Below, one piece after another: positions 1 through 58,524 of a stretch of 58,524 bases of DNA. Every line of letters starts with the position of its first letter. Positions within the stretch are counted from its first letter, which is position 1. Source of the DNA: Chloroflexota bacterium (lineage in GTDB: Bacteria > Chloroflexota > Limnocylindria > P2-11E); assembly GCA_005889445.1 (NCBI GenBank), contig VBGS01000095.1:1-58524 (forward strand). Reading direction: 5' to 3'. The notes under the pieces were generated by a model. That model searched no databases. It was given only the letters and a program-made list of their open reading frames with translations, and was not told the DNA's origin. The position numbers and the translations under genes are program-made.

Positions 1-728
1 TTGCAGACCACCAGGTCGGTCGGGTAGCCGAAGAGGTGGAAGTAGGTGAAGGAGCGCTGCGCCTCCTTGATCACCATCTTCTCGAGGTTCAGGACCAGCC
101 GCACCGAGCTCTTGGTCTCGTCGGCGAGCAGCCGCTGCATGTGATCGAGCCGGTGGAAGAGCTCCTCGCCGGCCTGGAAGACGGTGTCGTCGGGAACGGG
201 AACGCCCATGACCCGGCGGAGCACCGGGCCGGCGATCCGCATCGCCTGGCGCTGGATCGGGAAGATCCGCTCGAGCCACCACCGTCCCGCTTCGGGCAGC
301 GAAAGCAGGCGCACGGTCTCGCCGGTCGGCGCGGCGTCGACCACGATCACGTCGTAGTTCCCGCTGTCGTGGTGCTCCGCGATCCACAGGAGCGAGCTGA
401 GCTCGTCCATCCCGGGCAGCACGGTGAGCTCCTCGGCGAGCACGTCGTCGAGCCCGCGCCACTTGAAGACGCTCTGCACATAGCGCTGGATCGTGCCCCA
501 GTAGCGGCGGACGTTGTAGTAGACGTCCGACTCCTGGCCCCAGAGGTTCTCCACGATCTTCGTCGGCTCACCGCCGAGCGGAACGTCGAACGAGTCCGCG
601 AGCGAATGCGCGATGTCCGTCGAGATGACAAGCGTTCGTTGCCCGCGCTCGGCGCAGCGAAGCGCGGTCGCGGCGGCGACGCTCGTCTTCCCGACCCCGC
701 CCTTGCCCGTGTAGACGATGATCCGCAC
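1..728 (-). CDS. ArsA/Get3-family ATPase, C-terminal part runs off the window
   Basis: This frame is not in the ORF track because it has no stop inside the window. Reverse translation from GTG 728 gives VRIIVYTGKGGVGKTSVAAATALRCAERGQRTLVISTDIAHSLADSF...VVDAAPTGETVRLLSLPE, which has the deviant Walker A and the ArsA-type switch region. Confidence 0.8.
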   Translation of the reverse strand, partial: MRIIVYTGKGGVGKTSVAAATALRCAERGQRTLVISTDIAHSLADSFDVPLGGEPTKIVENLWGQESDVYYNVRRYWGTIQRYVQSVFKWRGLDDVLAEELTVLPGMDELSSLLWIAEHHDSGNYDVIVVDAAPTGETVRLLSLPEAGRWWLERIFPIQRQAMRIAGPVLRRVMGVPVPDDTVFQAGEELFHRLDHMQRLLADETKSSVRLVLNLEKMVIKEAQRSFTYFHLFGYPTDLVVC

Positions 729-865
729 GCTCCCCGCCACGAAATCGAGCCTACGCTTGCGACCGCTCGTTCACCGCGACCGATACGCCGCCGATTCGCC
801 GTGCGCGCGATGCGCGCAGTACGGTCCCGACGCCGGTGATGGCGGCGTAGCAGGGGAGGCCGCAC

Positions 866-1126
866 ATGTCACCTCTTTCCCAGCGCGAGGTCCAGGTACT
901 GAAGCTCGAGGCCCTTGGGCTCAACACGAAGCAGATCGCGGCCGAGCTCGGCATCAGTCCGAGCACGGTGAACTGGCATCGCAAACAGGGGCTGGCGCGT
1001 CAGACCGCGGCCTTGGCTCCGATCCTCGCTCCGAGCTCGCGCACGACGTCGACGATCGAGTCGACATCCGCTTCCGTCGTGCGCCAGTTCACGATGGCCG
1101 GTCGAAAGGCCACCAGACCGCGGTAG
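866..1126 (+). CDS. small LuxR/GerE-type HTH protein
   Basis: The ATG is preceded by GGGGAGG 6 nt upstream. LSQREVQVLKLEALGLNTKQIAAELGISPSTVNWHRK is a GerE-type HTH. The last ~40 codons are low complexity and run antisense to the remnant at 1000-1209. Confidence 0.6.
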   Translation: MSPLSQREVQVLKLEALGLNTKQIAAELGISPSTVNWHRKQGLARQTAALAPILAPSSRTTSTIESTSASVVRQFTMAGRKATRPR

Positions 1127-1209
1127 CGCGTCGTTCCGACATACACGCGCCCGTCAGCGAGGAGCTCGGTGCCCAGACGCAGGTTGAGGGCATCGAGCAC
1201 CTCGGCCAC
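1000..1209 (-). pseudogene. C-terminal remnant of a PLP-dependent decarboxylase / class-V-fold enzyme
   Basis: The 69 codons ...GRVYVGTTRYRGLVAFRPAIVNWRTTEADVDSIVDVVRELG match only the extreme C-terminus of such enzymes. An in-frame TAG lies three codons upstream of the GTG, and no N-terminal part is present. Confidence 0.45.
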
Positions 1210-1278
1210 GCCCAGAGCCTAGTAACGTGTCATGCGGTGTCGAAAACGGCCGACCCAGTTCGTCGTTCTCATGTGCGG

Positions 1279-1542
1279 ATGCTGCTGCACGGCGTCTTCC
1301 GCGGGTTCGCGGGAGGCGTCCGCGAGGTCACGCTCGACGCGTCGAACCTGCGCGAGGCGATCGACGGGCTGGCAAGCGCGCACCCAAGCCTCGCTGAGCG
1401 CCTGCGCGACGAACGCGGCAAGCTGCGCCCGCACATGGCGCTCTTCGTGAACGAGGATGATGCGCGCCTGCTGGGGTGGGAGGACGCTCCTCTCAAGGAA
1501 GGCGACATCGTGCACGTGATCCCGGCGCTCTCGGGCGGATAG
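1279..1542 (+). CDS. MoaD/ThiS-family ubiquitin-like sulfur-carrier protein
   Basis: 87 aa ending ...GDIVHVIPALSGG, with the C-terminal Gly-Gly. ATG at 1279, with an alternative GTG at 1273. The rest of the 274-aa track ORF is non-homologous. Confidence 0.75.
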   Translation: MLLHGVFRGFAGGVREVTLDASNLREAIDGLASAHPSLAERLRDERGKLRPHMALFVNEDDARLLGWEDAPLKEGDIVHVIPALSGG

Positions 1543-1552
1543 GGAGGGAGTC

Positions 1553-2620
1553 ATGGCAAAGAAGATCACGGTCCTGGTGGGGACAAAGAAGGGCATGTAC
1601 ATCCTGCGCGGCGACATGAACCGTCAGAAGTTCGAGATCGATGGCCCGCGGTGGGCGCCGGCGCCGATCCACCACGCCACCTACGACCCGCGCGACGGGT
1701 CGATGTACGCCGCGGTCAACCAGACCTGGGGCGGCAGCCGCATCGAGCACAGCCGGGACATGGGAAAGACCTGGACGACATCGTCGAATCCGAAGTTCCC
1801 TGAAGGATCGGACCGCACGTTCTCGCAGACGTGGCACATCGAGCCGGGCCATCAGACGACGCCGAACGTGATCTGGGCCGGGACCGAGCCCGCGGCGCTC
1901 TTCAAGAGCGAGGACCGCGGAGAGAGCTGGTCGATCGTGCAGAGCCTCGACGACCAGCCGACGCGCGCGAAGTGGGTACCGGGCTTCGGCGGCATGGGCC
2001 TGCACTCGATCGCGATCGACGCGAAGGATCCAAAGCGGATGTCGGTCGGCATCAGCGTCGGCGGCGTCTACACGACGACCGACGGAGGTATGACCTGGAC
2101 GCAGGACAACAAGAAGACCGGCGGCGACAGCGAGCGGCCGGACGTCTTCTACTGCATCCACAAGCTGCTGGCCCATCCCGAAGAGAGCGGGCTCCGCTTC
2201 ATGCGGGTCCATGAAGAGGTCTACTGGCGCGATCCGAGCGAGACGACATGGCGCCACAGCACGGCCGGTCTGCCTTCGAACTTCGGCTTCGCGGCGGCGA
2301 TGCATCCGCGCGACAGGCGGACCGCATACGTGATCCCGCTCGACAGCATGACGCGCGCGGCGATGCCCTTCGGCATCGGCGTGTACCGAACGCAGGACAA
2401 AGGAAAGTCGTGGGTGAAGCTCGAGAAGGGCCTTCCGCAGGGGGCGCCTCTCGAGACATTGCGCGAAGGAATGCACAACGATCGGCTCGACCCGATGGGT
2501 CTGTACTTCGGGACCGCAAATGGCGACGTATGGGCGAGCCGCGATGAAGGCGAATCATGGGCGCGCATCGCGCAATACCTGCCATATGTCACGTCGGTGC
2601 ACGCCGCGACGATCGAATAG
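1553..2620 (+). CDS. BNR/Asp-box beta-propeller (sialidase-like) protein
   Basis: Repeated S-x-D-x-G-x-T-W motifs (SRDMGKTWT, SEDRGESWS, TTDGGMTWT, TQDKGKSWV, SRDEGESWA). GGGAGGGAG RBS and start 10 nt after the moaD-like stop. Confidence 0.8.
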   Translation: MAKKITVLVGTKKGMYILRGDMNRQKFEIDGPRWAPAPIHHATYDPRDGSMYAAVNQTWGGSRIEHSRDMGKTWTTSSNPKFPEGSDRTFSQTWHIEPGHQTTPNVIWAGTEPAALFKSEDRGESWSIVQSLDDQPTRAKWVPGFGGMGLHSIAIDAKDPKRMSVGISVGGVYTTTDGGMTWTQDNKKTGGDSERPDVFYCIHKLLAHPEESGLRFMRVHEEVYWRDPSETTWRHSTAGLPSNFGFAAAMHPRDRRTAYVIPLDSMTRAAMPFGIGVYRTQDKGKSWVKLEKGLPQGAPLETLREGMHNDRLDPMGLYFGTANGDVWASRDEGESWARIAQYLPYVTSVHAATIE

Positions 2621-2762
2621 CCGCGAAGCGCGCCACATGTCGCGCGAGCACACCCGGGTACCAGGACGATCTGGCCCCGGCGATGCCATTGCCGATCACT
2701 CGCGCGCGCGTTGAAATGCACGTGGGTAGGGACCGCGATGAGGCCGGGGCTAAAGAGGGGAC

Positions 2763-2996
2763 GTGGCCATGAGCGCGGGACAGAACGTGCGACGTGGATA
2801 CGCGTGGACCGTCAGCACACCCAAGCGGCAGGCGCACTCACCGAGCGCGGGCGCGGAGGTCATGGCGGTAATGGCCGTGGCAGCGGTGATCTTCGCGGCG
2901 TTCGCCGCGTTCACTGACCCGGTGCTCGTCGCCGCGGTCCAGCACGCAGTCGGGACCGCCTGGACGAGCGCCGCCTCGCTCCTCGGGCACCGCTAG
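2763..2996 (+). CDS. possible small membrane protein, weak call
   Basis: This is the only ORF in the 2621-3018 gap. It has a hydrophobic stretch, MAVAAVIFAAFAAFTDPVLVAAV, and GGAGG at 2855-2859 ahead of internal ATGs (2862, 2871). A hairpin plus T-tract follows it. Confidence 0.2.
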   Translation: MAMSAGQNVRRGYAWTVSTPKRQAHSPSAGAEVMAVMAVAAVIFAAFAAFTDPVLVAAVQHAVGTAWTSAASLLGHR

Positions 2997-3018
2997 CACT
3001 CGCGTCAGCGCAGGTGAG

Positions 3019-3052
3019 GAGGGCCGGTCGGGGACCGGTCCTCTTTTCGTTT
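3019..3052 (+). terminator. intrinsic terminator-like hairpin plus T-tract
   Basis: An 11-bp GC-rich stem (GAGGGCCGGTC / GACCGGTCCTC, one G-U pair) with a 3-nt loop, followed by TTTTCGTTT. It abuts the purN stop codon on the other strand. Confidence 0.55.
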
Positions 3053-3653
3053 AGGCCGAGACGGCGGTAGGGATGAAGCGGCGGATCGCTTCCACGATCG
3101 CGATGTGCTCCTCCTCGAGGACGCGTGCCGCGAGAGTCGCGGGGTCGTCATCGGGCTTCACGGCGACACGCCGCTGCACCACGACCTCGCCCAGATCGAT
3201 CGTCTCGGGATGCACGCGATGCACCGTGCAGCCCGACTCCGTCGCTCCCGACGCGAGCACCGCGGCATGGACCTTGTCGCCGTGCATGCCACGCCCGCCG
3301 AAGAGCGGGAGCAGCGCGGGGTGGAGGTTGACGACCGGGACACCGGGCAGCCGCACGAAGAACGCCGGCGCGAGGATGTGATCGAATCCGGCGAGCACGA
3401 CGAGCTTCGCCCCGACCCCGGCGATGGCCTCCGCCATCGCGGCGTGCGCCGTCTCGCGGTCGGGATAGCTCCGCAGCGTGAAGACGGCGGCGGGCACACC
3501 GGCGAGCGCCGCGCGCTCGAGGGCCGGCACGCCGGCATGGTTCGCGATCACGATCGCGACACGGGCGTCGATCGCGTCCGAGGCGCACGCGTCGAGGATG
3601 GCCTGCAGGTTCGAGCCGCGCCCTGAGACGAGCACCGCGACGGGAAGCTTCAT
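3051..3653 (-). CDS. purN: phosphoribosylglycinamide formyltransferase
   Basis: MKLPVAVLVSGRGSNLQAILDA...VVNLHPALLPLFGG. ATG 3653 forms an ATGA overlap with the purM stop. The longer track ORF adds an Arg-rich non-homologous extension. Confidence 0.9.
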   Translation of the reverse strand: MKLPVAVLVSGRGSNLQAILDACASDAIDARVAIVIANHAGVPALERAALAGVPAAVFTLRSYPDRETAHAAMAEAIAGVGAKLVVLAGFDHILAPAFFVRLPGVPVVNLHPALLPLFGGRGMHGDKVHAAVLASGATESGCTVHRVHPETIDLGEVVVQRRVAVKPDDDPATLAARVLEEEHIAIVEAIRRFIPTAVSA

Positions 3654-4687
3654 ACGAACCGCACCCTCCTGCCGAATGTGTGCGTGACGACACGTCCGAG
3701 CGCGTATGCGTCGGGGATCGCGGCGAGCGCGTTGTCGCGGTCGTCGGCGTCTATCGCGACGACCAGTCCGATGCCCATGTTCCACGTGTCGAACGCGTCC
3801 GCGATCGCCACGCGACCCAGCTCCGCGAGGAGAGTGAACAGCCGCGGAACGTCCCACGCTCCCCGATCGATCTCGGCCCCGAGGCCGTCGGGCAGCGCGC
3901 GCGGCAGATTCCCCTCCCAGCCTCCGCCGGTCAGGTGAGCGATCGCGTGTACGCGAGCGCGGTCGCGCAAGGCGCGGAACTCGTCGAGATATGCGCGATG
4001 AGGGGCGAGCAACGCATCGCCGATGGTCCTGTCGTCGAGGTCGCGGCGAGCCTCACCAAGCAGGTCCTCGAACGATCTCGTCTCACTCGCCGCCGCGCGC
4101 GCCAAGATCGTCCGCGCGAGCGTGTAGCCGTTGGTGTGCAGGCCCGTCGACGGGATCCCGATCAGCGCATCGCCCTCGCGGACGCGCTCCGGTCCAAGAA
4201 CGCGATCGCGCGCGACCGCACCGACAAGGAACCCCGCCAGGTCGTACGTGCCCGGCGCGTACATGCCCGGCATTTCGGCGGTCTCCCCGCCGAGCAGCGC
4301 CACTCGATGGCGCGCGCATGCGTCGGCCATCGCCCCAACGACGCGGGCGAAGACCGCGGGCTCGAGGTGCGACGTCGAGAAGTAGTCGAGGAAGAAAAGA
4401 GGCTCGGCGCCCATCGCCATCGCGTCGTTGATGCAGTGATGCACCAGGTCCGTGCCGACGACCTCGTGTCGATCGAGAAGGCGCGCGACCTCGAGCTTGG
4501 TGCCGACTCCGTCGGTGGTCGCGACGAGCACGGTGTCGGCGCCGGGTGACGCGAACAGCCCGCCGAACTGCCCGATGTCGCCGATGACCTCGGGCCGCCG
4601 CGTCTTGCGCAGCCGCTCGCGAACACGTGCGAGCGCGTCGTCCGCGCGACCGATGTCGACGCCAGCGGCCTTGTACGTCAGGCTCAC
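3650..4687 (-). CDS. purM: phosphoribosylformylglycinamidine cyclo-ligase (AIR synthase)
   Basis: VSLTYKAAGVDIGRADDA...TTDGVGTKLEVA...GGETAEMPG. GTG 4687 forms a GTGA overlap with the purF stop. Confidence 0.9.
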   Translation of the reverse strand: MSLTYKAAGVDIGRADDALARVRERLRKTRRPEVIGDIGQFGGLFASPGADTVLVATTDGVGTKLEVARLLDRHEVVGTDLVHHCINDAMAMGAEPLFFLDYFSTSHLEPAVFARVVGAMADACARHRVALLGGETAEMPGMYAPGTYDLAGFLVGAVARDRVLGPERVREGDALIGIPSTGLHTNGYTLARTILARAAASETRSFEDLLGEARRDLDDRTIGDALLAPHRAYLDEFRALRDRARVHAIAHLTGGGWEGNLPRALPDGLGAEIDRGAWDVPRLFTLLAELGRVAIADAFDTWNMGIGLVVAIDADDRDNALAAIPDAYALGRVVTHTFGRRVRFV

Positions 4688-6087
4688 GCGTTCACCTGCT
4701 CGGCCTCGAGCGAGTCCTTGCCGAGCTCGAGCTGCACGGGCACGAGGTAATCGCCGGTGAAGCACGCGGTGCAGAGCTCGGCCTCGGTGCCGCCGGTCGC
4801 GGCGACCATGCCCCCCAGCGAGAGATAGCCGAGCGTATCGGCGCCGATGTGCCGGCGGATGGCCTCGACCTCGAGTCGCGACGCGATGAGCTCGTCACGG
4901 CGCGCCATGTCCACGCCGAAGAAGCACTGGTGCCGGATCGGAGGCGAGCAGATGCGCATGTGGACTTCGCGTGCGCCGTGACCGCGGAGCAGCTCCACGA
5001 TCGGTCCGCTGGTCGACCCGCGCACGATCGAATCGTCGACGACCACGACGCGCTTGCCGTCGAGCACGTCGGCGAGCGCGTTGTACTTCAGCGCGACGCC
5101 CTGACGACGGAGCTCGGGCGACGGCTGGATGAACGTCCGACCGATGTACCGGTTCTTGATGAGGCCCTCGCGGAATGGGATCCCGCTGCGGCGGGCGTAG
5201 CCGACGGCTGCCGGGATCGCGCTGTCGGGCACCGGGATCACGACGTCGGCGATCGCGGGGTGCTCGTCGGCGAGCGTCTCCCCCATCCGTTCCCGCGCCG
5301 CGTAGACCGAGACGCCGCCGAGATCGCTCGCGACCGACGCGAGATACACGTGCTCGAACACGCACATCCCCCGGCGATCGGCCGCGAAGTCGGCGATCGG
5401 AACGGCCCCGCGGTCGTCGATCCGCAGCACCTCGCCGGGCGCGACGTCGCGGACGAAGGCTGCCCCGACGGTCTCGAGGGCGCAGGTCTCGCTCGCGACG
5501 ATCCACGTCTCCCCCTTGCGGCCGAGCGACAGCGGACGGACACCGAGCGGATCGCGGACCGCGTACAGCGCAGACGGTGTGAGGATCACCAGCGACCACG
5601 CGCCGTTCAGCTTCGGGAGCGCGCGGATCAGCCGCTCGTCCCACGTCGCACCGCTCTCGCACGCGACCATCTGCGCGACGACTTCAGTGTCGCTCGATGT
5701 GGCGAAGCGCGCGCCGCCACGCGCCAGCTCATCGCGCAGATCGCGCGCGTTGATGCAGTTGCCGTTGTGTCCGATGGCGAGCTCGCCCAGGCCCGCGGCG
5801 CTCACGACCATCGGCTGCGCGTTCTGGATCCGCGAGCTGCCCGTCGTCGAGTAGCGCGTATGGCCGATGGCCGCGCGCCCGCCGAGCACCGCGAGATCGG
5901 GCTCGCTGAAGACCTGACCGACGAGTCCCATGCGCCGCACGATGCGCAGGTCCGACCCGTCCGTTGCGGCGATTCCCGCCGACTCCTGCCCACGGTGCTG
6001 CAGCGCGTAGAGCGCGAAGAACGTGAGGCGCGCGGCCTCGGTCGGGTCGGCGGTCGTTGGGTTCCAGACGCCGGTGATGCCGCACAT
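4684..6087 (-). CDS. purF: amidophosphoribosyltransferase
   Basis: MCGITGV supplies the N-terminal nucleophile Cys. PRTase loop VVVVDDSIVRGSTSG. 467 aa. Confidence 0.95.
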   Translation of the reverse strand: MCGITGVWNPTTADPTEAARLTFFALYALQHRGQESAGIAATDGSDLRIVRRMGLVGQVFSEPDLAVLGGRAAIGHTRYSTTGSSRIQNAQPMVVSAAGLGELAIGHNGNCINARDLRDELARGGARFATSSDTEVVAQMVACESGATWDERLIRALPKLNGAWSLVILTPSALYAVRDPLGVRPLSLGRKGETWIVASETCALETVGAAFVRDVAPGEVLRIDDRGAVPIADFAADRRGMCVFEHVYLASVASDLGGVSVYAARERMGETLADEHPAIADVVIPVPDSAIPAAVGYARRSGIPFREGLIKNRYIGRTFIQPSPELRRQGVALKYNALADVLDGKRVVVVDDSIVRGSTSGPIVELLRGHGAREVHMRICSPPIRHQCFFGVDMARRDELIASRLEVEAIRRHIGADTLGYLSLGGMVAATGGTEAELCTACFTGDYLVPVQLELGKDSLEAEQVNA

Positions 6088-8340
6088 CTACGCGGCCCCC
6101 ATCGCGCGAGCGAGCCCCTCGGCATGCGCGCGTGCGAGCGACGCGACCGGCGTGCCGAGGACCGGCACCACCTCGAGCAGGTCGCCACCGATCGCGCCGA
6201 GCGTCCAGAGCGCGACCTGATGCTCGGCCGCGAGCGCGCGGAGGTCCGCCTCGTGCCTCGGATCGAGCACGAGCACGATGCCCGACGGCGCCTCGCCGAA
6301 CAGCGCGGCGCGCTTGTCGATCCCGCGGTACGCCGGCAGCGTGACCTTCATCCCGATGCCGTCGCGGATCGCGAGCTCGGCCAGCGCGACGCCGAGGCCG
6401 CCCTCCGCGCGGTCGTGCGCCGCGCGGATGATGCCGCGCGCGTGCGCGGCGAGCACGAGCTTCTGCAGACGCGCTTCGAGCGCGAGATCCATCTGGACGG
6501 GCCCGCGATGGACGCCGTGCATCGCGCCGTAGACGGCCGCGTCGAGCGAGACCAGCGCGTTTCCGGCGAGGATCACGACGTCACCGGCACGGCCGGTGGT
6601 CACGGGGATGTGCCTGGTCACCTCGGCGAGATGCCCGACCGCGCCGATCGTCGCGGCCGGCCAGACGTCCTGTCCGCGGGTCGCGTTGTACAGCGACACG
6701 TTGCCCGAGACGACCGGCACGCCAAGCGCCTCGCACGCGGCCTTGATCCCGGCGACCGTCCGCGTGAGCTGCCACGCGCCTTTGGGGCGCTCGGGATTTC
6801 CGACGTTGAGGCAGTCGGTGATCGCGAGCGGCGTCGCGCCCATGCACACCAGGTTGCGCGTCGCTTCCGCGACCGCCAGCGCGGCGCCGGCGAACGGATC
6901 GAGTGCCGCGAGCCGCGGCTGCGCGTCGATCGCGATCGCGATGCCATCCTCCCGCCCCTTGATGCGCATGACCGCGGCGTCGCCGCCGGGTCCGACCACC
7001 GTGTCGGTGCCGACCATCGAGTCGTAGGTCCGGTACACGGCGCGCCGCGAGGCGATCGGGGGCGACGCGAGGAGCTCGAGCAGCTCGAGCCCGATCTTGC
7101 CGGTCTGTCGCGGCTCCTCATCGCGCTCCGCGTCTCCGGAAAGGCGCTCGTCGGAGACCGGTCGATAGGACGAGGCGAGCTCGGAGATGTCGTATTCGGG
7201 CGCATCGTCGGCGAGCGCGCGCGGCGGAAGCTCGGCGACGAGCTCATCGCGGTCGAAGATCCGCAGCACCGGCTCCGCGATTACCTCGCCGATCCGCGCG
7301 CCATGCAGTTCCCACCTGCCAAAGATCCGCTCGACCTCGCGTTCGCGACCGGGACGCGCGACGACGAGCATTCGCTCCTGCGATTCGCTGAGCATCACCT
7401 CGTGGGGCGTCATCGCGCGGGCGCGGCGCGGGACAGCACTGACGTCGATGCGCACCCCGACCCGGCTCTTCGCCGCCACCTCGCTCGCCGCGCAGGTGAG
7501 CCCGGCGGCGCCGAGGTCCTGGACCGCTTCGATCGCGTCGTCGGCGACGAGTTCGAGCGTCGCTTCGAGCAGGAGCTTCTCGAGGAATGGGTTCCCCACC
7601 TGGACCGAGGGCCGCTTCTCGTCGGAGCCCGCGCCGAGCTCGAACGACGCCAGCAGCGACGCGCCCGCGATCCCATCGCGCCCGGTGTCGCTCCCGACGA
7701 GGTACACGGCGCTCCCGGGGCGCGCGCCGGACGCGAAGCGAAGGTCCTCGGCGCGGGCGATCCCGACGCACATGGCGTTCACCAGGGGGTTCTCGGCGTA
7801 AGAGTCTTCGAACGAGATGTGGCCGCCCACATCGGGGATGCCGACGCAGTTCCCGTAAAAGGAGATCCCGCCGACGACGCCCGCGATCGTGCGACGCACG
7901 CCCGGATCGGTCGGCGGGCCGAAGAAGAGCGCGTTGAGCACCGCGGTCGGTCGCGCGCCCATCGCGAAGACGTCCCGCAGGATGCCGCCCACACCGGTCG
8001 CGGCCCCCTGGTACGGCTCGATCGCGGATGGATGGTTGTGGCTCTCGACCTTGAAGACGCACAGCAGGCCGCCGCCGAGGTCGACCGCGCCCGCGTTCTC
8101 GCCGGGCCCGACCACGACCGCGGGCCCGTTCGTCGGCAACGTGCGCAGGAGCTGCTTCGAGTGCTTGTACGCGCAGTGTTCGCTCCACATCGCGCCGAAC
8201 ATCGCCCACTCAAGCGCGTTCGGCTCGCGAGCGATGAGCTCGCGCACGCGGGCGGCCTCGTCGTCGGTCAGGCCGACTTCGTGGGGGATCTGGTTAGGCT
8301 GCGCCGTCGTCGTCCCCGTCATCGTCGGGGACGCGCTCAC
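6088..8340 (-). CDS. purL: phosphoribosylformylglycinamidine synthase subunit II
   Basis: 750 aa with ...EPNALEWAMFGAMWSEHCAYKHSK... and duplicated AIRS-like domains. Starts at GTG 8340, with GGAGCG upstream. The stop abuts the purF start. Confidence 0.95.
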   Translation of the reverse strand: MSASPTMTGTTTAQPNQIPHEVGLTDDEAARVRELIAREPNALEWAMFGAMWSEHCAYKHSKQLLRTLPTNGPAVVVGPGENAGAVDLGGGLLCVFKVESHNHPSAIEPYQGAATGVGGILRDVFAMGARPTAVLNALFFGPPTDPGVRRTIAGVVGGISFYGNCVGIPDVGGHISFEDSYAENPLVNAMCVGIARAEDLRFASGARPGSAVYLVGSDTGRDGIAGASLLASFELGAGSDEKRPSVQVGNPFLEKLLLEATLELVADDAIEAVQDLGAAGLTCAASEVAAKSRVGVRIDVSAVPRRARAMTPHEVMLSESQERMLVVARPGREREVERIFGRWELHGARIGEVIAEPVLRIFDRDELVAELPPRALADDAPEYDISELASSYRPVSDERLSGDAERDEEPRQTGKIGLELLELLASPPIASRRAVYRTYDSMVGTDTVVGPGGDAAVMRIKGREDGIAIAIDAQPRLAALDPFAGAALAVAEATRNLVCMGATPLAITDCLNVGNPERPKGAWQLTRTVAGIKAACEALGVPVVSGNVSLYNATRGQDVWPAATIGAVGHLAEVTRHIPVTTGRAGDVVILAGNALVSLDAAVYGAMHGVHRGPVQMDLALEARLQKLVLAAHARGIIRAAHDRAEGGLGVALAELAIRDGIGMKVTLPAYRGIDKRAALFGEAPSGIVLVLDPRHEADLRALAAEHQVALWTLGAIGGDLLEVVPVLGTPVASLARAHAEGLARAMGAA

Positions 8341-8577
8341 GATCGGGTGATCGCTCCGCGCTGCACCATCACGTAAAGACTAGCGTGCTGTTGACCAGCG
8401 GTTGTGCCTTCGTTACTTCCGAGTGCATTTTTGCTTTGGCCACCTGAGTATCGTGGCCCTGGGCTACGTCGGGCGTCACGGGAGGGGACCTATCTCACAT
8501 CGAGGCTCCAATCGGCTTCGCCGCGCGCCCAAACGTAGACCCACGTCGCGAAACCTCGCCCAAGGAGGGCCACATCG

Positions 8578-9228
8578 ATGTCAAGCCAGGAGAGAACGAC
8601 TCACGCGCGCGTTGTACGGCTCAAGGGTGAGCCCGCCAGCACCGACACAGCGATCAGGAAATGGACCAGCGAGATCTTCCCCTTGCTCAAGAAGCAAGAT
8701 GGTTTCCGCGGCGCGACCCTCGTCGGAAATCGCAAAACCGGCGACGGCTTGTCCGTGACCTACTGGGAAAGCGAACAGGCGATGAAGAACGCACGTCCGA
8801 AGGTCCGCCCCCAGGCGGAAACGATCTGGGCTCAGACGGGCGGGAAGATCGTGGACGACGACGAGTACGAGGTCGCCGTGCTTGAGCGGATCCAGCCGGC
8901 AAAGGCAGGCGTGTCCGTCCGGGTGACCACCGTCGAGGGCGATCCGGCAAAGCATGCCGAAGGTATCGCGAACTTCAAAGACAAGATCCTTCCGGTAGTC
9001 CGCAAGCAGGCCGGCGCGCGTACGGCGCTGCTGCTGGTGAATCGCAAGACCGGGCGGACCTTCTCGGCGACCGGCTGGGACACGCAGCAGGCTCTGGAGC
9101 AGAGCGAACCCGCAATCGCGGGCCTTCGCGACGAGGCGATCAAGAAGATCGGCGGCAAGAGCGGCAAGGTAGAGAAGTTCGAGGTGTATTTCACCGAGAT
9201 CCTCACGCCAGTCGGAGCGGCCAGCTAG
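8578..9228 (+). CDS. protein with two ABM/Dabb (ferredoxin-like) domains, function unknown
   Basis: AAGGAGGG RBS. Two homologous halves: ...GFRGATLVGNRKTGDGLSVTYWESEQAMKNA... and ...GARTALLLVNRKTGRTFSATGWDTQQALEQS.... Confidence 0.7.
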   Translation: MSSQERTTHARVVRLKGEPASTDTAIRKWTSEIFPLLKKQDGFRGATLVGNRKTGDGLSVTYWESEQAMKNARPKVRPQAETIWAQTGGKIVDDDEYEVAVLERIQPAKAGVSVRVTTVEGDPAKHAEGIANFKDKILPVVRKQAGARTALLLVNRKTGRTFSATGWDTQQALEQSEPAIAGLRDEAIKKIGGKSGKVEKFEVYFTEILTPVGAAS

Positions 9229-9305
9229 GTCCGATACAGAGTGTCGAGAGCCTGAGGGCGGGGCGGCGCGATCGGGTGCCGCTCCGCCAGCGGCGCGCTG
9301 CTCTC

Positions 9306-10157
9306 CTAGCTTGGTTCTGGGGAGCCGACGAACCGATCGACCTGATCGGCAAACGCCGCGAGATCGGTGACGCGCGTCTGGAGCTGGCTGTACACGTCGT
9401 CGATGTCGGTCTGTTCGCGATCGTAGGCGAGCAGGTTGCGCAGGTTGGCGAGGTGCTCGAGTCGGTATGCGAGCGCCCGCTCGATCACGCCCTGCTTGGC
9501 GATCGCATCGAGGATGTCGTGATACGCCTCGGGCTTCGCCAGCGCGAGCGCCGCGACCAGGTAGGCGCCGGTGCCGAAGAGGAGCTCGACGGCCTGCTGG
9601 AGATACCACTGGGCGAGCCCGTAAAGCTTCGGGTCGGCCTTGAACTTGGCGTGCTCGATCGGCCGCAGGTCGTTCAGCAGCATCGCGTACTCGCGCAGCC
9701 GCGCGAGCCGCGCGCGAACGTACTCGACGTCGATCGCGAAGCGGTCGCCGCGGGTGCGCTCGGCGAGCGCTTTCGACTGGACCTCGTCGTACTTCTTGAA
9801 CTCGAGGTACTCCATGACGGAACGCGTCTCGAATTGGACGCGCCGCTTCTCATCGCGTTGGTAGAGGAGGTTCCAGCTGCGGATGACCTGCGCCCGCTGC
9901 AGCAGCGACGCCTGGTTGAGGATCACCACGTCGAGACCCTCGGTCTCGAGCGTCTTGCTGAGCTCGGAGACGAAATAGACCTGGTACTCGAAGAACTCGC
10001 TCGCCTTCACCCCGCCCAGCAGGAGGAGCGCGATGTCCAGATCCTGGTACGACCCGGCGATGCGGCGACCGCTCGTGGTCCCCTGGGCGTAGGCCGCGTC
10101 GACCGGCGAGGTCTGGAAGAGGCTCTGTATCTGGGCCTGTCTCTCGAAGAGGTCCAT
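9306..10157 (-). CDS. fused minimal nucleotidyltransferase (MntA-like) plus HEPN/DUF86 (HepT-like) protein
   Basis: The N-terminal half has GTTSGRRIAGSYQDLDIALLL plus LDVVILNQASLL..LLYQRD, the MNT signature. The C-terminal half is DUF86-like and ends in LANLRNLLAYD, so the R-x4-H histidine is replaced by Tyr (nt 9423-9440). The ATG lies 2 nt after the purQ stop. Confidence 0.75.
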   Translation of the reverse strand: MDLFERQAQIQSLFQTSPVDAAYAQGTTSGRRIAGSYQDLDIALLLLGGVKASEFFEYQVYFVSELSKTLETEGLDVVILNQASLLQRAQVIRSWNLLYQRDEKRRVQFETRSVMEYLEFKKYDEVQSKALAERTRGDRFAIDVEYVRARLARLREYAMLLNDLRPIEHAKFKADPKLYGLAQWYLQQAVELLFGTGAYLVAALALAKPEAYHDILDAIAKQGVIERALAYRLEHLANLRNLLAYDREQTDIDDVYSQLQTRVTDLAAFADQVDRFVGSPEPS

Positions 10158-10159
10158 AC

Positions 10160-10873
10160 CTATCTATATAAAGCAGGCGCCGTGCCGTGCCGCACGCTTG
10201 TCAGGTTAGCGAGCATCCGATACCCATCCGTACCCCCGAGGAGACCTTCCGCACACCGTTCGGGGTGCGGCATGAGGCCGACGACGTTCCCAGCCTCGTT
10301 CGCGACCCCGGCGACATTGCCGAGCGAGCCGTTCGGATTGGCGTCCTCGGTCGCCGCGCCGCGCGCGTCCGCGTACCGGAAGACGACCTGTCCACTCGCC
10401 TCGACGCGCGCGAAGGTGTCGGGATCCGCGACCCAGCAGCCTTCCCCGTTGCCGATCGGCAGCTTCAGGACCGCGCCCGCGAGGGCGGTGGTGAACGGCG
10501 TGCGGTCGTTCTCGACGCGCACGTGAACCCAATCGCACCGGTAGCGCAGATCGCGATTGCGGATGAGCGCGCCGGGCAGGAGGCCCGCCTCGCAGAGGAT
10601 CTGGAACCCGTTGCAGCTGCCCAGCACCGCGCCGCCGTCCTCGGCGAAGCGGCGCAGCTCCCTCGTCGCGGGCGAGAGCTTCGCGATCGCGCCAGCGCGC
10701 AGGTAGTCGCCATAGCTGAATCCGCCGGGGACGATCGCGGCGTCGAAGCCCCGAAGGTCGGCGTCCTCATGCCAGAGGATCTCGCTCTCGATGCCGTCGA
10801 CGAGCGACAGCGCGTGCGCGAAATCACGCTCGCTCCAGGTGCCGGGGTACCGCAGTACGGCGACGCGCGTCAT
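10160..10873 (-). CDS. purQ: phosphoribosylformylglycinamidine synthase, glutaminase subunit
   Basis: MTRVAVLRYPGTWSERD...GSCNGFQILCEAGLLPG...MPHPER, the class I GATase triad. Confidence 0.95.
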   Translation of the reverse strand: MTRVAVLRYPGTWSERDFAHALSLVDGIESEILWHEDADLRGFDAAIVPGGFSYGDYLRAGAIAKLSPATRELRRFAEDGGAVLGSCNGFQILCEAGLLPGALIRNRDLRYRCDWVHVRVENDRTPFTTALAGAVLKLPIGNGEGCWVADPDTFARVEASGQVVFRYADARGAATEDANPNGSLGNVAGVANEAGNVVGLMPHPERCAEGLLGGTDGYRMLANLTSVRHGTAPALYR

Positions 10874-11139
10874 CCGACAGCGGCGCCGTCGCGTGCGAGC
10901 TCGACGTCCACTTCATACGACTCGATGACCGGGTTCGCGAGCAGCTGGTCCCCCATGCGCGCCGCCGCTTCCCGCGCGGCGCGCTCGTCCGGCGCCTCGA
11001 AGGTGACGTCGATCTCCTTGCCGGTGCGGACCTCGGCGACGTCGTGACCGAGCGAGCGGAGCGCCGCGAAGACGGCCTCCCCCTGCGGATCGCGCACCTC
11101 CGCCTTCGGCCGAACGACCACGCGCGCGATGAACCTCAT
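10870..11139 (-). CDS. purS: FGAM synthase subunit PurS
   Basis: [31 protein letters not shown]... ATG 11139 forms an ATGA overlap with the purC stop, and the purS stop overlaps the purQ start. Confidence 0.9.
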   Translation of the reverse strand: MRFIARVVVRPKAEVRDPQGEAVFAALRSLGHDVAEVRTGKEIDVTFEAPDERAAREAAARMGDQLLANPVIESYEVDVELARDGAAVG

Positions 11140-12023
11140 GCGAGCTCCTTCCCCACGATGCGGCGATAGCACTCGCGATAACGCTCACTCGTGCCGCGGA
11201 CGACCTCCTCGGGCAGCGCCGGCGCCGGCGGCTCCTTGTTCCAGCCGGTCTCGACGACGAAATCGCGAACGTACTGCTTGTCGTAGGACGCGGGCGAGCT
11301 GCCCGGCTTGTATGTGGCGGCATCCCAGTACCGCGATGAGTCCGGCGTGAGCATCTCATCGATGAGGACGATCCTGCCATCGTGAAACCCGAACTCGAAC
11401 TTCGTGTCCGCGAGGATGAGCCCCTGCGTCGCGGCATAGTCGTGCGCGAAGCGATAGAGCTCGAGCGTCAGGCGCTCGAGGTCGCGGGCGAGCTCGGTGC
11501 CCACGACGTTCGCGAGCTGAGCGCGGGTGATGTTCTGGTCGTGACCGCTCTCGGCCTTCGTCGCGGGGGTGAAGATCGGATCGGGCAGCTGCTCGGACTC
11601 GAGGAGCGCCCGCGGCAGCTTCTCGCCGGCGACGGTGCCGAGCGCCTTGTACTCGGTCCAGGCGGAGCCCGAGATGTAGCCGCGCGCGACGCACTCGATG
11701 TCGATCCGCTCGCAGTGCTCGACGAGCACCGCACGGCCGACGAGCGTCTTGTTCTCGCGGAATGCCCGCGGGAAGCGCCGCACGTCGGTGCTGATCAGGT
11801 GGTTGGGGACGATCTTCTCGGTCTTGCGGAACCAGAAATTCGAGATCTGGGTCAGCACGCGACCCTTGTCCGGTATCGGCGTCGGAAGCACGACGTCGAA
11901 CGCGGAGAGCCGGTCGCTCGCCACGATCACGAGCTTGTCCGCGCCGGCCTCGTATACGTCCCGGACCTTGCCGCGACGGAAGAGCGGCGCGCCCTGCACG
12001 CGCGACTCGAGGAGCACGCTCAT
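11136..12023 (-). CDS. purC: SAICAR synthetase
   Basis: [46 protein letters not shown]... ATG 12023 forms an ATGA overlap with the purB stop. Confidence 0.9.
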
Positions 12024-13426
12024 TCGGGGAGCACGCCCTTGAGCCGCTCGCGCCACGAAGACGCGACGTCTTTAGCGACCTGCGTCGCGAGGCCGCGGTA
12101 TTCCTCGGGCCGCTCGAGGATGCGCCGCTCGTCCGGGCTGAACTTCCTCAGGTACTCGCGCAGGTCGTTGTCGAGCGTCGCCACCTCAAGGAGCGTCCGG
12201 CCGCCGCGGTCGGCCTCGATGGTGAGCCGGCGCACCGCCTCGTGCGAGTCGGGATGGCCGTACTTCGCGAGAAGAACGTAGAGCGGCTCGGCGGCGATCG
12301 CGCAACGCGACATCGCGAGATTCGCCTTCAGGCGATCGCGGTCGACGCGCATGCCGTCGAGCGAGCTCGCGAGCCGGCCCGCCGCATAGGTCGTCGCGGC
12401 GAGGATCTCGCCCAGGAAGCGCTGCGAGGCCGAGTTGGTGAGGTCGCGCTGGTGCTCGCTGATCTGGTCCATGTAGGTGGTGATCATCCGCGGCGCCATC
12501 GCCTTCCATATCGACTTCACGTTCTCGAACGAGACCGGGTTGCGCTTGTGCGGCATGGTCGACGAGCCGACTTGCTCCGCGGCGAACGACTCGGCGACCT
12601 CGCCGATCTCGCTGCGCTGCAGCTGACGCATGTCGTCGGCGAGGTTGGCCATCACGCCGAGCGCGCTGATGCAGGCGTGCGCGAGGTCGGTCCACCCTTC
12701 GGGCGGGACGATCTGCGTCGAGACCGGCGCCGCGTGAAGGCCGAGGCTCGCGAGGAAGCGGCGCTCGAGCGCGCGCGGATCATCGGCGAGCAGGGCCAGC
12801 GCGTTGAAGGCGCCGACCGCGCCCGAGAGCTTGCCGGGCAGGCGCCGGGCCGCCAGGCGCAGCTGCTCGAGGCGGTCGCCAAGACGCGCGACGTACTCGG
12901 CCATCGCGAATCCGAACGTCACCGGCTCGGCATGCCGACCGTGGGTGCGGCCGATCTGGGCGGTCTCGGCCTCGGCCTCCGCGATCGAGATGCACTTCGC
13001 GATGAGCACGGCGATGGTCGGCACCAATACCCGCTCGACGCACTCGCGGTAGCGGAGCGCGTTCGCGGTGTCGACGATGTCGTAGCTCGTCGCGCCGAGA
13101 TGGACGAACCGCTTGGCGTCGTCGGGGACCTGCGCGCGGATCACGTTCACGAGGGCGCGCACATCGTGTCGCGTGCGCGTCTCCTCCTCGGCGACCTCCT
13201 GCGCGGTGATGCGATCGGCCGCGCTCGCGATCGCGTTCGCGACCTGCTTGTCCGCGATGCCCAGGTCCGCGAGGGCCAGCGCGAGCGCGCCCTCGACGCG
13301 CGCCTGGTACTTGATCCCGGCCGCGGCGGACAGATAGGGATGAAGGGCCTTGTAGAGGACCGGGTCGCCGCCGTAGAAGCGCGAATCCAGCGGCGAGACC
13401 GTGTCGAAGCGGTTGGTGATGGTCAT
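12020..13426 (-). CDS. purB: adenylosuccinate lyase
   Basis: [19 protein letters not shown]... with the fumarate-lyase signature [14 protein letters not shown] 13426 forms an ATGA overlap with the purE stop. The 671-aa track ORF is an over-extension. Confidence 0.9.
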
Positions 13427-13902
13427 CGCGCCAGGACTTTTGCGGCCATGTCGTCGCGCATCGCCCGAAGGCGCGCGGCGAGCGCGTCGTCGGACACGGC
13501 GAGGATCTCGGCCGCGAGGATCCCGGCGTTCGCGGCTCCGGCGTCGCCGACCGCGACGGTGGCGACCGGAACGCCGCGTGGCATCTGCACCGTCGAAAGG
13601 AGCGCGTCGAGCCCGCCGGCGATCGCGTTCGGCGCGGCGAGCGGCACCCCGATCACCGGCAGCGTCGTCAGCGCCGCGACCGCTCCAGCCAGATGCGCGG
13701 CGCCACCGGCGCCGCAGATGACGACCCGGATACCGCGGGGCTGGAGCGAGGCGACCCACTCGCGGAGCGCGTCGGGCGTGCGGTGCGCCGAGAGGACGCG
13801 CGTCTCGGCCTCGATGCCGAGCGCCTCGAGCGTCTCGGCGGCGAAATGCATCGTGGCCTGATCCGACGCGGAGCCCATGACGATCGCGACGCGTGAGCTC
13901 AT
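13423..13902 (-). CDS. purE: N5-CAIR mutase / AIR carboxylase catalytic subunit
   Basis: [14 protein letters not shown]...[26 protein letters not shown]. Confidence 0.9.
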
Positions 13903-15257
13903 GCGACCGCAACCTCCTGCCGCGCGATATCCGAACGATAGAACTTGCCTTCGAAGCTGACGCGCTCCGCGCCCAGATACGCGCGGTCACGCGCCTCGCT
14001 GAGATTCGCGCCGGTCCCGACGATGTGGATCGCACGACCGCCGCTCACGACCGTGCCTCCGGTCGGATCGCGACGCGTGGCTCCGTGAAAGCTGAACACG
14101 CCTTCGGGCAGTCGATCGAGCCCGTCGATGCGCATGCCTGTCTTCGGCGTGCCCGGATAGTTCTCCGCGCAGAGCACGACGTCGACGAACGCGCGGTCCG
14201 AGAAGCGGACCGGGTTCTCGGCGACGTACGCGGCGAGCTTTCCCTCGCCGAGCGCGACGAGCAACCGGGCGAAGTCGCCCTCGATCCGCGGCAGCGTGAC
14301 CTCGGCCTCGGGATCTCCGAAACGCGCGTTGTACTCGAGGACGCGCCATCCGCGATCGGTCCTGATGAGTCCCGCGTAGAGCACCCCGCGATAGTCGACG
14401 CCGCGCTTCCTCAGCGTCCTGGCGATCGGCGCGATGAGCGCGTCCGCGACGGGCTGCGCCTCGTGATCGGGAAGGACCGCCGTCGGGGAGAACGCGCCCA
14501 TCCCGCCGGTGTTCGGGCCGGTGTCGCCGTCGCCAACACGCTTGTGATCGCGAGCCGGAGGCAGCGCGACGACCGTTTCGCCGTCGACGAGCGCTTGTAG
14601 GGAGGCCTCATCACCCTCGAGCAGCTCCTCGAGCAGCACGGGCCCGCCCGAGATCGGCGGCGAGCCGAGCGCCTCGCGCGCGTCGTCGGCAGACCGCGCG
14701 ACGACCACGCCCTTCCCGAGCGCTAGGCCATCCGCCTTCACCACGACAGGCCCGCCCCAGCGATCCAGGGCCTCCCGGGCCGCGGCCGCGTCCGCGAACG
14801 CCTCCCAGCGCGCGGTCGGCACGCCGGCCTCGTCCATGAGCTCTTTCGCGTAGCGCTTCGACCACTCGACCCTCGACGCCTCGCGGGACGCGCCGACGAC
14901 CGCGATGCCCGAACGCCTCAGGACGTCCCCGATCCCCGCCGCGATGAGCTCGTCCGTACCCACCACGGCGAGGTCGATGTGCGACGCGACGATGTGCTCC
15001 TCGAGACGGCCGACATCGTCCGGCCTGAAATCGACAAGGCGAGTGAACAACGACATACCCGCGTTGCCCGGCGTGATGTCGATCGTGGTGACGCTCGCGC
15101 AGTTCGCGAGCCGCCAGGCGATCGCGTACTCGCGGCCACCGCCGCCCAGCACGAGACAGTTCAGCCCGGGCGCGCCCGGCGACCGTCCCGGGCTGCGTTG
15201 CCGACGGTGCTCCCAGATCTTCTGGTGCACGCGCTCGCCGCGCAGCATGTCCCTCAC
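13899..15257 (-). CDS. purD: phosphoribosylamine-glycine ligase
   Basis: ...[16 protein letters not shown]... with an ATP-grasp body and a C-terminal ...[11 protein letters not shown]. The start is uncertain: GTG 15257, ATG 15248, or an internal start nearer the GGGG motif. Confidence 0.85.
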
Positions 15258-15270
15258 CGGGCCCGCTCGC

Positions 15271-16875
15271 TCATTCCCACTCGATCGTCGCCGGAGGCTT
15301 CGATGAGATGTCGTAGACGACGCGGTTCACGCCGGGGACCTCGTTCACGATCCGCGCCGACACGCGCTCGAGCAGGTCGTAGGGCAGGCGCGCCCAGTCG
15401 GCGGTCATGAAGTCCTGTGTCGCGACCGCTCGCAGCGCGACGAGTGAACCGTAGGTGCGATAGTCGCCCTGCACCCCGACGCTGCGCACCGGCGTGAGCA
15501 CCGCGAATGCCTGCGCGACCTGCCGGTAGAGGTCCGCGGCGCGCAGCTCCTCGAGGAAGATCGCGTCGGCGCGGCGCAGCGTGTCCAGACGCTCCGTATC
15601 GATCGGTCCGACCACCCGCACCGCGAGCCCGGGACCGGGGAACGGATGACGCCACAGGATGTCCTCGGGCAATCCGAGCTCAGCGCCGACGAGGCGGACC
15701 TCGTCCTTGAAGAGCCGCTGCAGCGGCTCGACGACCTCGAGCGCCATCACCTCGGGCAGACCGCCCACGTTGTGGTGGGTCTTGATGCGGGCGCTCGTCT
15801 TCGATTCGCGCGACCGCGACTCGATCACGTCGGGATAGATCGTCCCCTGCACAAGAAGCCCCTTGCGATCGCCGCCTTCGGCGATGAAGCCCTCCTGCCG
15901 CGCCGCGCGCTCGAACGTTCGGATGAACTCCTCGCCGATGATCGCGCGCTTCCGCTCGGGGTCATCGACGCCGGCGAGCTTCGCGAGGAACACGTCGGCG
16001 GCGCGCACCGTGTGAAGGCGGATGCGTGGACCGAACGCGGCGATCACCTCCTCGGCCTCGTTCTCGCGCAGCAGCCCCGTGTCGACGAAGACGCAGGTGA
16101 GTCGGTCGCCGATCGCGCGCGCGACGAGCGTCGCGGCGACCGCCGAGTCCACGCCACCCGACAGCGCGCAGATGGCGCTGCGGTCGCCGATGCGGCGCCG
16201 CAGGTCGGCGACCGCTTCATCGATGAACGCGGCCGGGGTCCAGTCGCCGGTCGCGCCGCACACGCGGTACAGGAAGTTCCGCAGGACCTCCGCGCCATGC
16301 GGTGTGTGCGCGACCTCAGGATGGAACTGCACCGCCCAGCGATTGGAGCCGTCGGTCATCGCCGCGATCGGCACGGTGGGCGTGCTGGCGATCGTCGTGA
16401 ATCCCGTCGGCGGGCGGCGAACGGTGTCGCCGTGACTCACCCACGCCCGCTCGGTGCGTGCGAGCCCCTCGAAGATGCCGGTGCGATCCGCGATCTCGAC
16501 GGTGGCGGGCCCGTACTCGCGCTTTCCTTCGGCGACGACGTCGCCGCCCAGGTCCCGCGCCATGAGCTGCATGCCGTAACAGATCCCGAGCACCGGCATG
16601 GTGCCGCCGAGGATGGACGGATCGACGCCCGGCGCGCCGGGCTCATAGACGCTCGCCGGTCCGCCGGAAAGGATGACGCCGATAACGCCCTTCGCCCGCA
16701 GCCCCTCGAGCGTGACATCGTGCGCGAAGATCTCGCAGTACACGCGAGACTCGCGCACCCGGCGCGCGATGAGCTGGGTGTACTGCGAGCCGAAGTCCAG
16801 GATCGCGATCGTCGCGCGCCGGGACGGGCCGGTTCCCGCCCCGGTCTCGGGGCGGACGGCTTGCGAGCGGGTCAT
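15271..16875 (-). CDS. guaA: GMP synthase (glutamine-hydrolysing)
   Basis: MTRSQAV...[20 protein letters not shown]...GICYGMQL...[10 protein letters not shown]...ATIEWE. ATG 16875 lies 5 nt after the guaB stop. The 664-aa track ORF is an over-extension. Confidence 0.9.
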
Positions 16876-16879
16876 GAGA

Positions 16880-17992
16880 TTAGGCCCGGACCCGGTAGTT
16901 CGGCGCTTCGGTCGTGATCCGCACGTCGTGCGGATGCGACTCGCGCAGGCCCGCGCCCGAGATGCGTACGAACCGCGCGTTCGCGCGCAGGTCGTCGATG
17001 TTCGCCGCGCCAGCGTAGCCCATGCCCGCGCGAAGACCGCCCACCAGCTGGTGCACGAGCGGCGCGAGCGGACCCTGCACGCGCACGCGTCCCTCGATGC
17101 CTTCCGGCACCAGCTTCGAGAACTCGCCGACGTCCTGCTGCCCGTAGCGGTCGCGCGAGACACCGCTGCCCGAGCCGCGAGCCTGCATCGCCCCGAGAGA
17201 GCCCATCCCGCGGAACGACTTGAAGCGTCCCTCACCCGTTTCGACGACGTCGCCAGGCGCCTCATCGACGCCGGCGAGGAGGCCGCCGAGCATCACCGTC
17301 GACGCGCCGGCGCCGATCGCCTTGGTGATGTCGCCTGAGTGCTGGATCCCGCCGTCCGCGCAGACCGGTATGCCGTGCCGATCCGCGGCCTCGGCGCAGT
17401 CGAACACCGCGGTGATCTGCGGCATCCCCGCCCCCGCGACGATCCGCGTGGTGCAGATGGCGCCCGGACCCATGCCTACCTTCACGCAATCGGCGCCCGC
17501 GGCGATCAGCTCCTCGGTGCCCTCGGCGGTCGCGACGTTGCCCGCGATGACCTGCACGCGGTGCCGGGCCTTCACCTTCTCGACCATGCGGATGACCGCG
17601 GCGGAGTGACCGTGCGCCGTGTCCACCACGATCACATCGACACCGGCCGCGACGAGCGCGGCTGCTCGCTCGTCCGCGTCGGCGGCGACGCCCACCGCGG
17701 CGCCGACGAGCACGTCCGCGTCCTTGGCGCGCCGGACCTCGGCGACCTGATCGGCGATGGAAAAGTTGCGGTGGATCACGCCGAGGCCGCCGAGACGACC
17801 GAGCGCGATGGTCATCGTCGCGTCGCAGACCGTGTCCATCGCCGCGGCGAGGAGCGGGATGTCGAGGCGGATCTCGTTCGTGAGTCGGGTCTCGGTCGAG
17901 ACCTGGGTCGGGAGGATGTCGCTGCGGGCCGGGATGAGGAGGACGTCGTCGAAGGTGAGACCTTCTTTGGCGAACTTCTCTCCCCGGTTCAA
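16880..17992 (-). CDS. guaB: IMP dehydrogenase without the CBS/Bateman subdomain
   Basis: [11 protein letters not shown]...[31 protein letters not shown]..., catalytic loop [12 protein letters not shown], then ...GGIQHSGD...ESHPHDV. Only 370 aa. TTG start with a GAAGGAG RBS. Confidence 0.85.
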
Positions 17993-18064
17993 TCTGACTC
18001 CTTCGTGGGGCTGGCCCCACGCCCCTCACTCTCCTCGGCGGAAGGTACAGGTTTCTTCCTTAGA

Positions 18065-19327
18065 TTAGAGGATGGTGGCCTCGCGTTCGGGTCCGACGCC
18101 CACCATCCCGATCGGCGCCCCCACCGTCTCCTCGATACGGGTGAGGTAGGCACGGGCGTTCGCGGGAAGCGCGCGACGCTCGGCCGCATGCGCGATCGAG
18201 GTATTCCACCCGGCGAGCGTCTCGTAGCAGGGCTTGACGCGCTCGAGCGCGTGCGTCGTGGGCATGTCGCACGTCGACGCGCCATCGAGTTCGTACCGGG
18301 TGCAGAACGGGATGCGCTCGTAGACATCGAGGACGTCCAGCTTCGTCACCGCGATCTCGGTGAACGCGTTGAGCCGGTGCGCGTGCCGGGCAGCGATCGC
18401 GTCGAACCAGCCCACGCGGCGCGGCCGGCCGGTCGTGGCGCCGTATTCATGCGCGCGCTCGCGAAGGTCGTGCGCCTCTTGACCGTGGAGCTCGGTCGGG
18501 AAGGGGCCCTCGCCGACCGCGGTCGAGTAGGCCTTCACGACGCCGATGACCCGCGTGATCTTGCGGGGTGGGATCCCCGCACCGACCGAGCCGCCCCCCG
18601 CGAGCGGGTTCGAGCTCGTGACGTACGGATAGATGCCCCAGTCGAGGTCCCGCATCGCGCCCAGCTGGCCCTCCAGGAGGACGCGCGCATCGGTCGCTAT
18701 CGCACGCTCGACCAGCGGCAACGTGTCCACGATTCGGTCGCCCAGCGTCGACGCGGCGGCCAGCACCACGTCCGCGACCTCACGCGGATCGAGCGGCGCG
18801 TCGCCGAAGCGCTCGAGGATCGCGTTCTTCGTGTCGAGCTCGCGGGCGACGCGTTCGCGGAAGCGCTCGGGGTCACGGACCTCGTAGACCTGGATCCCAT
18901 GACGACCGACCTTGTCCGAGTAAGCCGGCCCGACACCCATTCCGGTCGTCCCGAGCCTCCGCCGTCCGCGCTCGCGCTCGTCAAGACGATCGAGCGCGAT
19001 GTGATACGGCATGAGCAGGTGGGCGCGGTCGGAGACGCGCAGGTTCGTCGTCGCGATGCCGGCCTTCTCGAGCTCGGCGAGCTCGCGACACAGGAAGGGA
19101 AGATCGACGACGGTGCCCGGACCGAGGACGCACACCGCGTTCGGATTGAAGATGCCGCTCGGGACGAGATGGAGCTTGAAGGTGCCGTGATCGTTGACGA
19201 CGGTGTGCCCGGCGTTGTTGCCGCCCTGGAACCGGATGACCACGTCCGCCTCCTGCGCCAGGAGGTCGGTGATCTTTCCTTTGCCTTCGTCGCCCCACTG
19301 CGCGCCGACGATGGCGGTCACGGGCAC
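18065..19327 (-). CDS. purA: adenylosuccinate synthetase
   Basis: VPVTAIVGAQWGDEGKGKITDLL...FQGGNNAGHTV. I chose GTG 19327 so the gene does not overlap the upstream DUF218 gene. The track ORF extends to 19426. Confidence 0.85.
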   Translation of the reverse strand: MPVTAIVGAQWGDEGKGKITDLLAQEADVVIRFQGGNNAGHTVVNDHGTFKLHLVPSGIFNPNAVCVLGPGTVVDLPFLCRELAELEKAGIATTNLRVSDRAHLLMPYHIALDRLDERERGRRRLGTTGMGVGPAYSDKVGRHGIQVYEVRDPERFRERVARELDTKNAILERFGDAPLDPREVADVVLAAASTLGDRIVDTLPLVERAIATDARVLLEGQLGAMRDLDWGIYPYVTSSNPLAGGGSVGAGIPPRKITRVIGVVKAYSTAVGEGPFPTELHGQEAHDLRERAHEYGATTGRPRRVGWFDAIAARHAHRLNAFTEIAVTKLDVLDVYERIPFCTRYELDGASTCDMPTTHALERVKPCYETLAGWNTSIAHAAERRALPANARAYLTRIEETVGAPIGMVGVGPEREATIL

Positions 19328-19338
19328 GTGTATGAATG

Positions 19339-19932
19339 CTAGCCCGCGCGCTGCCCCGCGACCAGCGCTCCGAGCTTCGCGAGCTCGACCAGCGTGCGGG
19401 CGCGTGACGGATCGCGCGTCCACCACACGTTGGCATCCCAGTCCGGATCGTCCGCCGGATGATTGCGGAACGTGATCCCGCCTCGCCGATCGAACTCGCG
19501 CTCGAACAGGATCGACGCGCGGCGCTGGTGATACGGGCTCGTGACGAGGATCGCCGTCCGCAGATTGCGCGCGTGCATAAGCTCGGCGACGTTCGCCGCG
19601 TTCTCCTCAGTGGTCGCCGACTCCGGCTCGGTAAGGATCGCGTCCGCGGGGACGCCCGCCGCGACCGCGGCGCGCTTCATGAGCTCGGCCGACGCGACCG
19701 ACTGCGGGTCCTGCGACGCGCCCGAGAAGATGAGGACGGGTGCGTAGCCCTGCTTCCAGAGCGCGACCGCGCTGTCGGTGCGCGCGCCGGTGTCGCCCGA
19801 GATCGCGATGATCGCGTCGACGTGGGCGATCGGATCCGCGACCGCCAGATAGTGGCCGACGCCGGCCAGCGCGACGATCACGCTTGCCGCCCCGAGGACG
19901 AAACCGAAAAGAAACCGCCTCATCCCCGTCAA
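19339..19932 (-). CDS. YdcF/SanA/ElyC (DUF218) family protein with N-terminal TM
   Basis: ...DAIIAISGDTGARTDSAVALWKQGYAPVLIFSG...TEPESATTEENAANV...ILVTSPYHQRRA. Confidence 0.75.
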   Translation of the reverse strand: MTGMRRFLFGFVLGAASVIVALAGVGHYLAVADPIAHVDAIIAISGDTGARTDSAVALWKQGYAPVLIFSGASQDPQSVASAELMKRAAVAAGVPADAILTEPESATTEENAANVAELMHARNLRTAILVTSPYHQRRASILFEREFDRRGGITFRNHPADDPDWDANVWWTRDPSRARTLVELAKLGALVAGQRAG

Positions 19933-20039
19933 GCGTGCAGGAAAGAAGCCGATCGGTACAGGCTCAGCAATTTGATCTAGTCCTCGCTGCGGATGCGCTC
20001 AGTCAACTGATGCGTCTAGCGTCCCGCGAAGGAAACAGG

Positions 20040-20870
20040 GTGGCTATCCGGATTGCCGCCATCGCGATCGGCGCGCTGCTTCTCGGTAGCAGCTGCGGCC
20101 CGACGGCACCTGCTCCGCGCACTCCCGATCCACTCGCGGGGACATACGTTCTCCGCGGTGGCGGTGGCGCGCTCGACGCGGTCACGGCGCTCGCCTCGGC
20201 CTTCTCGACGATCCATCCCAGCGTCCAGTTTCAAGGATTCGAGGACGTCGGGTCAGACGCGGCCGTGAAGCTCACCGCGTCCGGCGAGGCGGACCTCGGG
20301 TTCATCAGCCGCGAGCTACGCCCGGGAGAGGTATCTCAAGTGTTGACAGTGTCGATCGGCCGGTCGGGCACCGCGCTCGCCGTGAACGCGAGCAACCTTC
20401 TGCAGGGCCTCACGAAAGACCAGGTCGCCCAGATCTACACCGGTGCGATCACCGATTGGAACGACGTGGGCGGCAATGCCGGGCGGATCCGTCCGTTCCT
20501 GCGCGAGTCGGGCTCCGCGGTGCGGTCCACCTTCGAGGCCTACTTCTTTGGCGGGACGAAGCCGGTCTACGGCAAGATCGTGGCCGACGTGAACGACGCG
20601 AACGAGACGCTCAAGGCGATCTCGTCGTTCAACGGCGCGGTCGGGATGTTGAGCATGACCGCGCAGGTCTACGGCGCGCAAGGCATCCGCCTCCTCGCCA
20701 TCGACGGGATCTCGGCGACCCGAGCGAACGTCGCGAACGGGACGTACAGGGTCCTGCGTCCGCTGTATCTCGTCTACAACCCGGATCCGAGCAAGGTGAA
20801 GCCCGCCATGAAGGAGTTCCTGGACTTCGTGCGCGGTCCCGCGGGCCGCGACGTCCTCGCCGGCCTCTAG
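20040..20870 (+). CDS. PstS-family phosphate-binding protein, lipoprotein-like signal, no pstCAB nearby
   Basis: VAIRIAAIAIGALLLGSSCGP..., then ...ISRELRPGE...LTKDQVAQIYTGAITDWNDVGG...RESGSAVRSTF.... GTG 20040 has AAGGA 7 nt upstream. ATG 20010 is an alternative start. Confidence 0.7.
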   Translation: MAIRIAAIAIGALLLGSSCGPTAPAPRTPDPLAGTYVLRGGGGALDAVTALASAFSTIHPSVQFQGFEDVGSDAAVKLTASGEADLGFISRELRPGEVSQVLTVSIGRSGTALAVNASNLLQGLTKDQVAQIYTGAITDWNDVGGNAGRIRPFLRESGSAVRSTFEAYFFGGTKPVYGKIVADVNDANETLKAISSFNGAVGMLSMTAQVYGAQGIRLLAIDGISATRANVANGTYRVLRPLYLVYNPDPSKVKPAMKEFLDFVRGPAGRDVLAGL

Positions 20871-21802
20871 GCCGGGCCGAGCGCTCCCTCAGCGCGGGCG
20901 GTCATCCGCAGACCCTCAGCCAGATCCGTTCGTGGCGACCAGAGCCTGTCCCGGGCGGCCTTCGACGGGTCGACGCACCCGCGCCGAAGCTCGGCGGACC
21001 GTGGCGGCGCGCGCCGGACGCCGGGCGGCGGGCCGAGCACGGCGGTGAGGGCGCTCACGAGATCGTTGACGCTCGTCGCGACTCCGGTGCCGATGTTGTA
21101 CGTGCCCTCGTGGTCGCTGCGCAGCGCGGTCATCACCGCCTCGGCCACATCGCCGACGTAGACGTAATCACGCTGGTACCCGCCATCGCCAAAGATCGTT
21201 ATGGGCTCACGGCGCTTCCAGCACCCGATGAAGATCGCGATGACGCCTCCCTCGAGATCCCGCCGCTGCCGCGGTCCATAGATGTTCGCGAGACGCATCG
21301 TGATGGAGCGGAGCGTCGAGCGGGCGACGACGCGCTCGGCCTGCGCCTTGAATCTGCCGTAGTTCGATTGCGGATCGACGGGCACGGTCTCGTCGGCGCA
21401 GACCGGCGTTTCGCCGTAGATCGAGCCACCGGTCGAGATGTTGATGAAGTCGGTCGCGCCCATCTGTCTCGCGAGCTCGACCACGTTGTCGGTACCCTCG
21501 ACGATCACACGCCGATAGAGATCTTCCCTTTCCATCGACTCGACGACCTTCGTCTTCGCGGCGCAGTGCACGACCGCGTGGACGTGGTCTCCGGCGAGCA
21601 CGCGCCCGAGCCCGCTCATGTCCGAGATGTCGGCGACGCGCAGGTCCGCGGCCTCGTTCAGGTTCGCGCGGTCGCCCGTCGAGAGATCGTCGACGACGAG
21701 CACGCGATCGCCGCGCGCGACCAGTGCATCGACGATGTGACTTCCGAGAAATCCGGCACCGCCGGTAACGAGGACACGCAAGCCGCGACCGACTCTACTC
21801 AT
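20867..21802 (-). CDS. NAD-dependent epimerase/dehydratase (GalE-like SDR)
   Basis: VLVTGGAGFLGSHIVDAL... is the Rossmann motif, and YGRFKAQAE is the YxxxK motif. 311 aa. Confidence 0.85.
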   Translation of the reverse strand: MSRVGRGLRVLVTGGAGFLGSHIVDALVARGDRVLVVDDLSTGDRANLNEAADLRVADISDMSGLGRVLAGDHVHAVVHCAAKTKVVESMEREDLYRRVIVEGTDNVVELARQMGATDFINISTGGSIYGETPVCADETVPVDPQSNYGRFKAQAERVVARSTLRSITMRLANIYGPRQRRDLEGGVIAIFIGCWKRREPITIFGDGGYQRDYVYVGDVAEAVMTALRSDHEGTYNIGTGVATSVNDLVSALTAVLGPPPGVRRAPPRSAELRRGCVDPSKAARDRLWSPRTDLAEGLRMTARAEGALGPA

Positions 21803-21810
21803 GCGCGCGG

Positions 21811-21875
21811 TTGTCCACCGTTTGGGCCGCCGGTGGATACATGGTGGACGAATTTGGTGGAGAAGCCTGTGGACC
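21811..21875 (+). promoter_or_regulatory. cluster of five DnaA-box-like (TCCAC/GTGGA core) sites
   Basis: TTGTCCACC (21811-19), GGTGGATAC (21832-40), TGGTGGACG (21842-50), GGTGGAGAA (21856-64), CTGTGGACC (21867-75). The last four share one orientation and are spaced 10-14 bp apart. Confidence 0.45.
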
Positions 21876-21967
21876 TCGGTGCGGCGACGGAGGACCCTTT
21901 GCTACCGCCGACGTTCCGCTCGCTCCGCTTCCCAGGTGTGTTTGCCGGAGGTTTTGGTTGCGCCTGC

Positions 21968-21996
21968 TTGTCCGCATCGAACGTATGTTCGATACT
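21968..21996 (+). promoter_or_regulatory. candidate dnaB promoter with embedded LexA (SOS/Cheo) box
   Basis: TTGTCC (21968-73), 17 nt, GATACT (21991-96). The spacer holds TCGAACGTATGTTCGA (21977-21992), a perfect TCGAAC-N4-GTTCGA. The dnaB ATG is at 22005. Confidence 0.6.
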
Positions 21997-22004
21997 CTGT
22001 GTAG

Positions 22005-24587
22005 ATGACGCTCGAGACCCGGACCAACCGTCAGGTCCCGTTCGACGAGGGCGCCGAGCAGCAGGTGCTGGGAAGCCTGCTGTCGGATCGCGATGCGATC
22101 TTCAAAGTGGCGGATCTCCTCGGGGTCCAGGACTTCTACGTCCCGCGACATCAGCGCGTGTACGCAGCGGTGCAGGCGCTCCTCGAGCGGCGCGAGCGGA
22201 TCGATCCGCTCACCATCCAGGTCGAGCTGGCTCGCCGCGAGGAACTCGATCGCGTCGGCGGCGCGGCATTCCTGCGCGCGCTCACCGATGCCGTCCCGAC
22301 CGCGGTCGAGATCGAGCGGCACGCCCACGTCGTCCGCGACCGCGCGATCCTTCGCAGGCTGCTCGGCGCGGCGACCGCGATCGCCGCCGACGCCTACGAC
22401 GAGCCGACTGACATCCCGCTCGCCCTCGACCGGGCCGAGCAGCGCCTGTTCGCGCTCCGTGATGAATCCGCCAAAACGCAGCTCCGGCATATCACGGCGT
22501 CGCTCCAGACGAACTACGAGCACCTCACCGAGCGTATGGAGCGTCCCTTCGAGCTCTCGGGGATCCCCTCCGGCTTCAAGGAGGTCGACTACTACACGGA
22601 GGGCTTCACGACGGGGGACCTGATCGTCATCGCGGCGCGCCCGTCGGTCGGAAAGACGAGCCTCGCGCTGGGTATGACCTACAACATCGCGCGGCGCGGA
22701 CACCCGGTCCTGCTTTTTTCGCTTGAGATGGACACCAAGCAGATCGTCGCGCGCTTCCTCGCGCTCAACTCGCGAATGGATCTGCTCGCGATGCGGACCG
22801 GGAACATCATCGACACCGACGCCGCGGCGGCACTGCACGGCCTGCCGATCCTCATCGACGACACGCCCGGCATCTCGATCATGGAGCTGCGCACGAAGGC
22901 GCGCCGCGCGAGCACGCACGAGAAGATCGAGGTCATCGTCGTCGATTACCTCCAGCTCGTGCGAACCGGCGGTGAGGAAGAGAACCGCGTTCAGGAGATC
23001 GCGGCGATCACTCGCAATCTCAAATCACTCGCGCGCGAGTTGAACGTGGTCATCATCGGTCTGTCGCAGCTCTCGCGGGCCGCGGGCGATTCTGGAGGCG
23101 AACCGAAGCTCTCGACACTCCGCGAATGCGTAACGGCGGAAACGATCGTGTGCCTCGCAGACGGAAGGCGAATTCCCGTCTCTGAACTTGTGGGAACAAG
23201 GCCAGTGGTGTGGTCGCTCCGGAATGACCGCCTCGTCACGGCGGAGGCGGAGGCTGTCTTCGTCGTCGGGAGCAAGCCCGTTTACAAGGTCCGATTGGCG
23301 AGCGGACGGTCGATCCGCGCAACGGCCGAGCATCGCCTTCGCGGATTCGATCGGTGGCAAACCGTCGCGGAACTCAAGAGCGGTGACCGGCTCGCGATCG
23401 TCAGAAGGCTCCCGGAGCCCAATTCGACCGTCGAATGGCGCGACCCGAAGATCGGCTTTCTTGGTCAGATGATCGGCGACGGTAGCTACCTGAAGAGCGC
23501 TCCGATGCGCTACACGACGAGCTCTGAAGCAAACAGTCGCTTTGTGGCCGAAACCGCGATCGACGAGATTGGAGCCCGAGTGAAGCGATATCCGGATGTG
23601 GGCAACTGGCATCAGCTCCTAATCAGTGGAAACGGCAATCGCTGGCATCCCGCCGGTGTCAACCAATGGTTCCGACAGCTGGGGATTTTCGGACAGCGTT
23701 CGCATCAGAAGCGGGTTCCTCGCGATGCATTCGCCTTGTCAAACGAGCAGTTGAAGACGCTTCTGCGACATCTCTGGGCAACGGACGGGTCGATCAGCAT
23801 TCGCACCGGTCTTGGTGGACATGGCATGTACTACGCGACCAACAGCCCGGGGTTGGCGGCTGATGTCGCCGCCCTCCTTCTGCGATTGGAGATCGTGACC
23901 CGAACGATACGCACTGTTGAAACGCCGTACCTCCCGGGCTATCAAGTCCACATTTCGGGCACCGAGGCCCAGAGACGTTTCGTCGAGTCGGTGGGTGCGT
24001 TTGGGCCGCGGACTGAACCTGCCACCGCATTCATGGCCGTCACGGCGAACACCATTCCCAACACGAACGTCGACACGGTTCCGCGCGAGGTATTCGATGT
24101 GGTGCGCGCCCGCATGAAGCAACGACTGATCACGACGCGAGAAATGGCGCGCCTTCGTGGCACCTCGTACGGCGGATCAGGACACTTCAGCTTCTCGCCG
24201 TCACGACCGCATCTCGCCAGCTACGCGGAGCTTCTCGAGGACGACGAGCTCATGGCCCATGCGACCAATGATCTGTTCTGGGACGAGGTCATCGAGGTTG
24301 CGCCCGACGGCGAGGAGCTCGTCTATGACTTGACCGTTCCTGAGACCGAGTGCTGGCTTGCGGACGGGATCGTGAGTCACAACTCTGGCGCCCTCGAGCA
24401 AGATGCGGACATCGTGATGATGCTCTGGCGCGAAAAGGACGAGACCCCTCCCGGCGCGCCGCGGCTCATCAATGGCAGCGTCGCGAAGAACCGGAACGGA
24501 CCGACCGGGATCTTCCAGCTCCTGTTCGAGAGTGAGCAAGCCAAGTTCTTCTCGAAGGCACCCGAAGACAGCGGAGCGCCGGTATGA
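22005..24587 (+). CDS. dnaB: replicative DNA helicase DnaB, interrupted by an intein
   Basis: N-terminal domain ...VPFDEGAEQQVLGSLL..., Walker A ARPSVGKTSLAL, Walker B VVDYLQL, SQLSR, then ...KLSTLRE | intein | SGALEQDADIVMMLWRE...NRNGPTG. The extein is 441 aa. Confidence 0.9.
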   Translation: MTLETRTNRQVPFDEGAEQQVLGSLLSDRDAIFKVADLLGVQDFYVPRHQRVYAAVQALLERRERIDPLTIQVELARREELDRVGGAAFLRALTDAVPTAVEIERHAHVVRDRAILRRLLGAATAIAADAYDEPTDIPLALDRAEQRLFALRDESAKTQLRHITASLQTNYEHLTERMERPFELSGIPSGFKEVDYYTEGFTTGDLIVIAARPSVGKTSLALGMTYNIARRGHPVLLFSLEMDTKQIVARFLALNSRMDLLAMRTGNIIDTDAAAALHGLPILIDDTPGISIMELRTKARRASTHEKIEVIVVDYLQLVRTGGEEENRVQEIAAITRNLKSLARELNVVIIGLSQLSRAAGDSGGEPKLSTLRECVTAETIVCLADGRRIPVSELVGTRPVVWSLRNDRLVTAEAEAVFVVGSKPVYKVRLASGRSIRATAEHRLRGFDRWQTVAELKSGDRLAIVRRLPEPNSTVEWRDPKIGFLGQMIGDGSYLKSAPMRYTTSSEANSRFVAETAIDEIGARVKRYPDVGNWHQLLISGNGNRWHPAGVNQWFRQLGIFGQRSHQKRVPRDAFALSNEQLKTLLRHLWATDGSISIRTGLGGHGMYYATNSPGLAADVAALLLRLEIVTRTIRTVETPYLPGYQVHISGTEAQRRFVESVGAFGPRTEPATAFMAVTANTIPNTNVDTVPREVFDVVRARMKQRLITTREMARLRGTSYGGSGHFSFSPSRPHLASYAELLEDDELMAHATNDLFWDEVIEVAPDGEELVYDLTVPETECWLADGIVSHNSGALEQDADIVMMLWREKDETPPGAPRLINGSVAKNRNGPTGIFQLLFESEQAKFFSKAPEDSGAPV
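23127..24383 (+). mobile_element. DnaB intein (419 aa) with LAGLIDADG homing-endonuclease domain
   Basis: Starts with Cys (CVTAETIVCLADG). Block B is ATAEHRL. LAGLIDADG-like motifs are FLGQMIGDGSY and LLRHLWATDGSI. Blocks F and G are LVYDLTVPETECWLADGIVSHN, followed by the +1 Ser. Confidence 0.85.
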
Positions 24588-25912
24588 CGATCGCCGTCGA
24601 TCGCGGCGTCAAGCCACCGCCGGAAAAACCCGAGGCGGAGGCTTCGCTCCTGGGCGCGATGCTCATGGACGGCACGATCTACAACGAGGTAGCGCGTGGG
24701 CGCCTCGCGCCGGCGGATCTCTCCCGCGAGCAGCATCGCATCGTCCTCGGGGCGATCGCGCGCGTCGCGGATCGCAGCGAGCATGTCGGGTTCGCGACCG
24801 TGCAGGCCGAGCTCGCCGCGCGCGACGAGCTCGACGCGGTCGGCGGTCCGCAGTTCCTCGTCGGCCTCATGCAGTCCGTTCCGACGGTCGCGCACGCCGC
24901 CAGCTACGCGGCGATCGTCGAGCGGACGGCGCTGCTGCGACGGCTCATCGGCGTCGCGAACGAGATCGCACGCCTCGCGCTCACACGCGACGAGGCGAGC
25001 GCCGCGGTCGCCGACGCGCAGGAGCTGCTCTTCGCCGTGAGCGAAACGACGCTGCACCGCGACATCGTCTCGCTCGAGGTCGCGCTCCACCGCTACGCGG
25101 AGCAGATCGACCAGCGCGGCGATCAGCGCATCGGGATCAAGTCCGGGCTCGATTCGGTCGACAAACGGACCGGCGGGCTGCAGCCCTCCGACCTCATCCT
25201 CATCGCCGGTCGTCCCGGCCTGGGCAAGACGAGCTTCGCGCTCAACATCGTCGAGCATGCCGCGATCGTCGAGCGGAAGACATGCGCCTTCTTCTCGATG
25301 GAGATGAGCGAGATGCAGGTCGTGCAGCGTCTTGTGTCGATGCTCGCCGAGATCGATGGGAACCGCATGCGGCGCGGGCGCCTTTCGACGCAGGAGTTCG
25401 TCGCGATCTCGGCCGCGTCCAGCCAGCTGCAGCAGGCGCCGATCTACGTCGAGGAGTCCAACCGGCTCACGGTCACGGACATCCTCGCGAAGTCGCGGCG
25501 CCTTCAGGCCGAGCGTGGGCTCGACTTGGTCGTCATCGACTATCTGCAGCTCATCGAAGGCGTCGAGCAGGACGAGAGCCGCGTCCTCGAGGTCGCCCGG
25601 ATCAGCCGGGCGCTCAAGGCGATCGCCCGCGAGCTCGAGGTGCCGGTGGTCGCGCTCTCGCAGCTCTCGCGGCAGATCGAGCAGCGCGGGACCGAGCCGA
25701 TGCTCTCAGATCTTCGCGAAAGTGGCGCTCTCGAAGCCGACGCAGATCTCGTGATGTTCCTCTGGCAGAAGGACCGCAAGGACCGCGAAGAGGGCGTGGT
25801 GCGGCTCAAGCTCGCGAAACACCGCAACGGCCCAACCGGCGACTTCGATCTTCATTTCCAGTCCGAGCTCACGCGGTTCCGCGATCTCGGGGAGACGCGC
25901 GAAGGCGCCTAG
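24584..25912 (+). CDS. dnaB: second DnaB-family replicative helicase, no intein
   Basis: ATGA overlap with the stop of the first copy. ...PEAEASLLGAML..., GRPGLGKTSFAL, VVIDYLQL, SQLSRQIEQR, and an uninterrupted PMLSDLRESGALEADADLVMFLW...HRNGPTG. Confidence 0.9.
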   Translation: MTIAVDRGVKPPPEKPEAEASLLGAMLMDGTIYNEVARGRLAPADLSREQHRIVLGAIARVADRSEHVGFATVQAELAARDELDAVGGPQFLVGLMQSVPTVAHAASYAAIVERTALLRRLIGVANEIARLALTRDEASAAVADAQELLFAVSETTLHRDIVSLEVALHRYAEQIDQRGDQRIGIKSGLDSVDKRTGGLQPSDLILIAGRPGLGKTSFALNIVEHAAIVERKTCAFFSMEMSEMQVVQRLVSMLAEIDGNRMRRGRLSTQEFVAISAASSQLQQAPIYVEESNRLTVTDILAKSRRLQAERGLDLVVIDYLQLIEGVEQDESRVLEVARISRALKAIARELEVPVVALSQLSRQIEQRGTEPMLSDLRESGALEADADLVMFLWQKDRKDREEGVVRLKLAKHRNGPTGDFDLHFQSELTRFRDLGETREGA

Positions 25913-25915
25913 CCG

Positions 25916-26362
25916 CTACGCCGGCTCGATCGCGACGGTCACGTTGGCGCGTACATCCGGCGCCAGACGCACTTCGACGGTGTGCACGCCGAGCGTCTTC
26001 AGCGGCTCGTGAAGGGTGATCTTCGTCTTGTCGATCGGTGACCTTGCTTCCTTTGTGAGCGCGTCGGCGATCTCCTTCGTCGTCACGCTGCCGAAGGTCT
26101 TCCCCTGGTCCCCTGCCTTGAGCTTGAACACGAGCGTGACCCCACCGAGCCGCTTCGCGAGCTCCTCCGCATCGCCGTGCGCGCGGTCCTTCTTGACCTT
26201 CTCTGCCTGACGCTCCTGGGCGAGATGCTTGAGCTCGCCGCCGGTGGCCTCGATCGCCAGGCCCTTCGGCAGGAGGTAGTTGCGCGCGAACCCGTCGGCG
26301 ACGTCCTTCACGTCGCCAGGACGGCCGAGACCCCGGACTTCGGATTTGAGGATGACGCGCAT
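25916..26362 (-). CDS. rplI: 50S ribosomal protein L9
   Basis: MRVILKSEVRGLGRPGDVKDVADGFARNYLLPKGLA... 148 aa. Its stop is 3 nt from the dnaB2 stop, and the two genes converge. Confidence 0.9.
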   Translation of the reverse strand: MRVILKSEVRGLGRPGDVKDVADGFARNYLLPKGLAIEATGGELKHLAQERQAEKVKKDRAHGDAEELAKRLGGVTLVFKLKAGDQGKTFGSVTTKEIADALTKEARSPIDKTKITLHEPLKTLGVHTVEVRLAPDVRANVTVAIEPA

Positions 26363-26377
26363 GCCGGTTGCGGCGGC

Positions 26378-26557
26378 TTAGGAGGGCGAGGACGCCTCGT
26401 CGAGTGAGGTCTCCTGCTCGCTCCGCCGCAGCTCCATCTCCCACGCCAGGACGGATGCGGCCACGGCGAGGACACCCATCACCGTGAGTGCGCCGACGAT
26501 GGCGAGCAGCGCCTCGACGACGCCGAAGAAGCCGGGCCCCGAGTCACGGTCGCTCAT
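26378..26557 (-). CDS. small single-pass membrane protein (59 aa)
   Basis: Below the ORF-track size cutoff. MSDRDSGPGFFGVVEALLAIVGALTVMGVLAVAASVLAWEMELRRSEQE.... The ATG forms an ATGA overlap with the upstream DUF1232 gene stop. Confidence 0.4.
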   Translation of the reverse strand: MSDRDSGPGFFGVVEALLAIVGALTVMGVLAVAASVLAWEMELRRSEQETSLDEASSPS

Positions 26558-26976
26558 GCGCTCCCCTTTCCGCGATCCCTTTGGAGGACCTTTTCCAGAG
26601 TAGCGCGGACGTCCGCGACCCTGCCCCCCAGGATCCGCTCGGCGGTCGCGATATCGCGCGACAGCTGATCCTTGTCCTGCGTGATGCGCGCGAGGTGCTC
26701 GTCGACGATCGCCGGCGGCGCGCTGCGGATGAAGAGGTCGAGCCCGAGGAGGACCACCGCGATGTCGTCGAGCTGCCCGAGCACCGGGACGAAGTCCGGG
26801 ATCAGGTCGATGGGCAGCACGATGTAGCCGGCGATCCCGACGAGGATCAGCTTCTGCGCGGCGGGCACGCGTCCGTCCCGGAGCAGCGCCCAGACAAGGC
26901 GGATGTAGGTCGGCAGGCGGCGCATCAGGTCGACCGCCTCGGTGAGGTCTTTCGGCGCCCGCAAACGCCTAGCCAT
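26554..26976 (-). CDS. DUF1232 (YkvA-like) membrane protein
   Basis: MARRLRAPKDL...AAQKLILVGIAGYIVLPIDLIPDFVPVLGQLDDIAVVLLGL. ATG 26976 overlaps the MscS stop by 8 nt. Confidence 0.7.
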   Translation of the reverse strand: MARRLRAPKDLTEAVDLMRRLPTYIRLVWALLRDGRVPAAQKLILVGIAGYIVLPIDLIPDFVPVLGQLDDIAVVLLGLDLFIRSAPPAIVDEHLARITQDKDQLSRDIATAERILGGRVADVRATLEKVLQRDRGKGSA

Positions 26977-27769
26977 GCACTTCCCCCTGCGGGAACCGTG
27001 CCCGCAGCGCCGCGAGCGCCTTCGCGAGCGCGGTCTCGCGGTCGGCCGCCCAGAACGAGACGAGGTACTGCGCCTTGCCGTCCTGCACGCTGCGGAGTTC
27101 GGCGCGGGCCGGGGGCTCGGGCGAGATGCCGTCGGTCTTCGCGAGGCTCGCGCGGATTTCGTCGGCGGTGATCGCCGGAGCGTCCGCGGGCAGCGCAAGC
27201 CATGCATCCACCCGGCGGGTCGGGAAGCGCGTCGTGTTCACGACCGCCGAGGTCATGAACGTGCCATTGGGGACGATGACCTGCCGACCGTCATCGGTCC
27301 GCATCTGCGTCGTGCGGAACGAGATGTCCTCGACGGTGCCCGAGAAGCCCGACACTTCGATGACATCGCCGATGTTGAACGGGCGCTCGACGAGGACCCA
27401 GGCCCCTGCGAAAAAGTTCTTCAGGATGTCCTGCAGCGAAAGACCGATGACGATCGCGACCGCGCTGAATGACCCAAGGATCCAGCCGAACGCGTCGCGG
27501 GTGTAGATCGCGACGATCCCGAGCGCCCCGATCGTGATCACGGCGATCTGTGCGACGTTGCCGATGAGGATGGTCGCGTTCCCGTAAGCGCGGTGTCGCG
27601 CAAGGGTCCGCATCGTCGCCCCGCGGATGGCGCGCGCCACGAGAAGCGTGACTGCGGCGATGACCAGGGCCCAAAAGGTCCGGGCTCCGTAGTCGAGCAG
27701 GTTCTCCCGGACGACCGCCGGGTCGAGGGGCACGGCGCGAGAATACGGGGCCGCTTGACAACTGAACAT
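26969..27769 (-). CDS. MscS-family mechanosensitive channel
   Basis: ...LQDILKNFFAGAWVLVERPFNIGDVIEVSGFSGTVEDISFRTTQMRTDDGRQVIVPNG.... The start is uncertain: ATG 27769 lies inside the lexA operator, and GTG 27733 is an alternative. Confidence 0.75.
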   Translation of the reverse strand: MFSCQAAPYSRAVPLDPAVVRENLLDYGARTFWALVIAAVTLLVARAIRGATMRTLARHRAYGNATILIGNVAQIAVITIGALGIVAIYTRDAFGWILGSFSAVAIVIGLSLQDILKNFFAGAWVLVERPFNIGDVIEVSGFSGTVEDISFRTTQMRTDDGRQVIVPNGTFMTSAVVNTTRFPTRRVDAWLALPADAPAITADEIRASLAKTDGISPEPPARAELRSVQDGKAQYLVSFWAADRETALAKALAALRARFPQGEVHG

Positions 27770-27784
27770 CTGTTCGGTTAGCCT
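27755..27784 (+). promoter_or_regulatory. lexA promoter with LexA box
   Basis: TTGACA (27755-60), then GAACATCTGTTC (27764-75) in the spacer, then TAGCCT (27779-84). The lexA GTG is at 27794, only ~10 nt downstream of the -10. Confidence 0.7.
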
Positions 27785-27793
27785 CTGACGAGC

Positions 27794-28405
27794 GTGACCA
27801 AGCAGGACCAGCAGCGGGCGGAAAAGATCCTGGCCTTCATCCGCGAGGCGGTCGCCGAGCGGGGGTATCCCCCGAGCGTCCGCGAGATCGCGGAGGCGGT
27901 CGGGCTGGCCTCCACGTCCGCCGTGCACCACCACCTCACCAAGCTCGAGAAGGAAGGCCGCCTGACCAAGGAGGCCACCAGGTCGCGGGCGCTCAGCCTC
28001 CCCGGTTCACTTGGCACAAAGGTCGTGCAGGCGCCGATCGTCGGGGAGATCGCGGCCGGCCAGCCGATCCATGCCTACGAGGACCGCTCCGAGACGATCA
28101 CCCTTCCCAGCGAGCTGTCCGCGTCGCGGGGCCGCGAGACGTTCGTGCTTCGCGTTCGCGGCAAGTCGATGATCGAGGACCACATCGACGACGGCGACTT
28201 TGTCGTCGTGCAAGAGCAGAACACCGCGCGGGACGGCGACATCGTCGTGGCGCTCCTGGAGGACAACGTGGCCACCCTCAAGCGCTTCTACAAGGAGCGC
28301 GATCGGGTGCGGCTGCAGCCGGCGAACGGCACGATGTCGCCCATCTACGCGCGCGATGTCCAGATCCAGGGAAAAGTGATAGGCGTCATCCGACGCCTCG
28401 CCTAA
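27794..28405 (+). CDS. lexA: LexA repressor
   Basis: ...GYPPSVREIAEAVGLASTSAVHHHLTKLEKEG... is the wHTH. The Ala-Gly cleavage site is in VGEIAAGQPI, and GKSM / ATLKRF supply the Ser-Lys dyad. Confidence 0.95.
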   Translation: MTKQDQQRAEKILAFIREAVAERGYPPSVREIAEAVGLASTSAVHHHLTKLEKEGRLTKEATRSRALSLPGSLGTKVVQAPIVGEIAAGQPIHAYEDRSETITLPSELSASRGRETFVLRVRGKSMIEDHIDDGDFVVVQEQNTARDGDIVVALLEDNVATLKRFYKERDRVRLQPANGTMSPIYARDVQIQGKVIGVIRRLA

Positions 28406-28417
28406 CCTCCACGCACC

Positions 28418-29536
28418 ATGCCCACTCGCGTTCCAACGATCACCGACCGTGAGCTGAACCGCGCGCTCCTCGCGCGACAGCTCCTCCTCGAGCGGCGCAA
28501 GGTCGGCATCGTCGACGCGATCGAGCGTCTGGGAGGTCTTCAGGCGCAGTGGGCGCCTTCACCATACGTCGCGCTCTGGAGCCGGCTCGTCGCGTTCGAG
28601 CGCGATCAGCTCACCCGGCCGATCGAGCGCGGCCAGATCGTGAAGGCGACCCTGATGCGCGCGACGCTCCATCTGATATCGGCACGCGAATACCCGGCGT
28701 ACTCGCTCGCCACGATGGAAGGGCGCTTCGGTGCGTGGCGTCCGCCTGGCGGTCCGGCGCTGGACGATCTGAGGGACGTGCACGCCAGCGTCCTGAAGTT
28801 CGCGGCAAAGACGCCGCGGACCCGGGACGAGATCGGTGATCACATCGCGGCGCATCTGCCAAAAAGCGCGGTGAATGACGAGCGCATGCGGAACTGGCTC
28901 CTCTGGGCCGCCATCGCCACGAGCGGCCTGATCTGGGAGGCGGCGGGCGCGCGCTGGGAGCACCGGCAGCTCGCGCGCCACATCGCACCGCCAGCGCGGC
29001 TGCGGCAGTTGCCCCGCCCGGAGGCCGCATACGACCTCGTCGTGCGGCGGCATCTCGGCGCGTTCGGGCCGGCGACCGTCAGCGACATCGCGACGTGGAG
29101 CAGCATCCGCGTCCCTCAGATACGCGCGGCGCTCGGGCGCCTCCGCGGTCTACGGCGCTTCACCGATGAAAGAGGACGCGAGCTCATCGATCTCGCGGCC
29201 GCGCCACGTCCCGACCCTGACACGAACGCCCCGGCGCGCTTCCTGGCGCGCTTTGACGCGGCGATCCTGGGTCACGCCGCACCCGAGCGGACGCGAATCC
29301 TGCCCGACGCCTACCGCAAGGCGGTCATCTTCTCCGCAGAGGTGTTCACCACATTCCTCGCGGACGGCTTCGTCGCCGGTCTCTGGAAGATCTCGGCGAC
29401 GCCCAAGCAGGCGGTGCTCGAGCTGCGTCCGTTCAAAAGACTCCCGCGCGCCGTCCGCACCGCGCTCGTCGAGGAGGGCGAGCAGCTGGTGCGCTTCTAT
29501 TACCCCGAGTCCCGGATCCACGGGGTTCGCGTATGA
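28418..29536 (+). CDS. HTH_42 (DUF1006) winged-helix protein, AlkZ/YcaQ-like putative DNA glycosylase, copy 1
   Basis: ...RELNRALLARQLLLERRKVGIVDAIERLGGLQAQWAPSPYVALWSRL...ATLMRATLHLISA...FLADGFVAGLWKI.... Starts 12 nt after the lexA stop. Confidence 0.7.
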   Translation: MPTRVPTITDRELNRALLARQLLLERRKVGIVDAIERLGGLQAQWAPSPYVALWSRLVAFERDQLTRPIERGQIVKATLMRATLHLISAREYPAYSLATMEGRFGAWRPPGGPALDDLRDVHASVLKFAAKTPRTRDEIGDHIAAHLPKSAVNDERMRNWLLWAAIATSGLIWEAAGARWEHRQLARHIAPPARLRQLPRPEAAYDLVVRRHLGAFGPATVSDIATWSSIRVPQIRAALGRLRGLRRFTDERGRELIDLAAAPRPDPDTNAPARFLARFDAAILGHAAPERTRILPDAYRKAVIFSAEVFTTFLADGFVAGLWKISATPKQAVLELRPFKRLPRAVRTALVEEGEQLVRFYYPESRIHGVRV

Positions 29537-30657
29537 GGGTCGCCGCGGAGAAGGCACTCACGCTCCGCGAGCTCAATCGCGCGATGCTCGCGCGACAGCT
29601 CCTCCTCGAGCGCACAAAGCTGGGCATCGTCGCCGCGATCGAGCGCCTGCCCGCGCTTCAGGCGCAGTGGGCGCCGTCGCCGTACTACGCGCTGTGGGCG
29701 CGACTCGCTCACTTCACGCGGGAGCGTCTTTGGGCTGCGATCGAGAGCCACCGCGTGATCCGCGCGCGGTTGATGCGAGGCACGCTGCACCTGGTGAGCG
29801 CTCGCGATTTCTACGCCTACGCCGTCGCAACGCAGGACCTCCAGCGCGGCGCGTGGAACCGCGTCCAGGTCGCAAAGGGCATCGAGCCCGATGCGGTCGC
29901 GGAGCTCGCGATCGCGTTCGCGCGACACCCGCGCGCGCGCGAGGACGTGATCGCGCACCTTCGCGACCGGCTCGGCGAGGTCTTCAACGAGGACTACCGG
30001 TGGCTGCTCTGGCGTTTCGTCAGCGCGCACGCCGATCTGGTGTCGGCGCCGCCCGGCGGGCACTGGGGATACGGCGGGACCGAGGCGCCGTACGTTGCCG
30101 CGAAGCACTGGATCGCACACGGATCGCGGCCAAACGAGGACGCGGCGCTCGACGTCCTTGTCCGGCGCGCCGTCGCCGCATTCGGTCCGGCGACCCTCGC
30201 CGATGTCGCCAAATTCGCCGGCGCGGTACCGGCCCGGATCCGACCGGCCCTCGACCGTCTCGCGCCACGGCTCGCGCGCTTCCAGGACGAGCAGGGCCGC
30301 ACGCTGTTCGATCTCAAGCGATCGCCTCGACCATCCCCGGACCTGAAGCCACCGATCCGTTTTCTGCCGCGGTACGAGCAGATCCTCATCGCCTATCAGC
30401 ACCGGGATCGCGTCATCGCCCCACGCCATCGCCCGGCGATCTACTCCAAGAACGGAATCATCGAGGCAACGTTCCTCGTGGACGGGTTCGTCGCCGGGAC
30501 ATGGTCGGTGGTCAGGAACAAGAGCGACGCGGTCGTCGCGGTGCACCCGTTCGCACGGCTCGCGCCGGCAGACCGAACGGCGGCGCTCGTTGAGGCCGAG
30601 CGGCTGGCGAGATTCGCTGTGCCCGAGGCCCGCGTCCACGGGGCGAAGGTCGCGTGA
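29533..30657 (+). CDS. HTH_42 (DUF1006) winged-helix protein, AlkZ/YcaQ-like, copy 2
   Basis: ATGA overlap with copy 1. ...RELNRAMLARQLLLERTKLGIVAAIERLPALQAQWAPSPYYALWARL...RLMRGTLHLVSA...FLVDGFVAGTWSV.... Confidence 0.7.
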   Translation: MRVAAEKALTLRELNRAMLARQLLLERTKLGIVAAIERLPALQAQWAPSPYYALWARLAHFTRERLWAAIESHRVIRARLMRGTLHLVSARDFYAYAVATQDLQRGAWNRVQVAKGIEPDAVAELAIAFARHPRAREDVIAHLRDRLGEVFNEDYRWLLWRFVSAHADLVSAPPGGHWGYGGTEAPYVAAKHWIAHGSRPNEDAALDVLVRRAVAAFGPATLADVAKFAGAVPARIRPALDRLAPRLARFQDEQGRTLFDLKRSPRPSPDLKPPIRFLPRYEQILIAYQHRDRVIAPRHRPAIYSKNGIIEATFLVDGFVAGTWSVVRNKSDAVVAVHPFARLAPADRTAALVEAERLARFAVPEARVHGAKVA

Positions 30658-31868
30658 ACGAACCGCGCGCGATCCTGCACTGCGATCTCGATGCGTTCTA
30701 CGCGTCGGTCGAGCAGCGCGACCACCCCGAGTACCGCGGAAGGCCGGTCATCGTCGGCGGCGGCGGACCGGAGGAGCGCGGTGTGGTCATGGCGGCTTCG
30801 TACGAAGCGCGCAGGTTCGGGGTCCGCTCCGCGATGCCGCTGCGGATGGCCGGGCGGCTCTGCCCCGATGCCATCTTCGTTCCCGGCGACCACGAGCAGT
30901 ACGGAAGGGCGTCCGACGACGTGATGGCGCTCTTCGAGGAGCGCACGCCCCTCGTTGAGCCCATCTCTCTCGACGAGGCGTTCCTCGACGTCACCGCCAG
31001 CGTGGAGCTGTTCGGGGGTCCGGAGCAGATCGCGCGTTCGATCAAGGACGACGTACGCGCGCGGTGCGGACTCGTGATCTCGGTCGGCGTCGCGACGAAC
31101 AAGCTCTGCGCGAAGATCGGTTCCGACCTGCGGAAGCCCGACGGGTTGGTCGTCGTGCCGCCCGGGACAGAGGCCGCGTTCCTGGCGCCGCTTCCGCTCG
31201 AGCGCCTGTGGGGCGTCGGCCCGAAGACGCGCGAGGTGCTCGGTCTGTGGGGTCTGCGGACGGTCGGCGAGCTGGCGGTGTTCGACCGAAAGACCCTTGA
31301 AACGCGGCTCGGCGAGCATGGCATCGACATCTGGGAGCGCGCCAACGGGATCGACGACGGGGCCGTGATCGCCAGCGGCGCGCCACCGAAGTCCGTTGGT
31401 CATTCGCATACGTTCGACGAGAACACGCTCGATCCGTCGAAGATCGAGTCAACGCTGCTCCGGCTCGCGGAAGGAGTTGGCCGGCGGTTGCGCGATCACC
31501 GGCTGCTCGGCAGGACCGTCACGCTCACGCTGCGCGTCGCGCCGTTCGAGACGCGGACGCGCCAGCGCACGTTTAGCGAGGCGACCAACGACGACGCGCG
31601 GATCTTTCATGTTGCGCGTCAGCTGCTGCGGGAAGCGCTCGCCGAGGATCGGCAGGGCGGACGCACGAGCCCTGTTCGGTTAGTCGGCGTCTCGCTGTCC
31701 GGACTTGTTGGAGGGGAGCAGCTTGGATTATTCGAGAGCGCCCGTCACAACCGACTCAATGCCGCGTTAGACGCAGTTCGCGCTCGTTTTGGCGATGACG
31801 CGCTCGATCGAGCGAGCGTACGCGAGCGCGCCGAGCGCCGTCGGTTCAGCGGACACAAGTCGAGATGA
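30654..31868 (+). CDS. dinB: DNA polymerase IV (Y-family)
   Basis: GTGA overlap with the preceding gene. ILHCDLDAFYASVEQRD...VGGGGPEERGVVMAASYEARRFGVRSAMP...SLDEAFLDVT.... Confidence 0.9.
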   Translation: MNEPRAILHCDLDAFYASVEQRDHPEYRGRPVIVGGGGPEERGVVMAASYEARRFGVRSAMPLRMAGRLCPDAIFVPGDHEQYGRASDDVMALFEERTPLVEPISLDEAFLDVTASVELFGGPEQIARSIKDDVRARCGLVISVGVATNKLCAKIGSDLRKPDGLVVVPPGTEAAFLAPLPLERLWGVGPKTREVLGLWGLRTVGELAVFDRKTLETRLGEHGIDIWERANGIDDGAVIASGAPPKSVGHSHTFDENTLDPSKIESTLLRLAEGVGRRLRDHRLLGRTVTLTLRVAPFETRTRQRTFSEATNDDARIFHVARQLLREALAEDRQGGRTSPVRLVGVSLSGLVGGEQLGLFESARHNRLNAALDAVRARFGDDALDRASVRERAERRRFSGHKSR

Positions 31869-31907
31869 GCGTCAATGAATCCTGTGGGATTTCGGCGCGG
31901 ATCGACA

Positions 31908-31959
31908 TGTGGAGAACTCTGTGGAGAACTTCGTGGACAGATCGTCTTGTGGTGGACGC
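31908..31959 (+). repeat. phased direct repeats with a DnaA-box-like GTGGA core
   Basis: TGTGGAGAA (31908-16), TGTGGAGAA (31920-28), CGTGGACAG (31932-40), GGTGGACGC (31951-59). All share one orientation, and the first three are 12 bp apart. Confidence 0.5.
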
Positions 31960-31970
31960 ACCGCGTGTCG

Positions 31971-32282
31971 ATGATGCCCCGGTCCAACAGCGCGAAGGGG
32001 AAGGAAGGGGTGCCCGACGAAAGGATCGCCCAAGTGGCGATCGACTTCATCTCGTTCTGCTTCTCTCGGCGCGAGGTGGAATGGCCTCTCCTCTACGACG
32101 AGATGTGCCGCGTGGCGTCGAACAAGCTGTACCGAGGTCTTGGCTACGAAGAGCTGCGTGAAGCGGGGCTCGATCTGACGCTCGGCGGTCTCGTGCGAAC
32201 GAGCCGCATCGCGAACGAGGTCACGCGCGAGATACGGCAGGGCAATCGAGAGCTGCGCGAGGGCCTCTTGGCGGCGAGCTAG
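31971..32282 (+). CDS. hypothetical protein (103 aa), no recognisable family
   Basis: MMPRSNSAKGKEGVPDERIAQVAIDFISFCFSRREVEWPLLYDEMCRV.... The composition looks less GC-rich than the flanks. The track start at 31875 would translate the repeat array, so I prefer the ATG-ATG at 31971. Confidence 0.35.
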   Translation: MMPRSNSAKGKEGVPDERIAQVAIDFISFCFSRREVEWPLLYDEMCRVASNKLYRGLGYEELREAGLDLTLGGLVRTSRIANEVTREIRQGNRELREGLLAAS

Positions 32283-32414
32283 CGACATTGGCCACACCGG
32301 CGGGGCGGCGAGTGAAAGGAAGCGCACTCGCCGCCTCTTTTCTTGTCTGAGACACGCTCTGGCACAATGGTCTGACGCGAGGGGAGAACGCGAAAAATGC
32401 GGCTCTTTTCGCTC

Positions 32415-32488
32415 GGTCCCGTGGTGCAGCGGCCTAGCATACGTCCCTGTCAAGGACGAGATCGCCGGTTCGAATCCGGTCGGGACCG
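32415..32488 (+). tRNA. tRNA-Asp (GTC)
   Basis: Hand-folded cloverleaf. Acceptor GGTCCCG/CGGGACC, D stem GTGC/GCAT, anticodon stem CGTCC/GGACG with loop CTGTCAA, T arm GCCGG-TTCGAAT-CCGGT, discriminator G. CCA is not encoded. Confidence 0.85.
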
Positions 32489-32493
32489 CCGGT

Positions 32494-34435
32494 TCAGCTG
32501 ACCCGCTGAATCTCGCCAAGCCAGACGCGCAGACGTTCGCCCATCGCCGTGGCGCCGACGATCGGCTCTTCAAACCGCCAGTCCGTGGGATGGAGCACGA
32601 ACGCGTGGCTCTGCCATCCACCGAGACCGCCGTGCGATCCGAGCTGCTCCTCGAACGGGGCGACCTCGCCGGACGCGTCGTCGAACATGCTGATCAGGAC
32701 GAGATCGCCGCAGTTCGGCATCGCGTCGATGCGGCGAAGCCCTTCCAGTCCGTGCGGTCCGAACGCGGCGATCGGGTCGGTCCCGATGACGAGATCGTTG
32801 GCGAGGCGATAGACGCCGCGTCCGCCAAGCACGAGCGTCCCCTCGTCGCGCGAGTGGACCATGACCAGACCGATGCCGGGATGTTTCATCAGGCCGTCTA
32901 TGAGTCCAGGGAATCGCTCGTCGATCGTCTCTCTATCGACGCGGCCCGCGAGCCGCGGCATCGAGATGTGTGCGAGGTTGCCCGTGGCAGCCACGACGAG
33001 ATGGGGCAGCTCCTTCTCATCGCGCGGCCCAGCGCGCGAATCCGGCGGACCGCGAAGGATCCGGCGGCCGGCGGTCGCAAGGATCGGTGACGCCTCGGCG
33101 TCGAGTGCCCCGAGCCGACCCAGATGCTCGGCGAGGGCGGTCTCGCCGCGCACCGTCGCATCACCGCTGAGCTCGTCCACGAGCTGCTCGAGGGTCTTGC
33201 CGAAGCGGCGGCGGAACGTGGTCCCGGGACTCTGGCCGTGGTCGGAAAGCACGACGAACCGATAGCGGCGCGGAGAGTCGGCCGCCGCCTTCTCGAGCAC
33301 CGCGATGATCCGATCGGTACATCTCCTCGATGACGAGGGCGGTGGTGAGGTGCCGCAGGAGCACGTTGGTCGCGGCGCGCGCGAACGGATACGGGAACGC
33401 GCGCGGTCCGCGGAACGGGCCACTTCTTGCGCGTGCCGCTTGCACGATCTCCTTGGCGATCTCGCCGACCGAGAGCACGATCCACCGCAGGTAGCTGTAC
33501 GGACTCAGGAACCACCAGTCGAGCACGTGGCTGCGGCGAAGCTCGCGTGCCGGATCATCGATCGTCGCCGCGGTGAGGTAGCTGCGGCTCGCGTCGCCCG
33601 AGAGCAGGTTGCCCACCGACGCTCCGCCGCCGGTGAGCAGGCCGGTGCCGTCGGAAACCCGTTTCTCGATCTCGCGCGCGTCCGCGGGATGGTTGGACAC
33701 CAGAAGCCGCTGGGTCTCCTTCTCCCACCAGCGGAAACCGGGGATGCCGTCGTTCCGACGGTGAAGCAGGCCCGCCTGGCTCGCCGAGGTCTGCGTCGGC
33801 AGAAGCGGCTGCCACTCGTCGAGGGTCATTCCGCCACTGATCCAGCGCGCGAGCGTCGGCATACGGCCCGCCAGGAGCTCGCGGCGCAGGACCGGAGCGG
33901 AGAGGCCGTCGATCTGGACGACGACGGCACCCTGCCCCGCGCTGCCCGGAGCGAAGGGGTGGCGCACCGCGAGCTGGCGGCACAGCGTTCCGAAGAACGA
34001 GTCGTCGTCGCCGATCGAAAGTCCGGCGGCGAGCAACGCATCGATGAGCGAGTACACCAGTGACGCGAGCGCGGCGGACCAGAGCCCATCGATCTGAAAA
34101 CCTCCGGGCAGGCGGGAGAGAAGGGCGAATCCGGCTGTCTGGAGCACGAGCGTCGCGATCCCGACGAAGATCACCGAAAACCCAGACAGGAGCCCGATCA
34201 GCACCGGTCGTGCGAGGGCGGACAGCGCTCCGAGCACCAGCGCCGCGACGATGACCGACCCCGGCTCGCGGACCCTGATCCCCGGTATCGCCCACACGGT
34301 CACGCCGAGGGCGATCGCCGACACCGCGAAGATCTCGAGGATCCTGCGCGCGATCGCGGCCCGGCTCCCGCTCCAGCGACGAAGGAGGTGGAACTGGGTC
34401 GCGTAGAAGCTGCGGACGCGGCGGAGCGCGCTCAT
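32494..34435 (-). pseudogene. membrane-anchored alkaline-phosphatase/NPP-superfamily phosphodiesterase, frameshifted
   Basis: The N-terminal part (track ORF 33161-34435) has TM helices, VVVQIDGLS and PTQTSASQ. The C-terminal part (32494-33423) has RYRFVVLSDHGQS...GSHGG and sits in another frame. The frames join at ~33309-33320 (EEMY / DRIIAVLEK). Confidence 0.65.
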
Positions 34436-34476
34436 CGGTGAGCGTCAGCGGCACGCCGCTCTCGTACGCTGCGAGC

Positions 34477-35256
34477 ATGAACAGGGGGCCGTCGATCCGG
34501 TTCCTCGGGCACTCCACGGTGCTCATCGACGTCGACGGAGTCCGCATCCTCACCGATCCCGTGCTCGTCGATCGGATCGGGCCGCTGCATCGGCACACCG
34601 GTGACCTGCGCGAGGCGATCGCGGACCTCGGCATCGACGCGGTCCTTGTCTCGCACGGACATCACGACCACCTTCATCTGCCATCGCTCGGGCGACTGGC
34701 CGGGCGCCCGAAGATCGTCGCGCCGACAGGACTCGGCACGATGCTCTCTCGACGAGGCCATGACGTGGTCGAGATCGGTCCGGGTGACACGCTCCGGATC
34801 GGACCGGTCCTGATCGAGGCGATAACGGCCGTTCATCATGGCGGTCGCCGTCCGCTCGGGCCGTCCGCGACCGCCGTCGGATTCTGCGTGCGCGGATCGA
34901 CGTCGGTGTACTTCGCTGGCGATACCGACCTCTTCCCCGAGATGGACGATCTGGCAGGGACCGTCGACGTCGCGCTCCTTCCGGTGTGGGGCTGGGGACC
35001 GCGGCTCGGCGGAGGGCATCTCGATCCGGCCCGCGCGGCGGAGGCTGTCGCGCGGATCCGCCCGCGCATCGCAATCCCGATCCACTGGGGCACGTTCTAC
35101 CCGTTCGGACTGGCGCGCCTCTGGAGGCGTCCGCTCGCGGAACCGCCACTCCGCTTCGCGGAGGAGGTCGCTCGTCGGGCCCCCGGCACGGAGGTGCGCA
35201 TCCTGGCGCCCGGCAGCCCCGCGATCGATATCGGTCGCCGCGGCTCGACGGCCTAA
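34477..35256 (+). CDS. MBL-fold metallo-hydrolase
   Basis: MNRGPSIRFLGHSTVLIDVDGVRILTDP...VLVSHGHHDHLH...YFAGDTD.... The track start GTG 34438 is only 2 nt from the divergent gene start, so I prefer ATG 34477. Confidence 0.75.
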   Translation: MNRGPSIRFLGHSTVLIDVDGVRILTDPVLVDRIGPLHRHTGDLREAIADLGIDAVLVSHGHHDHLHLPSLGRLAGRPKIVAPTGLGTMLSRRGHDVVEIGPGDTLRIGPVLIEAITAVHHGGRRPLGPSATAVGFCVRGSTSVYFAGDTDLFPEMDDLAGTVDVALLPVWGWGPRLGGGHLDPARAAEAVARIRPRIAIPIHWGTFYPFGLARLWRRPLAEPPLRFAEEVARRAPGTEVRILAPGSPAIDIGRRGSTA

Positions 35257-35675
35257 GCGACCTGGCGTTTCAGCAGATCGAGGATCTCGTTCTGACCTTC
35301 CAGGATCTGAAGCTGCTGCTGCGCCATCGTGTGGAGCGCGGTCAGCGTTTCGTGATCGGCCTCAGCGCGGGCGTCCTGGGCCGCCGAGATCACGTTCTGA
35401 CCGACGATGATGATCGGCAGCAGAACGAGCTGCAAGAAATTCGAGGATAGCCAGTTCACGAGTACGGTCGGGGATCCCTGCTCGATCGCCGCGGGCAGCG
35501 CGACCAAGGCGACGAGCGTGAATACGTACGCGCAGTACATCGTCCCGACGATCCTCGTGATACGGACGGCAACGGCGGCATTGAACCGGCCGACCGCGCT
35601 CGCACCGTGCACCTTGGCGAGGACGTGCGCGGTCTGGACCAGCCTCGGCTGATGTGCATTCGCGCTCTGGGCCAC
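35253..35675 (-). CDS. small integral membrane protein with C-terminal coiled-coil (DUF1003-like)
   Basis: GTG 35675 lies 7 nt after a strong AAGGAGG RBS. Two hydrophobic helices (MYCAYVFTLVALVALPAAI, FLQLVLLPIIIVGQN), then ...ARAEADHETLTALHTMAQQQLQILEGQNEI.... Confidence 0.6.
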   Translation of the reverse strand: MAQSANAHQPRLVQTAHVLAKVHGASAVGRFNAAVAVRITRIVGTMYCAYVFTLVALVALPAAIEQGSPTVLVNWLSSNFLQLVLLPIIIVGQNVISAAQDARAEADHETLTALHTMAQQQLQILEGQNEILDLLKRQVA

Positions 35676-35712
35676 GTGATTACCTCCTTCAGGGCTTCGA
35701 ATTGTTTGTGCC

Positions 35713-35895
35713 GTGGGAATCATCGAGCCCAGGTGCCTCGTCCTCATCATCCTCGTCGCGTTGATCGCCCTCGGCCCCGGCAAGATCGGCGAAGTCGGGG
35801 GAGCAATGCCGCCACGTGTCGGCGAATCGCACACGACCGAGCCAGGCGCGTGGCGACGCTATCCGAACTCCCTCCGCCGGGTGAGGCCGCCCTGA
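35713..35895 (+). CDS. TatA/TatE-like small membrane protein with atypical C-terminus
   Basis: VGIIEPRCLVLIILVALIALGPGKIGEVGGAM resembles the TatA TM helix plus the G-P-x-K hinge. The expected amphipathic helix is not recognisable, and there is no clear RBS. Confidence 0.3.
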   Translation: MGIIEPRCLVLIILVALIALGPGKIGEVGGAMPPRVGESHTTEPGAWRRYPNSLRRVRPP

Positions 35896-35956
35896 GCGAC
35901 TCGTGACTTCATTAGCTCCGGCCCACCGTGGCATCAGGGACTGGAGGACAAGACGT

Positions 35957-36109
35957 ATGAAGCTCTTTTGGAGCGACGAGGAAGGTCAGGGACTCGTTGA
36001 GTACGCCCTGATCATCGCGGTCATCGCGATCGCCGTGATCGTCGCGATGGCGTTCCTGCGCGATCAGATCTCGAACATCTTCAGCAACATCGGCAACAAC
36101 CTCACCTAG
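35957..36109 (+). CDS. Flp/Fap-family type IVb pilin
   Basis: GGAGGA RBS 8 nt upstream. MKLFWSDEEGQGLVEYALIIAVIAIAVIVAMAFL..., with the G/xxxxEY Flp motif. 50 aa. Confidence 0.8.
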   Translation: MKLFWSDEEGQGLVEYALIIAVIAIAVIVAMAFLRDQISNIFSNIGNNLT

Positions 36110-36129
36110 CGTCCGCGAGTCATCTCCCA

Positions 36130-36164
36130 CCAGGAGCGGCGCGCGGTGGGCGCGCCGCTCCTGG
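36130..36164 (+). terminator. perfect 15-bp GC-rich hairpin after the pilin gene (terminator or stabiliser)
   Basis: CCAGGAGCGGCGCGC, loop ggtgg, GCGCGCCGCTCCTGG. It starts 21 nt after the flp stop. No T-tract follows. Confidence 0.45.
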
Positions 36165-36199
36165 GATGCACCGATCCCTCTCCGCAATAGACTGCCGCC

Positions 36200-36568
36200 G
36201 TGAGCCCGCGTCTCGCCCTGATCCTCGGCGCGATCGGCGCCTTCGCTGTAGGGCTCGCGCTCACGGTCACGCCGAGCGCGATGCTCGGCGGCTTCGGGCT
36301 CAAGACACCCGAGGAAGCGATCGTGCTGGCCCGAGATGAAGGCGTGACGCTCATTGGGCTCGGTCTGATCAACTGGATGGGCCAGCGCGCGACGGGCGCC
36401 CCGCTCCGAGCCATCCTCGCCGGCAATCTCGCGGTCCAGGCGCTGGAGATCCTCGTGAACGGCTACGAGCTCGTCGCCGGGACGCTTCCTCTCCAAGCCG
36501 CACCGGGTCTTCTCATCCACATCGTGTTCGGCGCGATCTTCGTCCTGGCGATGACCCGCGCCCGCTGA
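36200..36568 (+). CDS. four-helix membrane protein, unknown function
   Basis: 122 aa, hydrophobic throughout (LALILGAIGAFAVGLAL..., LIGLGLINW..., LLIHIVFGAIFVLAM). Confidence 0.5.
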   Translation: MSPRLALILGAIGAFAVGLALTVTPSAMLGGFGLKTPEEAIVLARDEGVTLIGLGLINWMGQRATGAPLRAILAGNLAVQALEILVNGYELVAGTLPLQAAPGLLIHIVFGAIFVLAMTRAR

Positions 36569-36626
36569 GCGGCCTCGCTCGCTCGCTGATACATCGCATC
36601 GCACGCGCCCACGTCTAATCGGCGAT

Positions 36627-38117
36627 GTGAGCAGGGGAAGTGCACTTCGTTCGTTCGCCCTGCTCGCGATGCTCATCTTCGGGTGCACCTCAGCCCCTCG
36701 GACGACCGAGCCTGCTCCCGACGTCTTCTTTCCTGACGATCACGGCGTCCACGCCGCGCGGCCGGCGGACCCGCTGCGCTGCACTGACCGCGCGACGATC
36801 CCCCTGATCGAGCACGTCACCGGTACGAAGTGGTCGCCGGACTCAAGCGCGGTCGCGGTGTCGCGAGTCGTGACCATCCCGTCAAGCACGACGATCACGG
36901 GGTACGAGGAGGACTCGCGCATCACGGTCCTGAGCGTCCGGACCGGCGCGGTGCGCGAGCTGGGCCAGGGCAACCGACCGGAATGGTCGGGCTCCGGGGC
37001 GTATCTGTCGTATTGGCGCGACAACGGGCTGCTCTACGTGAACCTGAATGGCACGATCGCCGCGCGGATCGAGACGTCCGAGCCAGAGGTCCGCTGGAAC
37101 GGCGACGACCTCTACTACTGGTACGCCGACGAGATCCGCGTCTGGCATGCGGGTGAGACGACGGTGGCGTCGCGCGTCGATCCGGAGTTCATGCTCCGCT
37201 ACCCGCACGACGACGCATATTTCAGCGCCGACGCCGCGCTGTTCACGTTCACCCGCTACTCGCTGGACGGCAGCGCCGAGCGCTGGGTCGGAGAGACCAA
37301 CACCGGTCAGGTCGCACCGCTGGACGAGCCGGGCGCGACCTTCACGGAGTGGGCTCCCCGCGGCGAGACCCTCCTGGTCCGATCGAACGAGACGCTCGTA
37401 CTGCGTGGCCCGGAGGGAGCGCGCGCGACCGCGCCGCTCGCTTCGTTCGGCGGGACGGTGCACGGCTGGACCGCGGACGGCCATCTTCTCGTGGGCGCGG
37501 TCTCGGCGACGGTCCCGGGCGGCAACACGTTCGACTCGCTCGCCGAGTGGGATCCGTTCGGGGGCCACAAAGCGGCGGCGGCGCTCCCGAACCTCTTCGG
37601 GGCGCGCATGTTCAGCCCGGATGGCGCGTTCTTCGCGGGAGTCTCGCGGACCGGGCTGTACACCACGCAGCTCGAGCTGTTTCGCTGCGGGGTCACGGGC
37701 GGAGTCGCGGCCGATCTCCGCGCCGACCCGGCGGCTCGCTCGCGCCAGGCGCGCATCGATCAGGACCAGCGGAGGTTCGTACGTCCGGTCGCCGGAGCGA
37801 TCACCCAGTTCCTGCAGGGCTCCCACACGGGCATCGATATCGCCGCGCCCGTGGGCTCGATCATCGTGTCCGCCGACGATGGCGTCGTGACGGATGTCGG
37901 ATGGGTGGCGGTCGGCGGGCGCCGGGTATGCGTGCAGCATGCCGATGAGATCGAGAGCTGCTACTACCACACGTCCGCGGCCCTCGTCACGATCGGGTCC
38001 CGCGTCGCGCGCGGACAGCCGATCGCGCTCATCGGGATGACCGGGGTCACGACCGGGCCGCACGTCCATTGGGAAGTCAAGAAGGCCGAGAGGATCGTCG
38101 ATCCGCTGAGCCTCTAG
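36627..38117 (+). CDS. lipoprotein-like propeller domain fused to an M23 metallopeptidase
   Basis: Signal FALLAMLIFGC. TolB-like middle region. C-terminal ...GSHTGIDIAAPVGSIIVSADDGVV...GMTGVTTGPHVHWEV, with HxxxD and HxH. Confidence 0.8.
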   Translation: MSRGSALRSFALLAMLIFGCTSAPRTTEPAPDVFFPDDHGVHAARPADPLRCTDRATIPLIEHVTGTKWSPDSSAVAVSRVVTIPSSTTITGYEEDSRITVLSVRTGAVRELGQGNRPEWSGSGAYLSYWRDNGLLYVNLNGTIAARIETSEPEVRWNGDDLYYWYADEIRVWHAGETTVASRVDPEFMLRYPHDDAYFSADAALFTFTRYSLDGSAERWVGETNTGQVAPLDEPGATFTEWAPRGETLLVRSNETLVLRGPEGARATAPLASFGGTVHGWTADGHLLVGAVSATVPGGNTFDSLAEWDPFGGHKAAAALPNLFGARMFSPDGAFFAGVSRTGLYTTQLELFRCGVTGGVAADLRADPAARSRQARIDQDQRRFVRPVAGAITQFLQGSHTGIDIAAPVGSIIVSADDGVVTDVGWVAVGGRRVCVQHADEIESCYYHTSAALVTIGSRVARGQPIALIGMTGVTTGPHVHWEVKKAERIVDPLSL

Positions 38118-38126
38118 GTTTAGCGC

Positions 38127-38669
38127 GTGATCCGAGCGCTCCTCGCCGTCGTCGGCATCGCCGCTCTGGTCATCATCGTTCTGGCCGCGCTCGGGTTCTT
38201 CGGACCGACGAACACGTCGCAGCCGGCGCCCTCGGCGACCCGGACCGCGGCGCGGTCCGCATCCGCCACCGCGTCCGCGAGCTCGCGAACGACGGTCACC
38301 CTGACGATCACCGAGCAGCAGCTCACCGATGCCGCGAGCGCGAGCATGCCGATGACGGTCTCGGGGATCACGGTCACGGATCCGAACGTTCGGCTTGCGT
38401 CGGGACGCGCGACGCTGACCGCCACCGGGCATGCCTTCTTCGTGAGCGGCACGATCGTCGTCGTCGCGACGCCGGTAGTGACGAACGGCGAAGCGGCGGC
38501 GCGGGTCGAATCGGCGACCTTCGCCGGGATCGGGCTCTCGGACGCGACGAAGCAGGACATCGCCGACACGTTCACTCGAACGCTGCGCTCGAACATCCCG
38601 GCCGGCGTCCGCGTGACGTCGATCACCGTGAACGCAGGTACGCTCGTCGTCGAGGCGGGTCCAGCGTGA
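38127..38669 (+). CDS. membrane-anchored hypothetical protein
   Basis: N-terminal TM helix LLAVVGIAALVIIVLAALGFF, a Ser/Thr/Ala-rich linker, then a beta-rich domain. No family recognised. Confidence 0.5.
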   Translation: MIRALLAVVGIAALVIIVLAALGFFGPTNTSQPAPSATRTAARSASATASASSRTTVTLTITEQQLTDAASASMPMTVSGITVTDPNVRLASGRATLTATGHAFFVSGTIVVVATPVVTNGEAAARVESATFAGIGLSDATKQDIADTFTRTLRSNIPAGVRVTSITVNAGTLVVEAGPA

Positions 38670-38718
38670 TCGCGAGGGAACTGCGATGATGACCCCCGCG
38701 ACGTCTGGGGAGGTCGAG

Positions 38719-38871
38719 ATGGACTGGATCGAAGCGCTTTTCGGCATCTCACCTGACGCGGGGAGCGGGACGCTCGAAGCGCTCACCGCTGGCGCTCTTG
38801 TCGCGGTGATCCTCGGTGTGATCTTCGGTCTGCGCGCGCGGCAGGGGCGGGCCGCCGAAAGGCGCCGCTAA
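38719..38871 (+). CDS. small membrane protein (MDWIEALFGISPD... type)
   Basis: GGGGAGG RBS 6 nt upstream of ATG 38719. MDWIEALFGISPDAGSGTLEALTAGALVAVILGVIFGL.... Confidence 0.5.
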   Translation: MDWIEALFGISPDAGSGTLEALTAGALVAVILGVIFGLRARQGRAAERRR

Positions 38872-40260
38872 GCCAAGACACCACGGAGCTCTCGCTCCAG
38901 GAAGCCGCCCGGCTCGTCCAGGCGCGAGAGATCTCGCCCATCGAGCTCGCGGAGGCGTGCCTTCGGCGGATCGACGCGGTCGAGCCGGAGCTGAACGCCT
39001 TCATCACCGTGACCGGCGATCTCGCGCGCGCGTCCGCCCGCGAGGCCGAGCGCGAGATCATCGCGGGGCGGTACCGGGGAGCGCTGCACGGCATTCCGAT
39101 CGCGGTGAAAGACCTCTTCGCGACAGTCGGAATACGAACGACCGCCGGCTCGCGGATCCTCCGCGACTGCGGTCGCGGTGCTTCTCGGCAAGCTCGGCAT
39201 GCACGAGTTCGCGTATGGGATCAGCTCGGTGAACCCGCACTTCGGTGACGTTCACAACCCGTGGGATCCGACCCGCATCCCGGGCGGATCGTCCGGGGGA
39301 TCGGCCGTCGCGGTCGTCGCCGGCGAGGCGTACGGAACACTGGGGAGCGACACCGGCGGGAGCATCCGCATCCCCGCCTCGCTCTGCGGGTGCGTCGGGA
39401 TCAAGCCAACGTACGGCCGCGTCAGTCTGTCGGGAGCGGTGCCGCTCTCGTGGTCGCTCGATCATCCGGGACCCCTGTCGCGGACGGTCCGCGACGCGTC
39501 GGTGCTGACGGCGGCGATCGCGGGACACGACGACGACGATCCCGTGAGCTCTGACCGTCCGGTGCCGGACCTCCTCGGTGGAATCGATGCGGGTCCGCGC
39601 GGGCTTCGCGTCGGGGTGCCGAGGGAGTGGGTCTGGGAGGAATGCGACGCGGCGATCGCGGCGATGGTGCGGACCGCGATCGAGACGCTCGCGCTGGCGG
39701 GTGCGGACGTCCGCGAGGTCTCCTGGCCGCGGGCGGCGGCCTACGCGCGCGCGGCGAGCGATGTGCTGTCGATCGAAGCGCGCGCCTACCACGACGGGAC
39801 CTACCCTGGGCGAGAAAGCGAGTACGGCCCGCTGATCGCGGCGCGGCTGCGCGCAGCGCGCGACACCAGCGCGGACAGGTACGCGGAGGGGCTGCGGCTC
39901 CTCCGCGAGGCGCGTTCGGGCGTCGCCGACGCCGATCTGGTCGGCGTCGATGTCCTCGCGATGCCGGCGGTGCCGTGGCGAGCATGGACGATCGCGGAAG
40001 CGAAGGAGATCGGACGCCCGAGCGAGTGGACGCGGAACACGCGCATCTTCGACCTGACCGGCCAGCCAGCGATCTCGGTGCCCTGCGGCTTCGATCCCGA
40101 TGGCATCCCGGTCGGCCTGCAGCTCGCCGGGCGGATGTGGGACGAGGCCGCGGTGCTACGCGCCGCGCGTGCGTTCGAGCTGGTGCGCGGACCGTTCCCG
40201 CTGCCAGACCGAGGCGGCAAGCGCCAGCAGCAGGAGCGACTGGGCGACCGGCTCGCCTGA
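38872..40260 (+). pseudogene. amidase-signature (GatA-like) enzyme with no start codon and a frameshift
   Basis: TELSLQEAARLVQAREISPIEL...GIPIAVKDLFATVGIRTTAGSRILRD is in frame 0. ...AVLLGKLGMHEFAYG...[11 protein letters not shown]...[12 protein letters not shown] is in frame +1, with the junction at ~39160-39180. There is no ATG, GTG or TTG between the in-frame TGA at 38754 and codon 39009. Confidence 0.6.
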
Positions 40261-40389
40261 ATCGAACGAGCCGCGGACGAAGAGCACGATGAGGCCGACG
40301 ATCGCCGCGATGACGACGAGACAGCCGCAGCCGGTCATACGCTGCGACGCTACGGCGTTCGGTACGATCGCGTGCGGGGAGGTGCGCTC

Positions 40390-40950
40390 GTGACGAGAGA
40401 CGAAGCGTGGGAGCTCCTCTGCGAGCACACGAGGTCTGAGAGCCTCCGCAAGCACGGCCTGGCGGTCGAAGCGGCGATGCGCTATTTCGCGGCGCGCGGC
40501 GGCGAGAACGAGGAGACCTGGGCGATCACCGGTCTGCTCCACGACTTCGACTACGAGCGCGACCCCGCAGGTCATCCGCAGAACGGGAAACCCATCCTCG
40601 AGCAGGCTGGCGTCCCCGGGCCGATCGTTCACGCGATCCAGAGCCACGGCGACCATACCGGGGTGCCGCGGGCCACCGCGATGGAAAAGACGCTCTACGC
40701 GGTCGATGAGCTGTGCGGGTTCGTGACCGCGGTCGCCCTGGTGAAGCCGTCGAAGGCCGTGCGCGACGTCACTGCCTCGTCCGTCCGGAAGAAGATGAAG
40801 GACAAGGCATTCGCGCGCGCGGTGAGTCGGGAGATGATGCTGAACGGCGCCGCCGACATGGGCATCCCCTTCGACGACCTGGTCGGTGAGGTCGTTCGAG
40901 CGATGGACGCCGTCGCCGACCGGCTCGGTCTTGAGGGCGTGGCCGCCTGA
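40390..40950 (+). CDS. HD/HDIG-domain phosphohydrolase
   Basis: GGGGAGG RBS before GTG 40390. VTRDEAWELLCEHT...HGLAVEAAM...GLLHDFDYE...IQSHGDHTG. Confidence 0.75.
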   Translation: MTRDEAWELLCEHTRSESLRKHGLAVEAAMRYFAARGGENEETWAITGLLHDFDYERDPAGHPQNGKPILEQAGVPGPIVHAIQSHGDHTGVPRATAMEKTLYAVDELCGFVTAVALVKPSKAVRDVTASSVRKKMKDKAFARAVSREMMLNGAADMGIPFDDLVGEVVRAMDAVADRLGLEGVAA

Positions 40951-41405
40951 CCGACGACCCGTGCGGCCGCGGCCGCGCGCGTCGTGACGCCGAGGGTCGC
41001 GCGTGCACGCCGGATGTGCGTGTTCACGCTGTTCGGGGTGATACCGAGCGCGAGCGCGATCTCCTTCGTCGTCCGGCCCGCCGCCACGGCGATCAGGACC
41101 TCGCGCTGGCGCTCGGAGAGCGGATCTCCCGCAGCCCGTCGCACGAGGACACCGCGCGAGAAGAGCGCGCGGCGCTCCGACGTCCGGACGACCTCGTGCT
41201 CGAAGCGCTCGAGAAAGAGCTGTCCCCCGCAGCGCGGGCAGAGCGGCTGCTCGGCCTCGTCCCAGTTCGGCTGCTCGCGGCCGGTGGTGCGCTCGTAGGC
41301 GGCGCGAAGCTGCTCGATGGTGGGACGGCGCGCGCTCGTCGGCACGAGCACCTCGCCCAGACCGTGACCGCAGAAGTAGCAATAGAGCTCAGCTCGTAGC
41401 GCCAT
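40695..41405 (-). CDS. LuxR-family regulator with N-terminal zinc-ribbon
   Basis: GGAGGAA RBS. MALRAELYCYFCGHG...CPRCGG has two CxxC pairs. ...LSERQREVLIAVAAGRTTKEIALALGITPNSVNTHIRRA is the GerE HTH. The ORF continues ~85 codons past the HTH, antisense to the HD gene. Confidence 0.65.
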   Translation of the reverse strand: MALRAELYCYFCGHGLGEVLVPTSARRPTIEQLRAAYERTTGREQPNWDEAEQPLCPRCGGQLFLERFEHEVVRTSERRALFSRGVLVRRAAGDPLSERQREVLIAVAAGRTTKEIALALGITPNSVNTHIRRARATLGVTTRAAAAARVVGQAATPSRPSRSATASIARTTSPTRSSKGMPMSAAPFSIISRLTARANALSFIFFRTDEAVTSRTAFDGFTRATAVTNPHSSSTA

Positions 41406-41560
41406 GTCGCGATTCCTCCACCCCCGAAAACGACTGACGTCGACTCTTTGTTCCATACCGCGCAGGGGGCGTGCCGGTTTTGTATCCCTACATACGCGCC
41501 GGCGAGGGCGGTGGTTGCGTCCGCGGCCCCAACAGGGGCGTGTTCTTAAAGGCTCTTTAG

Positions 41561-42016
41561 TTAGCTCGCCTCGACCTGGAGCGAGACCAGCGATCCCGCG
41601 TCCCGCAGGTAGGTCAGCTGACGGATCACGCCGCGGGGAATGATGTGGAAGTCGTTGTGGCGGTAGTCGCGGCCTTCGTTGGTGATGTCGTAGTCGCCGA
41701 CGACGACGACGTAGTCCGCCGTCTCCTTCCAGAGGAGCCCGCAGGTCAGCTTACGCAGCCGGTACGGCTCGAAGTCGTCGGGGAGGGCCGTCCGCGAGTA
41801 GGCGGTGATGTCCTCCCACTCGACGGCAACGAGTGGCGCGGTGATCTCGTCCACGTCCCTTCCCTCTACGACCTCGGCGGTCGTCCGCTCATCGGTACAC
41901 GGGACCGTCGGACCGACATTTCCGCGTACAGCGCGCGACGATAATTCCGCGCCAATTCGTGTCAATGGGAAACGAGGGTGGATCCCGATCGGAATCGGAT
42001 CGGTCGCGCGCGTCAT
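41561..42016 (-). CDS. hypothetical protein
   Basis: 151-aa ORF, ...LVAVEWEDITAYSRTALPDDFEPYRLRKLTCGLLWKETADYVVVVGDYDITNEGRDYRHNDFHIIPRG.... No family recognised and the start is uncertain. Confidence 0.4.
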   Translation of the reverse strand: MTRATDPIPIGIHPRFPLTRIGAELSSRAVRGNVGPTVPCTDERTTAEVVEGRDVDEITAPLVAVEWEDITAYSRTALPDDFEPYRLRKLTCGLLWKETADYVVVVGDYDITNEGRDYRHNDFHIIPRGVIRQLTYLRDAGSLVSLQVEAS

Positions 42017-42066
42017 GCCTGTTCGCGCGCTTCCTCGGTCGCTCTCCGAACCGTCAACGAAGGTGG

Positions 42067-42405
42067 TTATGTCGCCTGCCTGCCTCTCGCGATCAGCTCG
42101 GCGACCTTCTGACCACCCTTCTTGCCGATCTCCTCGAAGTGCTCGTGTCCATATTTCTCGGAGACCGTGTCGCCACCTATTTTTCCGATGCGGCCGTAGA
42201 ACCGAGGACCGTAAAGCTCCTTGACCTTCTGCCCGCCCTGCTTCCCGATCTGCTCGTAGAAGTCCGAACCGTGCCTCTGCGCGGTCGTCTTGCCGCCTTT
42301 CTTGCCGATCTGCTCGTAGAACTCAGGGCCGTGACGCTGTGCGGTCGTCGCACCGCCACGTCGTCCCGCCTCGGCCACTGTCATCGCGCCTTTGTTCCGC
42401 GTCAT
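42067..42405 (-). CDS. KGG-repeat general-stress protein (GsiB/Em-like)
   Basis: MTRNKGAMTVAEAGRRGG..., then four ~20-aa repeats of the form GGxTTAQRHGxEFYEQIGKKGG. ATG 42405 has a GAGAGG RBS. Confidence 0.75.
   Translation of the reverse strand: MTRNKGAMTVAEAGRRGGATTAQRHGPEFYEQIGKKGGKTTAQRHGSDFYEQIGKQGGQKVKELYGPRFYGRIGKIGGDTVSEKYGHEHFEEIGKKGGQKVAELIARGRQAT
42121..42360 (-). repeat. four in-phase 60-nt tandem units encoding the KGG repeats
   Basis: Units 42241-42300 and 42301-42360 are near-identical (cttSccgatctgctcgtagaa...gcggtcgtc...). Units 42121-42180 and 42181-42240 are more diverged. Confidence 0.7.
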
Positions 42406-42541
42406 GCAGCACCTCTCTTCACGGGTGCCAGGTCGACCGCGCGCCTTCCCGGCTAGGTGCCGATGGGTGGCTGCAAGGCGCATGCCATCGCTCGGACGGC
42501 CGCTCAGATCTCGACCGGTCAGGCGGACGGTTGTAGAACGA

Positions 42542-43126
42542 TCAGCCGCCGATGCGCATCGAAAGCGTGCATAGGTCTGGACACCCGAGTGCTCGCCGCG
42601 TCGCGTTCGAAAGGTCGAGGGCTCGGCCCACGACGTACGGGCCGCGATCGATCACCGGCACGGTAACCCGATTTGCGCCGTAGCTCAGAACCACGATCGT
42701 CCCGCAGGGCAGCGTGCGATGAGCGACCCCGAGGATCTCGGCCGTGTATGTCTGGCCGCACGCGGTGCGGTTCCCATAGAAGCCGGGGCCGTACCACGAC
42801 GCGAGCACGATGCCCGCCGTCGGCGGAGGCTCGAGCGAAGGAAGCAGAAGAGGCTGTGGCGGAGACGTCTTTGTCGGCGGTCGTGGCGCTAGCGTGGGCT
42901 CGGGTGTCGCTTCGGGCAGCGTTTCGATCGCTGCGACCGCTACTGGTATCAGCCCGTCGCGGACGAGGCGCGGCGCGCGGGCGACACCCTGCACGCCGCT
43001 CGCTTCGACCGTGGTCGGAGTGACAACGTCGCTCTTCGCGGGCTCGGCGTGCCCTCCTACGAACGGTACCGCCAGAGTGAACGCGAACGCGAAGAGCCCC
43101 ACGCGGGCTAGTGGCTCCCCGACCAT
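42542..43126 (-). CDS. RlpA-like (DPBB) lytic transglycosylase-family protein
   Basis: Signal-like N-terminus, Pro-rich linker, then ...ASWYGPGFYGNRTACGQTYTAEILGVAHRTLPCGTIVVLSYGANRVTVPVIDRGPYVVGRALDLS. Confidence 0.75.
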   Translation of the reverse strand: MVGEPLARVGLFAFAFTLAVPFVGGHAEPAKSDVVTPTTVEASGVQGVARAPRLVRDGLIPVAVAAIETLPEATPEPTLAPRPPTKTSPPQPLLLPSLEPPPTAGIVLASWYGPGFYGNRTACGQTYTAEILGVAHRTLPCGTIVVLSYGANRVTVPVIDRGPYVVGRALDLSNATRRALGCPDLCTLSMRIGG

Positions 43127-43241
43127 CGCGAGTGGGAGTTAGCAAGAGCGGTTCCACCATGTGTCGATTTCGTGAACACGTCGTAACCGCGCTGACAGCG
43201 GACGTGCGTAGTGACCCCGCCTGCGGAAGGTTTCTCGCGAT
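43125..43241 (-). promoter_or_regulatory. structured leader, candidate ydaO/c-di-AMP-class riboswitch
   Basis: On the minus-strand RNA, 5' AUCGCGAG (43241-43234) pairs perfectly with 3' CUCGCGAU (43132-43125), which includes the AU of the RlpA AUG. Inside are ...GCGGGGUCAC..., a CAG(G)CGG/CCGCUG helix, ...GGUGGAACC... and ...GCUAACUCC.... By eye this resembles AUCGC..GCGGGGGACCCA..GGGGUGAAUCC..CAGCUAACCUCGUAAGCG of the B. subtilis ydaO leader, quoted from memory. Confidence 0.35.
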
Positions 43242-43268
43242 ACGAAGTCGTTACGCCGAGAAATCTCG

Positions 43269-43856
43269 TTACACGGGGGCGGCGACGACGACGAACCGCG
43301 GGTCGGTGCGGTCTGGTCCGGTCGATGTCTGCAGCGTGAGCCGCTCCGTCGGACTGGGTTGGATCCAGCTCGTGTCGTCCGGGGACACGCGCGGATGGAC
43401 CTCGGTGACGACGTACTTGAGCGCGGTGCCGGCGGGTGTGCTGACGAAGACCTCATCGCCGACGCGCGCGTTCCAGAGTGTGAGGAACATGCCGCGGCGC
43501 GCGTGCGCGTAGAGGTACGTGTTACCGCCCTCTCCCGGAACCGCGGTGCCCGGAAGATGGAACGCGAAGTTCTCGGGGGTCTGCTGCACGACCACATCAC
43601 GCTCGACATCGCCTTCCGCGATCGGGAGATCGATGCCGAGCCGCGGTACCTGCACGCGGTAGCCATCTGCGATCGGCGCGAGGGTCGGCGACGCCGCGGG
43701 CGCGCTCGGCGGCGGCGTCGATCCGGCAACGGCGGCGACCGATGAGCTGGGCCCGGTGCTGACCGCGTCGGATCGCGGCTGTCCACCAGCCGCGAAGACA
43801 ACGATGCCCGCGATAACGAGCGCGGCACCGGCGAGCGCGATGTATGGACGACCCAT
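43269..43856 (-). CDS. sortase-fold protein with Ser at the catalytic Cys position
   Basis: N-terminal TM helix (YIALAGAALVIAGIVVFAAG). ...NTYLYAHARRGMFLTLWNARVGDEVFV...KYVVTEV...ERLTLQTSTGP...RFVVVAAPV. The His and Arg positions are kept. The TLxTC motif reads TLQTS, with Ser codon TCG at 43323-43325. Confidence 0.55.
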   Translation of the reverse strand: MGRPYIALAGAALVIAGIVVFAAGGQPRSDAVSTGPSSSVAAVAGSTPPPSAPAASPTLAPIADGYRVQVPRLGIDLPIAEGDVERDVVVQQTPENFAFHLPGTAVPGEGGNTYLYAHARRGMFLTLWNARVGDEVFVSTPAGTALKYVVTEVHPRVSPDDTSWIQPSPTERLTLQTSTGPDRTDPRFVVVAAPV

Positions 43857-43881
43857 CGGGCTATCCTCGCGTGCACACCCG

Positions 43882-44988
43882 ATGCCGACCGAACGAGCGA
43901 GCTTCGCCGACCGACGCGCCCGCGCCGCGGCGAAGCTGCGCGAGCGATCGATTGCCGCGCTCCTCGTCACGCCCGGGGCCGACCTTCTCTATCTGACCGG
44001 CTACCAGATGTTCCCCACCGAACGGCTCACCTGCCTCGTCGTGGCGCGCGACGGCGCGGCCACGCTGGTGTGCCCCGAGCTCGAGGCGCCGCGAGCCGCC
44101 CACGCGGCGCCGGACCTGGGACGTGTGACCTGGGGAGAGACCGACGATCCGTTTTCCGTCGTCGCCACGCTCGTGCGCGGCGATGGTGCGATCGCGCTCG
44201 CTGATCAGATGTGGGCCGCGTTCGTTCTTCGACTCGAGGCGGCGCTCCCGAACCGGGAATTCCGCGTCGCGTCCGAGCTCACACGCGAGCTGCGGATGCG
44301 GAAAGACGCCTCCGAGCGCGAGGCGCTGCGGCTCGCGTCGGAGTCCGCTGATCGCGCCTACGTCAGGGTCCTGGACGAACCGTTCGCGGGACGAGCCGAG
44401 CGCGAGATCGGCGAGGCGCTCGCGCACGCACTCCGTGACGAGGGCCACGACGAGGTCGGGTTCACGATCGTCGCATCGGGTCCCAACGGCGCCTCGCCGC
44501 ATCACGAGACCGGCGACCGACGCATCGCGCCGGGCGACACGGTCGTCCTCGACTTCGGCGGCGCGATGGACGGCTATCGCTCGGACATCAGCCGGACCGT
44601 GCACGTCGGACGCGACGTCGACCTGGAGCAGCGCCGCGTCCACGAGGTCGTGCGTCGCGCGCAGCAGGCGGGCTACGCCGCCGCGAAAGAAGGGGCGACC
44701 GCGGAATCGGTGGATGCGGCCTCGCGAGCGGTCATCGAGGAGGCGGGGTACGGGAAGTTCTTCATCCACCGGACGGGGCACGGGATCGGCCTCGACGGGC
44801 ACGAGCATCCGTACCTCGTTCGCGGGAACCGCGAGCGGCTCGAGCCGGGCATGGCGTTCTCGATCGAACCCGGTGTCTACCTGCCGGGTCGCTTCGGTGT
44901 GCGCATCGAAGACGTCGCGATCATCGATGACGACGGTTCCGTTCGCCCGCTCAATCGCGCCGACCACGCCTTCGCCGTCGTCGGGTAG
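43882..44988 (+). CDS. M24-family Xaa-Pro aminopeptidase
   Basis: ...VVLDFGGAMDGYRSDISRT...HRTGHGIGLDGHEHP...FSIEPGVY...RIEDV are the metal ligands of the pita-bread fold. ATG 43882. Confidence 0.85.
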   Translation: MPTERASFADRRARAAAKLRERSIAALLVTPGADLLYLTGYQMFPTERLTCLVVARDGAATLVCPELEAPRAAHAAPDLGRVTWGETDDPFSVVATLVRGDGAIALADQMWAAFVLRLEAALPNREFRVASELTRELRMRKDASEREALRLASESADRAYVRVLDEPFAGRAEREIGEALAHALRDEGHDEVGFTIVASGPNGASPHHETGDRRIAPGDTVVLDFGGAMDGYRSDISRTVHVGRDVDLEQRRVHEVVRRAQQAGYAAAKEGATAESVDAASRAVIEEAGYGKFFIHRTGHGIGLDGHEHPYLVRGNRERLEPGMAFSIEPGVYLPGRFGVRIEDVAIIDDDGSVRPLNRADHAFAVVG

Positions 44989-44989
44989 C

Positions 44990-45346
44990 GTGCGCTTCGC
45001 GCTCGCCGTCGTCGGTGGCGCGATCGTGCAGCTCGTCCCGTATCTTCGCGCGGACACCCCGGCGCTCCTCGCGATCGCGTACCTCTTGTTCGCCGCGCTC
45101 GGCGCGGGCTTCTTCGCGGGACACCGACCCTGGCTCGCGGGCGCGCTGTCGGTGCTGCTTGGAGCCGCGCTCTATGGCGTCGTGAGCCAGCTCGGCTACC
45201 GGACCGAGGGTGGCACCACACTCGGCGACTTCTTCACCGCGGAGACCGGGCTCGTCCTCGGCATCGTCCCGTACGCGTTCTTCGGCGCGCTCGCCGGGAT
45301 CGCCGGCGGTTGGCTCCGCGCCAGAGCCGTCGGAGCGGCTCGGTGA
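44990..45346 (+). CDS. integral membrane protein
   Basis: GTG 1 nt after the peptidase stop. 118 aa with four hydrophobic helices. Confidence 0.45.
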   Translation: MRFALAVVGGAIVQLVPYLRADTPALLAIAYLLFAALGAGFFAGHRPWLAGALSVLLGAALYGVVSQLGYRTEGGTTLGDFFTAETGLVLGIVPYAFFGALAGIAGGWLRARAVGAAR

Positions 45347-45723
45347 GCTGGCCGCGTCTCTTCGGCGCGATCCTCGCGAGCGCGATCGGCCTCGCGTTCT
45401 GGTGGGCGCTCACCGAGCCCCTGCCGGTCCCGCCCGCGATCCTCCTCGGCGTCCCCGCGGCGATCCTCGTCTGCACGGGGATCGTCGCCGGCAACGGCGG
45501 CGCGATCGCAGCCCCGGTGGCGCTCCTCTTCTCGCTCTTCATCGGAAGCATCTTCGCGACGCAGCTCCATCAGGCCTTCCGGCCGCAGTCGCCGCCGATC
45601 GAGGAATTCAACCCGCTCGTCTCGCTTCACTTCCCCGAGGTGCTCGGGCCGCTCGCGCTCGCGATCGTGATCGGCGCGGCCGCCGGTTGGCTCGGCGAGC
45701 GGATGCTCCCGACGCGCTCCTAA
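45343..45723 (+). CDS. integral membrane protein
   Basis: GTGA overlap with the preceding ORF. 126 aa and hydrophobic. Its stop codon overlaps the convergent nuoN stop (CTAA at 45720-45723). Confidence 0.45.
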   Translation: MSWPRLFGAILASAIGLAFWWALTEPLPVPPAILLGVPAAILVCTGIVAGNGGAIAAPVALLFSLFIGSIFATQLHQAFRPQSPPIEEFNPLVSLHFPEVLGPLALAIVIGAAAGWLGERMLPTRS

Positions 45724-47168
45724 TGGATCAGCGGCGCCGCCGCGCGTAGCGCCCACTCGTAGAGCGAATTCGGCAGGATCCCAAGCGCGATCACCGCGAG
45801 CGAGGCGAGCCCGAGGCTCGCCGATAGGCCGCGCGCGCTGATGATCCGGGGCACTGCGCCCTCGGGCTCGTACATGTACATGTGCACGACCACGCGCAGG
45901 TAGTAGAACGCCGCCAGCACCGCGTTGAGCGCGATGACCACGGCGAGCCAGGCGAGCCCCGCGTCGAGCACAGGCTGGATGACGATGAACTTCGCGACGA
46001 AGCCCACCGTGGGCGGGATGCCGGTGAGCGAGATGAGGAAGATCGCGAACGCGAGCGCACCGACCGGCTCGCGCCGGCCGAACCCGTTGAGCTCGTCGAG
46101 CGTTGCGCCGCGGGTCCCGTCTAGATCGAGGTACAGCAGACACGCGAAGGCCCCGAGGTTCATGAGCCCGTAGGCGAACAGATAGAACAGGACAGCCGCA
46201 CTGGCGCTCGGGCCCGCCTTCGCCGCCGCCACGGCTGCGAGGATGTATCCGGTGTGCGCGATGCTCGAGTACGCGAGCATCCGCTTCGTGTTCGTCTGCG
46301 CGAGAGCGACGATGTTGCCGCCGGTCATGGTGAGGGCCGCGAGGATGGCGAGGACGGCGCTCCAGTCGACGCCGAGCGGCCCGAGCGCGCCGACCAGCAG
46401 TCGCAGGATCGCGGCGAAGGCCGCCGCTTTCGGGCCGACGGACATGAAGGCCGTCGCCGGCGTCGGGGCTCCGTCATACGCATCGGGGGTCCACTGGTGG
46501 AACGGGACGACTGCCGCCTTGAACCCGAGCCCGACGGTGACGAGAGCGAGCGCGACGATCGTCGGACCGTTCGCGATGCCCTGCGTCGCGAGCACTCCCG
46601 CGATCGTGGCGAAGTCGGTCGCATGGGTGACCCCATACAGCCAGACGAAGCCGTAGAGCAGGAGCGCCGAGCTGAACGCGCCGAGGAGGAAGTACTTGAG
46701 GGCGGCCTCGTTCGCGTAGCGATCCGTCCGCTGGATGCCCGCGAGGACGTAGATCGGGATGGTCATCGTCTCGAGACCAACGAACAGGGTGATCAGATCG
46801 GACGACAGCGCGATGGTCATCGCGCCGACGGTCGAGAAGCAGATGATCGCGTAGTACTCGCCGGCGGGAACCCTGCGGCGCGCGAGATATGCGGGCGAGA
46901 CGAGCGCCGCGAAGACCGCGAGCAGGATGAAGATCGCGCGGAAGAACGTCGTGAACGCGTCGATCGTGACGAACCCACGGAAGTACTGACCCGGGGCGAC
47001 CGCGCCGAAGACGCTCGCGAAGGCCACCAGCAGGCCGGCGACGGTGATGATGGCGAGGATCGCGCCCTGGCGGCGCTCGCCGAGCGTCGCGCCGGCGACG
47101 AGAACGATCATCGCGACGACCGTCACGATGATCTCTGGGTAGACCGCGGCGATGTCGCTCGGATTCAT
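45720..47168 (-). CDS. nuoN: NADH-quinone oxidoreductase subunit N
   Basis: MNPSDIAAVYPEIIV...LFVGLETMTIPIYVLAG...KYFLLGAFSSALLLYG.... 482 aa from ATG 47168. Confidence 0.9.
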   Translation of the reverse strand: MNPSDIAAVYPEIIVTVVAMIVLVAGATLGERRQGAILAIITVAGLLVAFASVFGAVAPGQYFRGFVTIDAFTTFFRAIFILLAVFAALVSPAYLARRRVPAGEYYAIICFSTVGAMTIALSSDLITLFVGLETMTIPIYVLAGIQRTDRYANEAALKYFLLGAFSSALLLYGFVWLYGVTHATDFATIAGVLATQGIANGPTIVALALVTVGLGFKAAVVPFHQWTPDAYDGAPTPATAFMSVGPKAAAFAAILRLLVGALGPLGVDWSAVLAILAALTMTGGNIVALAQTNTKRMLAYSSIAHTGYILAAVAAAKAGPSASAAVLFYLFAYGLMNLGAFACLLYLDLDGTRGATLDELNGFGRREPVGALAFAIFLISLTGIPPTVGFVAKFIVIQPVLDAGLAWLAVVIALNAVLAAFYYLRVVVHMYMYEPEGAVPRIISARGLSASLGLASLAVIALGILPNSLYEWALRAAAPLIH

Positions 47169-47178
47169 TCGCAGGGTC

Positions 47179-48705
47179 TCACCTGGACGCCAGCAGGTGG
47201 AACGATGGATCGGTCGCGAGCCGCACGACCTGGTCGACCGACGGTTCGATGATGGCGATGAAGGGCTGCGGGAGCACACCGAGCAGCACCGTCAGCACCA
47301 GCAGCGGGACCGCGCACGCGACCTCGAGCGGGCTCAGATCCGGCAGAGCGCGGTAGGCCTCGCGCACCGGGCCGTACATCACGCGCTGGAACATCCAAAG
47401 CAGATAGACCGCCGCGAGGATCACGCCGATCGCGGCGAGCGGTCCCCAGACGAAGCCGTTCACCGGCACACCTGGAAAACGGAACGTCCCCAGGATCACC
47501 AGGAACTCGCCGATGAAACCATTGAGCCCGGGCAGACCAAGCGACGCGAGCATGAAGATCCCGAAGAACGACGTGAAGAGGGGCCACATGTTCGCGAGAC
47601 CGCCGAGGTCCGCGATCATCCGGCGGTGGGTCTTCTCGTATTGGATACCGACGAAGAGGAAGAGCGCTCCGGTGACGAAGCCGTGATTGAGCATCTGGAG
47701 CACCGCGCCGACACCGCCCTGCAGGTTCAGCACGAAGATCCCGAGCGTCACGAAGCCCATGTGGGCGACCGACGAGTACGCGACGAGCTTTTTGAGGTCC
47801 TTCTGCACCGCTGAGACGATCGCGCCATACAGGATCGCGATGACCGACAGGAGGATGAGCACCGGCAGCCAGGCCTGGACGCCGATCGGAAAGAGTGGCA
47901 GGGCGAAGCGGAGGAAGCCGTACCCGCCGGCCTTCAGCAGGACGCCCGCGAGCACGATCGAGCCCGCGGTCGGCGCCTCCACGTGCGCGTCGGGTAGCCA
48001 GGTGTGAAAGGGCACCATGGGAAGCTTGATCGCGAACGCGAGCGCGAACGCGAGGAAGACCCAGAACTGGAAGTCTCCCGAGAAGCGGCCGCGCGCCTCG
48101 ATGAGATCGGGAAGTGAGAGCGTGCGCGCGCCGGACGGGTCCGCTGAGGCGAGGTACACCGCGACGATCCCCACAAGCATGAGCAGCGATCCCGCGAGGG
48201 TGAAGAGAACGAACTTCAGGGTCGAGTAGATCCGTCGCGGCCCGCCCCAGATGCCGATGATGAGGTACATCGGGATGAGCATCAGCTCGAAGAACACATA
48301 GAAGAGGAACAGGTCGAGAGCCATGAAAACGCCGACCATCCCGACCTCGAGCAGCAGGAAGGTGGTCATGTATTCGGCGACGCGCATCTTGATGGCGCCG
48401 CCGCTCGAGTACAGGACGGCGATGAACGTCAGGAGTGTGGTCATCGGGACGAGGAGCACCGAGATCCCGTCGACCCCCAGGAAGTAGCTGATGCCCAGGC
48501 TCGGCAGCCACGGCGCCTGGTCGGTCAGTTGGAATCCGGCCTCACCGATATGAAACTGGGTGAGCATCCAGAGCGAGACCAGGAGCTCGACCGCGGTCGT
48601 CGTGATCGCGACTTGCTTGACCGCGCGGGCGTCCCGACGGAAGAGCCACAGCGGGATGAGCCCCGCGAGCGGGATGACGACCAGGAGCGAGAGCACGTGG
48701 GTCAT
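47179..48705 (-). CDS. nuoM: NADH-quinone oxidoreductase subunit M
   Basis: MTHVLSLLVVIPLAG...FYVFFELMLIPMYLIIGIWGG...HTWLPDAHVEAPTAGS.... ATGA overlap with the nuoL stop. Confidence 0.9.
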   Translation of the reverse strand: MTHVLSLLVVIPLAGLIPLWLFRRDARAVKQVAITTTAVELLVSLWMLTQFHIGEAGFQLTDQAPWLPSLGISYFLGVDGISVLLVPMTTLLTFIAVLYSSGGAIKMRVAEYMTTFLLLEVGMVGVFMALDLFLFYVFFELMLIPMYLIIGIWGGPRRIYSTLKFVLFTLAGSLLMLVGIVAVYLASADPSGARTLSLPDLIEARGRFSGDFQFWVFLAFALAFAIKLPMVPFHTWLPDAHVEAPTAGSIVLAGVLLKAGGYGFLRFALPLFPIGVQAWLPVLILLSVIAILYGAIVSAVQKDLKKLVAYSSVAHMGFVTLGIFVLNLQGGVGAVLQMLNHGFVTGALFLFVGIQYEKTHRRMIADLGGLANMWPLFTSFFGIFMLASLGLPGLNGFIGEFLVILGTFRFPGVPVNGFVWGPLAAIGVILAAVYLLWMFQRVMYGPVREAYRALPDLSPLEVACAVPLLVLTVLLGVLPQPFIAIIEPSVDQVVRLATDPSFHLLASR

Positions 48706-50621
48706 CGGCCGAACACCCCGGCCGCGTATCCGCCGTACGCGGCGAGCACGATCAGCAGGCCAGCCACGATCGTGAGCGCATAGTTCCCGACGACCCCCGT
48801 CTGCACGCGCCGCAGGCCCGAGCCGCTCCTCGCGAGGGCCCAGCCGAGCCGATTCACGAGGCCGTCGATGATGTGGATGTCGAACGCCCACGACGCGCCG
48901 GCGAAGGCGCGCGCGGCCTCGACGACGCGATGGTCGTAGAGCTCGTCGAGGTAGTACTTGTTCACGAGGACTCGGTAATACGGGCCAGAGGCGCGGGCGA
49001 TCGCGGCGGGATCGGGCCGATGGCGCACGTACATCGATACTCCGATCGCGATGCCGACGAGGCCGGCGACGATCGAGATGGCCGCCAGCAGCACGATCGT
49101 TCCGATCGCCGGAAGGCGCTCGGCCGCGCCGGGCACCTCGACCGCGGGATTCAAGAAGCGATGGATGAAGCCCTGCTCGGGCGGGAACCCGATGGCGATG
49201 CCGAGCACGACCGTCCCCGCGGCGAGCGCGATGAGCGGCAGAGTCATCACGCTCGGTGACTCGTGCGCGTGGTCGTAGAGGTGATGGTCGCGCGGCTCGC
49301 CATAGAACGTCATCCAGAGGGCCCGCGTCACGTAGAACGCGGTGAGGACCGCGGTGGTGATGCCGACCGCATAGAGAAGGAAGTGCCCGCTCACGAAGGC
49401 CGCGCTGACGATCTCGTCCTTCGACCAGAAGCCCGCTAGCGGCGGCAGCGCCGCGAGTGCGCCTCCGGCGACGAGCATCGTCCAGAAGGTCACCGGCATC
49501 TTGCGGCGCAGGCCGCCCATCTTGCGCATGTCCTGCTCGTTGCCGAGGCCGTGGATCACCGACCCCGATCCGAGGAAGAGGAGTGCCTTGAAGAATGCGT
49601 GGGTCGCGAGGTGGAAGATCGCCGCGACCGGCGCCCCGACGCCGAGCGCGAGGAACATGTAGCCGAGCTGGCTCACCGTCGAGTAGGCCATCACGCGCTT
49701 GATGTCGAATTGGACCAGCGCGATCGTCGCGGCGACGATCGCCGTGAGCGCGCCGATGGTGCCGACGACCTCGAGCGATGAGCCCGCGGCCGCGAAGAGC
49801 GGCGTCGAGCGCGCGACGAGGTAGACGCCCGAGGTAACCATCGTCGCCGCGTGGATGAGGGCGGACACCGGTGTCGGGCCTTCCATCGCGTCGGGGAGCC
49901 AGGTGTAGAGCGGGATCTGCGCCGACTTCCCGGTCGCGCCGAAGAAGAGCGCTATGCAGATGAGCGTGAGCGTGCTCTGCGCGGGCGCGCTCGATCCGTC
50001 CTCGAGTCGCTTGAACACGTCGAGGAAGTTCATCGAGCCGAAGACGAGGAAGATCGCGATGATGCCGATGGTGTAGCCCCAGTCACCGATGCGGTTCATG
50101 ACGAAGGCCTTCTTGGCCGCGTAGTACGGTGCGGGACGCTCGAACCAGAAGCCGATCAGCAGATAGCTACAGAGCCCGACACCTTCCCAGCCGACGAACA
50201 TCAGGAGGTAGTTGTCGGCCATGACGAGGATGAGCATCGCGAACACGAAGAGCGAGAGCCAGGTGAAGAACCGCGGGAAGCCCGGGTCGTGCGCCATGTA
50301 GCCGTTCGAATAGACGAAGATCAGGAACGACACGACCGTGACGACGAGGAGCATCGTCGACGAGAGCGGATCGACGAGCGCCGAGACGTTGATGGTGAAG
50401 TCGCCGACGCCGATCCAGCGGTAGAGCTGCACGACGGTCTGCTGCTTGCCGCCGAGGACCTCGAGGAAGATCGCGATGGAAAGGAGCGCCGACGCGCCGA
50501 CGGCGGCTGAGGCGATCCAGCCGGTCAGATGACCGAGCCAGCGCCGGCCGAGCAGTCCGTTGACGAGGAACGCGGCCAGCGGGAAGCCTGGGATCAGCCA
50601 GACGAGCTCGATCATGCTCAC
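48702..50621 (-). CDS. nuoL: NADH-quinone oxidoreductase subunit L
   Basis: ...MFVGWEGVGLCSYLLIGFWF...SAQIPLYTWLPDAMEGPTPVSALIHAATMV.... GTGA overlap with the nuoK stop. Confidence 0.9.
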   Translation of the reverse strand: MSMIELVWLIPGFPLAAFLVNGLLGRRWLGHLTGWIASAAVGASALLSIAIFLEVLGGKQQTVVQLYRWIGVGDFTINVSALVDPLSSTMLLVVTVVSFLIFVYSNGYMAHDPGFPRFFTWLSLFVFAMLILVMADNYLLMFVGWEGVGLCSYLLIGFWFERPAPYYAAKKAFVMNRIGDWGYTIGIIAIFLVFGSMNFLDVFKRLEDGSSAPAQSTLTLICIALFFGATGKSAQIPLYTWLPDAMEGPTPVSALIHAATMVTSGVYLVARSTPLFAAAGSSLEVVGTIGALTAIVAATIALVQFDIKRVMAYSTVSQLGYMFLALGVGAPVAAIFHLATHAFFKALLFLGSGSVIHGLGNEQDMRKMGGLRRKMPVTFWTMLVAGGALAALPPLAGFWSKDEIVSAAFVSGHFLLYAVGITTAVLTAFYVTRALWMTFYGEPRDHHLYDHAHESPSVMTLPLIALAAGTVVLGIAIGFPPEQGFIHRFLNPAVEVPGAAERLPAIGTIVLLAAISIVAGLVGIAIGVSMYVRHRPDPAAIARASGPYYRVLVNKYYLDELYDHRVVEAARAFAGASWAFDIHIIDGLVNRLGWALARSGSGLRRVQTGVVGNYALTIVAGLLIVLAAYGGYAAGVFGR

Positions 50622-50926
50622 CCTCGCATCTGGTGGATCTCATCGACGTCGACGACCGGCCGGTTCCGGTAGGCCGAGAGCACGATCGCCAGGCCGACCG
50701 CGACTTCCGCGGCGGCAATGACGAACACGAACACGACGAAGACGCTGCCACGCTCGTCGATGGCGCCGTACCGGCGAGAGAAGGCGACGAGCGCGAGGTT
50801 CGCCGCGTTGAGCATGAGCTCGACGCACATGAGGATCACGACCGCGTTTCGGCGCACCAGGACGCCGGCGCAGCCGATGAAGAACAGGAACGCCGAGACC
50901 GCGATGTAGGCCCCGAGCGGGACCAT
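50618..50926 (-). CDS. nuoK: NADH-quinone oxidoreductase subunit K
   Basis: MVPLGAYIAVSAFLFFIGCAGVLVRRNAVVILMCVELMLNAANLALVAF...AAAEVAVGLAIVL. 102 aa. TGATG junction with nuoJ. Confidence 0.9.
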   Translation of the reverse strand: MVPLGAYIAVSAFLFFIGCAGVLVRRNAVVILMCVELMLNAANLALVAFSRRYGAIDERGSVFVVFVFVIAAAEVAVGLAIVLSAYRNRPVVDVDEIHQMRG

Positions 50927-51453
50927 CAGCGCCGTCGCCGCTCGTCGAACTCGTGCGTCTCGTCGCGTTTGGTCAGCACGATCGCTCCGACCATCGCCGC
51001 GAGGAGGAGGACCGAGGCGACCTCGAACGGAAAGGCGTAGTCGGTGAAGACGCTGGTCGCGAGGGCTGGCAGGTCGCCGCCACCCGGGCGCGGTGGCGGC
51101 GAGGTGAAGAAGAACGCCCAGTAGGCGACGGGTACCGCCAAGGCGAACACGAACACCGCGGCGAGCGGCGTCTGGCGCTGGAAGAACAGGCCATACGGCC
51201 GGTCGCCGTACTTGGTGAACATCACGCCGTAGAGGATCAGCACGGTGATCGCACCGACGTAGATGAGGACCTGGAACGCTGCGATCGTCTCCGCGCCGAG
51301 CAGCACGAACATGCCGGCCATGCACAGGAACGTGAGCGCCATGAGGAGCGCGGCGGCCGTGATCCGGTTGATCAGGACGACCGCCGCGCCGGCGCCGATG
51401 ACGCCGATGGAGAGCACGGCGAAGACGACGGGCTCGACGAAGTCGAAGGTCAC
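50926..51453 (-). CDS. nuoJ: NADH-quinone oxidoreductase subunit J
   Basis: GTG 51453. VTFDFVEPVVFAVLSIGVIGAGAAVV...AETIAAFQVLIYVGAITVLILYGVM...FPFEVASVLLLAAMVGA. Confidence 0.85.
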   Translation of the reverse strand: MTFDFVEPVVFAVLSIGVIGAGAAVVLINRITAAALLMALTFLCMAGMFVLLGAETIAAFQVLIYVGAITVLILYGVMFTKYGDRPYGLFFQRQTPLAAVFVFALAVPVAYWAFFFTSPPPRPGGGDLPALATSVFTDYAFPFEVASVLLLAAMVGAIVLTKRDETHEFDERRRR

Positions 51454-51461
51454 GGCACCCT

Positions 51462-52610
51462 TTAGCTCGCCGCGCGCACCGGCAGCGCCGAGCGACGCGC
51501 GCGCTCGCGCAGGCCGGCCAGGCGCCGTCGCTGGACCAGCGGCAGTCCGGCGACGAATGCGATCAGGAGGATCCAGCTCCCGATCGCCACGGGCACGCGC
51601 GTGTCCGGGAATGCGAGCGAGAGGACCGCCACGACGAGGATGTTCACGAGCGCAGCCGGAATGAGGCCCTTCCAGCAGAAGCTCATCAGCTGATCGATCC
51701 GCAGGCGCGGCAACGTCGCGCGGATCCACATGAAGACGAGGATCAGCGCGTAGACCTTGAGCGTGAACCAGACGACCCCGAGAAGCGGCAGCGCGTCGAC
51801 ACCCGGGCCCTGCCAGCCGCCGAGCCACAGCGTCGCGAGGATCCCGCACACCACCGTGACGTTCCCGTACTCGGAAAGGGCGAGCATCGTCCCCCACCGC
51901 ATACCCGAGTACTCGGTGAGCCATCCCGCGACGAGCTCAGATTCCGCCTCGGGAAGGTCGAATGGCGTGCGGTTGGTCTCCGCGAGCGCGGCGATGAAAT
52001 AGATGACGAATGAGAAGGGCAGGATGAGGACGTTCACGAGCGGCCCGGCCTGGGAACGCGTGATGTCCACCATCGAGAGCGACCCCACGACGAGTACGAC
52101 GGAGACGAGCGCGAGGATCTGCGGAATCTCGTAGGAGATGAGCTGTCCGGCTGAGCGAAGGCCGCCGACCAGGGCGTACTTGTTGTTCGATGCCCAGCCG
52201 GCGACCACGATCCCGAGCACGGTCATCGACCCGAGCGTCGTGAGGTAGAGCAGTCCGATGTTCAGGTTCGCGCCGACGATGTCGCCGGCGAAGGGGAGCA
52301 CCACCCACGACGCGAGCATCGGGCAGAAGACGAGGGCGGGAGCGGCGAGAAAGAAGTAGCTGTCGGTCCCCTTCGGGCGTACGTCCTCTTTGGCGATGAG
52401 CTTGAGCGCGTCGGCGAAGGTCTGCAGGAGACCGAACGGACCCACGTGGTACGGACCGAGCCTGTCCTGCATCATCGCCTGGATCTTCCGCTCGAGATAG
52501 ATCTGCAGCAGCGCTCCGTTCAGGATGAGGAACAGCGCGAGCGCGACGGCCACGACCAGACGCAGCGGCGCCCAGATGACCGGGTCGAGGCCGAAGGGTC
52601 CGATCGGCAC
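51462..52610 (-). CDS. nuoH: NADH-quinone oxidoreductase subunit H
   Basis: ...YLERKIQAMMQDRLGPYHVGPFGLLQTFADALKL...AETNRTPFDLPEAESELVAGW.... GTG 52610 follows a GGAGGG RBS. Confidence 0.9.
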   Translation of the reverse strand: MPIGPFGLDPVIWAPLRLVVAVALALFLILNGALLQIYLERKIQAMMQDRLGPYHVGPFGLLQTFADALKLIAKEDVRPKGTDSYFFLAAPALVFCPMLASWVVLPFAGDIVGANLNIGLLYLTTLGSMTVLGIVVAGWASNNKYALVGGLRSAGQLISYEIPQILALVSVVLVVGSLSMVDITRSQAGPLVNVLILPFSFVIYFIAALAETNRTPFDLPEAESELVAGWLTEYSGMRWGTMLALSEYGNVTVVCGILATLWLGGWQGPGVDALPLLGVVWFTLKVYALILVFMWIRATLPRLRIDQLMSFCWKGLIPAALVNILVVAVLSLAFPDTRVPVAIGSWILLIAFVAGLPLVQRRRLAGLRERARRSALPVRAAS

Positions 52611-52613
52611 CCC

Positions 52614-52980
52614 TTACCCTCCACGCGCGTCGCTGCGAGGCGGCAGGAACGATTTGCGAAGCGGATGACCGGGGAAGCTCTCCTCGAGGAAGATGCGCCG
52701 CAGGTCGGGATGGCCGTACACGAGTCGTCGTGCCGCGAACGAAGGTCACCGAGCGAAGCTCGATCCCCGTGTCGACGCCGGCGTTCACCGAGTACAGATC
52801 GCACTTCGTTCGCGGGTCGTCGCGGAAGAATGTCGCGACCGCCACGAGATTCTCGCGGTCGACATCCACGACCAGCATGTCGTGGAGAACGCTCACCTTG
52901 GCCGTGTTGCCCAGCTTCTCCGCGGCGTACGCGCGGATCAAGGGCAGGTCGATCGTCGGGCGCGGTGCCGTCAGTACCAA
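52614..52980 (-). pseudogene. nuoC: nuoC with an internal deletion and frameshift
   Basis: The N-terminal ~80 codons (from TTG 52980) read ...LVAVATFFRDDPRTKCDLYSVNAGVDTGIELRSVTFV. The C-terminal 35 codons (52721-52614, other frame) read VYGHPDLRRIFLEESFPGHPLRKSFLPPRSDARGG*. The central conserved block is absent. Confidence 0.6.
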
Positions 52981-53375
52981 TTCAGAGCGTCCTTCTTCCA
53001 CGCGTAGTAGAGGCCGACGACGAGGATGAGGATGAAGACGACCACCTCGATGAGACCGGTTACGCCGAGCGACCGGAAGAGGACGGCCCAGGGGAACAGG
53101 AAGATCACTTCGACGTCGAAGACCACGAAGAGCAGCGCAAACACATAGAAGTGCGTCGGATAACGGCCCCATGCCTGCCCGGTCGGCTCCTCGCCTGATT
53201 CATAGGTGCGGAGCTTCTCGGGCGTGGCCTTCTTCGGAGCGACCAGCCGGGCGACGGTGAGCAGCGCGGTGACAAAGAGCACGCCGACCACGAAGAACGC
53301 GAAGACGTAGACATATGACAGGCTGTAGTCGGGCACCGGAAACGTAAGCCTACGAAGGGACATGTGACCGAGCAA
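52971..53375 (-). CDS. nuoA: NADH-quinone oxidoreductase subunit A
   Basis: ...KLRTYESGEEPTGQAWGRYPTHFYVFALLFVVFDVEVIFLFPWAV.... 134 aa. ATG 53363 is an alternative start. Confidence 0.85.
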   Translation of the reverse strand: MLGHMSLRRLTFPVPDYSLSYVYVFAFFVVGVLFVTALLTVARLVAPKKATPEKLRTYESGEEPTGQAWGRYPTHFYVFALLFVVFDVEVIFLFPWAVLFRSLGVTGLIEVVVFILILVVGLYYAWKKDALNWY

Positions 53376-53427
53376 ACCGACACCGCGCCGTGACCGACGG
53401 CTTGGTTGCAGAACCCTCGTTGCGCGG

Positions 53428-53457
53428 TTGACACCTTCGTTGGGCGCGGGTTACGGT
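53428..53457 (+). promoter_or_regulatory. candidate sigma-70-type promoter for the LysM-M23 gene
   Basis: TTGACA (53428-33), 18 nt, TACGGT (53452-57). This implies a leader of ~100-200 nt, depending on which start codon is used. Confidence 0.3.
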
Positions 53458-53561
53458 GACGACCTCCCGAAGCTCAAGTACGCAATTCGTACATGTCTGC
53501 TTGTTGGGATAGCGAGCGAGCGTCGTGGTGAGAGAAGAAATCGGGGAGGGAAAGCCGGGTC

Positions 53562-54680
53562 TTGGGACAGATCGTCCGACGCAGTCAAGCGACACGAACA
53601 CCCAAGCGGCTTTTCCAGCGCTATGCGCGCATCGCCGGTGAGCACGTCGCGGGCGGCGCGATGCGCGGCCGAGACCTCGGCGGCTCCATCCTCCAGGGAT
53701 CCGGTTCATACGTTGCCGGCCTCGTCGGGCTGCGCGGCCTCCGTCTCGCGCTGAACACGTCGGTCGCGGTCCTCGTGCTGTCGCTTCCGTTCGCCGCGAC
53801 CGCGGCCTCGCGCGCGAGCTCCGCGCCGGCGACGCTCACGGCCACGGCCTACACCACGACGGACGCCGCGCGCGCACAGACCGCGGCACGCGGCGCCATC
53901 TCGGGCAGCCGCAGCCCGGTCACGGTCGCCGCGGAAGGCGCGCGTCCGATCCAGGAAGTGACGATCCACGATGGCGACACGCTCGCGACGATGGCGAATT
54001 ACTACGACGTCTCCGCCGAGGCGATCGCCTTCGCGAGCGGCATCAGCGATGCCTCGACGCTGCACATCGGCGAGAAGCTCGTCATCCCGCCGGCCGAGGG
54101 CGCGCTCTACACCGTCACCGACACCGACACGGTCGAGTCAGTGGCTTCGCGCTTCAAGGTCGACCCCTCGGTGATCATGTCCTACAACCGGCTCTACTTC
54201 GAGCCCGAGCACTTCGCACCGGGCCAGCTCATCTTCGTCCGTGGCGCCGCGCTCCCGAGCCTGCGCTACGCGAGCGCTTCGGCGCAGATCCTGGCCGGCC
54301 CTCGGCAGCAGAACGCATCGAACGCGCGGATCGGCAGCCTGTCGTGGCCGGTGGCCGGGGTCATCACCCAGTACTTCTGGTCCGGCCACACCGGTGTGGA
54401 CCTCGCGGCCCCCTATGGGACGGGCATCGGCGCGTCGGATGACGGCGTCGTGAGCGCGACCGGCTGGGTCGCCGTCGGTGGGATACGAGTTTGCGTGGAT
54501 CACGCCTCCGGCCTGACGACCTGCTACTACCACACGAGCGCGGTCTACGTGAGCGTTGGGCAGCAGGTCTCGCGCGGTCAGATCATCGCCGCGATCGGCC
54601 TCACCGGCGTCACCACCGGGCCACACGTCCACTGGGAGTGCAAGCGCGGCGAGCAGTTCCTGAACTGCCTCGGGGTCTAG
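53562..54680 (+). CDS. LysM-repeat M23 metallopeptidase
   Basis: Two LysM motifs (VTIHDGDTLATMANYYDVSAEAIAFASGI..., YTVTDTDTVESVASRFKVDPSVIMSYN). M23 C-terminus SGHTGVDLAAPYGTGIGASDDGVV...GLTGVTTGPHVHWE. The start is uncertain: TTG 53562 from the track, or ATG 53661. Confidence 0.8.
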   Translation: MGQIVRRSQATRTPKRLFQRYARIAGEHVAGGAMRGRDLGGSILQGSGSYVAGLVGLRGLRLALNTSVAVLVLSLPFAATAASRASSAPATLTATAYTTTDAARAQTAARGAISGSRSPVTVAAEGARPIQEVTIHDGDTLATMANYYDVSAEAIAFASGISDASTLHIGEKLVIPPAEGALYTVTDTDTVESVASRFKVDPSVIMSYNRLYFEPEHFAPGQLIFVRGAALPSLRYASASAQILAGPRQQNASNARIGSLSWPVAGVITQYFWSGHTGVDLAAPYGTGIGASDDGVVSATGWVAVGGIRVCVDHASGLTTCYYHTSAVYVSVGQQVSRGQIIAAIGLTGVTTGPHVHWECKRGEQFLNCLGV

Positions 54681-54734
54681 CGCTCTCCTAGCGATAGCCG
54701 CGGGCGCTCCGCCTGCGCGACCTATCCTCGGTCG

Positions 54735-55958
54735 ATGTTCGCCGCCGTTCACGCCGACCGTTCCGGACGGATCGTTCTCGCACGCGACCGCGGCGCGGCG
54801 GTCTTCGACGGCAGGGCCGCGCGAGCACTCGAGCGCGCCATCCCGCTGCCTCTGGGCGCGCTGGTCGAGCCGCTCGTTGACCGACTGGCGATGGGTCTGG
54901 ACCGGACCGGCATCGCCCGATCGCTCGGTGCCGGACGATGGGCGGTCGGCGTGCGCCTGCCGGCGGGATTCGTCCGCCTCGGTCATCCCGCGTATCTCAC
55001 GAACGATGCGTCCCCGCTGACGCCGGGCCGCTTCGCCGCCGTGGGCGCCGACGAGCGCGGCGAGCTTGTCGTCGCGGCCGAGGCGATCGAGCGCGAGGAT
55101 CAGGCCGGCGAAATGCCGGAGAGCTCGCTTGCGGCGCGTATCGCGGACGGTCTGCGCGAGCGGCCTTCGAGCAGGCTCGTCCGGCAGCTCGCGCGGTGCG
55201 CGAAGGATTACCGCTGCCGCGCCGCGGCCAATGCGTTCCTCCACCGTGCGGACATCGCCGTCCCGGTCGCCGCACCGGTGAACGAGCATCCGCCCGACGG
55301 GATCGCCGTCCGCGCCCAACCCGACGCGATGCCGACCGAGCTCGCGGCGCTCGAGCCGACCACGGCCGAGATCGCCGATCTCGCGGTCGAGCATCTCGAG
55401 GCCGGCGGGACGATGGTCGCCTTCGGCCGGGCATGCGAAGGTGAGCCGCTGCTCGCGGCAAGAACGATCGATCTCGCGATCGCGCAGATCCGCGCGCGCA
55501 CCGCGCTCGGATCGATCCATCTGGAGACGAATGGCTCGGTGCCGAGCGCGCTGCATCGGTTCGCGGAAGCGGGACTTGACTCGGTCGCGATCAGGATCGG
55601 CTCCGCGCGTTCGGAGACCTACGAGCGGCTCCACGGACCTCGCGGATACCGCTTCACCGACGTGCGCGCTTCGATCGACGCCGCGAGCGAGGCGAAACTC
55701 TCCCTCGCCGTCATCGTGCTCGTCATGCCCGGGCTGACCGATCGCGAGCGAGAGCTCGATGCGCTGGTCTCGCTCTGCGGCGCGCTTCGGGCGGGCAGCC
55801 AGGTGCTGCTCCGCGATCTGGTGGCCGATCCCGCGGCAGTCGTACGCGTCATCGGCGCGGGCGAGCCTCTCGGCGTGGACCGTCTGCTGGCGCGGCTCCG
55901 AGCGGAGCTGCCGAGCCTCCGCCTCGGGACGGTCGTCCGGCCGCTCGCCCGGGTCTAG
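54735..55958 (+). CDS. radical-SAM-like (NifB/MoaA-type fold) protein lacking the CxxxCxxC motif
   Basis: ...AFGRACEGEPLL..., ...IHLETNGS..., ...DSVAIRIGSA... resemble the radical-SAM core motifs. Where the cluster loop is expected the sequence reads IAVPVAAPVNEHPPDG. No CxxxCxxC occurs anywhere in the 407 aa. Confidence 0.45.
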   Translation: MFAAVHADRSGRIVLARDRGAAVFDGRAARALERAIPLPLGALVEPLVDRLAMGLDRTGIARSLGAGRWAVGVRLPAGFVRLGHPAYLTNDASPLTPGRFAAVGADERGELVVAAEAIEREDQAGEMPESSLAARIADGLRERPSSRLVRQLARCAKDYRCRAAANAFLHRADIAVPVAAPVNEHPPDGIAVRAQPDAMPTELAALEPTTAEIADLAVEHLEAGGTMVAFGRACEGEPLLAARTIDLAIAQIRARTALGSIHLETNGSVPSALHRFAEAGLDSVAIRIGSARSETYERLHGPRGYRFTDVRASIDAASEAKLSLAVIVLVMPGLTDRERELDALVSLCGALRAGSQVLLRDLVADPAAVVRVIGAGEPLGVDRLLARLRAELPSLRLGTVVRPLARV

Positions 55959-57233
55959 ATGTTCCTCGACCAGGCCCGGCTCGTCGTGAAGGGCGGTGAC
56001 GGCGGCCGCGGGGTCATCTCGTTCCGCCGTGAGGCGCACGTGCCCCGGGGCGGACCCGATGGCGGCGACGGCGGAAAGGGCGGAGACGTCGTCCTGCGGG
56101 TGGACCCGCAGCTCGGCACGCTCGCCGATTTCCGTTTCGTTCACGAGGTCGAGGCCGAACCTGGCCGCCCGGGCGCAGGGCGGAAGAGCACCGGGCGCTC
56201 CGGCGCCGACCGCGTCCTCGGCGTGCCGCCCGGAACGCTGGTCATCGATCGTGCGACGGGCCAGACGATCGCGGACCTCGTCGCCCCCGGCGAGGAGCTC
56301 GTCGTCGCCCGCGGCGGCGTCGGTGGCAAGGGCAACGCCCGCTTCGTGTCGAGCACGCGCCGGGCGCCCCGCATCGCCGAGGACGGCGGGAAGGGCGAGC
56401 GCAGAGAGATCGATCTCGAGCTCAAGCTCCTGGCCGACGTCGGCCTCGCGGGCATGCCGAACGCCGGAAAGTCGACGCTGCTGGCCGCGCTCACCAGCGC
56501 GCGCCCCAAGATCGCGGACTACCCCTTTACGACGCTCGTGCCAAACCTCGGCGTCGCGCGGCTCGATGATCGCGAGCTCGTGATCGCGGATATCCCGGGT
56601 CTCATCGAGGGCGCGAGCCAGGGCATCGGTCTCGGCGAGGAGTTCCTTCGCCACGTCGAGCGCACGAGACTCCTCGTCCATGTCGTGGACGCGTCCCGGC
56701 CGGATCCGCTCGCGGACATCGCGACGATCGATCGCGAGCTGGCGCAGTACGGTCACGGACTCGTCGAGCGGCCGCGGATCGTCGCGCTGAACAAGATGGA
56801 TCTCCCGGACGCTCGCACGGCGGCACCCGCGCTCGAAGCAGCGCTCGCCCGGCAGGCCACGGAGACCATCGCCATCTCCGCCGCGGCGCGGGAGGGCACC
56901 GACACCTTGCTGCGCCGCATCTTCACGCTGTGCCCGCCTCGCGAGCTCGCACCCGCGGCCGCGCCGCGAGAGCGGCGCATCGCATTCGCCGGGCGCGAGC
57001 GCGACTGGAGCGTCAGCCGAGAGGGCGACGCGTTCAGGGTGTCGGGCGATCGCGTCGAGCGTCTCGCGTCGGGGATCGACTGGCAGTCGCCGGAGGCATC
57101 GGCCTACTTCCAACGACAGCTCGTGCGGAGCGGCATCGATCGAGAGCTTCGCTCGCTCGGCGCCAGAGAAGGCGACACTGTGAAGGTCGGCGCGCTCGAG
57201 CTCGAGTGGCGCGAAGGCGGGAGCGACGAGTGA
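55959..57233 (+). CDS. obgE: GTPase ObgE/CgtA
   Basis: MFLDQARLVVKGGDGGRGVISFRREAHVPRGGPDGGDGGKGGDV...GMPNAGKSTLL...DIPGLIEGA...NKMD, plus a C-terminal OCT-like domain. Confidence 0.95.
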   Translation: MFLDQARLVVKGGDGGRGVISFRREAHVPRGGPDGGDGGKGGDVVLRVDPQLGTLADFRFVHEVEAEPGRPGAGRKSTGRSGADRVLGVPPGTLVIDRATGQTIADLVAPGEELVVARGGVGGKGNARFVSSTRRAPRIAEDGGKGERREIDLELKLLADVGLAGMPNAGKSTLLAALTSARPKIADYPFTTLVPNLGVARLDDRELVIADIPGLIEGASQGIGLGEEFLRHVERTRLLVHVVDASRPDPLADIATIDRELAQYGHGLVERPRIVALNKMDLPDARTAAPALEAALARQATETIAISAAAREGTDTLLRRIFTLCPPRELAPAAAPRERRIAFAGRERDWSVSREGDAFRVSGDRVERLASGIDWQSPEASAYFQRQLVRSGIDRELRSLGAREGDTVKVGALELEWREGGSDE

Positions 57234-57784
57234 CGCGCGTCGGAGTGTTCGGCGGAACGTTCGATCCGGTCCATGTCGGACACCTCGCCATCGCGAACGC
57301 CGCGCTCGATGACATCCCGCTCGAGCGCGTGTTGTTCGTGCCGGCGCGACGCTCGCCGCTCAAAGCGGAGGGGCCCGTCGCCGGCGAGATCGATCGGCTG
57401 CGCATGCTCGAGGACTCCATCGTCGGGGAGCCGCGCTTCGGTATCTCTCGCGTCGAGCTCGATCGTCCGGGCCCCTCGTTCACGGTCGACACGCTCGCGG
57501 AGCTTCGGCCCGAAGGGGAGCTCTTCCTGATCGTCGGGAGCGACGCGTACGCCGACTTCCCGCGGTGGCGAGACCCGCAGCGGATCCGGTCGCTTGCGAG
57601 CATCGTCGTGGCCGCGCGACCTGGCGCGCCCGGCGTGCCGCAGGACGTGCGCTTGCTCGATGCTCCTCTGCTGGATATCAGCTCGCGAGAGCTTCGTGCA
57701 CGGGCCGCGCGCGGGAAGTCCCTGCGGTACCTTGTGACCGAGGCCGCACTGCGCTACATCGAGGAGCACCGCCTGTATCGATGA
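57230..57784 (+). CDS. nadD: nicotinate-nucleotide adenylyltransferase
   Basis: GTGA overlap with the obgE stop. VGVFGGTFDPVHVGHLAIA...ISSRELRARAARG. Confidence 0.9.
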   Translation: MTRVGVFGGTFDPVHVGHLAIANAALDDIPLERVLFVPARRSPLKAEGPVAGEIDRLRMLEDSIVGEPRFGISRVELDRPGPSFTVDTLAELRPEGELFLIVGSDAYADFPRWRDPQRIRSLASIVVAARPGAPGVPQDVRLLDAPLLDISSRELRARAARGKSLRYLVTEAALRYIEEHRLYR

Positions 57785-58134
57785 ATGCGCTCTCTTCGAG
57801 AGCGCTCGCGGACGTCGTTGTCGACGCCGCGGGCGACAAGAAGGCGGAAGACATCCTCGTCCTCAACGTTTCCGAGCTGACGACGATCGCCGACCTCTTC
57901 GTCATCTGCACGGGCCGCGGCGAACGGCAGGTACAGGCGATCGCCGACGCGGTCCGCGAGAAGGCGAAGGAGGCCGGACGCGAGCCGCTCGGGATCGAGG
58001 GGTACTCGGGTGGCCGCTGGGTGCTCATCGATCTCGGCGACGTGGTCGTGCACGCGTTCGTGCCAGAGGAACGACACCTGTACCGGCTCGAGCGCCTGTG
58101 GGGCGACGCGCCGGTGGTGCTGCGCATCGCGTAG
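57781..58134 (+). CDS. rsfS: ribosome silencing factor
   Basis: ATGA overlap with the nadD stop. ...DKKAEDILVLNVSELTTIADLFVICTGRGERQVQAIADAV...WVLIDLGDVVVHAFVPEERHLYRLERLW. Confidence 0.9.
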   Translation: MNALSSRALADVVVDAAGDKKAEDILVLNVSELTTIADLFVICTGRGERQVQAIADAVREKAKEAGREPLGIEGYSGGRWVLIDLGDVVVHAFVPEERHLYRLERLWGDAPVVLRIA

Positions 58135-58152
58135 GCCTACCCTCGGCCCGCG

Positions 58153-58524
58153 ATGGAGAGGCCGCCATTCCTCCCGCGCGGCCAGCTTCTTGTCGCCGCG
58201 ATCGTCGCGCTGTCCGCCCTTTACTTCGCCGCGGGCAAGCTCGGCCTCAGCCTCGCGGTCGTCAACACGAGCGCGACCGCGGTCTGGCCGCCGACCGGCA
58301 TCGCGATCGCCGCCCTCCTGCTGTTTGGCTCGCGGCTCTGGCCAAGCGTCCTGATCGGCGCATTCCTTGTCAACGTGTCGACGACCTACGGCCTCGGCTC
58401 ATCGATCGGGATCGCGGTCGGGAACACGCTCGAGGCCATCGTCGCGGCGACGCTCGTCAGTCGGTTCGCGCATGGCGCGCGCGCGTTCGAGCGTCCGCAC
58501 GACGTCTTCAAGTTCGCGTTCCTC
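58153..58524 (+). CDS. MASE1-domain membrane sensor, N-terminal part only (runs off the window)
   Basis: Not in the track because it has no stop. MERPPFLPRGQLLVAAIVALSALYFAAGKLGLSLAVVNTSATAVWPPTGIAIAALLLFG...IGAFLVN.... Confidence 0.6.
   Translation, partial: MERPPFLPRGQLLVAAIVALSALYFAAGKLGLSLAVVNTSATAVWPPTGIAIAALLLFGSRLWPSVLIGAFLVNVSTTYGLGSSIGIAVGNTLEAIVAATLVSRFAHGARAFERPHDVFKFAFL

Follow-up and report, generated by a model that had tools for sequence, protein, structure and literature searches.

The 283-aa protein encoded directly behind purQ in this Chloroflexota genome is probably a domesticated descendant of a fused MntA-HepT toxin-antitoxin (TA) module of the FhepTA kind (type VII), in which the RNase is dead and nucleotides are probably still bound or transferred. 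It joins a minimal nucleotidyltransferase (MNT) to a HepT-type HEPN domain, and its gene is fixed between purQ and purL across an order of uncultured soil Limnocylindria. Under this reading the protein is unlikely to be an active TA or a defense gene.

Gene and genomic setting

The window, meaning the whole stretch of 58,524 nucleotides that was analyzed, belongs to a metagenome-assembled genome (MAG) of 2.1 Mb that is 80% complete. Its minus strand carries a string of purine genes in the order purD, purE, purB, purC, purS, purQ, fusion ORF, purL and purF. The features referred to below are as follows.

10160..10873, minus strand: purQ (FGAM synthase glutaminase subunit), the upstream neighbor; PF13507, E 5e-43
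10158..10171, minus strand: AT-rich rare-codon run TTA TAT AGA TAG, made up of the purQ 3' end and the 2-nt spacer; from codon counts and nucleotide-level conservation
9306..10157, minus strand: MNT-HEPN fusion gene with a 283-aa product, stop codon at 9306-9308; ORF with Pfam and NCBIfam matches for both domains
9753..10157, minus strand: MNT (minimal Pol-beta-type nucleotidyltransferase) domain, residues 1-135; PF18765, NF047752, fold match to 6m6v_A and 7aer_A
10077-10082, 10035-10043 and 9930-9932, minus strand: MNT motif residues G26-T27, D39-L-D41 and D76, respectively
9309..9740, minus strand: HepT-type HEPN domain, residues 140-283, catalytically degenerate; PF01934, NF047751, Foldseek
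9417..9440, minus strand: degenerate R-x4-H-x-Y motif RNLLAYDR (R240 ... Y245, D246, R247); from alignment to S. oneidensis HepT
8578..9228, plus strand: ABM-domain gene between the fusion gene and purL; PF03992, E 6e-8
6088..8340, minus strand: purL (FGAM synthase large subunit), the usual downstream neighbor; AIRS and AIRS_C matches

The purQ stop codon lies at 10160-10162 and the ATG of the fusion gene at 10155-10157, which agrees with the 2-nt spacing given in an earlier sequence-only reading of this DNA. This position makes co-transcription with the purine genes very probable. That reading also had the gene separating purQ from purL, which is borne out, with the addition that in the window the ABM-domain gene, which it did not mention, likewise stands between the fusion gene and purL. 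The ABM-domain gene has a GC3 of 0.81 (about 0.90 in its neighbors), was not found by tblastn in 79 related Limnocylindria loci, and is a strain-level insertion outside the conserved unit. The fusion and ABM genes converge on a GC-rich hairpin, which was not significantly more stable than shuffled sequences (z = -1.7).

As had been noticed from the sequence, the fusion gene is less GC-rich than its neighbors (0.653 versus 0.69-0.72). The deficit comes wholly from second codon positions (GC2 0.36). At third positions GC is 0.905, matching purL (0.912) and purF (0.906), so the lower GC content is no sign of foreign origin and the codon usage of the gene is native.

Domain assignment and structure model

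The proposal that the ORF fuses a nucleotidyltransferase to a DUF86/HEPN domain is supported for both halves by profiles and by fold. The Pfam HepT-like family PF01934 (DUF86) matches residues 155-272 with an E of 8e-16 and 58.3 bits against a cut-off of 23.5, and the Pfam Polbeta NTase family PF18765 matches residues 9-104 with an E of 4e-6 and a score just above its cut-off (27.3 versus 26.9 bits). The NCBIfam model HepT_toxin (NF047751) scores 60.8 bits against a cut-off of 60, and the equivalog model MntA_antitoxin (NF047752) reaches 48 bits, below its cut-off of 60. Membership in NF047751 and PF01934 is a statement of homology only and does not justify the equivalog name “RNase toxin” for the fusion protein. 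None of the PADLOC-DB defense models matched it at E <= 0.01, and there was no Pfam match to the C-terminal domains of aminoglycoside and lincosamide nucleotidyltransferases (PF07827, DUF4037 and similar).

With 27 close sequences, AF2 modeled the MNT half at a pLDDT of only 30-47. A rerun on 35 sequences, to which distant MNT and fused sequences had been added, gave a pLDDT of 83.6 and a pTM of 0.54, with an uncertain interdomain orientation. In Foldseek comparisons of this model, the C-terminal half matched the HEPN toxins 7ae8 and 7ae6 (TM 0.85-0.89, rmsd 1.5-1.8 Å) and the N-terminal half the MntA chains 6m6v_A and 7aer_A (TM about 0.7). The two-gene type VII HepT/MntA system of Shewanella oneidensis (SO_3166/SO_3165; PDB 5YEP, 6M6V) is among the best sequence and fold matches of each half, and the HEPN/MNT system of Aphanizomenon flos-aquae (PDB 7AE2-7AE9) is also among the best matches per half.

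State of the two active sites

The nucleotidyltransferase motifs G-T...DLD and LDVVILN are present as first described. They correspond to G26-T27 ... D39-L-D41, which fits the GSx10DxD pattern, and to L75-D76-VVILN, in which D76 is the third carboxylate. The numbering of the catalytic residues D39 and D41 is identical to that in MntA, whose D39, D41 and D71 bind two Mg ions in the structure of MntA-HepT with AMP-PNP (PMC7641770). Among 153 Limnocylindria sequences, G26 is conserved in 151, T/S27 in 148, D39 in 146 (Glu in the other 7), D41 in 149 and D76 in 150 (Glu in the other 3). Position 27 is Thr instead of Ser in about half of the sequences of the Limnocylindria family. At least 95% of the 153 Limnocylindria sequences and 98-100% of 120 Ktedonobacterales sequences retain the carboxylates.

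The HEPN motif has diverged. In a phmmer alignment against the PDB, LRNLLAYDREQ of the fusion protein pairs with LRNIAVHDYQE of S. oneidensis HepT, which confirms that the catalytic His has become Tyr245 and that the acceptor Tyr, the site of oligo-AMPylation by MntA, has become Arg247. The sequence-only reading had identified the same motif and placed RNLLAYDR at 9423-9440; these coordinates are correct for RNLLAY, and the full motif extends over 9417-9440. An intact R-x4-H was looked for elsewhere in the protein, and no R-x4-6-H occurs anywhere in the 283 residues, in which His is found at 169, 213 and 235 only. Across the 153 Limnocylindria sequences, R240 and D246 are found in 153 each, R247 in 152 and Y245 in 146, with Phe in the remaining seven. 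Since the catalytic His is replaced by Tyr or Phe, the protein has most likely ceased to be an RNase toxin. Y245 was considered as an obligatory new AMP acceptor, and this was rejected because the seven lineages with Phe are scattered.

R240 and D246 are invariant in both the Limnocylindria and the Ktedonobacterales sets. D246 corresponds to D103 of HepT, a residue between the His and the Tyr that makes contact with the ATP adenosine in the complex with MntA (PMC7641770). The conservation of these two residues together with the nucleotidyltransferase site suggests that nucleotides are bound or transferred at the ancestral interface of the two domains. The pair Y212-H213, invariant or nearly so across the Chloroflexota clade described below, could form an alternative catalytic or acceptor site.

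Natural variants of the carboxylates do exist. Besides D39E in 7 sequences and D76E in 3, D41S occurs in P0006, P0020 and P0121, and D41G in the only sister-family genome. Given that the MntA double mutant D39E/D41E is inactive (PMC7641770), catalysis is perhaps not the selected property everywhere, and turnover at the MNT site may not be strictly required.

Wider family and phylogeny

Searching 1.8 billion cluster representatives with HMMER (E up to 0.001) gave 1577 relatives, and 49 proteins among the best 150 of them are of fused length (255-370 aa). Within these best 150, the distant fused-length relatives (22-33% identity) keep GS...DxD, and nearly all have R-N-x-L-V-H-x-Y. Fusion combined with mutation had been called unusual. 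The fused state itself is common, as seen in dozens of distinct fused relatives of about 285 aa with intact motifs and in FhepTA.

In a maximum-likelihood tree the fusion protein falls into a Chloroflexota clade (support 100/100) with a stem of 0.76 and short internal branches, nested among motif-intact fused proteins with terminal branches of 1-2.5. The nearest outgroups are motif-intact fused proteins of FhepTA architecture, FhepTA's own sequence lying outside the comparison. Beyond Limnocylindria the clade includes Ktedonobacterales (24 of 28 genomes of one family, including the cultured Thermogemmatispora) and a few genomes from three other families. The acceptor position is never Tyr in this clade, being Arg in Limnocylindria (152/153) and Pro in Ktedonobacterales (119/120). 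R-x4-H is retained in 113 of 120 Ktedonobacteraceae-type clusters, and several sublineages have R, Y, S or C in place of the His; loss of the RNase chemistry therefore does not characterize the clade as a whole.

Gene context differs within the clade as well. Almost every locus examined from the Ktedonobacterales family has the gene following moaD-moaE, with a TPR gene opposite, and two of the three other families have still different contexts. The purine link is thus lineage-specific.

Distribution in Limnocylindria and the purQ-purL junction

The survey covered 200 genomes of the class Limnocylindria. The fusion gene is single-copy in 59 of the 66 genomes of the window's family, with completeness of 70-86% in the seven that lack it. 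The one genome searched from a sister family of the same order has it too, and orthologue identity over the family and this genome is 62-92%. The search of 133 genomes from three further families did not find it, apart from one unrelated two-gene MNT/HEPN pair.

Comparison of the purQ-purL junction in relatives placed the gene at the pur junction in 12 of 12 loci from the surveyed genomes and in 67 of 67 Limnocylindria loci in GTDB species genomes. purQ is readable directly upstream in 58 of the 67. The sole exception among loci that show the upstream side is a lake MAG (L123), in which a Phd/YefM-like ORF precedes the fusion gene and purL follows it. In most relatives purL starts within 0-70 nt after the fusion gene, and in 7 of 67 loci inserts of 1-5.5 kb part the two, an arrangement like that of the window. 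Class families without the fusion gene have purQ and purL adjacent or split by an unrelated double zinc-ribbon membrane protein, which indicates that the junction tolerates inserts.

The gene had been described as wedged into the purine operon, which implies a recent insertion. This does not fit a gene found at the pur junction in all 67 loci with native codon usage, and recent horizontal insertion was rejected on the basis of the native GC3 and of synteny conserved across the order.

Selection

Nei-Gojobori estimates of dN/dS, made against five relatives, lie at 0.07-0.20 in the fusion gene, compared with 0.13-0.27 in purQ and 0.17-0.35 in purL, at dS values of 0.6-0.9 that are partly saturated. 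For the HEPN half alone it is 0.07-0.15 (five relatives), and each domain is constrained. Between genomes, the amino acid identity of the fusion protein is at least that of purQ and purL, and 127 of its 283 positions are near-invariant among 153 sequences.

The low dN/dS and the near-invariant positions disfavor a functionless relic, that is, a dead TA gene kept only since its removal from an essential operon would disturb purL expression. The toxin motif is indeed degenerate, and a place inside an operon could protect DNA from deletion. However, constraint acts on both domains, no frameshifts or stops were found in the gene in 60 or more genomes, and in several genomes, including that of the window, inserts already part the gene from purL and it has been retained. 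We regard a relic as highly improbable.

Comparison with known systems

FhepTA (SO_1440) is a fused MNT-HEPN TA system from the S. oneidensis prophage CP4So (Yao et al., NAR 2026, PMC13000451). It adds AMP three times to its own Tyr and has a toxic HEPN half, and its MNT domain also inhibits by blocking HEPN dimerization, independently of AMPylation (PMC13000451). By description the two proteins are alike, with an N-terminal MNT domain (GSx10DxD) and a C-terminal HepT-type HEPN domain in one chain of 276 and 283 aa, respectively. FhepTA keeps R-x4-H-x-Y, whereas the fusion protein has Tyr at the His position and Arg at the Tyr position. FhepTA is found on prophages and genomic islands, whereas the fusion gene is chromosomal, single-copy, vertically inherited and slow-evolving. 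Unlike FhepTA, the fusion protein is without cysteines and thus has no redox switch. The two-gene HepT/MntA systems differ from it too: toxin and antitoxin are encoded separately, the RNase is active, the acceptor Tyr is present, and the modules are mobile and patchy in distribution.

The fusion gene does not behave as a mobile module, as shown by one copy per genome, its presence in 59 of 66 genomes, fixed synteny, a dN/dS of 0.07-0.20 and short branches. This bears on whether the protein could still be an active TA or abortive-infection module that uses other residues for RNase activity (e.g., R240 with H213) and is restrained by the fused MNT domain. Across the clade, neither R240 nor N241 varies and H213 hardly does, most Ktedonobacteraceae orthologues keep R-x4-H, and FhepTA provides a precedent for an MNT domain that inhibits by a dimerization block, without AMPylation (PMC13000451). 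Against this, position 245 is Tyr or Phe in 153/153 Limnocylindria and H, R, Y, S or C elsewhere, which suggests relaxed constraint on the His, and the acceptor Tyr is missing across the whole clade. Vertical single-copy inheritance, no mobile-element context, dN/dS and branch lengths of the housekeeping type, and no PADLOC match also argue against an active module, which we consider very unlikely.

Of the roles put forward in the sequence-only reading, defense is unlikely in view of the same PADLOC result, vertical single-copy inheritance and a dN/dS of 0.07-0.20. Its suggestion of a domesticated or inactivated MntA-HepT-type descendant, on the other hand, agrees with the loss of the motif, vertical single-copy inheritance and purifying selection. 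There is precedent for this outcome, as MNT-fused HEPN domains tend to be inactive and to come from domesticated TA systems (Anantharaman et al. 2013, PMC3710099), and domesticated MNT-HEPN fusions give non-toxic nucleotidyltransferases (PMC3710099). KNTase/ANT(4'), LinB, AAD(9) and GlnE/GlnD follow the same logic, in which a nucleotidyltransferase is combined with a HEPN-derived helical domain without RNase residues that serves substrate binding or regulation (PMC3710099). Unlike in the KNTase-type enzymes, the HEPN half of the fusion protein is still recognizable as DUF86/HepT and is about 30% diverged from active fused relatives. Membership in a KNTase/AAD(9)/LinB-like group was rejected, with whole-chain Foldseek TM scores of 0.22-0.26 to AAD(9), LinB and 3c18. 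In the literature searched we found no description of the Chloroflexota clade, its housekeeping-like evolution or its fixed place in the purine operon.

Proposed route of domestication

Under the preferred reading of a domesticated TA descendant, an ancestor within Chloroflexota would first have lost the Tyr that is normally oligo-AMPylated by the MNT domain. The gene would then have ceased to act as a mobile TA module and become a vertically inherited, slow-evolving single-copy gene. In the Limnocylindria order of the window it would have settled between purQ and purL, and there the catalytic HEPN His would have changed to Tyr, or sometimes to Phe, most likely ending its career as an RNase toxin. 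Selection would have retained the nucleotide and metal site of the MNT domain (G-[ST], D39, D41, D76) and R240 and D246 of the HEPN domain.

We infer that the protein still docks its MNT active site against what was once the RNase loop, with ATP or another NTP as its ligand. The nucleotide may then be passed to a target other than the protein's own lost Tyr, or the protein may be a nucleotide-dependent binder. Translational coupling to purQ, suggested by the 2-nt spacing, a conserved AT-rich run and no Shine-Dalgarno sequence, would ensure that it is made together with the purine enzymes.

The signal before the ATG and the purine link

The purQ gene ends in TTA TAT AGA TAG. None of the 267 Leu codons in the other pur genes is TTA, and AGA accounts for just 1 of their 240 Arg codons; the string TATATAGATAGGT directly before the ATG is kept at the nucleotide level across several genera. 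An A/T-rich string of the TATAA type is also present in L123, even though purQ is not upstream there. No Shine-Dalgarno sequence lies at a usable distance before the ATG, and a promoter and terminator scan of 8200-10400 found nothing. Probably, the AT-rich run is a translation re-initiation signal or another nucleotide-level signal for the fusion gene. These features suggest an unstructured re-initiation site; possibly, the run is an internal promoter that gives rise to a leaderless transcript.

A nucleotide-sensing or regulatory role, also raised in the sequence-only reading, is possible. In its purine-specific form, the protein would be a regulator or accessory subunit that senses ATP or GTP, or AMPylates PurL, PurQ, PurS or PurF, and thereby tunes FGAM synthase or the pur operon. 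Its place next to purQ is constant across the order save for L123, the coupling signal at the purQ 3' end is conserved, the protein is at least as conserved as purQ and purL, and the ATP-contacting residues are kept. A HEPN-type domain fused to PurF has also been noted in Methanospirillum hungatei (PMC3261824). However, orthologues in Ktedonobacterales stand behind moaD-moaE and those of two further families in other contexts, and L123 has the gene without purQ upstream. The junction is permissive, as shown by the zinc-ribbon membrane protein in one family and by the inserts of 1-5.5 kb in 7/67 loci, and MNT/HEPN modules are so abundant that a chance landing in a pur operon can occur. We hold a purine-specific role to be tentative and rather doubtful. 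Somewhat more doubtful still is that the protein serves the PurS-PurQ-PurL FGAM synthase of Limnocylindria as a fourth component or as a regulator dependent on ATP/GTP, sensing nucleotides at a composite MNT-HEPN site or AMPylating a purine enzyme. If true, de novo purine synthesis would be under post-translational control of a new kind, one that arose from a selfish element.

Implications

Public annotation names these proteins “HepT family RNase toxin,” which is probably wrong for this clade. Misnaming them as RNase toxins would inflate TA and defense counts in soil metagenomes.

As a domesticated TA descendant, the fusion gene would be a clean natural case of a TA module turned housekeeping gene, in a family whose closest characterized relatives are mobile, self-AMPylating RNase toxins. 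Within abundant soil Chloroflexota, its branch matches the core purine enzymes in conservation. Should the retained nucleotidyltransferase site act on a new target, identifying it would widen the known repertoire of MNT-type AMPylators, a question that the orthologues in cultured Thermogemmatispora put within experimental reach.

Purine gene junctions around the fusion gene

The last codons of purQ, immediately upstream of the MNT-HEPN fusion gene, are TTA TAT AGA TAG, a run of extremely rare codons for the genome of the window.

Window 10158-10171, minus strand: rare-codon run at the end of purQ; related loci L062-L128: stretch immediately before the fusion gene

As a result of this rare-codon run, the string TATATAGATAGGT precedes the ATG of the fusion gene, and different genera share it at the level of the nucleotide sequence (window and L062-L128). 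The conserved string may couple translation of the two genes or may serve as an internal promoter. Further upstream, purS shares 4 nt with purQ in the window; the gap between them is 0.4-0.9 kb in many relatives and reaches about 1.6 kb in some (L065:4615-5284 and further loci from that genus).

Between the fusion gene and purL, 7 of the 67 related Limnocylindria loci carry differing inserts of 1-5.5 kb. The insert in the window contains an ABM-domain gene, of which no copy was found in any relative among the related loci compared.

Window 8578-9228, plus strand: ABM-domain gene, GC3 0.81

The junction of the fusion gene with purL is an insertion hotspot (window, L066, L071, L072, L073, L074, L098, and L116).

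Other genes also occur in this neighborhood. In another family of the class, the place of the MNT-HEPN gene at the purQ-purL junction is taken by a 304-378-aa protein that has two zinc ribbons of the form CPRCG...FC..CG and a C-terminus that crosses the membrane several times. In one lake MAG, the position upstream of the fusion-gene orthologue is occupied by an antitoxin-like ORF and not by purQ; this orthologue is 66% identical and still has purL directly downstream.

L142:2242-3156 and L143:2246-3382, plus strand: zinc-ribbon membrane protein
L123:2234-2587, plus strand: Phd/YefM antitoxin-like ORF

Limnocylindria contigs with purQ, the fusion gene, and purL were also filed in MAGs named Bathyarchaeia, Acidiferrales, Gaiellaceae, Udaeobacter, and Saccharimonadales (L073, L075, L106, L109, L110, and L124), which most likely reflects binning errors in these public MAGs.

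Orthologues and unfused relatives

The Ktedonobacterales orthologue shares its strand with moaE, a moaD-moaE pair, or a moaD-moaE fusion and lies 100-500 nt 3' of it. Next come a TPR gene in convergent orientation and a GntR/UTRA regulator.

L055:5654-7024, plus strand; L061:6242-7939, minus strand; L129-L141: Ktedonobacterales orthologue context

Within this order, members of the genus Thermogemmatispora (L042-L050, including protein P0291 of a cultured representative) have Val, Ile, or Ala in place of the GS-motif Ser and, concurrently, Arg in place of the HEPN His. Loss of the nucleotidyltransferase serine may thus have gone together with loss of the RNase histidine in this genus.

Sixty genomes of one other Limnocylindria family yielded a single match, a classical two-gene MNT/HEPN pair with 29-30% identity.

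L033:5981-6790 (genome and contig G107:C8:19989-20787): two-gene MNT/HEPN pair

This pair provides an example of the unfused, mobile form within the same class.

Follow-up and report, generated by a model that had tools for sequence, protein, structure and literature searches.

A putative LexA operator in the predicted core promoter of the tandem dnaB genes of a Candidatus Limnocylindria bacterium and its conservation in related genomes

The window, that is, the whole 58,524-nt stretch of DNA analyzed here, comes from a 2.1-Mb MAG of Candidatus Limnocylindria (Chloroflexota), an uncultured soil bacterium and not an actinobacterium. It contains a tandem pair of dnaB genes preceded by a palindrome, and a lexA gene, with the following features:

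20867–21802, reverse strand: NAD-dependent epimerase gene, divergent, with its start 175 nt from the palindrome
21811–21875, no strand assigned: DnaA-box-like 9-mers (TTGTCCACC, GTGGATACA, GGTGGACGA, TGTGGAC) upstream of the dnaB1 promoter
21968–21973, forward strand: -35-like hexamer TTGTCC (4/6, weak)
21977–21992, no strand assigned: putative LexA (SOS) operator TCGAACGTATGTTCGA, with the 12-nt core GAAC-N4-GTTC at 21979–21990
21991–21996, forward strand: -10-like hexamer GATACT (4/6, weak), whose first two bases are also the last two of the box (right arm)
22005–24587, forward strand: dnaB1, 860 aa, DnaB_N and DnaB_C (Pfam), split by an intein
23127–24383, forward strand: dnaB1 intein with a LAGLIDADG endonuclease domain (Pfam)
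24584–25912, forward strand: dnaB2, 442 aa, complete DnaB helicase (Pfam), its start overlapping the dnaB1 stop (ATGA)
25916–26362, reverse strand: rplI (ribosomal protein L9), convergent, marking the end of the two-gene operon
27755–27784, forward strand: lexA promoter, with TTGACA at 27755–27760, box core GAACATCTGTTC at 27764–27775 and TAGCCT at 27779–27784
27794–28405, forward strand: lexA, 203 aa, GTG start, LexA_DNA_bind and Peptidase_S24 (Pfam)

The extein of DnaB1 is a complete DnaB helicase of 441 aa. Both DnaB1 and DnaB2 have the DnaB N-terminal domain and the RecA-type C-terminal domain (Pfam DnaB and DnaB_C), and Walker motifs could be read from the sequence of each (ARPSVGKT and VVDYLQL in DnaB1, GRPGLGKT and VIDYLQL in DnaB2). 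The genome has no DnaB-family genes other than these two, which are thus its predicted chromosomal replicative-helicase genes. Each family relative examined likewise had only two DnaB-family genes, including genomes that are at least 90% complete, and the tandem dnaB pair is conserved in the family, as it is in one relative at the order level.

The region 21968–22007, at one end of the 202-nt intergenic region shared by the epimerase gene and dnaB1, reads TTGTCC-gca-TCGAACGTATGTTCGA-TACT-ctgtgtag-ATG. As the initial annotation had proposed, TCGAACGTATGTTCGA matches TCGAAC-N4-GTTCGA with 0 mismatches and lies between TTGTCC and GATACT, which are separated by a 17-nt spacer and the second of which overlaps the box by two bases. 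The distance from the -10-like hexamer to the dnaB1 ATG at 22005 was also confirmed to be short, with 8 nt intervening. In the genome scan that the annotation had suggested, a pattern search found TCGAACGTATGTTCGA to be the sole perfect TCGAAC-N4-GTTCGA 16-mer in the window and in the whole 2.1-Mb assembly (about 0.05 per genome expected by our own calculation from 68.4% GC), and a reversed control pattern gave 0 matches across the same assembly. With a score of 30.3 bits, the box ranked second in the genome by a PWM that was built with the site itself included.

The layout at dnaB1 is of the leaderless type: GATACT is followed by 8 nt and the ATG, with no Shine-Dalgarno sequence, and the in-frame TAG directly 5' of the ATG makes an upstream start impossible. 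A consensus scan for sigma-70 promoters, which needs 9/12 matches, did not call the dnaB1 promoter (4/6 and 4/6, i.e., 8/12), nor did it call the lexA promoter, and we therefore relied on the comparison with relatives. Judged by geometry, by the missing Shine-Dalgarno sequence and by that comparison, the dnaB1-dnaB2 mRNA probably carries no leader, or one of 0–2 nt. A terminator or hairpin function of the palindrome was considered and rejected, as no terminator-like site was found and the neighboring gene is divergent.

The lexA gene of the same window encodes an intact LexA. Its product could be aligned over the full length with Thermotoga maritima LexA (3k2z; E 1.6e-40), and the alignment to solved LexA structures located the Ala-Gly cleavage site together with the GKSM serine and the LKRF lysine, so that the DNA-binding and S24 domains, the cleavage site and the catalytic residues are all present. 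In the lexA promoter, TAGCCT is followed by 9 nt and the GTG at 27794, and the box, cTGAAC-N4-GTTCGg, is perfect in its 12-nt core only. With this reservation, the earlier claim that the lexA promoter at 27755–27796 shares the architecture of the dnaB promoter held. The palindrome core is present in the lexA promoter spacer of 29/29 family genomes, and the design common to dnaB and lexA, with the box within or beside the spacer of the two hexamers and 6–9 nt from the -10 to the start codon, turned out to be family-wide.

A perfect GAAC-N4-GTTC core just upstream of dnaB1 was found at 54/56 species-representative loci of the family; of the two loci without it, one is on a truncated contig and the other is an additional paralogue. 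The core was likewise present upstream of dnaB1 in all 25 genomes from four genera, and in 22/22 genomes of a set covering seven family genera, five of which were new. In an order-level relative (G025), the dnaB pair is preceded by TTGACC-gaTAGAACTAATGTTCG-CATGCT. The logo of 54 unique sequences anchored on the core comprised 28 different N4 and flanks below 0.3 bit; the conserved parts were the core, TA at positions -2/-1, R and Y at the inner N4 positions, and TA.A.T directly after the core. The clade has its own consensus, TAGAAC-RnnY-GTTCTA, which differs from the TCGAAC form that TCGAACGTATGTTCGA matches.

Promoter elements could be recognized in the relatives as well. The -10 position is occupied by TAGACT, TAGAAT or TATACT, with TAnnnT in 29/55, and a perfect TTGACA lies 16–17 nt from the -10 in 13/55, in other genera of the family. 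The distance from the core to the start codon is 11–14 nt in 43/55 genomes, and no Shine-Dalgarno-like sequence is seen in 46/55. The other 9/55 do have a Shine-Dalgarno sequence after the box; the exact geometry of the promoter is thus not uniform.

The initial annotation had also proposed a coupling of both the helicase and its intein to DNA damage. Family-wide conservation of the box supports the helicase part. The intein part was rejected, since the box is present with or without the intein: most relatives have an intein-less DnaB1 of about 440–475 aa and retain the box, which indicates that the intein is incidental to it.

A phylum-wide trait was rejected too, as only 2/60 dnaB upstream regions, sampled from 43 other families outside the family and the order-level relative, had a perfect core, and among class-level relatives a perfect core at dnaB was found in 0/12. 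By this sampling, the dnaB box appears confined to the family and the order-level relative; at least one further case (G065) seems to be independent.

Elsewhere in the genome, the motif precedes uvrB, an imuA-like gene for a RecA-fold protein, a radical-SAM gene, a gene for a DEAD/HRQ1-type helicase, a ligase-like gene, two uvrD-like genes and a TfoX_N gene. In all, 27 GAAC-N4-GTTC cores were found, against about 18 expected from composition. No such box was found within 400 nt of recA in this genome, or within 300 nt of it in 11 relatives. The presence of the motif in the lexA promoter of 29/29 genomes and before repair genes indicates that it is the SOS box of the clade.

Taken together, these observations make it likely, in our judgment, that the palindrome is a LexA operator on the core promoter of dnaB1-dnaB2, at which LexA would repress transcription and from which damage-triggered cleavage would release it. 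Because the box is conserved family-wide, LexA control of the dnaB operon is very likely, and because it is conserved in related genomes, the supply of helicase very probably rises after DNA damage. A coincidental palindrome, or a box serving the divergent epimerase gene, might be considered, given that the cores are not rare (27 against about 18) and that the box lies in the shared intergenic region. However, 54/56 species loci exclude chance, and the site keeps a fixed 11–14 nt to the dnaB1 start, as against 175 nt to that of the epimerase gene; conservation across relatives has effectively refuted both versions. It is somewhat less improbable, but still very much so, that GAAC-N4-GTTC is the operator of another transcription factor. 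In favor of this, recA, the classic LexA target, lacks a box within the distances given above, and the set of genes with the motif is hence no textbook SOS regulon. Against it, lexA itself carries the motif in its promoter in 29/29 genomes, a hallmark of autoregulation, and the remaining targets are DNA-repair genes. The same motif is also said to be that of Dehalococcoides, a member of the Chloroflexota. Moreover, GAAC-N4-GTTC is established as the Gram-positive LexA motif (PMC3323433).

Of the alternatives to LexA repression at this promoter, the one that deserves most attention, and which we still regard as unlikely, is that LexA binds there with little or no effect, or only for fine-tuning, and that another promoter or regulator, e.g., DnaA, drives dnaB1-dnaB2. 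The genes are essential, which makes strong repression implausible, the promoter hexamers of this genome are weak, and a DnaA-box-like array lies 100–190 nt upstream; furthermore, LexA "binding without apparent regulation" is described for M. tuberculosis (PMC3381160). Yet all 8/8 core positions are held in about 55 species while the surroundings drift, and the position of the site relative to the -10 and to the start codon is conserved as well. A neutral site would not stay 8/8 in about 55 species, and this alternative is therefore disfavored.

From the sequence we infer LexA binding, repression, the transcription start, induction by damage and a physiological purpose as follows. In the undamaged cell, a LexA dimer would sit on GAAC-N4-GTTC, filling the spacer between the -35 and the -10 and abutting or overlapping the latter, and would compete with RNA polymerase, so that dnaB1-dnaB2 would be transcribed at a basal level. 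Upon DNA damage, RecA-ssDNA filaments would stimulate the self-cleavage of LexA and the promoter would be freed; dnaB1 and dnaB2 would then be induced together, plausibly so that repaired or restarted forks can be reloaded with helicase. Tight repression of the sole replicative-helicase genes would be lethal, and hence repression should be leaky, or a second, unrecognized promoter should exist. The vicinity of the DnaA-box array is one example of where such a promoter could lie. The sequencing runs found to contain the locus are all soil DNA metagenomes. Three soil metatranscriptomes, from the same study as one of these metagenomes, had no sampled words in common with the locus and yielded fragments of 35–137 nt with 90–95% identity, which come from other, related organisms and contain no 5' ends.

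The replicative helicase is usually viewed as a constitutive housekeeping function, and, to our knowledge, dnaB lies outside the canonical SOS regulon of E. coli and B. subtilis. The corresponding statement of the initial annotation on LexA control of dnaB was correct to that extent. It does not extend to M. tuberculosis, in which dnaB (Rv0058) has a putative SOS box in its promoter region (Smollett et al. 2012, PMC3381160; Brzostek et al. 2021, PMC8151990) and is induced by damage in a partly RecA-dependent manner (PMC3381160, PMC8151990). That box gave a sub-threshold ChIP signal unconfirmed by the peak caller and is possibly a weak site (PMC3381160), and PafBC also contributes to the induction (PMC8151990); PMC3381160 further describes binding without apparent regulation at some LexA sites of this species. 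A LexA switch on dnaB is thus unusual, but has a precedent, and the kind of mechanism is not new. The two systems have in common a GAAC-N4-GTTC-type motif at the promoter of the replicative helicase and a DnaB with an intein. Unlike in M. tuberculosis, the Limnocylindria site is among the best-scoring ones of its genome, is located in the predicted core promoter, is kept family-wide and in G025, and fronts two diverged dnaB genes in tandem, with recA apparently outside the regulon.

The Cheo box, CGAAC-N4-GTTCG, is the Gram-positive-type LexA (DinR) operator found in Bacillus subtilis and Actinobacteria (PMC3323433). The Limnocylindria motif shares with it the 12-nt palindromic core and, as predicted, autoregulation of lexA through the same box and targets that include uvrB, uvrD/pcrA-like and translesion-synthesis genes; in contrast to it, the preferred flanks in this clade are TA...TA (TAGAAC-N4-GTTCTA), and the replicative helicase is a predicted target while recA is not. 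Within the Chloroflexota, Fernandez de Henestrosa et al. 2002 (J Bacteriol) reportedly described a LexA of Dehalococcoides ethenogenes with a box of the Gram-positive type, which would place that protein and the Limnocylindria one in the same phylum and the same motif class. We know of no dnaB LexA target in Dehalococcoides.

By comparative sequence evidence, this lineage would have placed its sole dnaB genes behind the SOS repressor and left recA out, and no stronger evidence for this link between dnaB and SOS could come from sequence alone. If this is true, replication restart can serve as the center around which LexA regulons are rebuilt, the LexA-dnaB link in M. tuberculosis, so far weak and debated, gains support, and one promoter with one box offers a handle on the post-damage supply of helicase in abundant uncultured soil Chloroflexota. 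A broader scenario, which we consider possible though well short of probable, is that, in the family and in at least one relative at the order level, the SOS network centers on restarting replication, not on recombination. The sole replicative-helicase genes, coding for the diverged DnaB1 and DnaB2, which would possibly form a mixed hexamer, would be central LexA targets. Their promoter would also read DnaA through the box array upstream, recA would stay outside LexA control, and co-induction of the two helicases would be the limiting, damage-inducible step for helicase reloading at repaired forks.

A replication origin at the DnaA-box-like array was rejected, as there is no clear GC-skew switch at 21.9 kb and dnaA is located on another contig. 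The array may be a second regulatory input on the dnaB1 promoter, and GGTGGACAA is kept about 115–125 nt upstream of dnaB1 in relatives from the genus.

The box upstream of dnaB1, the first of two tandem replicative-helicase genes, is a real, strongly conserved predicted LexA operator at the predicted promoter of the helicase pair, and quite probably places dnaB1-dnaB2 under LexA control. The features of the window are as follows.

21968-21973, + strand: -35-like hexamer TTGTCC, read from the sequence
21977-21992: LexA-type box TCGAACGTATGTTCGA, filling the spacer and covering the first two bases of the -10-like hexamer
21991-21996, + strand: -10-like hexamer GATACT, 17 nt after the -35-like hexamer
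22005, + strand: dnaB1 ATG, 8 nt after GATACT
22005-25912: dnaB1-dnaB2, both products keeping Walker motifs; dnaB1 (860 aa) encodes a complete DnaB split by an intein, and the start of dnaB2 (442 aa) overlaps the dnaB1 stop codon
23127-24383: intein with a LAGLIDADG domain, inside dnaB1
27755-27760, + strand: lexA -35 hexamer TTGACA
27764-27775: core of the lexA box, GAACATCTGTTC
27779-27784, + strand: lexA -10 hexamer TAGCCT, 9 nt before the GTG at 27794

The initial annotation had described a perfect SOS box between TTGTCC and GATACT with the start codon close behind, and this layout was confirmed. Besides this 16-mer, the window contains no perfect TCGAAC-N4-GTTCGA, and neither does the rest of the 2.1-Mb assembly (254 contigs); about 0.05 would be expected per genome (GC content 68.4%). 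The dnaB1 hexamers are weak (8/12), and a consensus promoter scan did not call a promoter at dnaB1 or at lexA. The dnaB1 start codon is secure, because a TAG lies in frame directly 5' of the ATG and the N-terminus, MTLETR, is in line with the starts in relatives. An epimerase gene is the divergent upstream neighbour of dnaB1, and the convergent rplI marks the end of the operon. The rplI (L9) and dnaB2 stop codons are 3 nt apart; DUF1232 and MscS-like genes lie upstream of rplI (25916-27733, minus strand), the first of them divergent from the lexA promoter.

The close relatives are soil, groundwater and freshwater MAGs of Candidatus Limnocylindria (Chloroflexota). A perfect GAAC-N4-GTTC core was found just upstream of dnaB1 in 25/25 genomes of four genera, in 22/22 further genomes (from seven family genera, five of which add to the first four), and in 54 of the 56 species-representative loci of the GTDB collection; of the two exceptions, one is cut off by a contig end 9 nt upstream of the match and the other is an extra paralogue. 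When the loci were aligned on the core, flanking positions carried less than 0.3 bit each, and the 54 unique sequences showed 28 variants of N4; the clade pattern reads TAGAAC-RnnY-GTTCTA, then.A.T. As the core is kept across the family while flanks and N4 vary, the eight core bases must, beyond reasonable doubt, be under selection.

Promoter geometry was compared over 55 species. The core lies 11-14 nt from the start codon in 43 of them, is directly followed by TAnnnT in 29, and in 46 there is no Shine-Dalgarno-like sequence, which fits a leaderless transcript whose core promoter would be occluded by LexA. In 13/55, from other genera, 16-17 nt separate a perfect upstream TTGACA from a -10 hexamer that reads CTAACT or CTAAAT. 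In nine genomes a Shine-Dalgarno sequence follows the box, which would there lie at or past the start site. The predicted operator is retained while promoter details vary between species. The dnaB locus was found in DNA metagenomes only; three metatranscriptomes held scraps from other organisms.

The tandem pair is restricted to the family and one order-level relative (G025), in which TTGACC-gaTAGAACTAATGTTCG-CATGCT precedes dnaB1 by about 150 nt. The source genome and each family relative, genomes at least 90% complete among them, have only dnaB1 and dnaB2 as DnaB-family genes; class-level relatives outside the order have one dnaB each, with the box upstream in 0/12, and both pair and box are absent from two other sampled families of the class. 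Identity to these single DnaBs is about 45% for both the DnaB1 extein and DnaB2, but only 35-38% between the two. The intein, to which the box had initially been linked, occurs in only a few family genomes (open frames of ~860-880 aa) and is therefore unrelated to it. In 300 nt upstream of each dnaB from 43 other families of the phylum, only 2/60 regions had a perfect core. In one genome (G065), TATAAT-a-TAGAACACATGTTCGAT is followed by GGAG and ATG before a single-copy dnaB; this looks like an independent recruitment of a LexA box, apparently on a transcript with a leader. In the other (G101), the core is at -111.

The initial annotation had also proposed a common layout for the dnaB and lexA promoters, and indeed the lexA core lies between its two hexamers. 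All 29 family genomes carry TTGACA-N3-GAACATCCGTTCGG-TATGGT-N6/7-GTG or a close variant before lexA; a predicted box at this place is a classic autoregulation signature. The lexA product has both LexA domains, can be aligned from end to end with LexA proteins of solved structure, and retains the Ala-Gly cleavage site, Ser and Lys. In Dehalococcoides, of the same phylum, the LexA motif is also GAAC-N4-GTTC. The same motif is the established one for LexA of Gram-positive bacteria (PMC3323433).

LexA on the operator would limit, without abolishing, transcription of the essential dnaB operon, and basal expression would need leaky repression or a second promoter. Upon damage, RecA-stimulated LexA cleavage would lift repression and both helicases would rise together, plausibly for reloading during replication restart. 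To our knowledge, dnaB does not belong to the canonical LexA regulon of E. coli or B. subtilis; to that extent the initial view of such control as non-canonical stands, but it does not extend to Mycobacterium tuberculosis. There, the dnaB promoter has a LexA motif with a sub-threshold ChIP signal, and DNA damage induces dnaB in a way that depends in part on RecA (Smollett et al. 2012, PMC3381160); dnaB is also among the SOS-box promoters listed by Brzostek et al. 2021 (PMC8151990). A LexA switch on dnaB thus already has published precedent, and the Limnocylindria case is a probable further instance in another phylum, differing in that the box is far better conserved, lies in the predicted core promoter and precedes a duplicated helicase.

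The stretch that separates the epimerase gene from the dnaB1 promoter contains an array of DnaA-box-like 9-mers (21811-21875), which may be a second input to this promoter. GGTGGACAA is retained upstream of dnaB1 in genus relatives, at a distance of about 115-125 nt, and a perfect TTATCCACA occupies the equivalent place in G025 (L032, ~2800-2830, minus strand). The dnaA gene maps to a different contig (C52), and no origin-like switch of GC skew was seen at the dnaB locus.

The source genome has 27 perfect cores versus ~18 expected from composition, most of them intragenic with GC-rich N4. TA-flanked cores with AT-rich N4 lie just upstream of uvrB, an imuA-like RecA-fold gene, a radical-SAM gene, a DEAD/HRQ1-type helicase gene, a ligase-like gene and the gene of a Cys-rich protein. 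The genome-wide PWM scan, proposed initially, yielded further sites, each with one mismatch, ahead of two uvrD-like genes and of a TfoX_N gene. No GAAC-N4-GTTC box with at most one core mismatch was found within 400 nt of recA (C150, 22456-23241), nor within 300 nt of recA in 11 relatives (L207-L218); the predicted SOS regulon of the class appears to leave out recA and take in dnaB. Near-identical UvrD-like helicase N-termini on contigs C83 (7507) and C154 (10423), each behind a one-mismatch box, suggest that the MAG is redundant or combines more than one strain; its estimated contamination is 3.8%. On contig C17, the box (12088-12099) lies in TTGACA-N8-GAACCTATGTTC-GATCAT-N6-GTG, and the ORF starting 10 nt after it encodes the 294-aa Cys-rich protein, with repeated CxxC and HHRD motifs and no Pfam hit; this is an unannotated SOS candidate, predicted to be LexA-controlled, with an apparently leaderless design like that of dnaB1.

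Follow-up and report, generated by a model that had tools for sequence, protein, structure and literature searches.

A tandem, overlapping dnaB gene pair with a predicted LexA operator and a polymorphic intein in Candidatus Limnocylindria

The closest described relatives of the two proteins considered here are the DnaB helicases (TIGR00665; Geobacillus stearothermophilus, PDB 2R6A/4ESV), with which both share the N-terminal domain, the linker and the RecA-like C-terminal domain, together with the Walker A and B motifs, the catalytic Glu, the H3 Gln, the RESG DNA-binding loop (motif H4) and the Lys/Arg finger. The N-terminal domain of DnaB is the site of its primase and collar contacts, and the collar itself is a trimer of dimers. 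To our knowledge, the known DnaBs are homo-hexamers encoded by a single gene. In contrast, the locus described here carries two paralogues, only 37% identical to each other, in overlapping genes that are fixed across a whole clade. Duplicated ring-ATPase subunits that are co-retained, co-expressed and co-evolving are familiar from Mcm2-7 (derived from archaeal MCM) and from the alpha3beta3 ring of F1-ATPase, although the likeness is one of analogy only, and F1 alpha has lost its catalytic residues whereas DnaB1 and DnaB2 both keep theirs.

Inteins in the H4 loop of DnaB are also well described, as in Mycobacterium tuberculosis DnaBi, M. smegmatis DnaBi2 (both at site a), Synechocystis and Nostoc, and the intein in dnaB1 is of the same class-1, LAGLIDADG-containing type. 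A DnaB intein 'site c' has been placed two residues from site a (PMC4760082). Compared with the site a inteins, which interrupt RESG|S, the dnaB1 intein lies two residues upstream, at RE|SG. This offset matches that of site c, and we take the dnaB1 intein to be a putative site c intein; the position of site a is itself our assumption, based on the Ssp DnaB exteins and on the 'G-1' residue (PMC6195587). In contrast to the other H4 DnaB inteins, this one resides in a gene with a paralogue beside it.

Finally, there is a precedent for LexA control of dnaB. In M. tuberculosis, the dnaB promoter contains a LexA motif and the gene responds to damage by induction (PMC3381160, PMC8151990), but that site is weak or unconfirmed by ChIP, whereas the box upstream of dnaB1 is exact in 70/70 loci and overlaps the core promoter. 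It is of the Gram-positive/actinobacterial type, GAAC-N4-GTTC (in full TCGAAC-N4-GTTCGA), and the same type of box is found upstream of lexA itself.

Layout and conservation of the gene pair

In the window (the whole stretch of 58,524 nucleotides, or 58.5 kb, that was analysed), the first-pass annotation had described two full-length, head-to-tail DnaB genes with an ATGA overlap and old, diverged exteins, well under half identical. Both statements were borne out. The intein-containing paralogue, dnaB1 (22005-24587, forward strand), encodes a precursor of 860 aa with a predicted spliced product of 441 aa, and the intein-free paralogue, dnaB2 (24584-25912, forward strand), encodes 442 aa; the ATGA at 24584-24587 on the same strand holds the stop codon of the one and the start codon of the other, and probably couples their translation. 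Spliced DnaB1 and DnaB2 are 37% identical over 425 aligned positions. In profile searches, each contains the DnaB N-terminal (PF00772) and C-terminal (PF03796) domains, and both exceed the TIGR00665 DnaB equivalog cut-off of 385 bits (385.25), with scores of 404.6 for DnaB1 with its intein and 441.6 for DnaB2. Orthologues score 418-427 (intein-free DnaB1) and 441.6-456.9 (DnaB2).

The catalytic motifs of dnaB1 are intact on the forward strand (GKT, 22635-22661; SLEM, 22716-22730; DYLQL, 22938-22958; SQLSR, 23061-23078; AKNRNG, 24483-24500). Ten catalytic and DNA-loop positions were invariant in 70 DnaB1 and 75 DnaB2 sequences, apart from variants of E382, which is Asp in 13 of the 75 DnaB2 proteins, and of Ser383, which is Gly in 22 of the 55 intein-free DnaB1 proteins. 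DnaB1 and DnaB2 thus both appear to be functional helicases, passed on as a pair.

The tandem dnaB1-dnaB2 arrangement with its 4-nt overlap recurs in 80/80 related loci of Candidatus Limnocylindria, taken from independent assemblies, with an overlap that reads ATGA in 73, GTGA in five and TTGA in two, and no loss of dnaB1 or dnaB2 was seen across about 80 species. These counts refer to locus contigs, some of them 1.1-1.2 Mb long, from many separate studies. We regard the pair as a clade-wide fixed feature of Candidatus Limnocylindria, a soil Chloroflexota lineage, and in the literature we found no description of such a fixed, overlapping dnaB pair.

The pair is flanked by housekeeping genes (purine-synthesis genes, rplI, lexA, dinB and the nuo operon), and no mobile-element genes flank it. 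The ribosomal protein L9 gene rplI (25916-26362, reverse strand; Pfam L9 N- and C-terminal domains) converges on dnaB2, the stop codons of the two genes being 3 nt apart. This adjacency is conserved in the relatives and in a lineage with a single dnaB, and is what is left of the linkage usually seen between rplI and dnaB. Domain and box searches placed lexA at 27794-28405 on the forward strand, preceded by its own LexA box, GAACATCTGTTC, at 27764-27775; downstream of lexA lie a gene for an AlkZ-like glycosylase and then dinB.

Promoter and predicted LexA operator

The intergenic region between a divergent epimerase gene and dnaB1 (21803-22004, forward strand) contains a promoter that can be read from the sequence at 21968-21996, with TTGTCC at 21968-21973, a 17-nt spacer and GATACT at 21991-21996; a generic promoter scan made no call for it. 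As the ATG of dnaB1 lies only 8 nt past the -10 hexamer, the mRNA is probably leaderless. In the relatives, a -10 hexamer resembling TAGAAT or TAGACT directly follows the LexA box, and in most loci the start codon is 11-13 nt past the box. In no other part of the window are DnaA-box-like 9-mers as densely clustered as in this intergenic region, with five boxes (two or fewer mismatches) in 300 bp against 0.26 expected; in the related loci, boxes with at most one mismatch occur at 0.70 per 250 nt upstream of dnaB1, against a background of 0.026.

The predicted LexA operator is a perfect 16-bp palindrome, TCGAACGTATGTTCGA, at 21977-21992, within the promoter spacer and overlapping the -10 hexamer, so placed as to occlude the promoter. 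Its core, GAAC-N4-GTTC, is also the core of the box at lexA, the autoregulated reference promoter, and only two exact core boxes are present in the window, one of them at dnaB1. An exact box was found upstream of dnaB1 in 70/70 loci, with the N4 spacer varying freely, which is a new finding of this work, and upstream of lexA in 65/65 loci. Across 956 kb of related loci, 134 of the 137 exact boxes lie upstream of one or other of these genes and three lie elsewhere. Since the operator is exact and overlaps the promoter, the helicase operon and lexA are the clearest predicted LexA targets in the region, and we consider the lexA product to be the cognate repressor for the dnaB1 operator.

The intein of dnaB1 and its distribution

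A 419-aa intein after ...KLSTLRE, and an uninterrupted homologous site in dnaB2 with different surrounding DNA, had also been proposed for this locus, and each of these points held up on inspection and in profile searches. The class-1 intein (23127-24383, forward strand) is inserted between the Glu and the Ser of the LRE|SG loop and has the expected splicing residues: Cys1, a TxxH block (RATAEH, 23316-23333), a VSHN C-terminus and Ser+1. Its LAGLIDADG homing endonuclease has two motifs with an acidic residue, LGQMIGDGS (23460-23486) and LWATDGS (23772-23792), and both are kept in all 13 full-length relatives of the intein. The splicing profiles PF14890 (61.1 against a cut-off of 35.8), TIGR01445 (38.1 against 24.5) and TIGR01443 (27.1 against 15.6) and the endonuclease profile PF14528 (53.9 against 22.5) were all exceeded. 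In dnaB2, SDLRE|SGALEADAD reads straight through the junction at 25720/25721, and by hand count the DNA flanking the two sites is identical at 26/39 positions (14/18 in the central 9 nt on each side). As it interrupts the DNA-binding loop, the intein would have to splice out before DnaB1 could bind DNA.

The nearest solved structures to this intein are the cyanobacterial DnaB mini-inteins, and DnaB proteins from many phyla have relatives of it, 53-65% identical, at this LRE|SG junction. Within the clade its distribution is patchy. It is present in 15 of 70 DnaB1 genes, as 13 full-length inteins and two mini-inteins without an endonuclease; the remaining 55 are intein-free, including a 94%-identical allele. 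A separate intein lineage occupies the same site in three of 75 DnaB2 genes. Mini-inteins have arisen through three different deletions of the endonuclease. Third-position GC is 0.72 in the dnaB1 intein and 0.86-0.89 in the host genes, and the codon usage of the intein is unlike that of the host in all 15 cases. Intein identity follows extein identity (r = 0.84). The endonuclease domain, which is conserved as well as the splicing domain, is under purifying selection. We regard the intein as a long-standing selfish element of the DnaB1 lineage, one that most relatives are losing or degrading and that has no designed role, and the empty site in dnaB2 as simply the form in which that gene usually occurs. 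The dnaB1 intein is best described as an ordinary, patchily kept selfish element.

Origin of the pair and a possible hetero-hexamer

The earlier expectation that dnaB should be an essential single-copy gene proved right for the sister lineage. A 'Limnocylindrales' MAG has a single dnaB in a syntenic dinB-rplI-DUF1232-lexA neighbourhood, and its product is 44% identical to DnaB1 and 46% identical to DnaB2. This single-copy gene shows where the pair came from: because it is syntenic and about equidistant from both copies, the pair most likely arose in situ, at the ancestral helicase locus. In a deeper lineage both copies are already represented by orthologues, with 55% identity to the counterpart in each case. 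In a neighbour-joining tree, DnaB1 and DnaB2, with or without the single copy, formed a clade in at most 1 of 200 bootstraps, so that duplication in situ rests on synteny and on the equal distances. The clade-wide fixation, the polymorphism of the intein, the conserved LexA operator and the single-copy sister lineage were absent from the first-pass annotation.

Two other accounts of how the pair came about have to be considered. It is unlikely that one paralogue, most plausibly DnaB1, is a foreign gene that a phage or another mobile element brought in beside the native dnaB long ago and that was later domesticated. In the neighbour-joining tree DnaB1 does fall beside two DnaBs from phage-like contigs, P0371 (with terminase and portal genes) and P0374 (with DUF5131 and VRR-NUC genes), and its identity to DnaB2 is no higher than to the DnaBs of other organisms. 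However, these phage-like copies are merely 43-45% identical to DnaB1, and that of P0371 is 61% identical to the single-copy host DnaB, which makes the phage genes look host-derived; the equal distances to the syntenic single copy and the absence of mobile-element genes from the flanks likewise argue against a foreign source. Neither paralogue reaches the cut-offs of the phage_DnaB (TIGR03600; 303-343 against 498.65 bits) or SPI-7 (NF040583; 285-310 against 655 bits) models, and the best identity to a GenBank phage DnaB is 39-41% for both, so the refutation raised previously, a mobile-element helicase in a prophage region, fails. An assembly artefact, whether a chimeric join or a collapsed duplication of the dnaB genes of two strains, has a negligible probability. 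The window does come from a metagenome-type assembly, and one related MAG has its dnaB2 fragmented across two contigs (L079 and L082), but the gene order and the 4-nt overlap recur in the 80 independently assembled contigs, including those of 1.1-1.2 Mb, and the identity between the copies is far too low for strain variants.

The two paralogues have evolved in step. On average, two DnaB1 orthologues are 75.9% identical and two DnaB2 orthologues 76.8%, and the two measures are correlated over 2080 species pairs (r = 0.95). Their partial distance correlation (0.64) was the highest of 10 gene pairs, with LexA, RplI and the epimerase as controls, although this value may be too high, since the DnaBs exceed the control proteins in length and their distances are therefore less noisy. 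The branches of both are also long compared with the single-copy relative. Between 57 and 60 sites are conserved within each paralogue and differ between them; at those in the N-terminal domain, DnaB1 has the ancestral state at 10/15 and DnaB2 at 3/15, and at the sequence level the N-terminal helical hairpin has reciprocal charge swaps between the two. These divergent sites, the N-terminal asymmetry and the charge swaps are suggestive of a hetero-hexamer.

We propose that the locus is the operon for the chromosomal replicative helicase in a Candidatus Limnocylindria bacterium, a role to which the adjacency of rplI and the single dnaB at the syntenic locus of the related lineage lend indirect support. 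The tandem dnaB1 and dnaB2 most likely derive from one ancestral dnaB that neighboured lexA and rplI. Since then the two have been inherited jointly and have evolved at equal rates, keeping all their ATPase, arginine-finger and DNA-loop residues. Both genes would be expressed from one promoter, probably on a leaderless mRNA, and with a LexA operator in the promoter spacer expression should rise in the SOS response. The 4-nt stop/start overlap would favour equal amounts of the two proteins, which may co-assemble into one hetero-hexameric ring with three of each in alternation; such a 3:3 ring fits the trimer-of-dimers collar of DnaB. We are highly confident of the descriptive parts taken jointly, namely a conserved, coupled pair at the ancestral locus, a LexA operator and a selfish, polymorphic intein. 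The co-expressed hetero-hexamer is the most likely mechanism, but we give it an even chance at best, and the explanation as a whole may be right or wrong with about equal probability.

The main competitor, which we consider possible but rather less probable, is that DnaB1 and DnaB2 form two separate homo-hexamers that divide the labour and are co-transcribed for convenience only; for example, initiation at oriC and work at normal forks might fall to one of them, and fork restart or replication induced by damage to the other. The predicted LexA control of the promoter would suit such a division, as would the asymmetric divergence of the N-terminal domain, ancestral in DnaB1 and derived in DnaB2, and the fact that both proteins have every catalytic residue and exceed the equivalog cut-off. 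Complete active sites in both are equally what two independent homo-hexamers would need. On the other hand, translational coupling kept in all 80 loci and the absence, among about 80 species, of any lacking one gene speak against this reading, and equal rates and the strongest covariation of the pairs tested fit stoichiometric partners better than independent enzymes, and long branches for both copies are expected if each changed to fit the other. It is very doubtful that the intein has been recruited to gate DnaB1 post-translationally, with conditional splicing, for instance under oxidative or SOS stress, setting how much DnaB1 matures and the intein-free DnaB2 acting as a buffer. In favour of such a gate, a precursor interrupted in its DNA-binding loop cannot be functional, the operon is under predicted SOS control, the intein lineage has persisted alongside DnaB1, and conditional splicing has been documented for mycobacterial DnaB inteins (PMC6195587, PMC7360933). 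However, most DnaB1 genes do without the intein, and the 22 of 55 intein-free alleles in which the +1 Ser is Gly would be unable to host it. Its patchiness, the repeated endonuclease deletions, the conservation of the endonuclease and the non-host codons are instead typical of a selfish homing cycle.

If a third dnaB were present elsewhere in the genome, the LexA-controlled pair could be an accessory helicase. As a hetero-hexamer, the product of the fixed dnaB pair may be the first replicative helicase of bacteria with two kinds of subunit.

The coupled dnaB pair and its chromosomal setting

Two co-retained, co-evolving and intact DnaB genes, translationally coupled and predicted to be co-transcribed, occupy an ancestral helicase locus behind a conserved LexA operator. 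In the window, dnaB1 (22005-24587, plus strand, 860 aa) and dnaB2 (24584-25912, plus strand, 442 aa) share an ATGA overlap, and profile searches placed both the N-terminal and the C-terminal DnaB domain in each product, with scores above the curated cut-off of TIGR00665 ('replicative DNA helicase'). All elements of the first-pass annotation were borne out: besides the two overlapping helicases, it had described a first copy split after ...KLSTLRE by a 419-aa element, a second copy uninterrupted at the homologous site (SDLRE/SGALEADAD) and exteins identical at fewer than half of their positions. Spliced DnaB1 and DnaB2 are 37% identical and both orthologues are already present in the deep lineage L087, which dismisses a recent duplication, as that annotation had also concluded.

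The same dnaB1-dnaB2 arrangement was found on two long metagenomic contigs (1.1 Mb and 194 kb) and in 79 loci of species-representative genomes, so that an assembly duplication can be discarded. Furthermore, a 4-nt overlap recurs in all 80 loci with the junction on the contig (ATGA in 73, GTGA in five and TTGA in two), which excludes an assembly artefact. Ten catalytic or DNA-contact positions (K216, T217, E241, D320, Q362, R381, E382, G384, K418 and R420 in G. stearothermophilus numbering) are invariant in 70 DnaB1 and 75 DnaB2 proteins, except that T217 is sometimes Ser and E382 sometimes Asp. Thus, neither copy is a degenerate subunit, and a loader-like or non-catalytic paralogue is equally rejected. 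Across 2080 species pairs the paralogues diverge at an equal rate (mean identity 75.9% for DnaB1 and 76.8% for DnaB2; r = 0.95). With LexA, RplI and the epimerase regressed out, the correlation between DnaB1 and DnaB2 distances was 0.64, the highest of ten gene pairs, with the caveat that the distances of the DnaBs, which exceed the control proteins in length, are less noisy.

The genes around the pair are ordinary chromosomal genes. Upstream lie purN, purM, purC, purB, purD, guaA and purA, followed by a divergent NAD-dependent epimerase; downstream are convergent rplI, a DUF1232 protein and an MscS channel, then lexA, an AlkZ-like glycosylase and dinB and, further on, the nuo operon. No phage or plasmid genes were found among these neighbours, and with its purine-synthesis, rplI, lexA/dinB and nuo flanks the region is judged not to be of prophage or mobile-element origin.

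In bacteria, rplI usually lies ahead of dnaB on the same strand. Here rplI is convergent with dnaB2, the stop codons being 3 nt apart (window 25912-25916), and no terminator-like hairpin was found between them. Elsewhere in the window, two open reading frames without a Pfam match (4627-8376, plus strand, 1249 aa; 54138-57113, minus strand, 991 aa) are very long, have an unusually high first-position GC (0.86-0.90) and could represent low-complexity proteins or frames that arise spuriously in GC-rich DNA. Between 46000 and 54000 the AT skew is strongly positive (0.15-0.28) and the GC skew positive, and this stretch coincides with minus-strand nuo membrane-subunit genes (nuoH, L, M, N-like).

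Origin of the pair and composition of the ring

The closest homologues of DnaB2 and DnaB1 carry the labels Chloroflexi/Chloroflexota or Candidatus Limnocylindria. An exhaustive, profile-free search with intein-free DnaB1 recovered a compact family, with representatives at 87, 70, 68 and 55% identity and then a fall to 46% or below. Both paralogues share one best outgroup, the protein P0367 of a 'Candidatus Limnocylindrales' MAG (identity 44% with DnaB1, 46% with DnaB2). It is encoded by a single dnaB immediately downstream of lexA and beside DUF1232, rplI and dinB, a neighbourhood as in the window. In the deeper lineage L087 both orthologues are present, at 55% identity to their respective counterparts, together with a LexA box. 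As P0367 is closer to generic DnaBs (49-51% identity) than either DnaB1 or DnaB2 (at most 44%), both paralogues sit on long branches. This pattern fits a dnaB duplication in place at the ancestral locus, after which both copies diverged.

The DnaB phylogeny proposed in the first-pass annotation was built as an NJ tree, in which each paralogue was monophyletic (200/200) and the deeper nodes did not resolve. Two DnaBs from phage-like contigs fell near DnaB1 in this tree but are only 43-45% identical to it, and one of them reaches 61% identity with P0367, the single-copy host protein, so that they look host-derived. A grouping of one copy with mobile-element helicases in a prophage region, which the first-pass annotation had named as a refuting outcome, is opposed by the housekeeping flanks and by the searches, in which neither DnaB1 nor DnaB2 reached the phage or island DnaB models and no GenBank phage DnaB more than 41% identical to either was found. 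The metagenome contigs L088 and L090 are phage-like, with terminase, portal, ParB-N, DUF5131 and VRR-NUC genes; their DnaBs are relatives of the Limnocylindrales single-copy protein (identity up to 61%), and the contigs are probably phages of this bacterial group with a captured host helicase.

The DnaB of bacteria is the textbook example of a homo-hexameric replicative helicase, and its N-terminal collar is intrinsically a trimer of dimers (e.g. 2R6A family). We consider it quite possible that DnaB1 and DnaB2 assemble into one hetero-hexamer, in which three DnaB1-DnaB2 heterodimers would match the three-fold collar. We infer this from the translational coupling, which favours 1:1 synthesis, from the fact that neither gene is ever lost, from the divergence of both copies from their ancestor and their later equal rates, from a collar that would fit two subunit types, and from conserved differences specific to each paralogue. 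For example, at such sites the N-terminal domain is ancestral-type in DnaB1 and derived in DnaB2, and the N-terminal hairpins carry reciprocal charge swaps; these swaps are position-specific only, and net charge complementarity of the two hairpins was sought and not found. The main rival, two homo-hexamers with divided roles, seems to us less likely. Returning to the hetero-hexamer, a fuller proposal can be offered tentatively, in which the hetero-hexamer would be obligate, its coupled operon controlled by LexA (and maybe DnaA), and the DNA-binding loop of each subunit independently parasitized by a separate intein. If true, the MCM-to-Mcm2-7 transition would have its first counterpart in bacteria, and the question of a heteromer is directly testable by co-expression of DnaB1 and DnaB2.

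Among the duplicated genes of bacterial replication, a review names dnaE, dnaN, dnaQ, dnaG and ssb, not dnaB (PMC3290774), and our literature searches found nothing relevant on tandem or heteromeric DnaB or on the DnaB of Limnocylindria. DnaB itself, its inteins and LexA boxes are already known; the literature searched does not describe diverged catalytic dnaB paralogues that overlap as a pair at the chromosomal helicase locus throughout a clade. Two diverged, fully catalytic DnaB genes fixed as a coupled operon are a natural experiment, bearing on the route by which ring helicases turn heteromeric and on the way in which the asymmetric N-terminal collar and the binding of primase and loader might be shared out between subunits.

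A predicted LexA operator ahead of dnaB1

The predicted LexA regulation of the pair went unnoticed in the first-pass annotation. Only two exact GAAC-N4-GTTC boxes occur in the window, one 19 nt upstream of lexA and the other, the perfect palindrome TCGAACGTATGTTCGA (21977-21992), between a -35-like TTGTCC and a -10-like GATACT, 13 nt ahead of the dnaB1 ATG. Exact boxes precede dnaB1 in 70/70 loci and lexA in 65/65, with only three others in 956 kb of related loci. In these loci the half-sites never change and the 4-nt spacer varies freely; the box stands immediately ahead of a TAGAAT-like -10 hexamer, with the start codon usually 11-13 nt later, a spacing that probably makes the dnaB1 mRNA leaderless. 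A generic sigma-70 promoter scan made no call at dnaB1, and the promoter was assigned by eye and by conservation. On this clean comparative signal, the helicase operon is predicted to be a core LexA target. There is a precedent in M. tuberculosis, whose dnaB is damage-inducible and carries a LexA motif (PMC3381160, PMC8151990), and the invariant operator described here would link the supply of helicase to the SOS response more plainly than any described system that we found. In the single-dnaB relative, a canonical LexA box is absent directly upstream of dnaB, which may be transcribed by read-through from lexA.

DnaA-box-like 9-mers are also clustered upstream of dnaB1 (21803-22004, the densest spot in the window), and across the related loci (L001-L083) they are approximately 27-fold enriched in the 250 nt upstream of the gene. 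The cluster could serve DnaA control of helicase expression; a place within an origin is the less probable alternative, as the spacer is short and GC-rich. In the single-dnaB relative, a perfect TTATCCACA lies between lexA and dnaB (L084 7860-7880).

A block of SOS genes lies nearby (27764-31868), comprising lexA with its own LexA box, the AlkZ-like DNA glycosylase (two in tandem in relatives) and a dinB-type Y-family polymerase, and it appears to be one LexA-controlled transcription unit.

Inteins at the LRE/SG junction

The element in DnaB1 (23127-24383, plus strand) has Cys1, a TxxH block, two LAGLIDADG motifs, a terminal His-Asn and Ser+1, and it passed the Pfam and NCBIfam intein and LAGLIDADG models, the profile search that the first-pass annotation had suggested. 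It lies between E382 and S383 in the H4 DNA-binding loop, a position that we take to be, probably, 'site c' of PMC4760082; in the window genome this loop is therefore incomplete until splicing. Relatives 53-65% identical occupy the same LRE/SG junction in DnaB of many phyla. The position differs from site a of mycobacterial and cyanobacterial DnaB, which we infer to lie two residues downstream (PMC6195587).

In the clade, 13 of 70 DnaB1 carry a full-length intein and two a mini-intein; further mini-inteins in the protein database represent three different endonuclease deletions, and one 94%-identical DnaB1 allele has no intein. Intein identity rises and falls with extein identity (r = 0.84) without ever exceeding it, and conservation is as high in the endonuclease domain as in the splicing domain. 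GC3 is 0.72 in the window intein and 0.86-0.89 in the exteins and dnaB2, which explains the GC dip at 22-25 kb, and it is below host GC3 in 15/15 intein-bearing cases, although intein identity tracks host identity. The intein is thus an old, mostly vertically carried and repeatedly lost selfish element with an endonuclease still under selection. The contrast between occupied and empty sites is, by itself, ordinary intein polymorphism, and a regulatory role of splicing for DnaB1 is improbable and not a reading that we favour.

In 3 of 75 DnaB2 the same site is occupied by a second LAGLIDADG lineage, whose inteins (409-414 aa; L066 1332-2558, L067 2178-3404 and L071 8341-9582) share only 29-31% identity with that of DnaB1, and L071 combines such an intein, at full length, with a mini-intein in DnaB1. 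Among intein-free DnaB1, 22 of 55 have Gly in place of Ser383 at +1 (REGG; e.g. L003, L005-L016, L049, L051, L079), a change that arose independently in at least two clades, the window's own among them, and almost never occurs in DnaB2. These alleles cannot support splicing of the window's intein, and REGG is possibly an 'immunized' homing site or a scar of intein loss. With full, mini, lost and REGG alleles and a second lineage, the data give a clean picture of the homing cycle in paralogous targets. At the DNA level, most differences between the DnaB1 and DnaB2 sites fall within the synonymous variation of intein-bearing DnaB1 alleles, some of which share the AGT Ser codon of the DnaB2 site; two codons show fixed differences, T/D at -3 and Q/A at +6, and these positions lie on the margin of a typical target or outside it.

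Follow-up and report, generated by a model that had tools for sequence, protein, structure and literature searches.

Does the gene order lexA, two HTH_42 (PF06224) paralogues and dinB, found on a contig from the Chloroflexota, mark a damage-inducible repair operon, and if so, what would join its glycosylase-like products to its polymerase? An earlier note on this DNA had read the four genes as a self-contained module for the repair of crosslinks or bulky adducts. We examined the whole 58.5-kb contig (the window), here calling the two AlkZ-like proteins AZL-A and AZL-B, and compared the locus with related loci. On balance, we think it probable that the locus is a LexA-autoregulated SOS operon characteristic of Candidatus Limnocylindria, with the roles proposed below for the glycosylases and DNA polymerase IV (Pol IV). 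The features discussed are collected in Table 1.

Table 1. Features of the lexA-dinB locus and its downstream flank, in window coordinates.
Feature	Position	Strand	Description
lexA promoter	27755..27784	+	-35 TTGACA 27755-27760; -10 TAGCCT 27779-27784; 18-nt spacer
Predicted LexA operator GAACATCTGTTC	27764-27775	+	Within the spacer separating -35 and -10
lexA	27794..28405	+	203 aa; GTG 27794 start, TAA 28405 end; Pfam and NCBIfam matches
AZL-A	28418..29536	+	372 aa; ATG 28418 to TGA 29536; AlkZ-like (HTH_42 / PF06224) putative DNA glycosylase
AZL-B	29533..30657	+	374 aa; ATG 29533 start; second AlkZ-like PF06224 paralogue
dinB	30654..31868	+	DNA polymerase IV, 404 aa; GTG 30654 start
DnaA-box-like repeat array	31883..31957	+	Same-orientation, conserved, non-coding; alignment of 46 loci plus the window
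Possible orf5 promoter	31947-31952, 31970-31975	+	TTGTGG, 17 nt, GATGAT; after the repeat array
orf5	31971..32282	+	103 aa from ATG 31971; small helical conserved protein
Ultra-conserved element	32288..32345	+	Ends in a 13-bp hairpin and U-tract; stem-loop 32302-32337
tRNA-Asp (GTC)	32415..32490	+	ARAGORN, Rfam and alignment; conserved neighbour, marks block end

The lexA promoter and the four-gene block

The lexA product matches LexA_DNA_bind (PF01726, E = 7e-20) and Peptidase_S24 (PF00717, E = 1e-31) in Pfam, and its 204 bits against TIGR00498 in NCBIfam (cutoff 111) place it among the LexA equivalogs. In a BLASTP alignment, Ala88-Gly89, Ser125 and Lys163 fall on A84-G85, S119 and K156 of E. 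coli LexA, and both the cleavage site and the Ser/Lys dyad appear intact.

The promoter that the earlier note had read upstream of lexA was located, and its architecture recurs among relatives: all 49 readable related lexA upstream regions have the layout TTGACA-N3-4-GAACATnnGTTCGGT-TAnnnT, with a perfect LexA box lying in the -35/-10 spacer. The window holds two perfect GAAC-N4-GTTC sites in 58.5 kb against 0.73 expected, both in promoter position; the second, also conserved, lies upstream of dnaB1, which supports this motif as the LexA operator of the lineage. We read the site in lexA's own promoter as a predicted autoregulatory, palindromic operator of the Gram-positive type. Since the -10 element ends 9 nt before the lexA GTG, the mRNA is probably leaderless. 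The window's own -10, TAGCCT, is weak.

All four genes lie on one strand, and the junctions (a 12-nt gap between lexA and AZL-A, an ATGA overlap of AZL-A with AZL-B and a GTGA overlap of AZL-B with dinB) are exactly those reported previously. They read as operon-type junctions conserved across about 50 genomes: the lexA-to-AZL gap is usually 9-18 nt, the AZL-to-AZL junction is -4 in 28 of the 29 two-AZL loci and -1 in the remaining one, and the AZL-to-dinB junction is -4 in most loci. No + strand terminator was predicted within the lexA-dinB block or between dinB and orf5, in keeping with the single apparent operon suspected earlier. AZL-A has no clear Shine-Dalgarno sequence upstream.

A block of this kind could be controlled piecemeal, with internal or constitutive promoters driving the AZL genes and dinB while GAAC-N4-GTTC regulates only lexA or binds another factor. 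The apparent promoter of orf5 just after dinB makes internal promoters conceivable within the block, and two loci, L015 and L018, carry a TnpB-like gene (about 1.25 kb) after lexA and ahead of AZL-A, with the downstream genes not destroyed. These inserts are, however, on the same strand, so that read-through could be preserved; moreover, no promoter-like site was found inside the lexA-dinB block, and junctions as tight as these (12, -4 and -4 nt) could not accommodate promoters between the genes. We regard such separate control as quite unlikely.

AZL paralogues, polymerase and their distribution

Both AZL proteins, which the earlier note had named as HTH_42 paralogues, matched PF06224 in Pfam over the full profile (positions 1-329 of 329; E = 3.4e-61 for AZL-A and 9.1e-62 for AZL-B), and they are 43% identical to each other over their full length. 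LQAQW occupies residues 41-45 of AZL-A and 42-46 of AZL-B, giving Q42-A-Q44 and Q43-A-Q45. Membership of the AZL subfamily was judged by a (Q/H)-aliphatic-Q catalytic motif aligned to AlkZ Q37/Q39. In our alignment, the Q-A-Q of both proteins is in register with the Q-A-Q of AlkZ (Q37/Q39) and with Q45-I-D47 of YcaQ, which agrees with the earlier assignment of LQAQW near residue 40 to the AlkZ-type Q-x-Q; the catalytic glutamines on which that reading depended are both present. By this motif, AZL-A and AZL-B are predicted to be of AlkZ type. The best PDB sequence match of AZL-A is AlkZ (5uuj, E = 1.8e-16), the two proteins being only 22-30% identical to AlkZ, and the only significant Foldseek matches, obtained with a low-confidence AF2 model (pLDDT 54.8), were AlkZ 5uuj (E = 2e-9, TM 0.50) and AlkX 9zd6. 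The fold expected of the subfamily is C-shaped, built from three winged-helix modules and a beta-barrel.

Two other subfamilies were considered and rejected: the YcaQ-like (YQL) subfamily, because a Q stands in the third motif position where YcaQ has D47, and AZL2, because the motif is Q-A-Q-W and not H-aliphatic-(S/T)-(D/E), as AZL2 is defined in PMC9040887.

The pair might have lost or changed its enzymatic function, acting for example as winged-helix proteins that bind DNA, sense lesions or serve in regulation and recruit Pol IV, or as a heteromer with one dead subunit. That the fold can be non-catalytic is illustrated by the AlkZ-like module of Lhr-CTD, which has neither the catalytic residues nor known glycosylase activity (PMC8053096), and the AZL paralogue pair is always translated in tandem. 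Against such a loss, QAQ or QGQ is found in every complete SOS-linked AZL sequence read, both glutamines being invariant in clades A, B and C (described below), and the two window proteins match the full-length profile with similar scores. We consider a non-enzymatic pair very unlikely.

The dinB product matches IMS (PF00817, E = 4e-49), IMS_HHH (PF11798) and IMS_C (PF11799, E = 8e-29) and scores 382.5 bits against the Pol IV model PRK03858 (cutoff 367). It is 39% identical to E. coli DinB, with D11/D13 and D107/E108 aligned to the catalytic D8/D10 and D103/E104, so its catalytic residues appear intact; its translation has a clamp-binding-like QLGLF near residue 355. The family assignments of all four products exceed the curated cutoffs.

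Of the 80 loci recovered, 53 are Limnocylindria-type, and lexA-AZL(-AZL)-dinB occurs on the same strand and in the same order in all 53. To judge from these loci, the arrangement is class-wide in Candidatus Limnocylindria (Chloroflexota) and not a peculiarity of a single genome. In about 40% of the loci only one AZL gene separates lexA from dinB, and A-only and B-only variants are also present. One AZL is probably the ancestral form, and the A/B pair would seem to have arisen later by tandem duplication; the glycosylase pair central to the earlier proposal is present in the window, probably as a derived state, and is not general to the cassette. In the phylogeny, the SOS-linked AZLs group in a single clade that divides into A, B and the single-copy C, and the persistence of both paralogues over long periods speaks for purifying selection on each of them. 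In other phyla, neither lexA nor dinB neighbours any of the 27 most closely related AZL homologues, and almost all of these lack a LexA box in their vicinity. An orphan AZL copy occurs in L081, whose contig is labelled only Chloroflexota and may lie outside the class.

The AZLs and Pol IV might share an SOS operon without any mechanistic partnership, each treating its own lesions, if an AZL gene had been inserted into a pre-existing lexA-dinB unit that was then vertically inherited. Operons of lexA and a Y-family polymerase without glycosylases do exist, as in Geobacter lexA-imuB-C-polY (PMC6511836), and, as the single-AZL, A-only and B-only variants show, loci can vary in the glycosylases that they encode. 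Synteny in the class extends over the entire stretch running from dnaB to tRNA-Asp, so gene order alone is not independent evidence of functional coupling and the linkage may simply be inherited. On the other hand, the 4-nt overlap of the last AZL gene with dinB is kept in most loci, with AZLs only 41-50% identical to the window's paralogues, and within the class we found no lexA-dinB locus lacking an AZL and no AZL of the SOS-linked clade apart from lexA and dinB. We hold co-regulation without partnership to be possible, if somewhat unlikely.

Self-resistance to the organism's own genotoxin, as provided by AlkZ, HedH4, TxnU and LldU, is suggested by the Q-x-Q motif, which is the signature of the AZL subfamily associated with biosynthetic gene clusters (PMC9040887), and by the paired AZL paralogues of the trioxacarcin and LL-D49194 clusters (PMC8934636). 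However, no biosynthetic genes were found in the 58.5-kb contig or the syntenic loci, and throughout the class the AZL genes are kept among housekeeping neighbours, which include purine-biosynthesis genes, dnaB, rplI, an MscS-type channel, peptidases and nuo genes. This explanation strikes us as extremely unlikely.

Proposed mechanism and known systems

Under the LexA-autoregulated operon that we favour, a LexA dimer would sit on GAACATCTGTTC in undamaged cells and, with the operator occupying the -35/-10 spacer, block RNA polymerase. DNA damage would lead to RecA-stimulated self-cleavage of LexA (at Ala88-Gly89, through the Ser125/Lys163 dyad) and release of the promoter, yielding a single, probably leaderless mRNA for lexA, AZL-A, AZL-B and dinB, in which the 12-nt gap and the two 4-nt overlaps would couple translation of the four genes; transcription could continue through orf5 as far as the hairpin at 32302-32345. 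The AZL proteins would act as monofunctional AlkZ-type glycosylases, expected to convert cationic N7-alkylguanine lesions (bulky monoadducts and/or interstrand crosslinks) to abasic sites, and Pol IV from the same transcript would be expected to fill in, or carry synthesis across, whatever adduct or abasic intermediates remain. Joint expression under LexA control might keep a potentially toxic glycosylase low unless needed and supply a lesion-tolerant polymerase at that time. Those AZL enzymes that have been characterized confer self-resistance and are narrow in specificity, so they give no basis for extrapolating to the substrates of AZL-A and AZL-B.

On the regulation of HTH_42 genes, the literature searched yielded only constitutive expression in E. 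coli and mechlorethamine induction in A. baumannii. The induced gene is alkX, the regulator not being named (PMC13303869). E. coli ycaQ is constitutive and not induced alongside lexA and uvrA, which counts against the SOS-control reading; its overexpression is toxic through abasic-site overload, a rationale for tight control (PMC7367128). SOS control of the HTH_42 family has no experimental precedent in the literature, and our searches turned up no published description of the lexA-AZL-dinB arrangement, in line with the earlier note. The class-wide operon would be the first evidence that the SOS regulon can include glycosylases of this family.

The Limnocylindria AZLs resemble the AlkZ/AZL subfamily (S. 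sahachiroi AlkZ 5UUJ, HedH4, TxnU2/U4 and LldU1/U5) in their full-length PF06224 match and in-register Q-x-Q, and AlkZ is the best PDB match both by sequence and by fold, the fold coming from a low-confidence model; AZL paralogue pairs occur in the TXN and LLD clusters as in the window. They differ in lying neither in nor near a biosynthetic cluster (such a location being a typical but not strictly defining AZL trait), in being conserved in sequence and neighbourhood, a property attributed to YQL and AZL2 by Bradley et al. 2022, and in their position inside a lexA operon with dinB. With the YQL proteins E. coli YcaQ and A. baumannii AlkX they share superfamily, predicted fold, a housekeeping-type context and a presumed general defence against crosslinkers, whereas the YQL motif is Q-x-D in place of Q-x-Q. 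Acinetobacter, the genus that carries AlkX, is not known to possess LexA.

Geobacter lexA-imuB-C-polY, a known operon of lexA and a Y-family polymerase (PMC6511836), and the LexA-regulated imuA-imuB-dnaE2 cassette offer a parallel in joining autoregulated lexA and a Y-family polymerase in a damage-inducible unit, as predicted for Limnocylindria. In both comparisons the middle genes differ, being AlkZ-like in Limnocylindria and not ImuB-C, ImuA, ImuB or DnaE2, and the polymerase is a DinB, predicted to be catalytically intact, with a clamp-binding-like motif. The earlier distinction from imuA-imuB-dnaE2 holds, the genes between lexA and dinB matching only PF06224 in Pfam; the new element relative to known lexA-polymerase operons is the glycosylase. 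The mycobacterial lhr-nei2 operon is mitomycin C-inducible, combines an AlkZ-like winged-helix module (Lhr-CTD) with the glycosylase Nei2 and is implicated in crosslink tolerance, but it is controlled by PafBC and not LexA, its AlkZ-like module is without catalytic residues, and it has no polymerase.

In vertebrate replication-coupled crosslink repair by NEIL3, unhooking by the glycosylase is followed by bypass of the abasic or adducted strand by a translesion polymerase, a cooperation that has been demonstrated biochemically. The Limnocylindria operon would follow the same unhook-then-bypass logic with unrelated protein families, the cooperation here being read from gene linkage only. A more elaborate version would make the cassette a dedicated system for replication-coupled repair of crosslinks or bulky adducts and a prokaryotic counterpart of the NEIL3-translesion synthesis pathway: two LexA-induced AlkZ-type glycosylases with complementary strand or lesion specificity would unhook lesions at stalled forks and deliver the resulting intermediates, abasic or adducted, straight to Pol IV on the clamp, within a wider replication-stress locus including an SOS-box-controlled DnaB paralogue and orf5. 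We find this version doubtful.

The LexA-autoregulated operon provides a testable hypothesis, that bacteria pair unhooking by a glycosylase with translesion synthesis. It would also imply that the Q-x-Q "self-resistance" subfamily includes a housekeeping, predicted damage-inducible branch in abundant uncultured soil Chloroflexota, and the A/B pair would be a natural experiment in the divergence of substrate specificity after duplication. The field acknowledges that the cellular role of HTH_42 glycosylases beyond antibiotic gene clusters has yet to be settled, and Bradley et al. 2022 call for neighbourhood surveys beyond Streptomyces.

Downstream of dinB

The repeat array after dinB consists of TGTGGAGAA at 31908 and 31920 and CGTGGACAG at 31932, with a 12-nt period and flanking GTGG(G)A copies; it is taken to be non-coding because several loci have in-frame stops there. 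It has no terminator-like fold (z = -1.1). Across the window GTGGAVRA occurs 15 times, an enrichment over the 8.1 expected.

The adjoining orf5, which probably has its own promoter to judge from the hexamers in Table 1, is unannotated and had gone unmentioned in the earlier note, although it is a conserved neighbour: it lies directly 3' of dinB in nearly all loci, and tblastn found matches in 46 loci, always on the + strand. A 90-aa form at NCBI (P0126) starts at GTG 32010. We found no match to orf5 in Pfam, NCBIfam, PHROG or the PDB; its wider family comprises at least 6,891 unnamed proteins.

Reading on from the lexA promoter, the hairpin that follows orf5 is the first structure predicted to be a strong intrinsic terminator, with a folding energy of -35.7 kcal/mol (z = -3.3). 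The 18-mer AGTGAAAGGAAGCGCACT of the surrounding ultra-conserved element is exact in 39 loci, and five loci carry one compensatory C:G to G:C pair in the hairpin.

Genes and products of the lexA cassette

The individual parts of the cassette belong to known families; what is new is the presence of AlkZ-type glycosylases, here the two AlkZ-like paralogues AZL-A and AZL-B, within a lexA-headed operon that also encodes a Y-family polymerase. The four genes occupy 27794-31868 exactly as the earlier note had placed them, with a 12-nt gap followed by ATGA and GTGA overlaps, and the TTGACA, palindrome and TAGCCT that it had read upstream of lexA were found at 27755-27784. All four products exceed the curated Pfam and NCBIfam cutoffs. 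LexA retains its Ala-Gly cleavage site and Ser/Lys dyad, and DinB (Pol IV), 39% identical to E. coli DinB, retains its catalytic carboxylates; the translation of the window's dinB also reads QLGLF near residue 355, which we take to resemble the clamp-binding pentapeptide consensus.

Coordinates of the cassette and associated elements (window positions unless a locus is named)
Feature	Position	Strand	Description
lexA promoter	TTGACA 27755-27760; palindrome GAACATCTGTTC 27764-27775; TAGCCT 27779-27784	+	
lexA	27794 (GTG)-28405	+	PF01726 + PF00717; TIGR00498, 204 bits vs cutoff 111
AZL-A	28418 (ATG)-29536	+	12 nt after lexA; full-length PF06224 "AlkZ-like", E = 3e-61
AZL-B	starts 29533, in ATGA overlap	+	full-length PF06224 "AlkZ-like", E = 9e-62
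dinB (Pol IV)	30654 (in GTGA)-31868	+	PF00817, PF11798, PF11799; PRK03858, 382.5 bits vs 367
Second perfect LexA box	21979-21990		GAACGTATGTTC; 14 nt 5' of dnaB1; position kept in at least 17 loci
Array 1	31883-31957		between dinB and orf5; conserved, non-coding; same-orientation TGTGGA(N)AA repeats, three at 12-nt period
Array 2	21811-21875		upstream of dnaB1; similar array, Limnocylindria
Array 3	L090 4708-4746		three-box GTGGAC, 12-nt period, before orf5 homologue; unrelated 70%-GC lineage
Hairpin element	32288-32345		~55 nt, ultra-conserved; ends in 13-bp hairpin, loop AAAGGAAGCG, U-tract

AZL-A and AZL-B share 43% identity from end to end, and the profile search bears out their proposed membership of PF06224. 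A sequence search of the PDB returned S. sahachiroi AlkZ (5UUJ) as the only relative, with E = 1.8e-16 for AZL-A and 7e-11 for AZL-B. The earlier note had read the motif shared by both paralogues as the Q-hydrophobic-Q arrangement of AlkZ; in an alignment of both with AlkZ and E. coli YcaQ (NC_000913), the Q-A-Q of each fell in register with the Q-A-Q of AlkZ and the Q45-I-D47 of YcaQ, in agreement with that reading. The published HTH_42 subfamilies carry the motifs (Q/H)-aliphatic-Q (AZL), Q-aliphatic-D (YQL) and H-aliphatic-(S/T)-(D/E) (AZL2), and we assigned both paralogues to AZL because Q-A-Q fits these definitions (PMC9040887). Across all complete SOS-linked AZL copies, Q-x-Q (QAQ or QGQ) is invariant. 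The AlphaFold model of AZL-A is of low confidence (pLDDT 54.8, shallow alignment); a Foldseek search with this low-confidence model gave significant matches to AlkZ and AlkX/YcaQ only.

Distribution and history of the AZL linkage

The window's relatives carry the label Candidatus Limnocylindria, and the lexA-AZL-dinB arrangement is lineage-wide in this group, not confined to the window's contig. The neighbourhood survey that the earlier note had proposed, a scan of one genome per GTDB species with an AZL-A/B profile, yielded 80 loci (numbered L0nn), which were annotated by tblastn. The AZL gene or genes are directly flanked by lexA and/or dinB in 53/53 Limnocylindria-type loci, with the same strand and order throughout, although gene order alone is limited as proof because the entire neighbourhood is syntenic. 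Both AZL-A and AZL-B are present in 29 of these loci and a single AZL lies between lexA and dinB in 21, the other three being at contig edges. An exact-protein look-up found the same four-gene order on three more contigs, of metagenomic and NCBI MAG origin. The remaining 27 loci come from Actinomycetota, Dormibacterota, Armatimonadota and other Chloroflexota (38-46% identity). Neither lexA nor dinB lies within ~6 kb of the AZL in any of them, and only one, L081 (labelled only Chloroflexota), has a perfect LexA box within 200 nt upstream of the AZL, an orphan with GAACAGCGGTTC nearby. In the two actinobacterial loci checked, the AZL neighbours are unrelated metabolic genes.

In a neighbour-joining tree, the SOS-linked AZLs form a single clade with sub-clades A, B and a single-copy C. 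On the most parsimonious history, an ancestral lexA-AZL-dinB unit later underwent tandem duplication of its AZL, and A or B was then lost on occasion (L053; L024, L030).

Several loci depart from the common pattern in label or detail. The cassette is also carried by L014, L027 and L049 (labelled Bathyarchaeia, Acidiferrales and Saccharimonadales), with ~66-90% protein identity to the window; these are probably mis-binned Limnocylindria contigs. LexA is detectable in L048 (MAG UBA4730, 5611-6000) only as its first 41 residues before the AZL, with the operator intact; lexA may be truncated there, or the assembly may be in error. A same-strand ORF of 411-417 aa, which by eye looks like TnpB / IS605 OrfB, lies between lexA and AZL-A in L015 (2108-3361) and L018 (4751-5986), and the downstream genes are intact. 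Three actinobacterial loci (L066, L071 and L077) hold two AZLs of different clades (QAQW and Q(N/D)QY), in tandem or a few kb apart; AZL pairing therefore recurs independently of the SOS cassette.

Predicted LexA control and mechanism, and comparison with known systems

In all 49 readable upstream regions of related lexA genes, TTGACA is followed after 3-4 nt by GAACATnnGTTCGGT and then by a TAnnnT -10, and the LexA box, perfectly palindromic, lies 26-37 nt ahead of the lexA start. It belongs to the GAAC-N4-GTTC type of operator found in Gram-positive bacteria, reportedly present in Dehalococcoides as well. Both in the window (27779-27796; GTG start) and in its relatives, ~9 nt separate the end of the -10 from the start codon, and the lexA mRNA is therefore probably leaderless. 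The window contains two perfect GAAC-N4-GTTC sites versus 0.73 expected, and conservation of the second, ahead of the first (dnaB1) of two tandem dnaB genes, supports this sequence as the lineage's real LexA operator. The dnaB paralogues (22005-25912) are joined through an ATGA overlap, and the conserved position of the box suggests that dnaB1 is an SOS-controlled replicative-helicase paralogue. The window's dnaB1 also contains an intein bearing a LAGLIDADG domain (860 aa).

Spacing across loci is usually 9-18 nt from lexA to the AZL, -4 between the AZLs in 28 of the 29 two-AZL loci (-1 in the other) and -4 from AZL to dinB in most. Scans of the window found no promoter-like site inside the four-gene block and, by the automatic method, no + strand terminator there; with the junctions conserved in relatives, this agrees with the proposal of one apparent operon.

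Sequence and comparative data support a model in which LexA, binding an autoregulated operator, would occlude the lexA promoter, and lexA-AZL-AZL-dinB would be made as a polycistronic, translationally coupled message. The catalytic residues are intact in all four products. We infer that DNA damage would induce the cassette, that the AZLs would excise N7-alkylguanine adducts or crosslinks, and that Pol IV would handle the intermediates left by excision. This logic is consistent with the sensitisation of cells by YcaQ overexpression through abasic-site overload (PMC7367128) and with the poor processing by Endo IV of abasic sites from some AZL reactions (PMC8934636). The trioxacarcin (TXN) and LL-D49194 (LLD) clusters also hold paired AZL paralogues (PMC8934636; PMC9040887), which together with the mixed-clade actinobacterial pairs suggests complementary AZL specificities. 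The earlier note's interpretation, by which the cassette would be a damage-inducible crosslink or bulky-adduct repair module, is supported as far as sequence reaches.

Other lexA-headed damage-tolerance operons with a Y-family polymerase are known, such as Geobacter lexA-imuB-C-polY (PMC6511836), and imuA-imuB-dnaE2 belongs to the same class of cassette; the AlkZ-type glycosylases are new there, in keeping with the earlier description of the cassette as analogous to imuA-imuB-dnaE2 yet distinct from it. Unlike the cassette, with its predicted LexA control, E. coli ycaQ is constitutive (PMC7367128). Expression of alkX is induced by mechlorethamine, with no regulator named in the AlkX paper (PMC13303869), and the AlkZ-like Lhr-CTD is controlled by PafBC and lacks the catalytic residues (PMC8053096). 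Published AZLs are tied to biosynthetic gene clusters (PMC9040887). A self-resistance role for the AZL pair was rejected, there being no biosynthetic genes nearby, and the cassette offers a direct handle on the physiological role of AlkZ-like glycosylases outside such clusters. A full-text literature search found no paper tying HTH_42, AlkZ or YcaQ to LexA, dinB or Limnocylindria, consistent with the earlier note's view that the arrangement is undescribed.

The region downstream of dinB

A small ORF directly 3' of dinB, orf5, which the earlier note had not mentioned, is conserved in 46 loci (window 31971-32282); its protein starts at ATG 31971 or at the alternative GTG 32010, because several loci have in-frame stops upstream. 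Profile searches of Pfam, NCBIfam, PHROGs and the PDB gave no family match, and the structural model is of low confidence (pLDDT 51.7, shallow alignment). The product is a small, helical protein whose large unnamed family shares the core motif F(I/V)xFCxxRRxxxWPxLYDEMCxVA...GYxEL; this family comprises at least 6,891 proteins and forms 237 clusters at the 50% identity level. No terminator-like fold lies between dinB and orf5, and we treat orf5 as a conserved neighbour that transcription begun at the lexA promoter can reach. The array is followed by an invariant CTTGT and, after a further 17 nt, GATGAT, a pair that looks like a promoter for orf5 itself.

The array repeats have the consensus GTGGA(C/T/G)(A/G)A, typically in three boxes with a 12-nt period. 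Two sequences of the array, TGTGGATAA and TGTGGACAA, are complementary to the DnaA boxes of E. coli and of actinobacteria, and the arrays could serve as promoters under DnaA control or belong to a replication origin. That they might mark an origin is weakly compatible with the cumulative GC-skew minimum, a weak signal adjoining the cassette at ~28,000-31,500 of the window, taken with the mostly - strand genes left of ~21.8 kb; however, neither dnaA nor dnaN was found among the larger window genes scanned, and the similar array accompanying an orf5 homologue in another lineage favours a regulatory site. Because of that homologue's array and the similar array before dnaB1, we regard the control of orf5 as probably separate and possibly DnaA-dependent. 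In a 50%-GC lineage, the array is absent before the orf5 homologue (L088 ~4140-4480; L089 ~4440-4800). There, a bacterial RNase P RNA-like sequence lies upstream, a short conserved non-coding stretch (ttccagcttgggttgagaaaagggg...) lies 5' of the homologue, and the homologue itself sits 5' of a CtpB-like S41 peptidase gene.

By folding, the hairpin and U-tract at 32302-32345 are the first strong terminator of the block, missed by the automatic scan because the loop is 10 nt. The 18-mer AGTGAAAGGAAGCGCACT at the hairpin core is identical in 39 loci, in which flanking proteins are only 45-80% identical, and one compensatory change, C:G to G:C, occurs in five loci; the element at 32288-32345 may be more than a terminator. 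The next feature is a tRNA-Asp, the sole Rfam match in 27500-32700, where neither the hairpin nor the GTGGA array matched a described RNA family.

Elsewhere in the window, an ORF at 9306-10157 (- strand), in a purine-biosynthesis region, joins nucleotidyltransferase (Polbeta) and HepT-like RNase domains and resembles an MNT/HepT fusion gene of toxin-antitoxin-like type.
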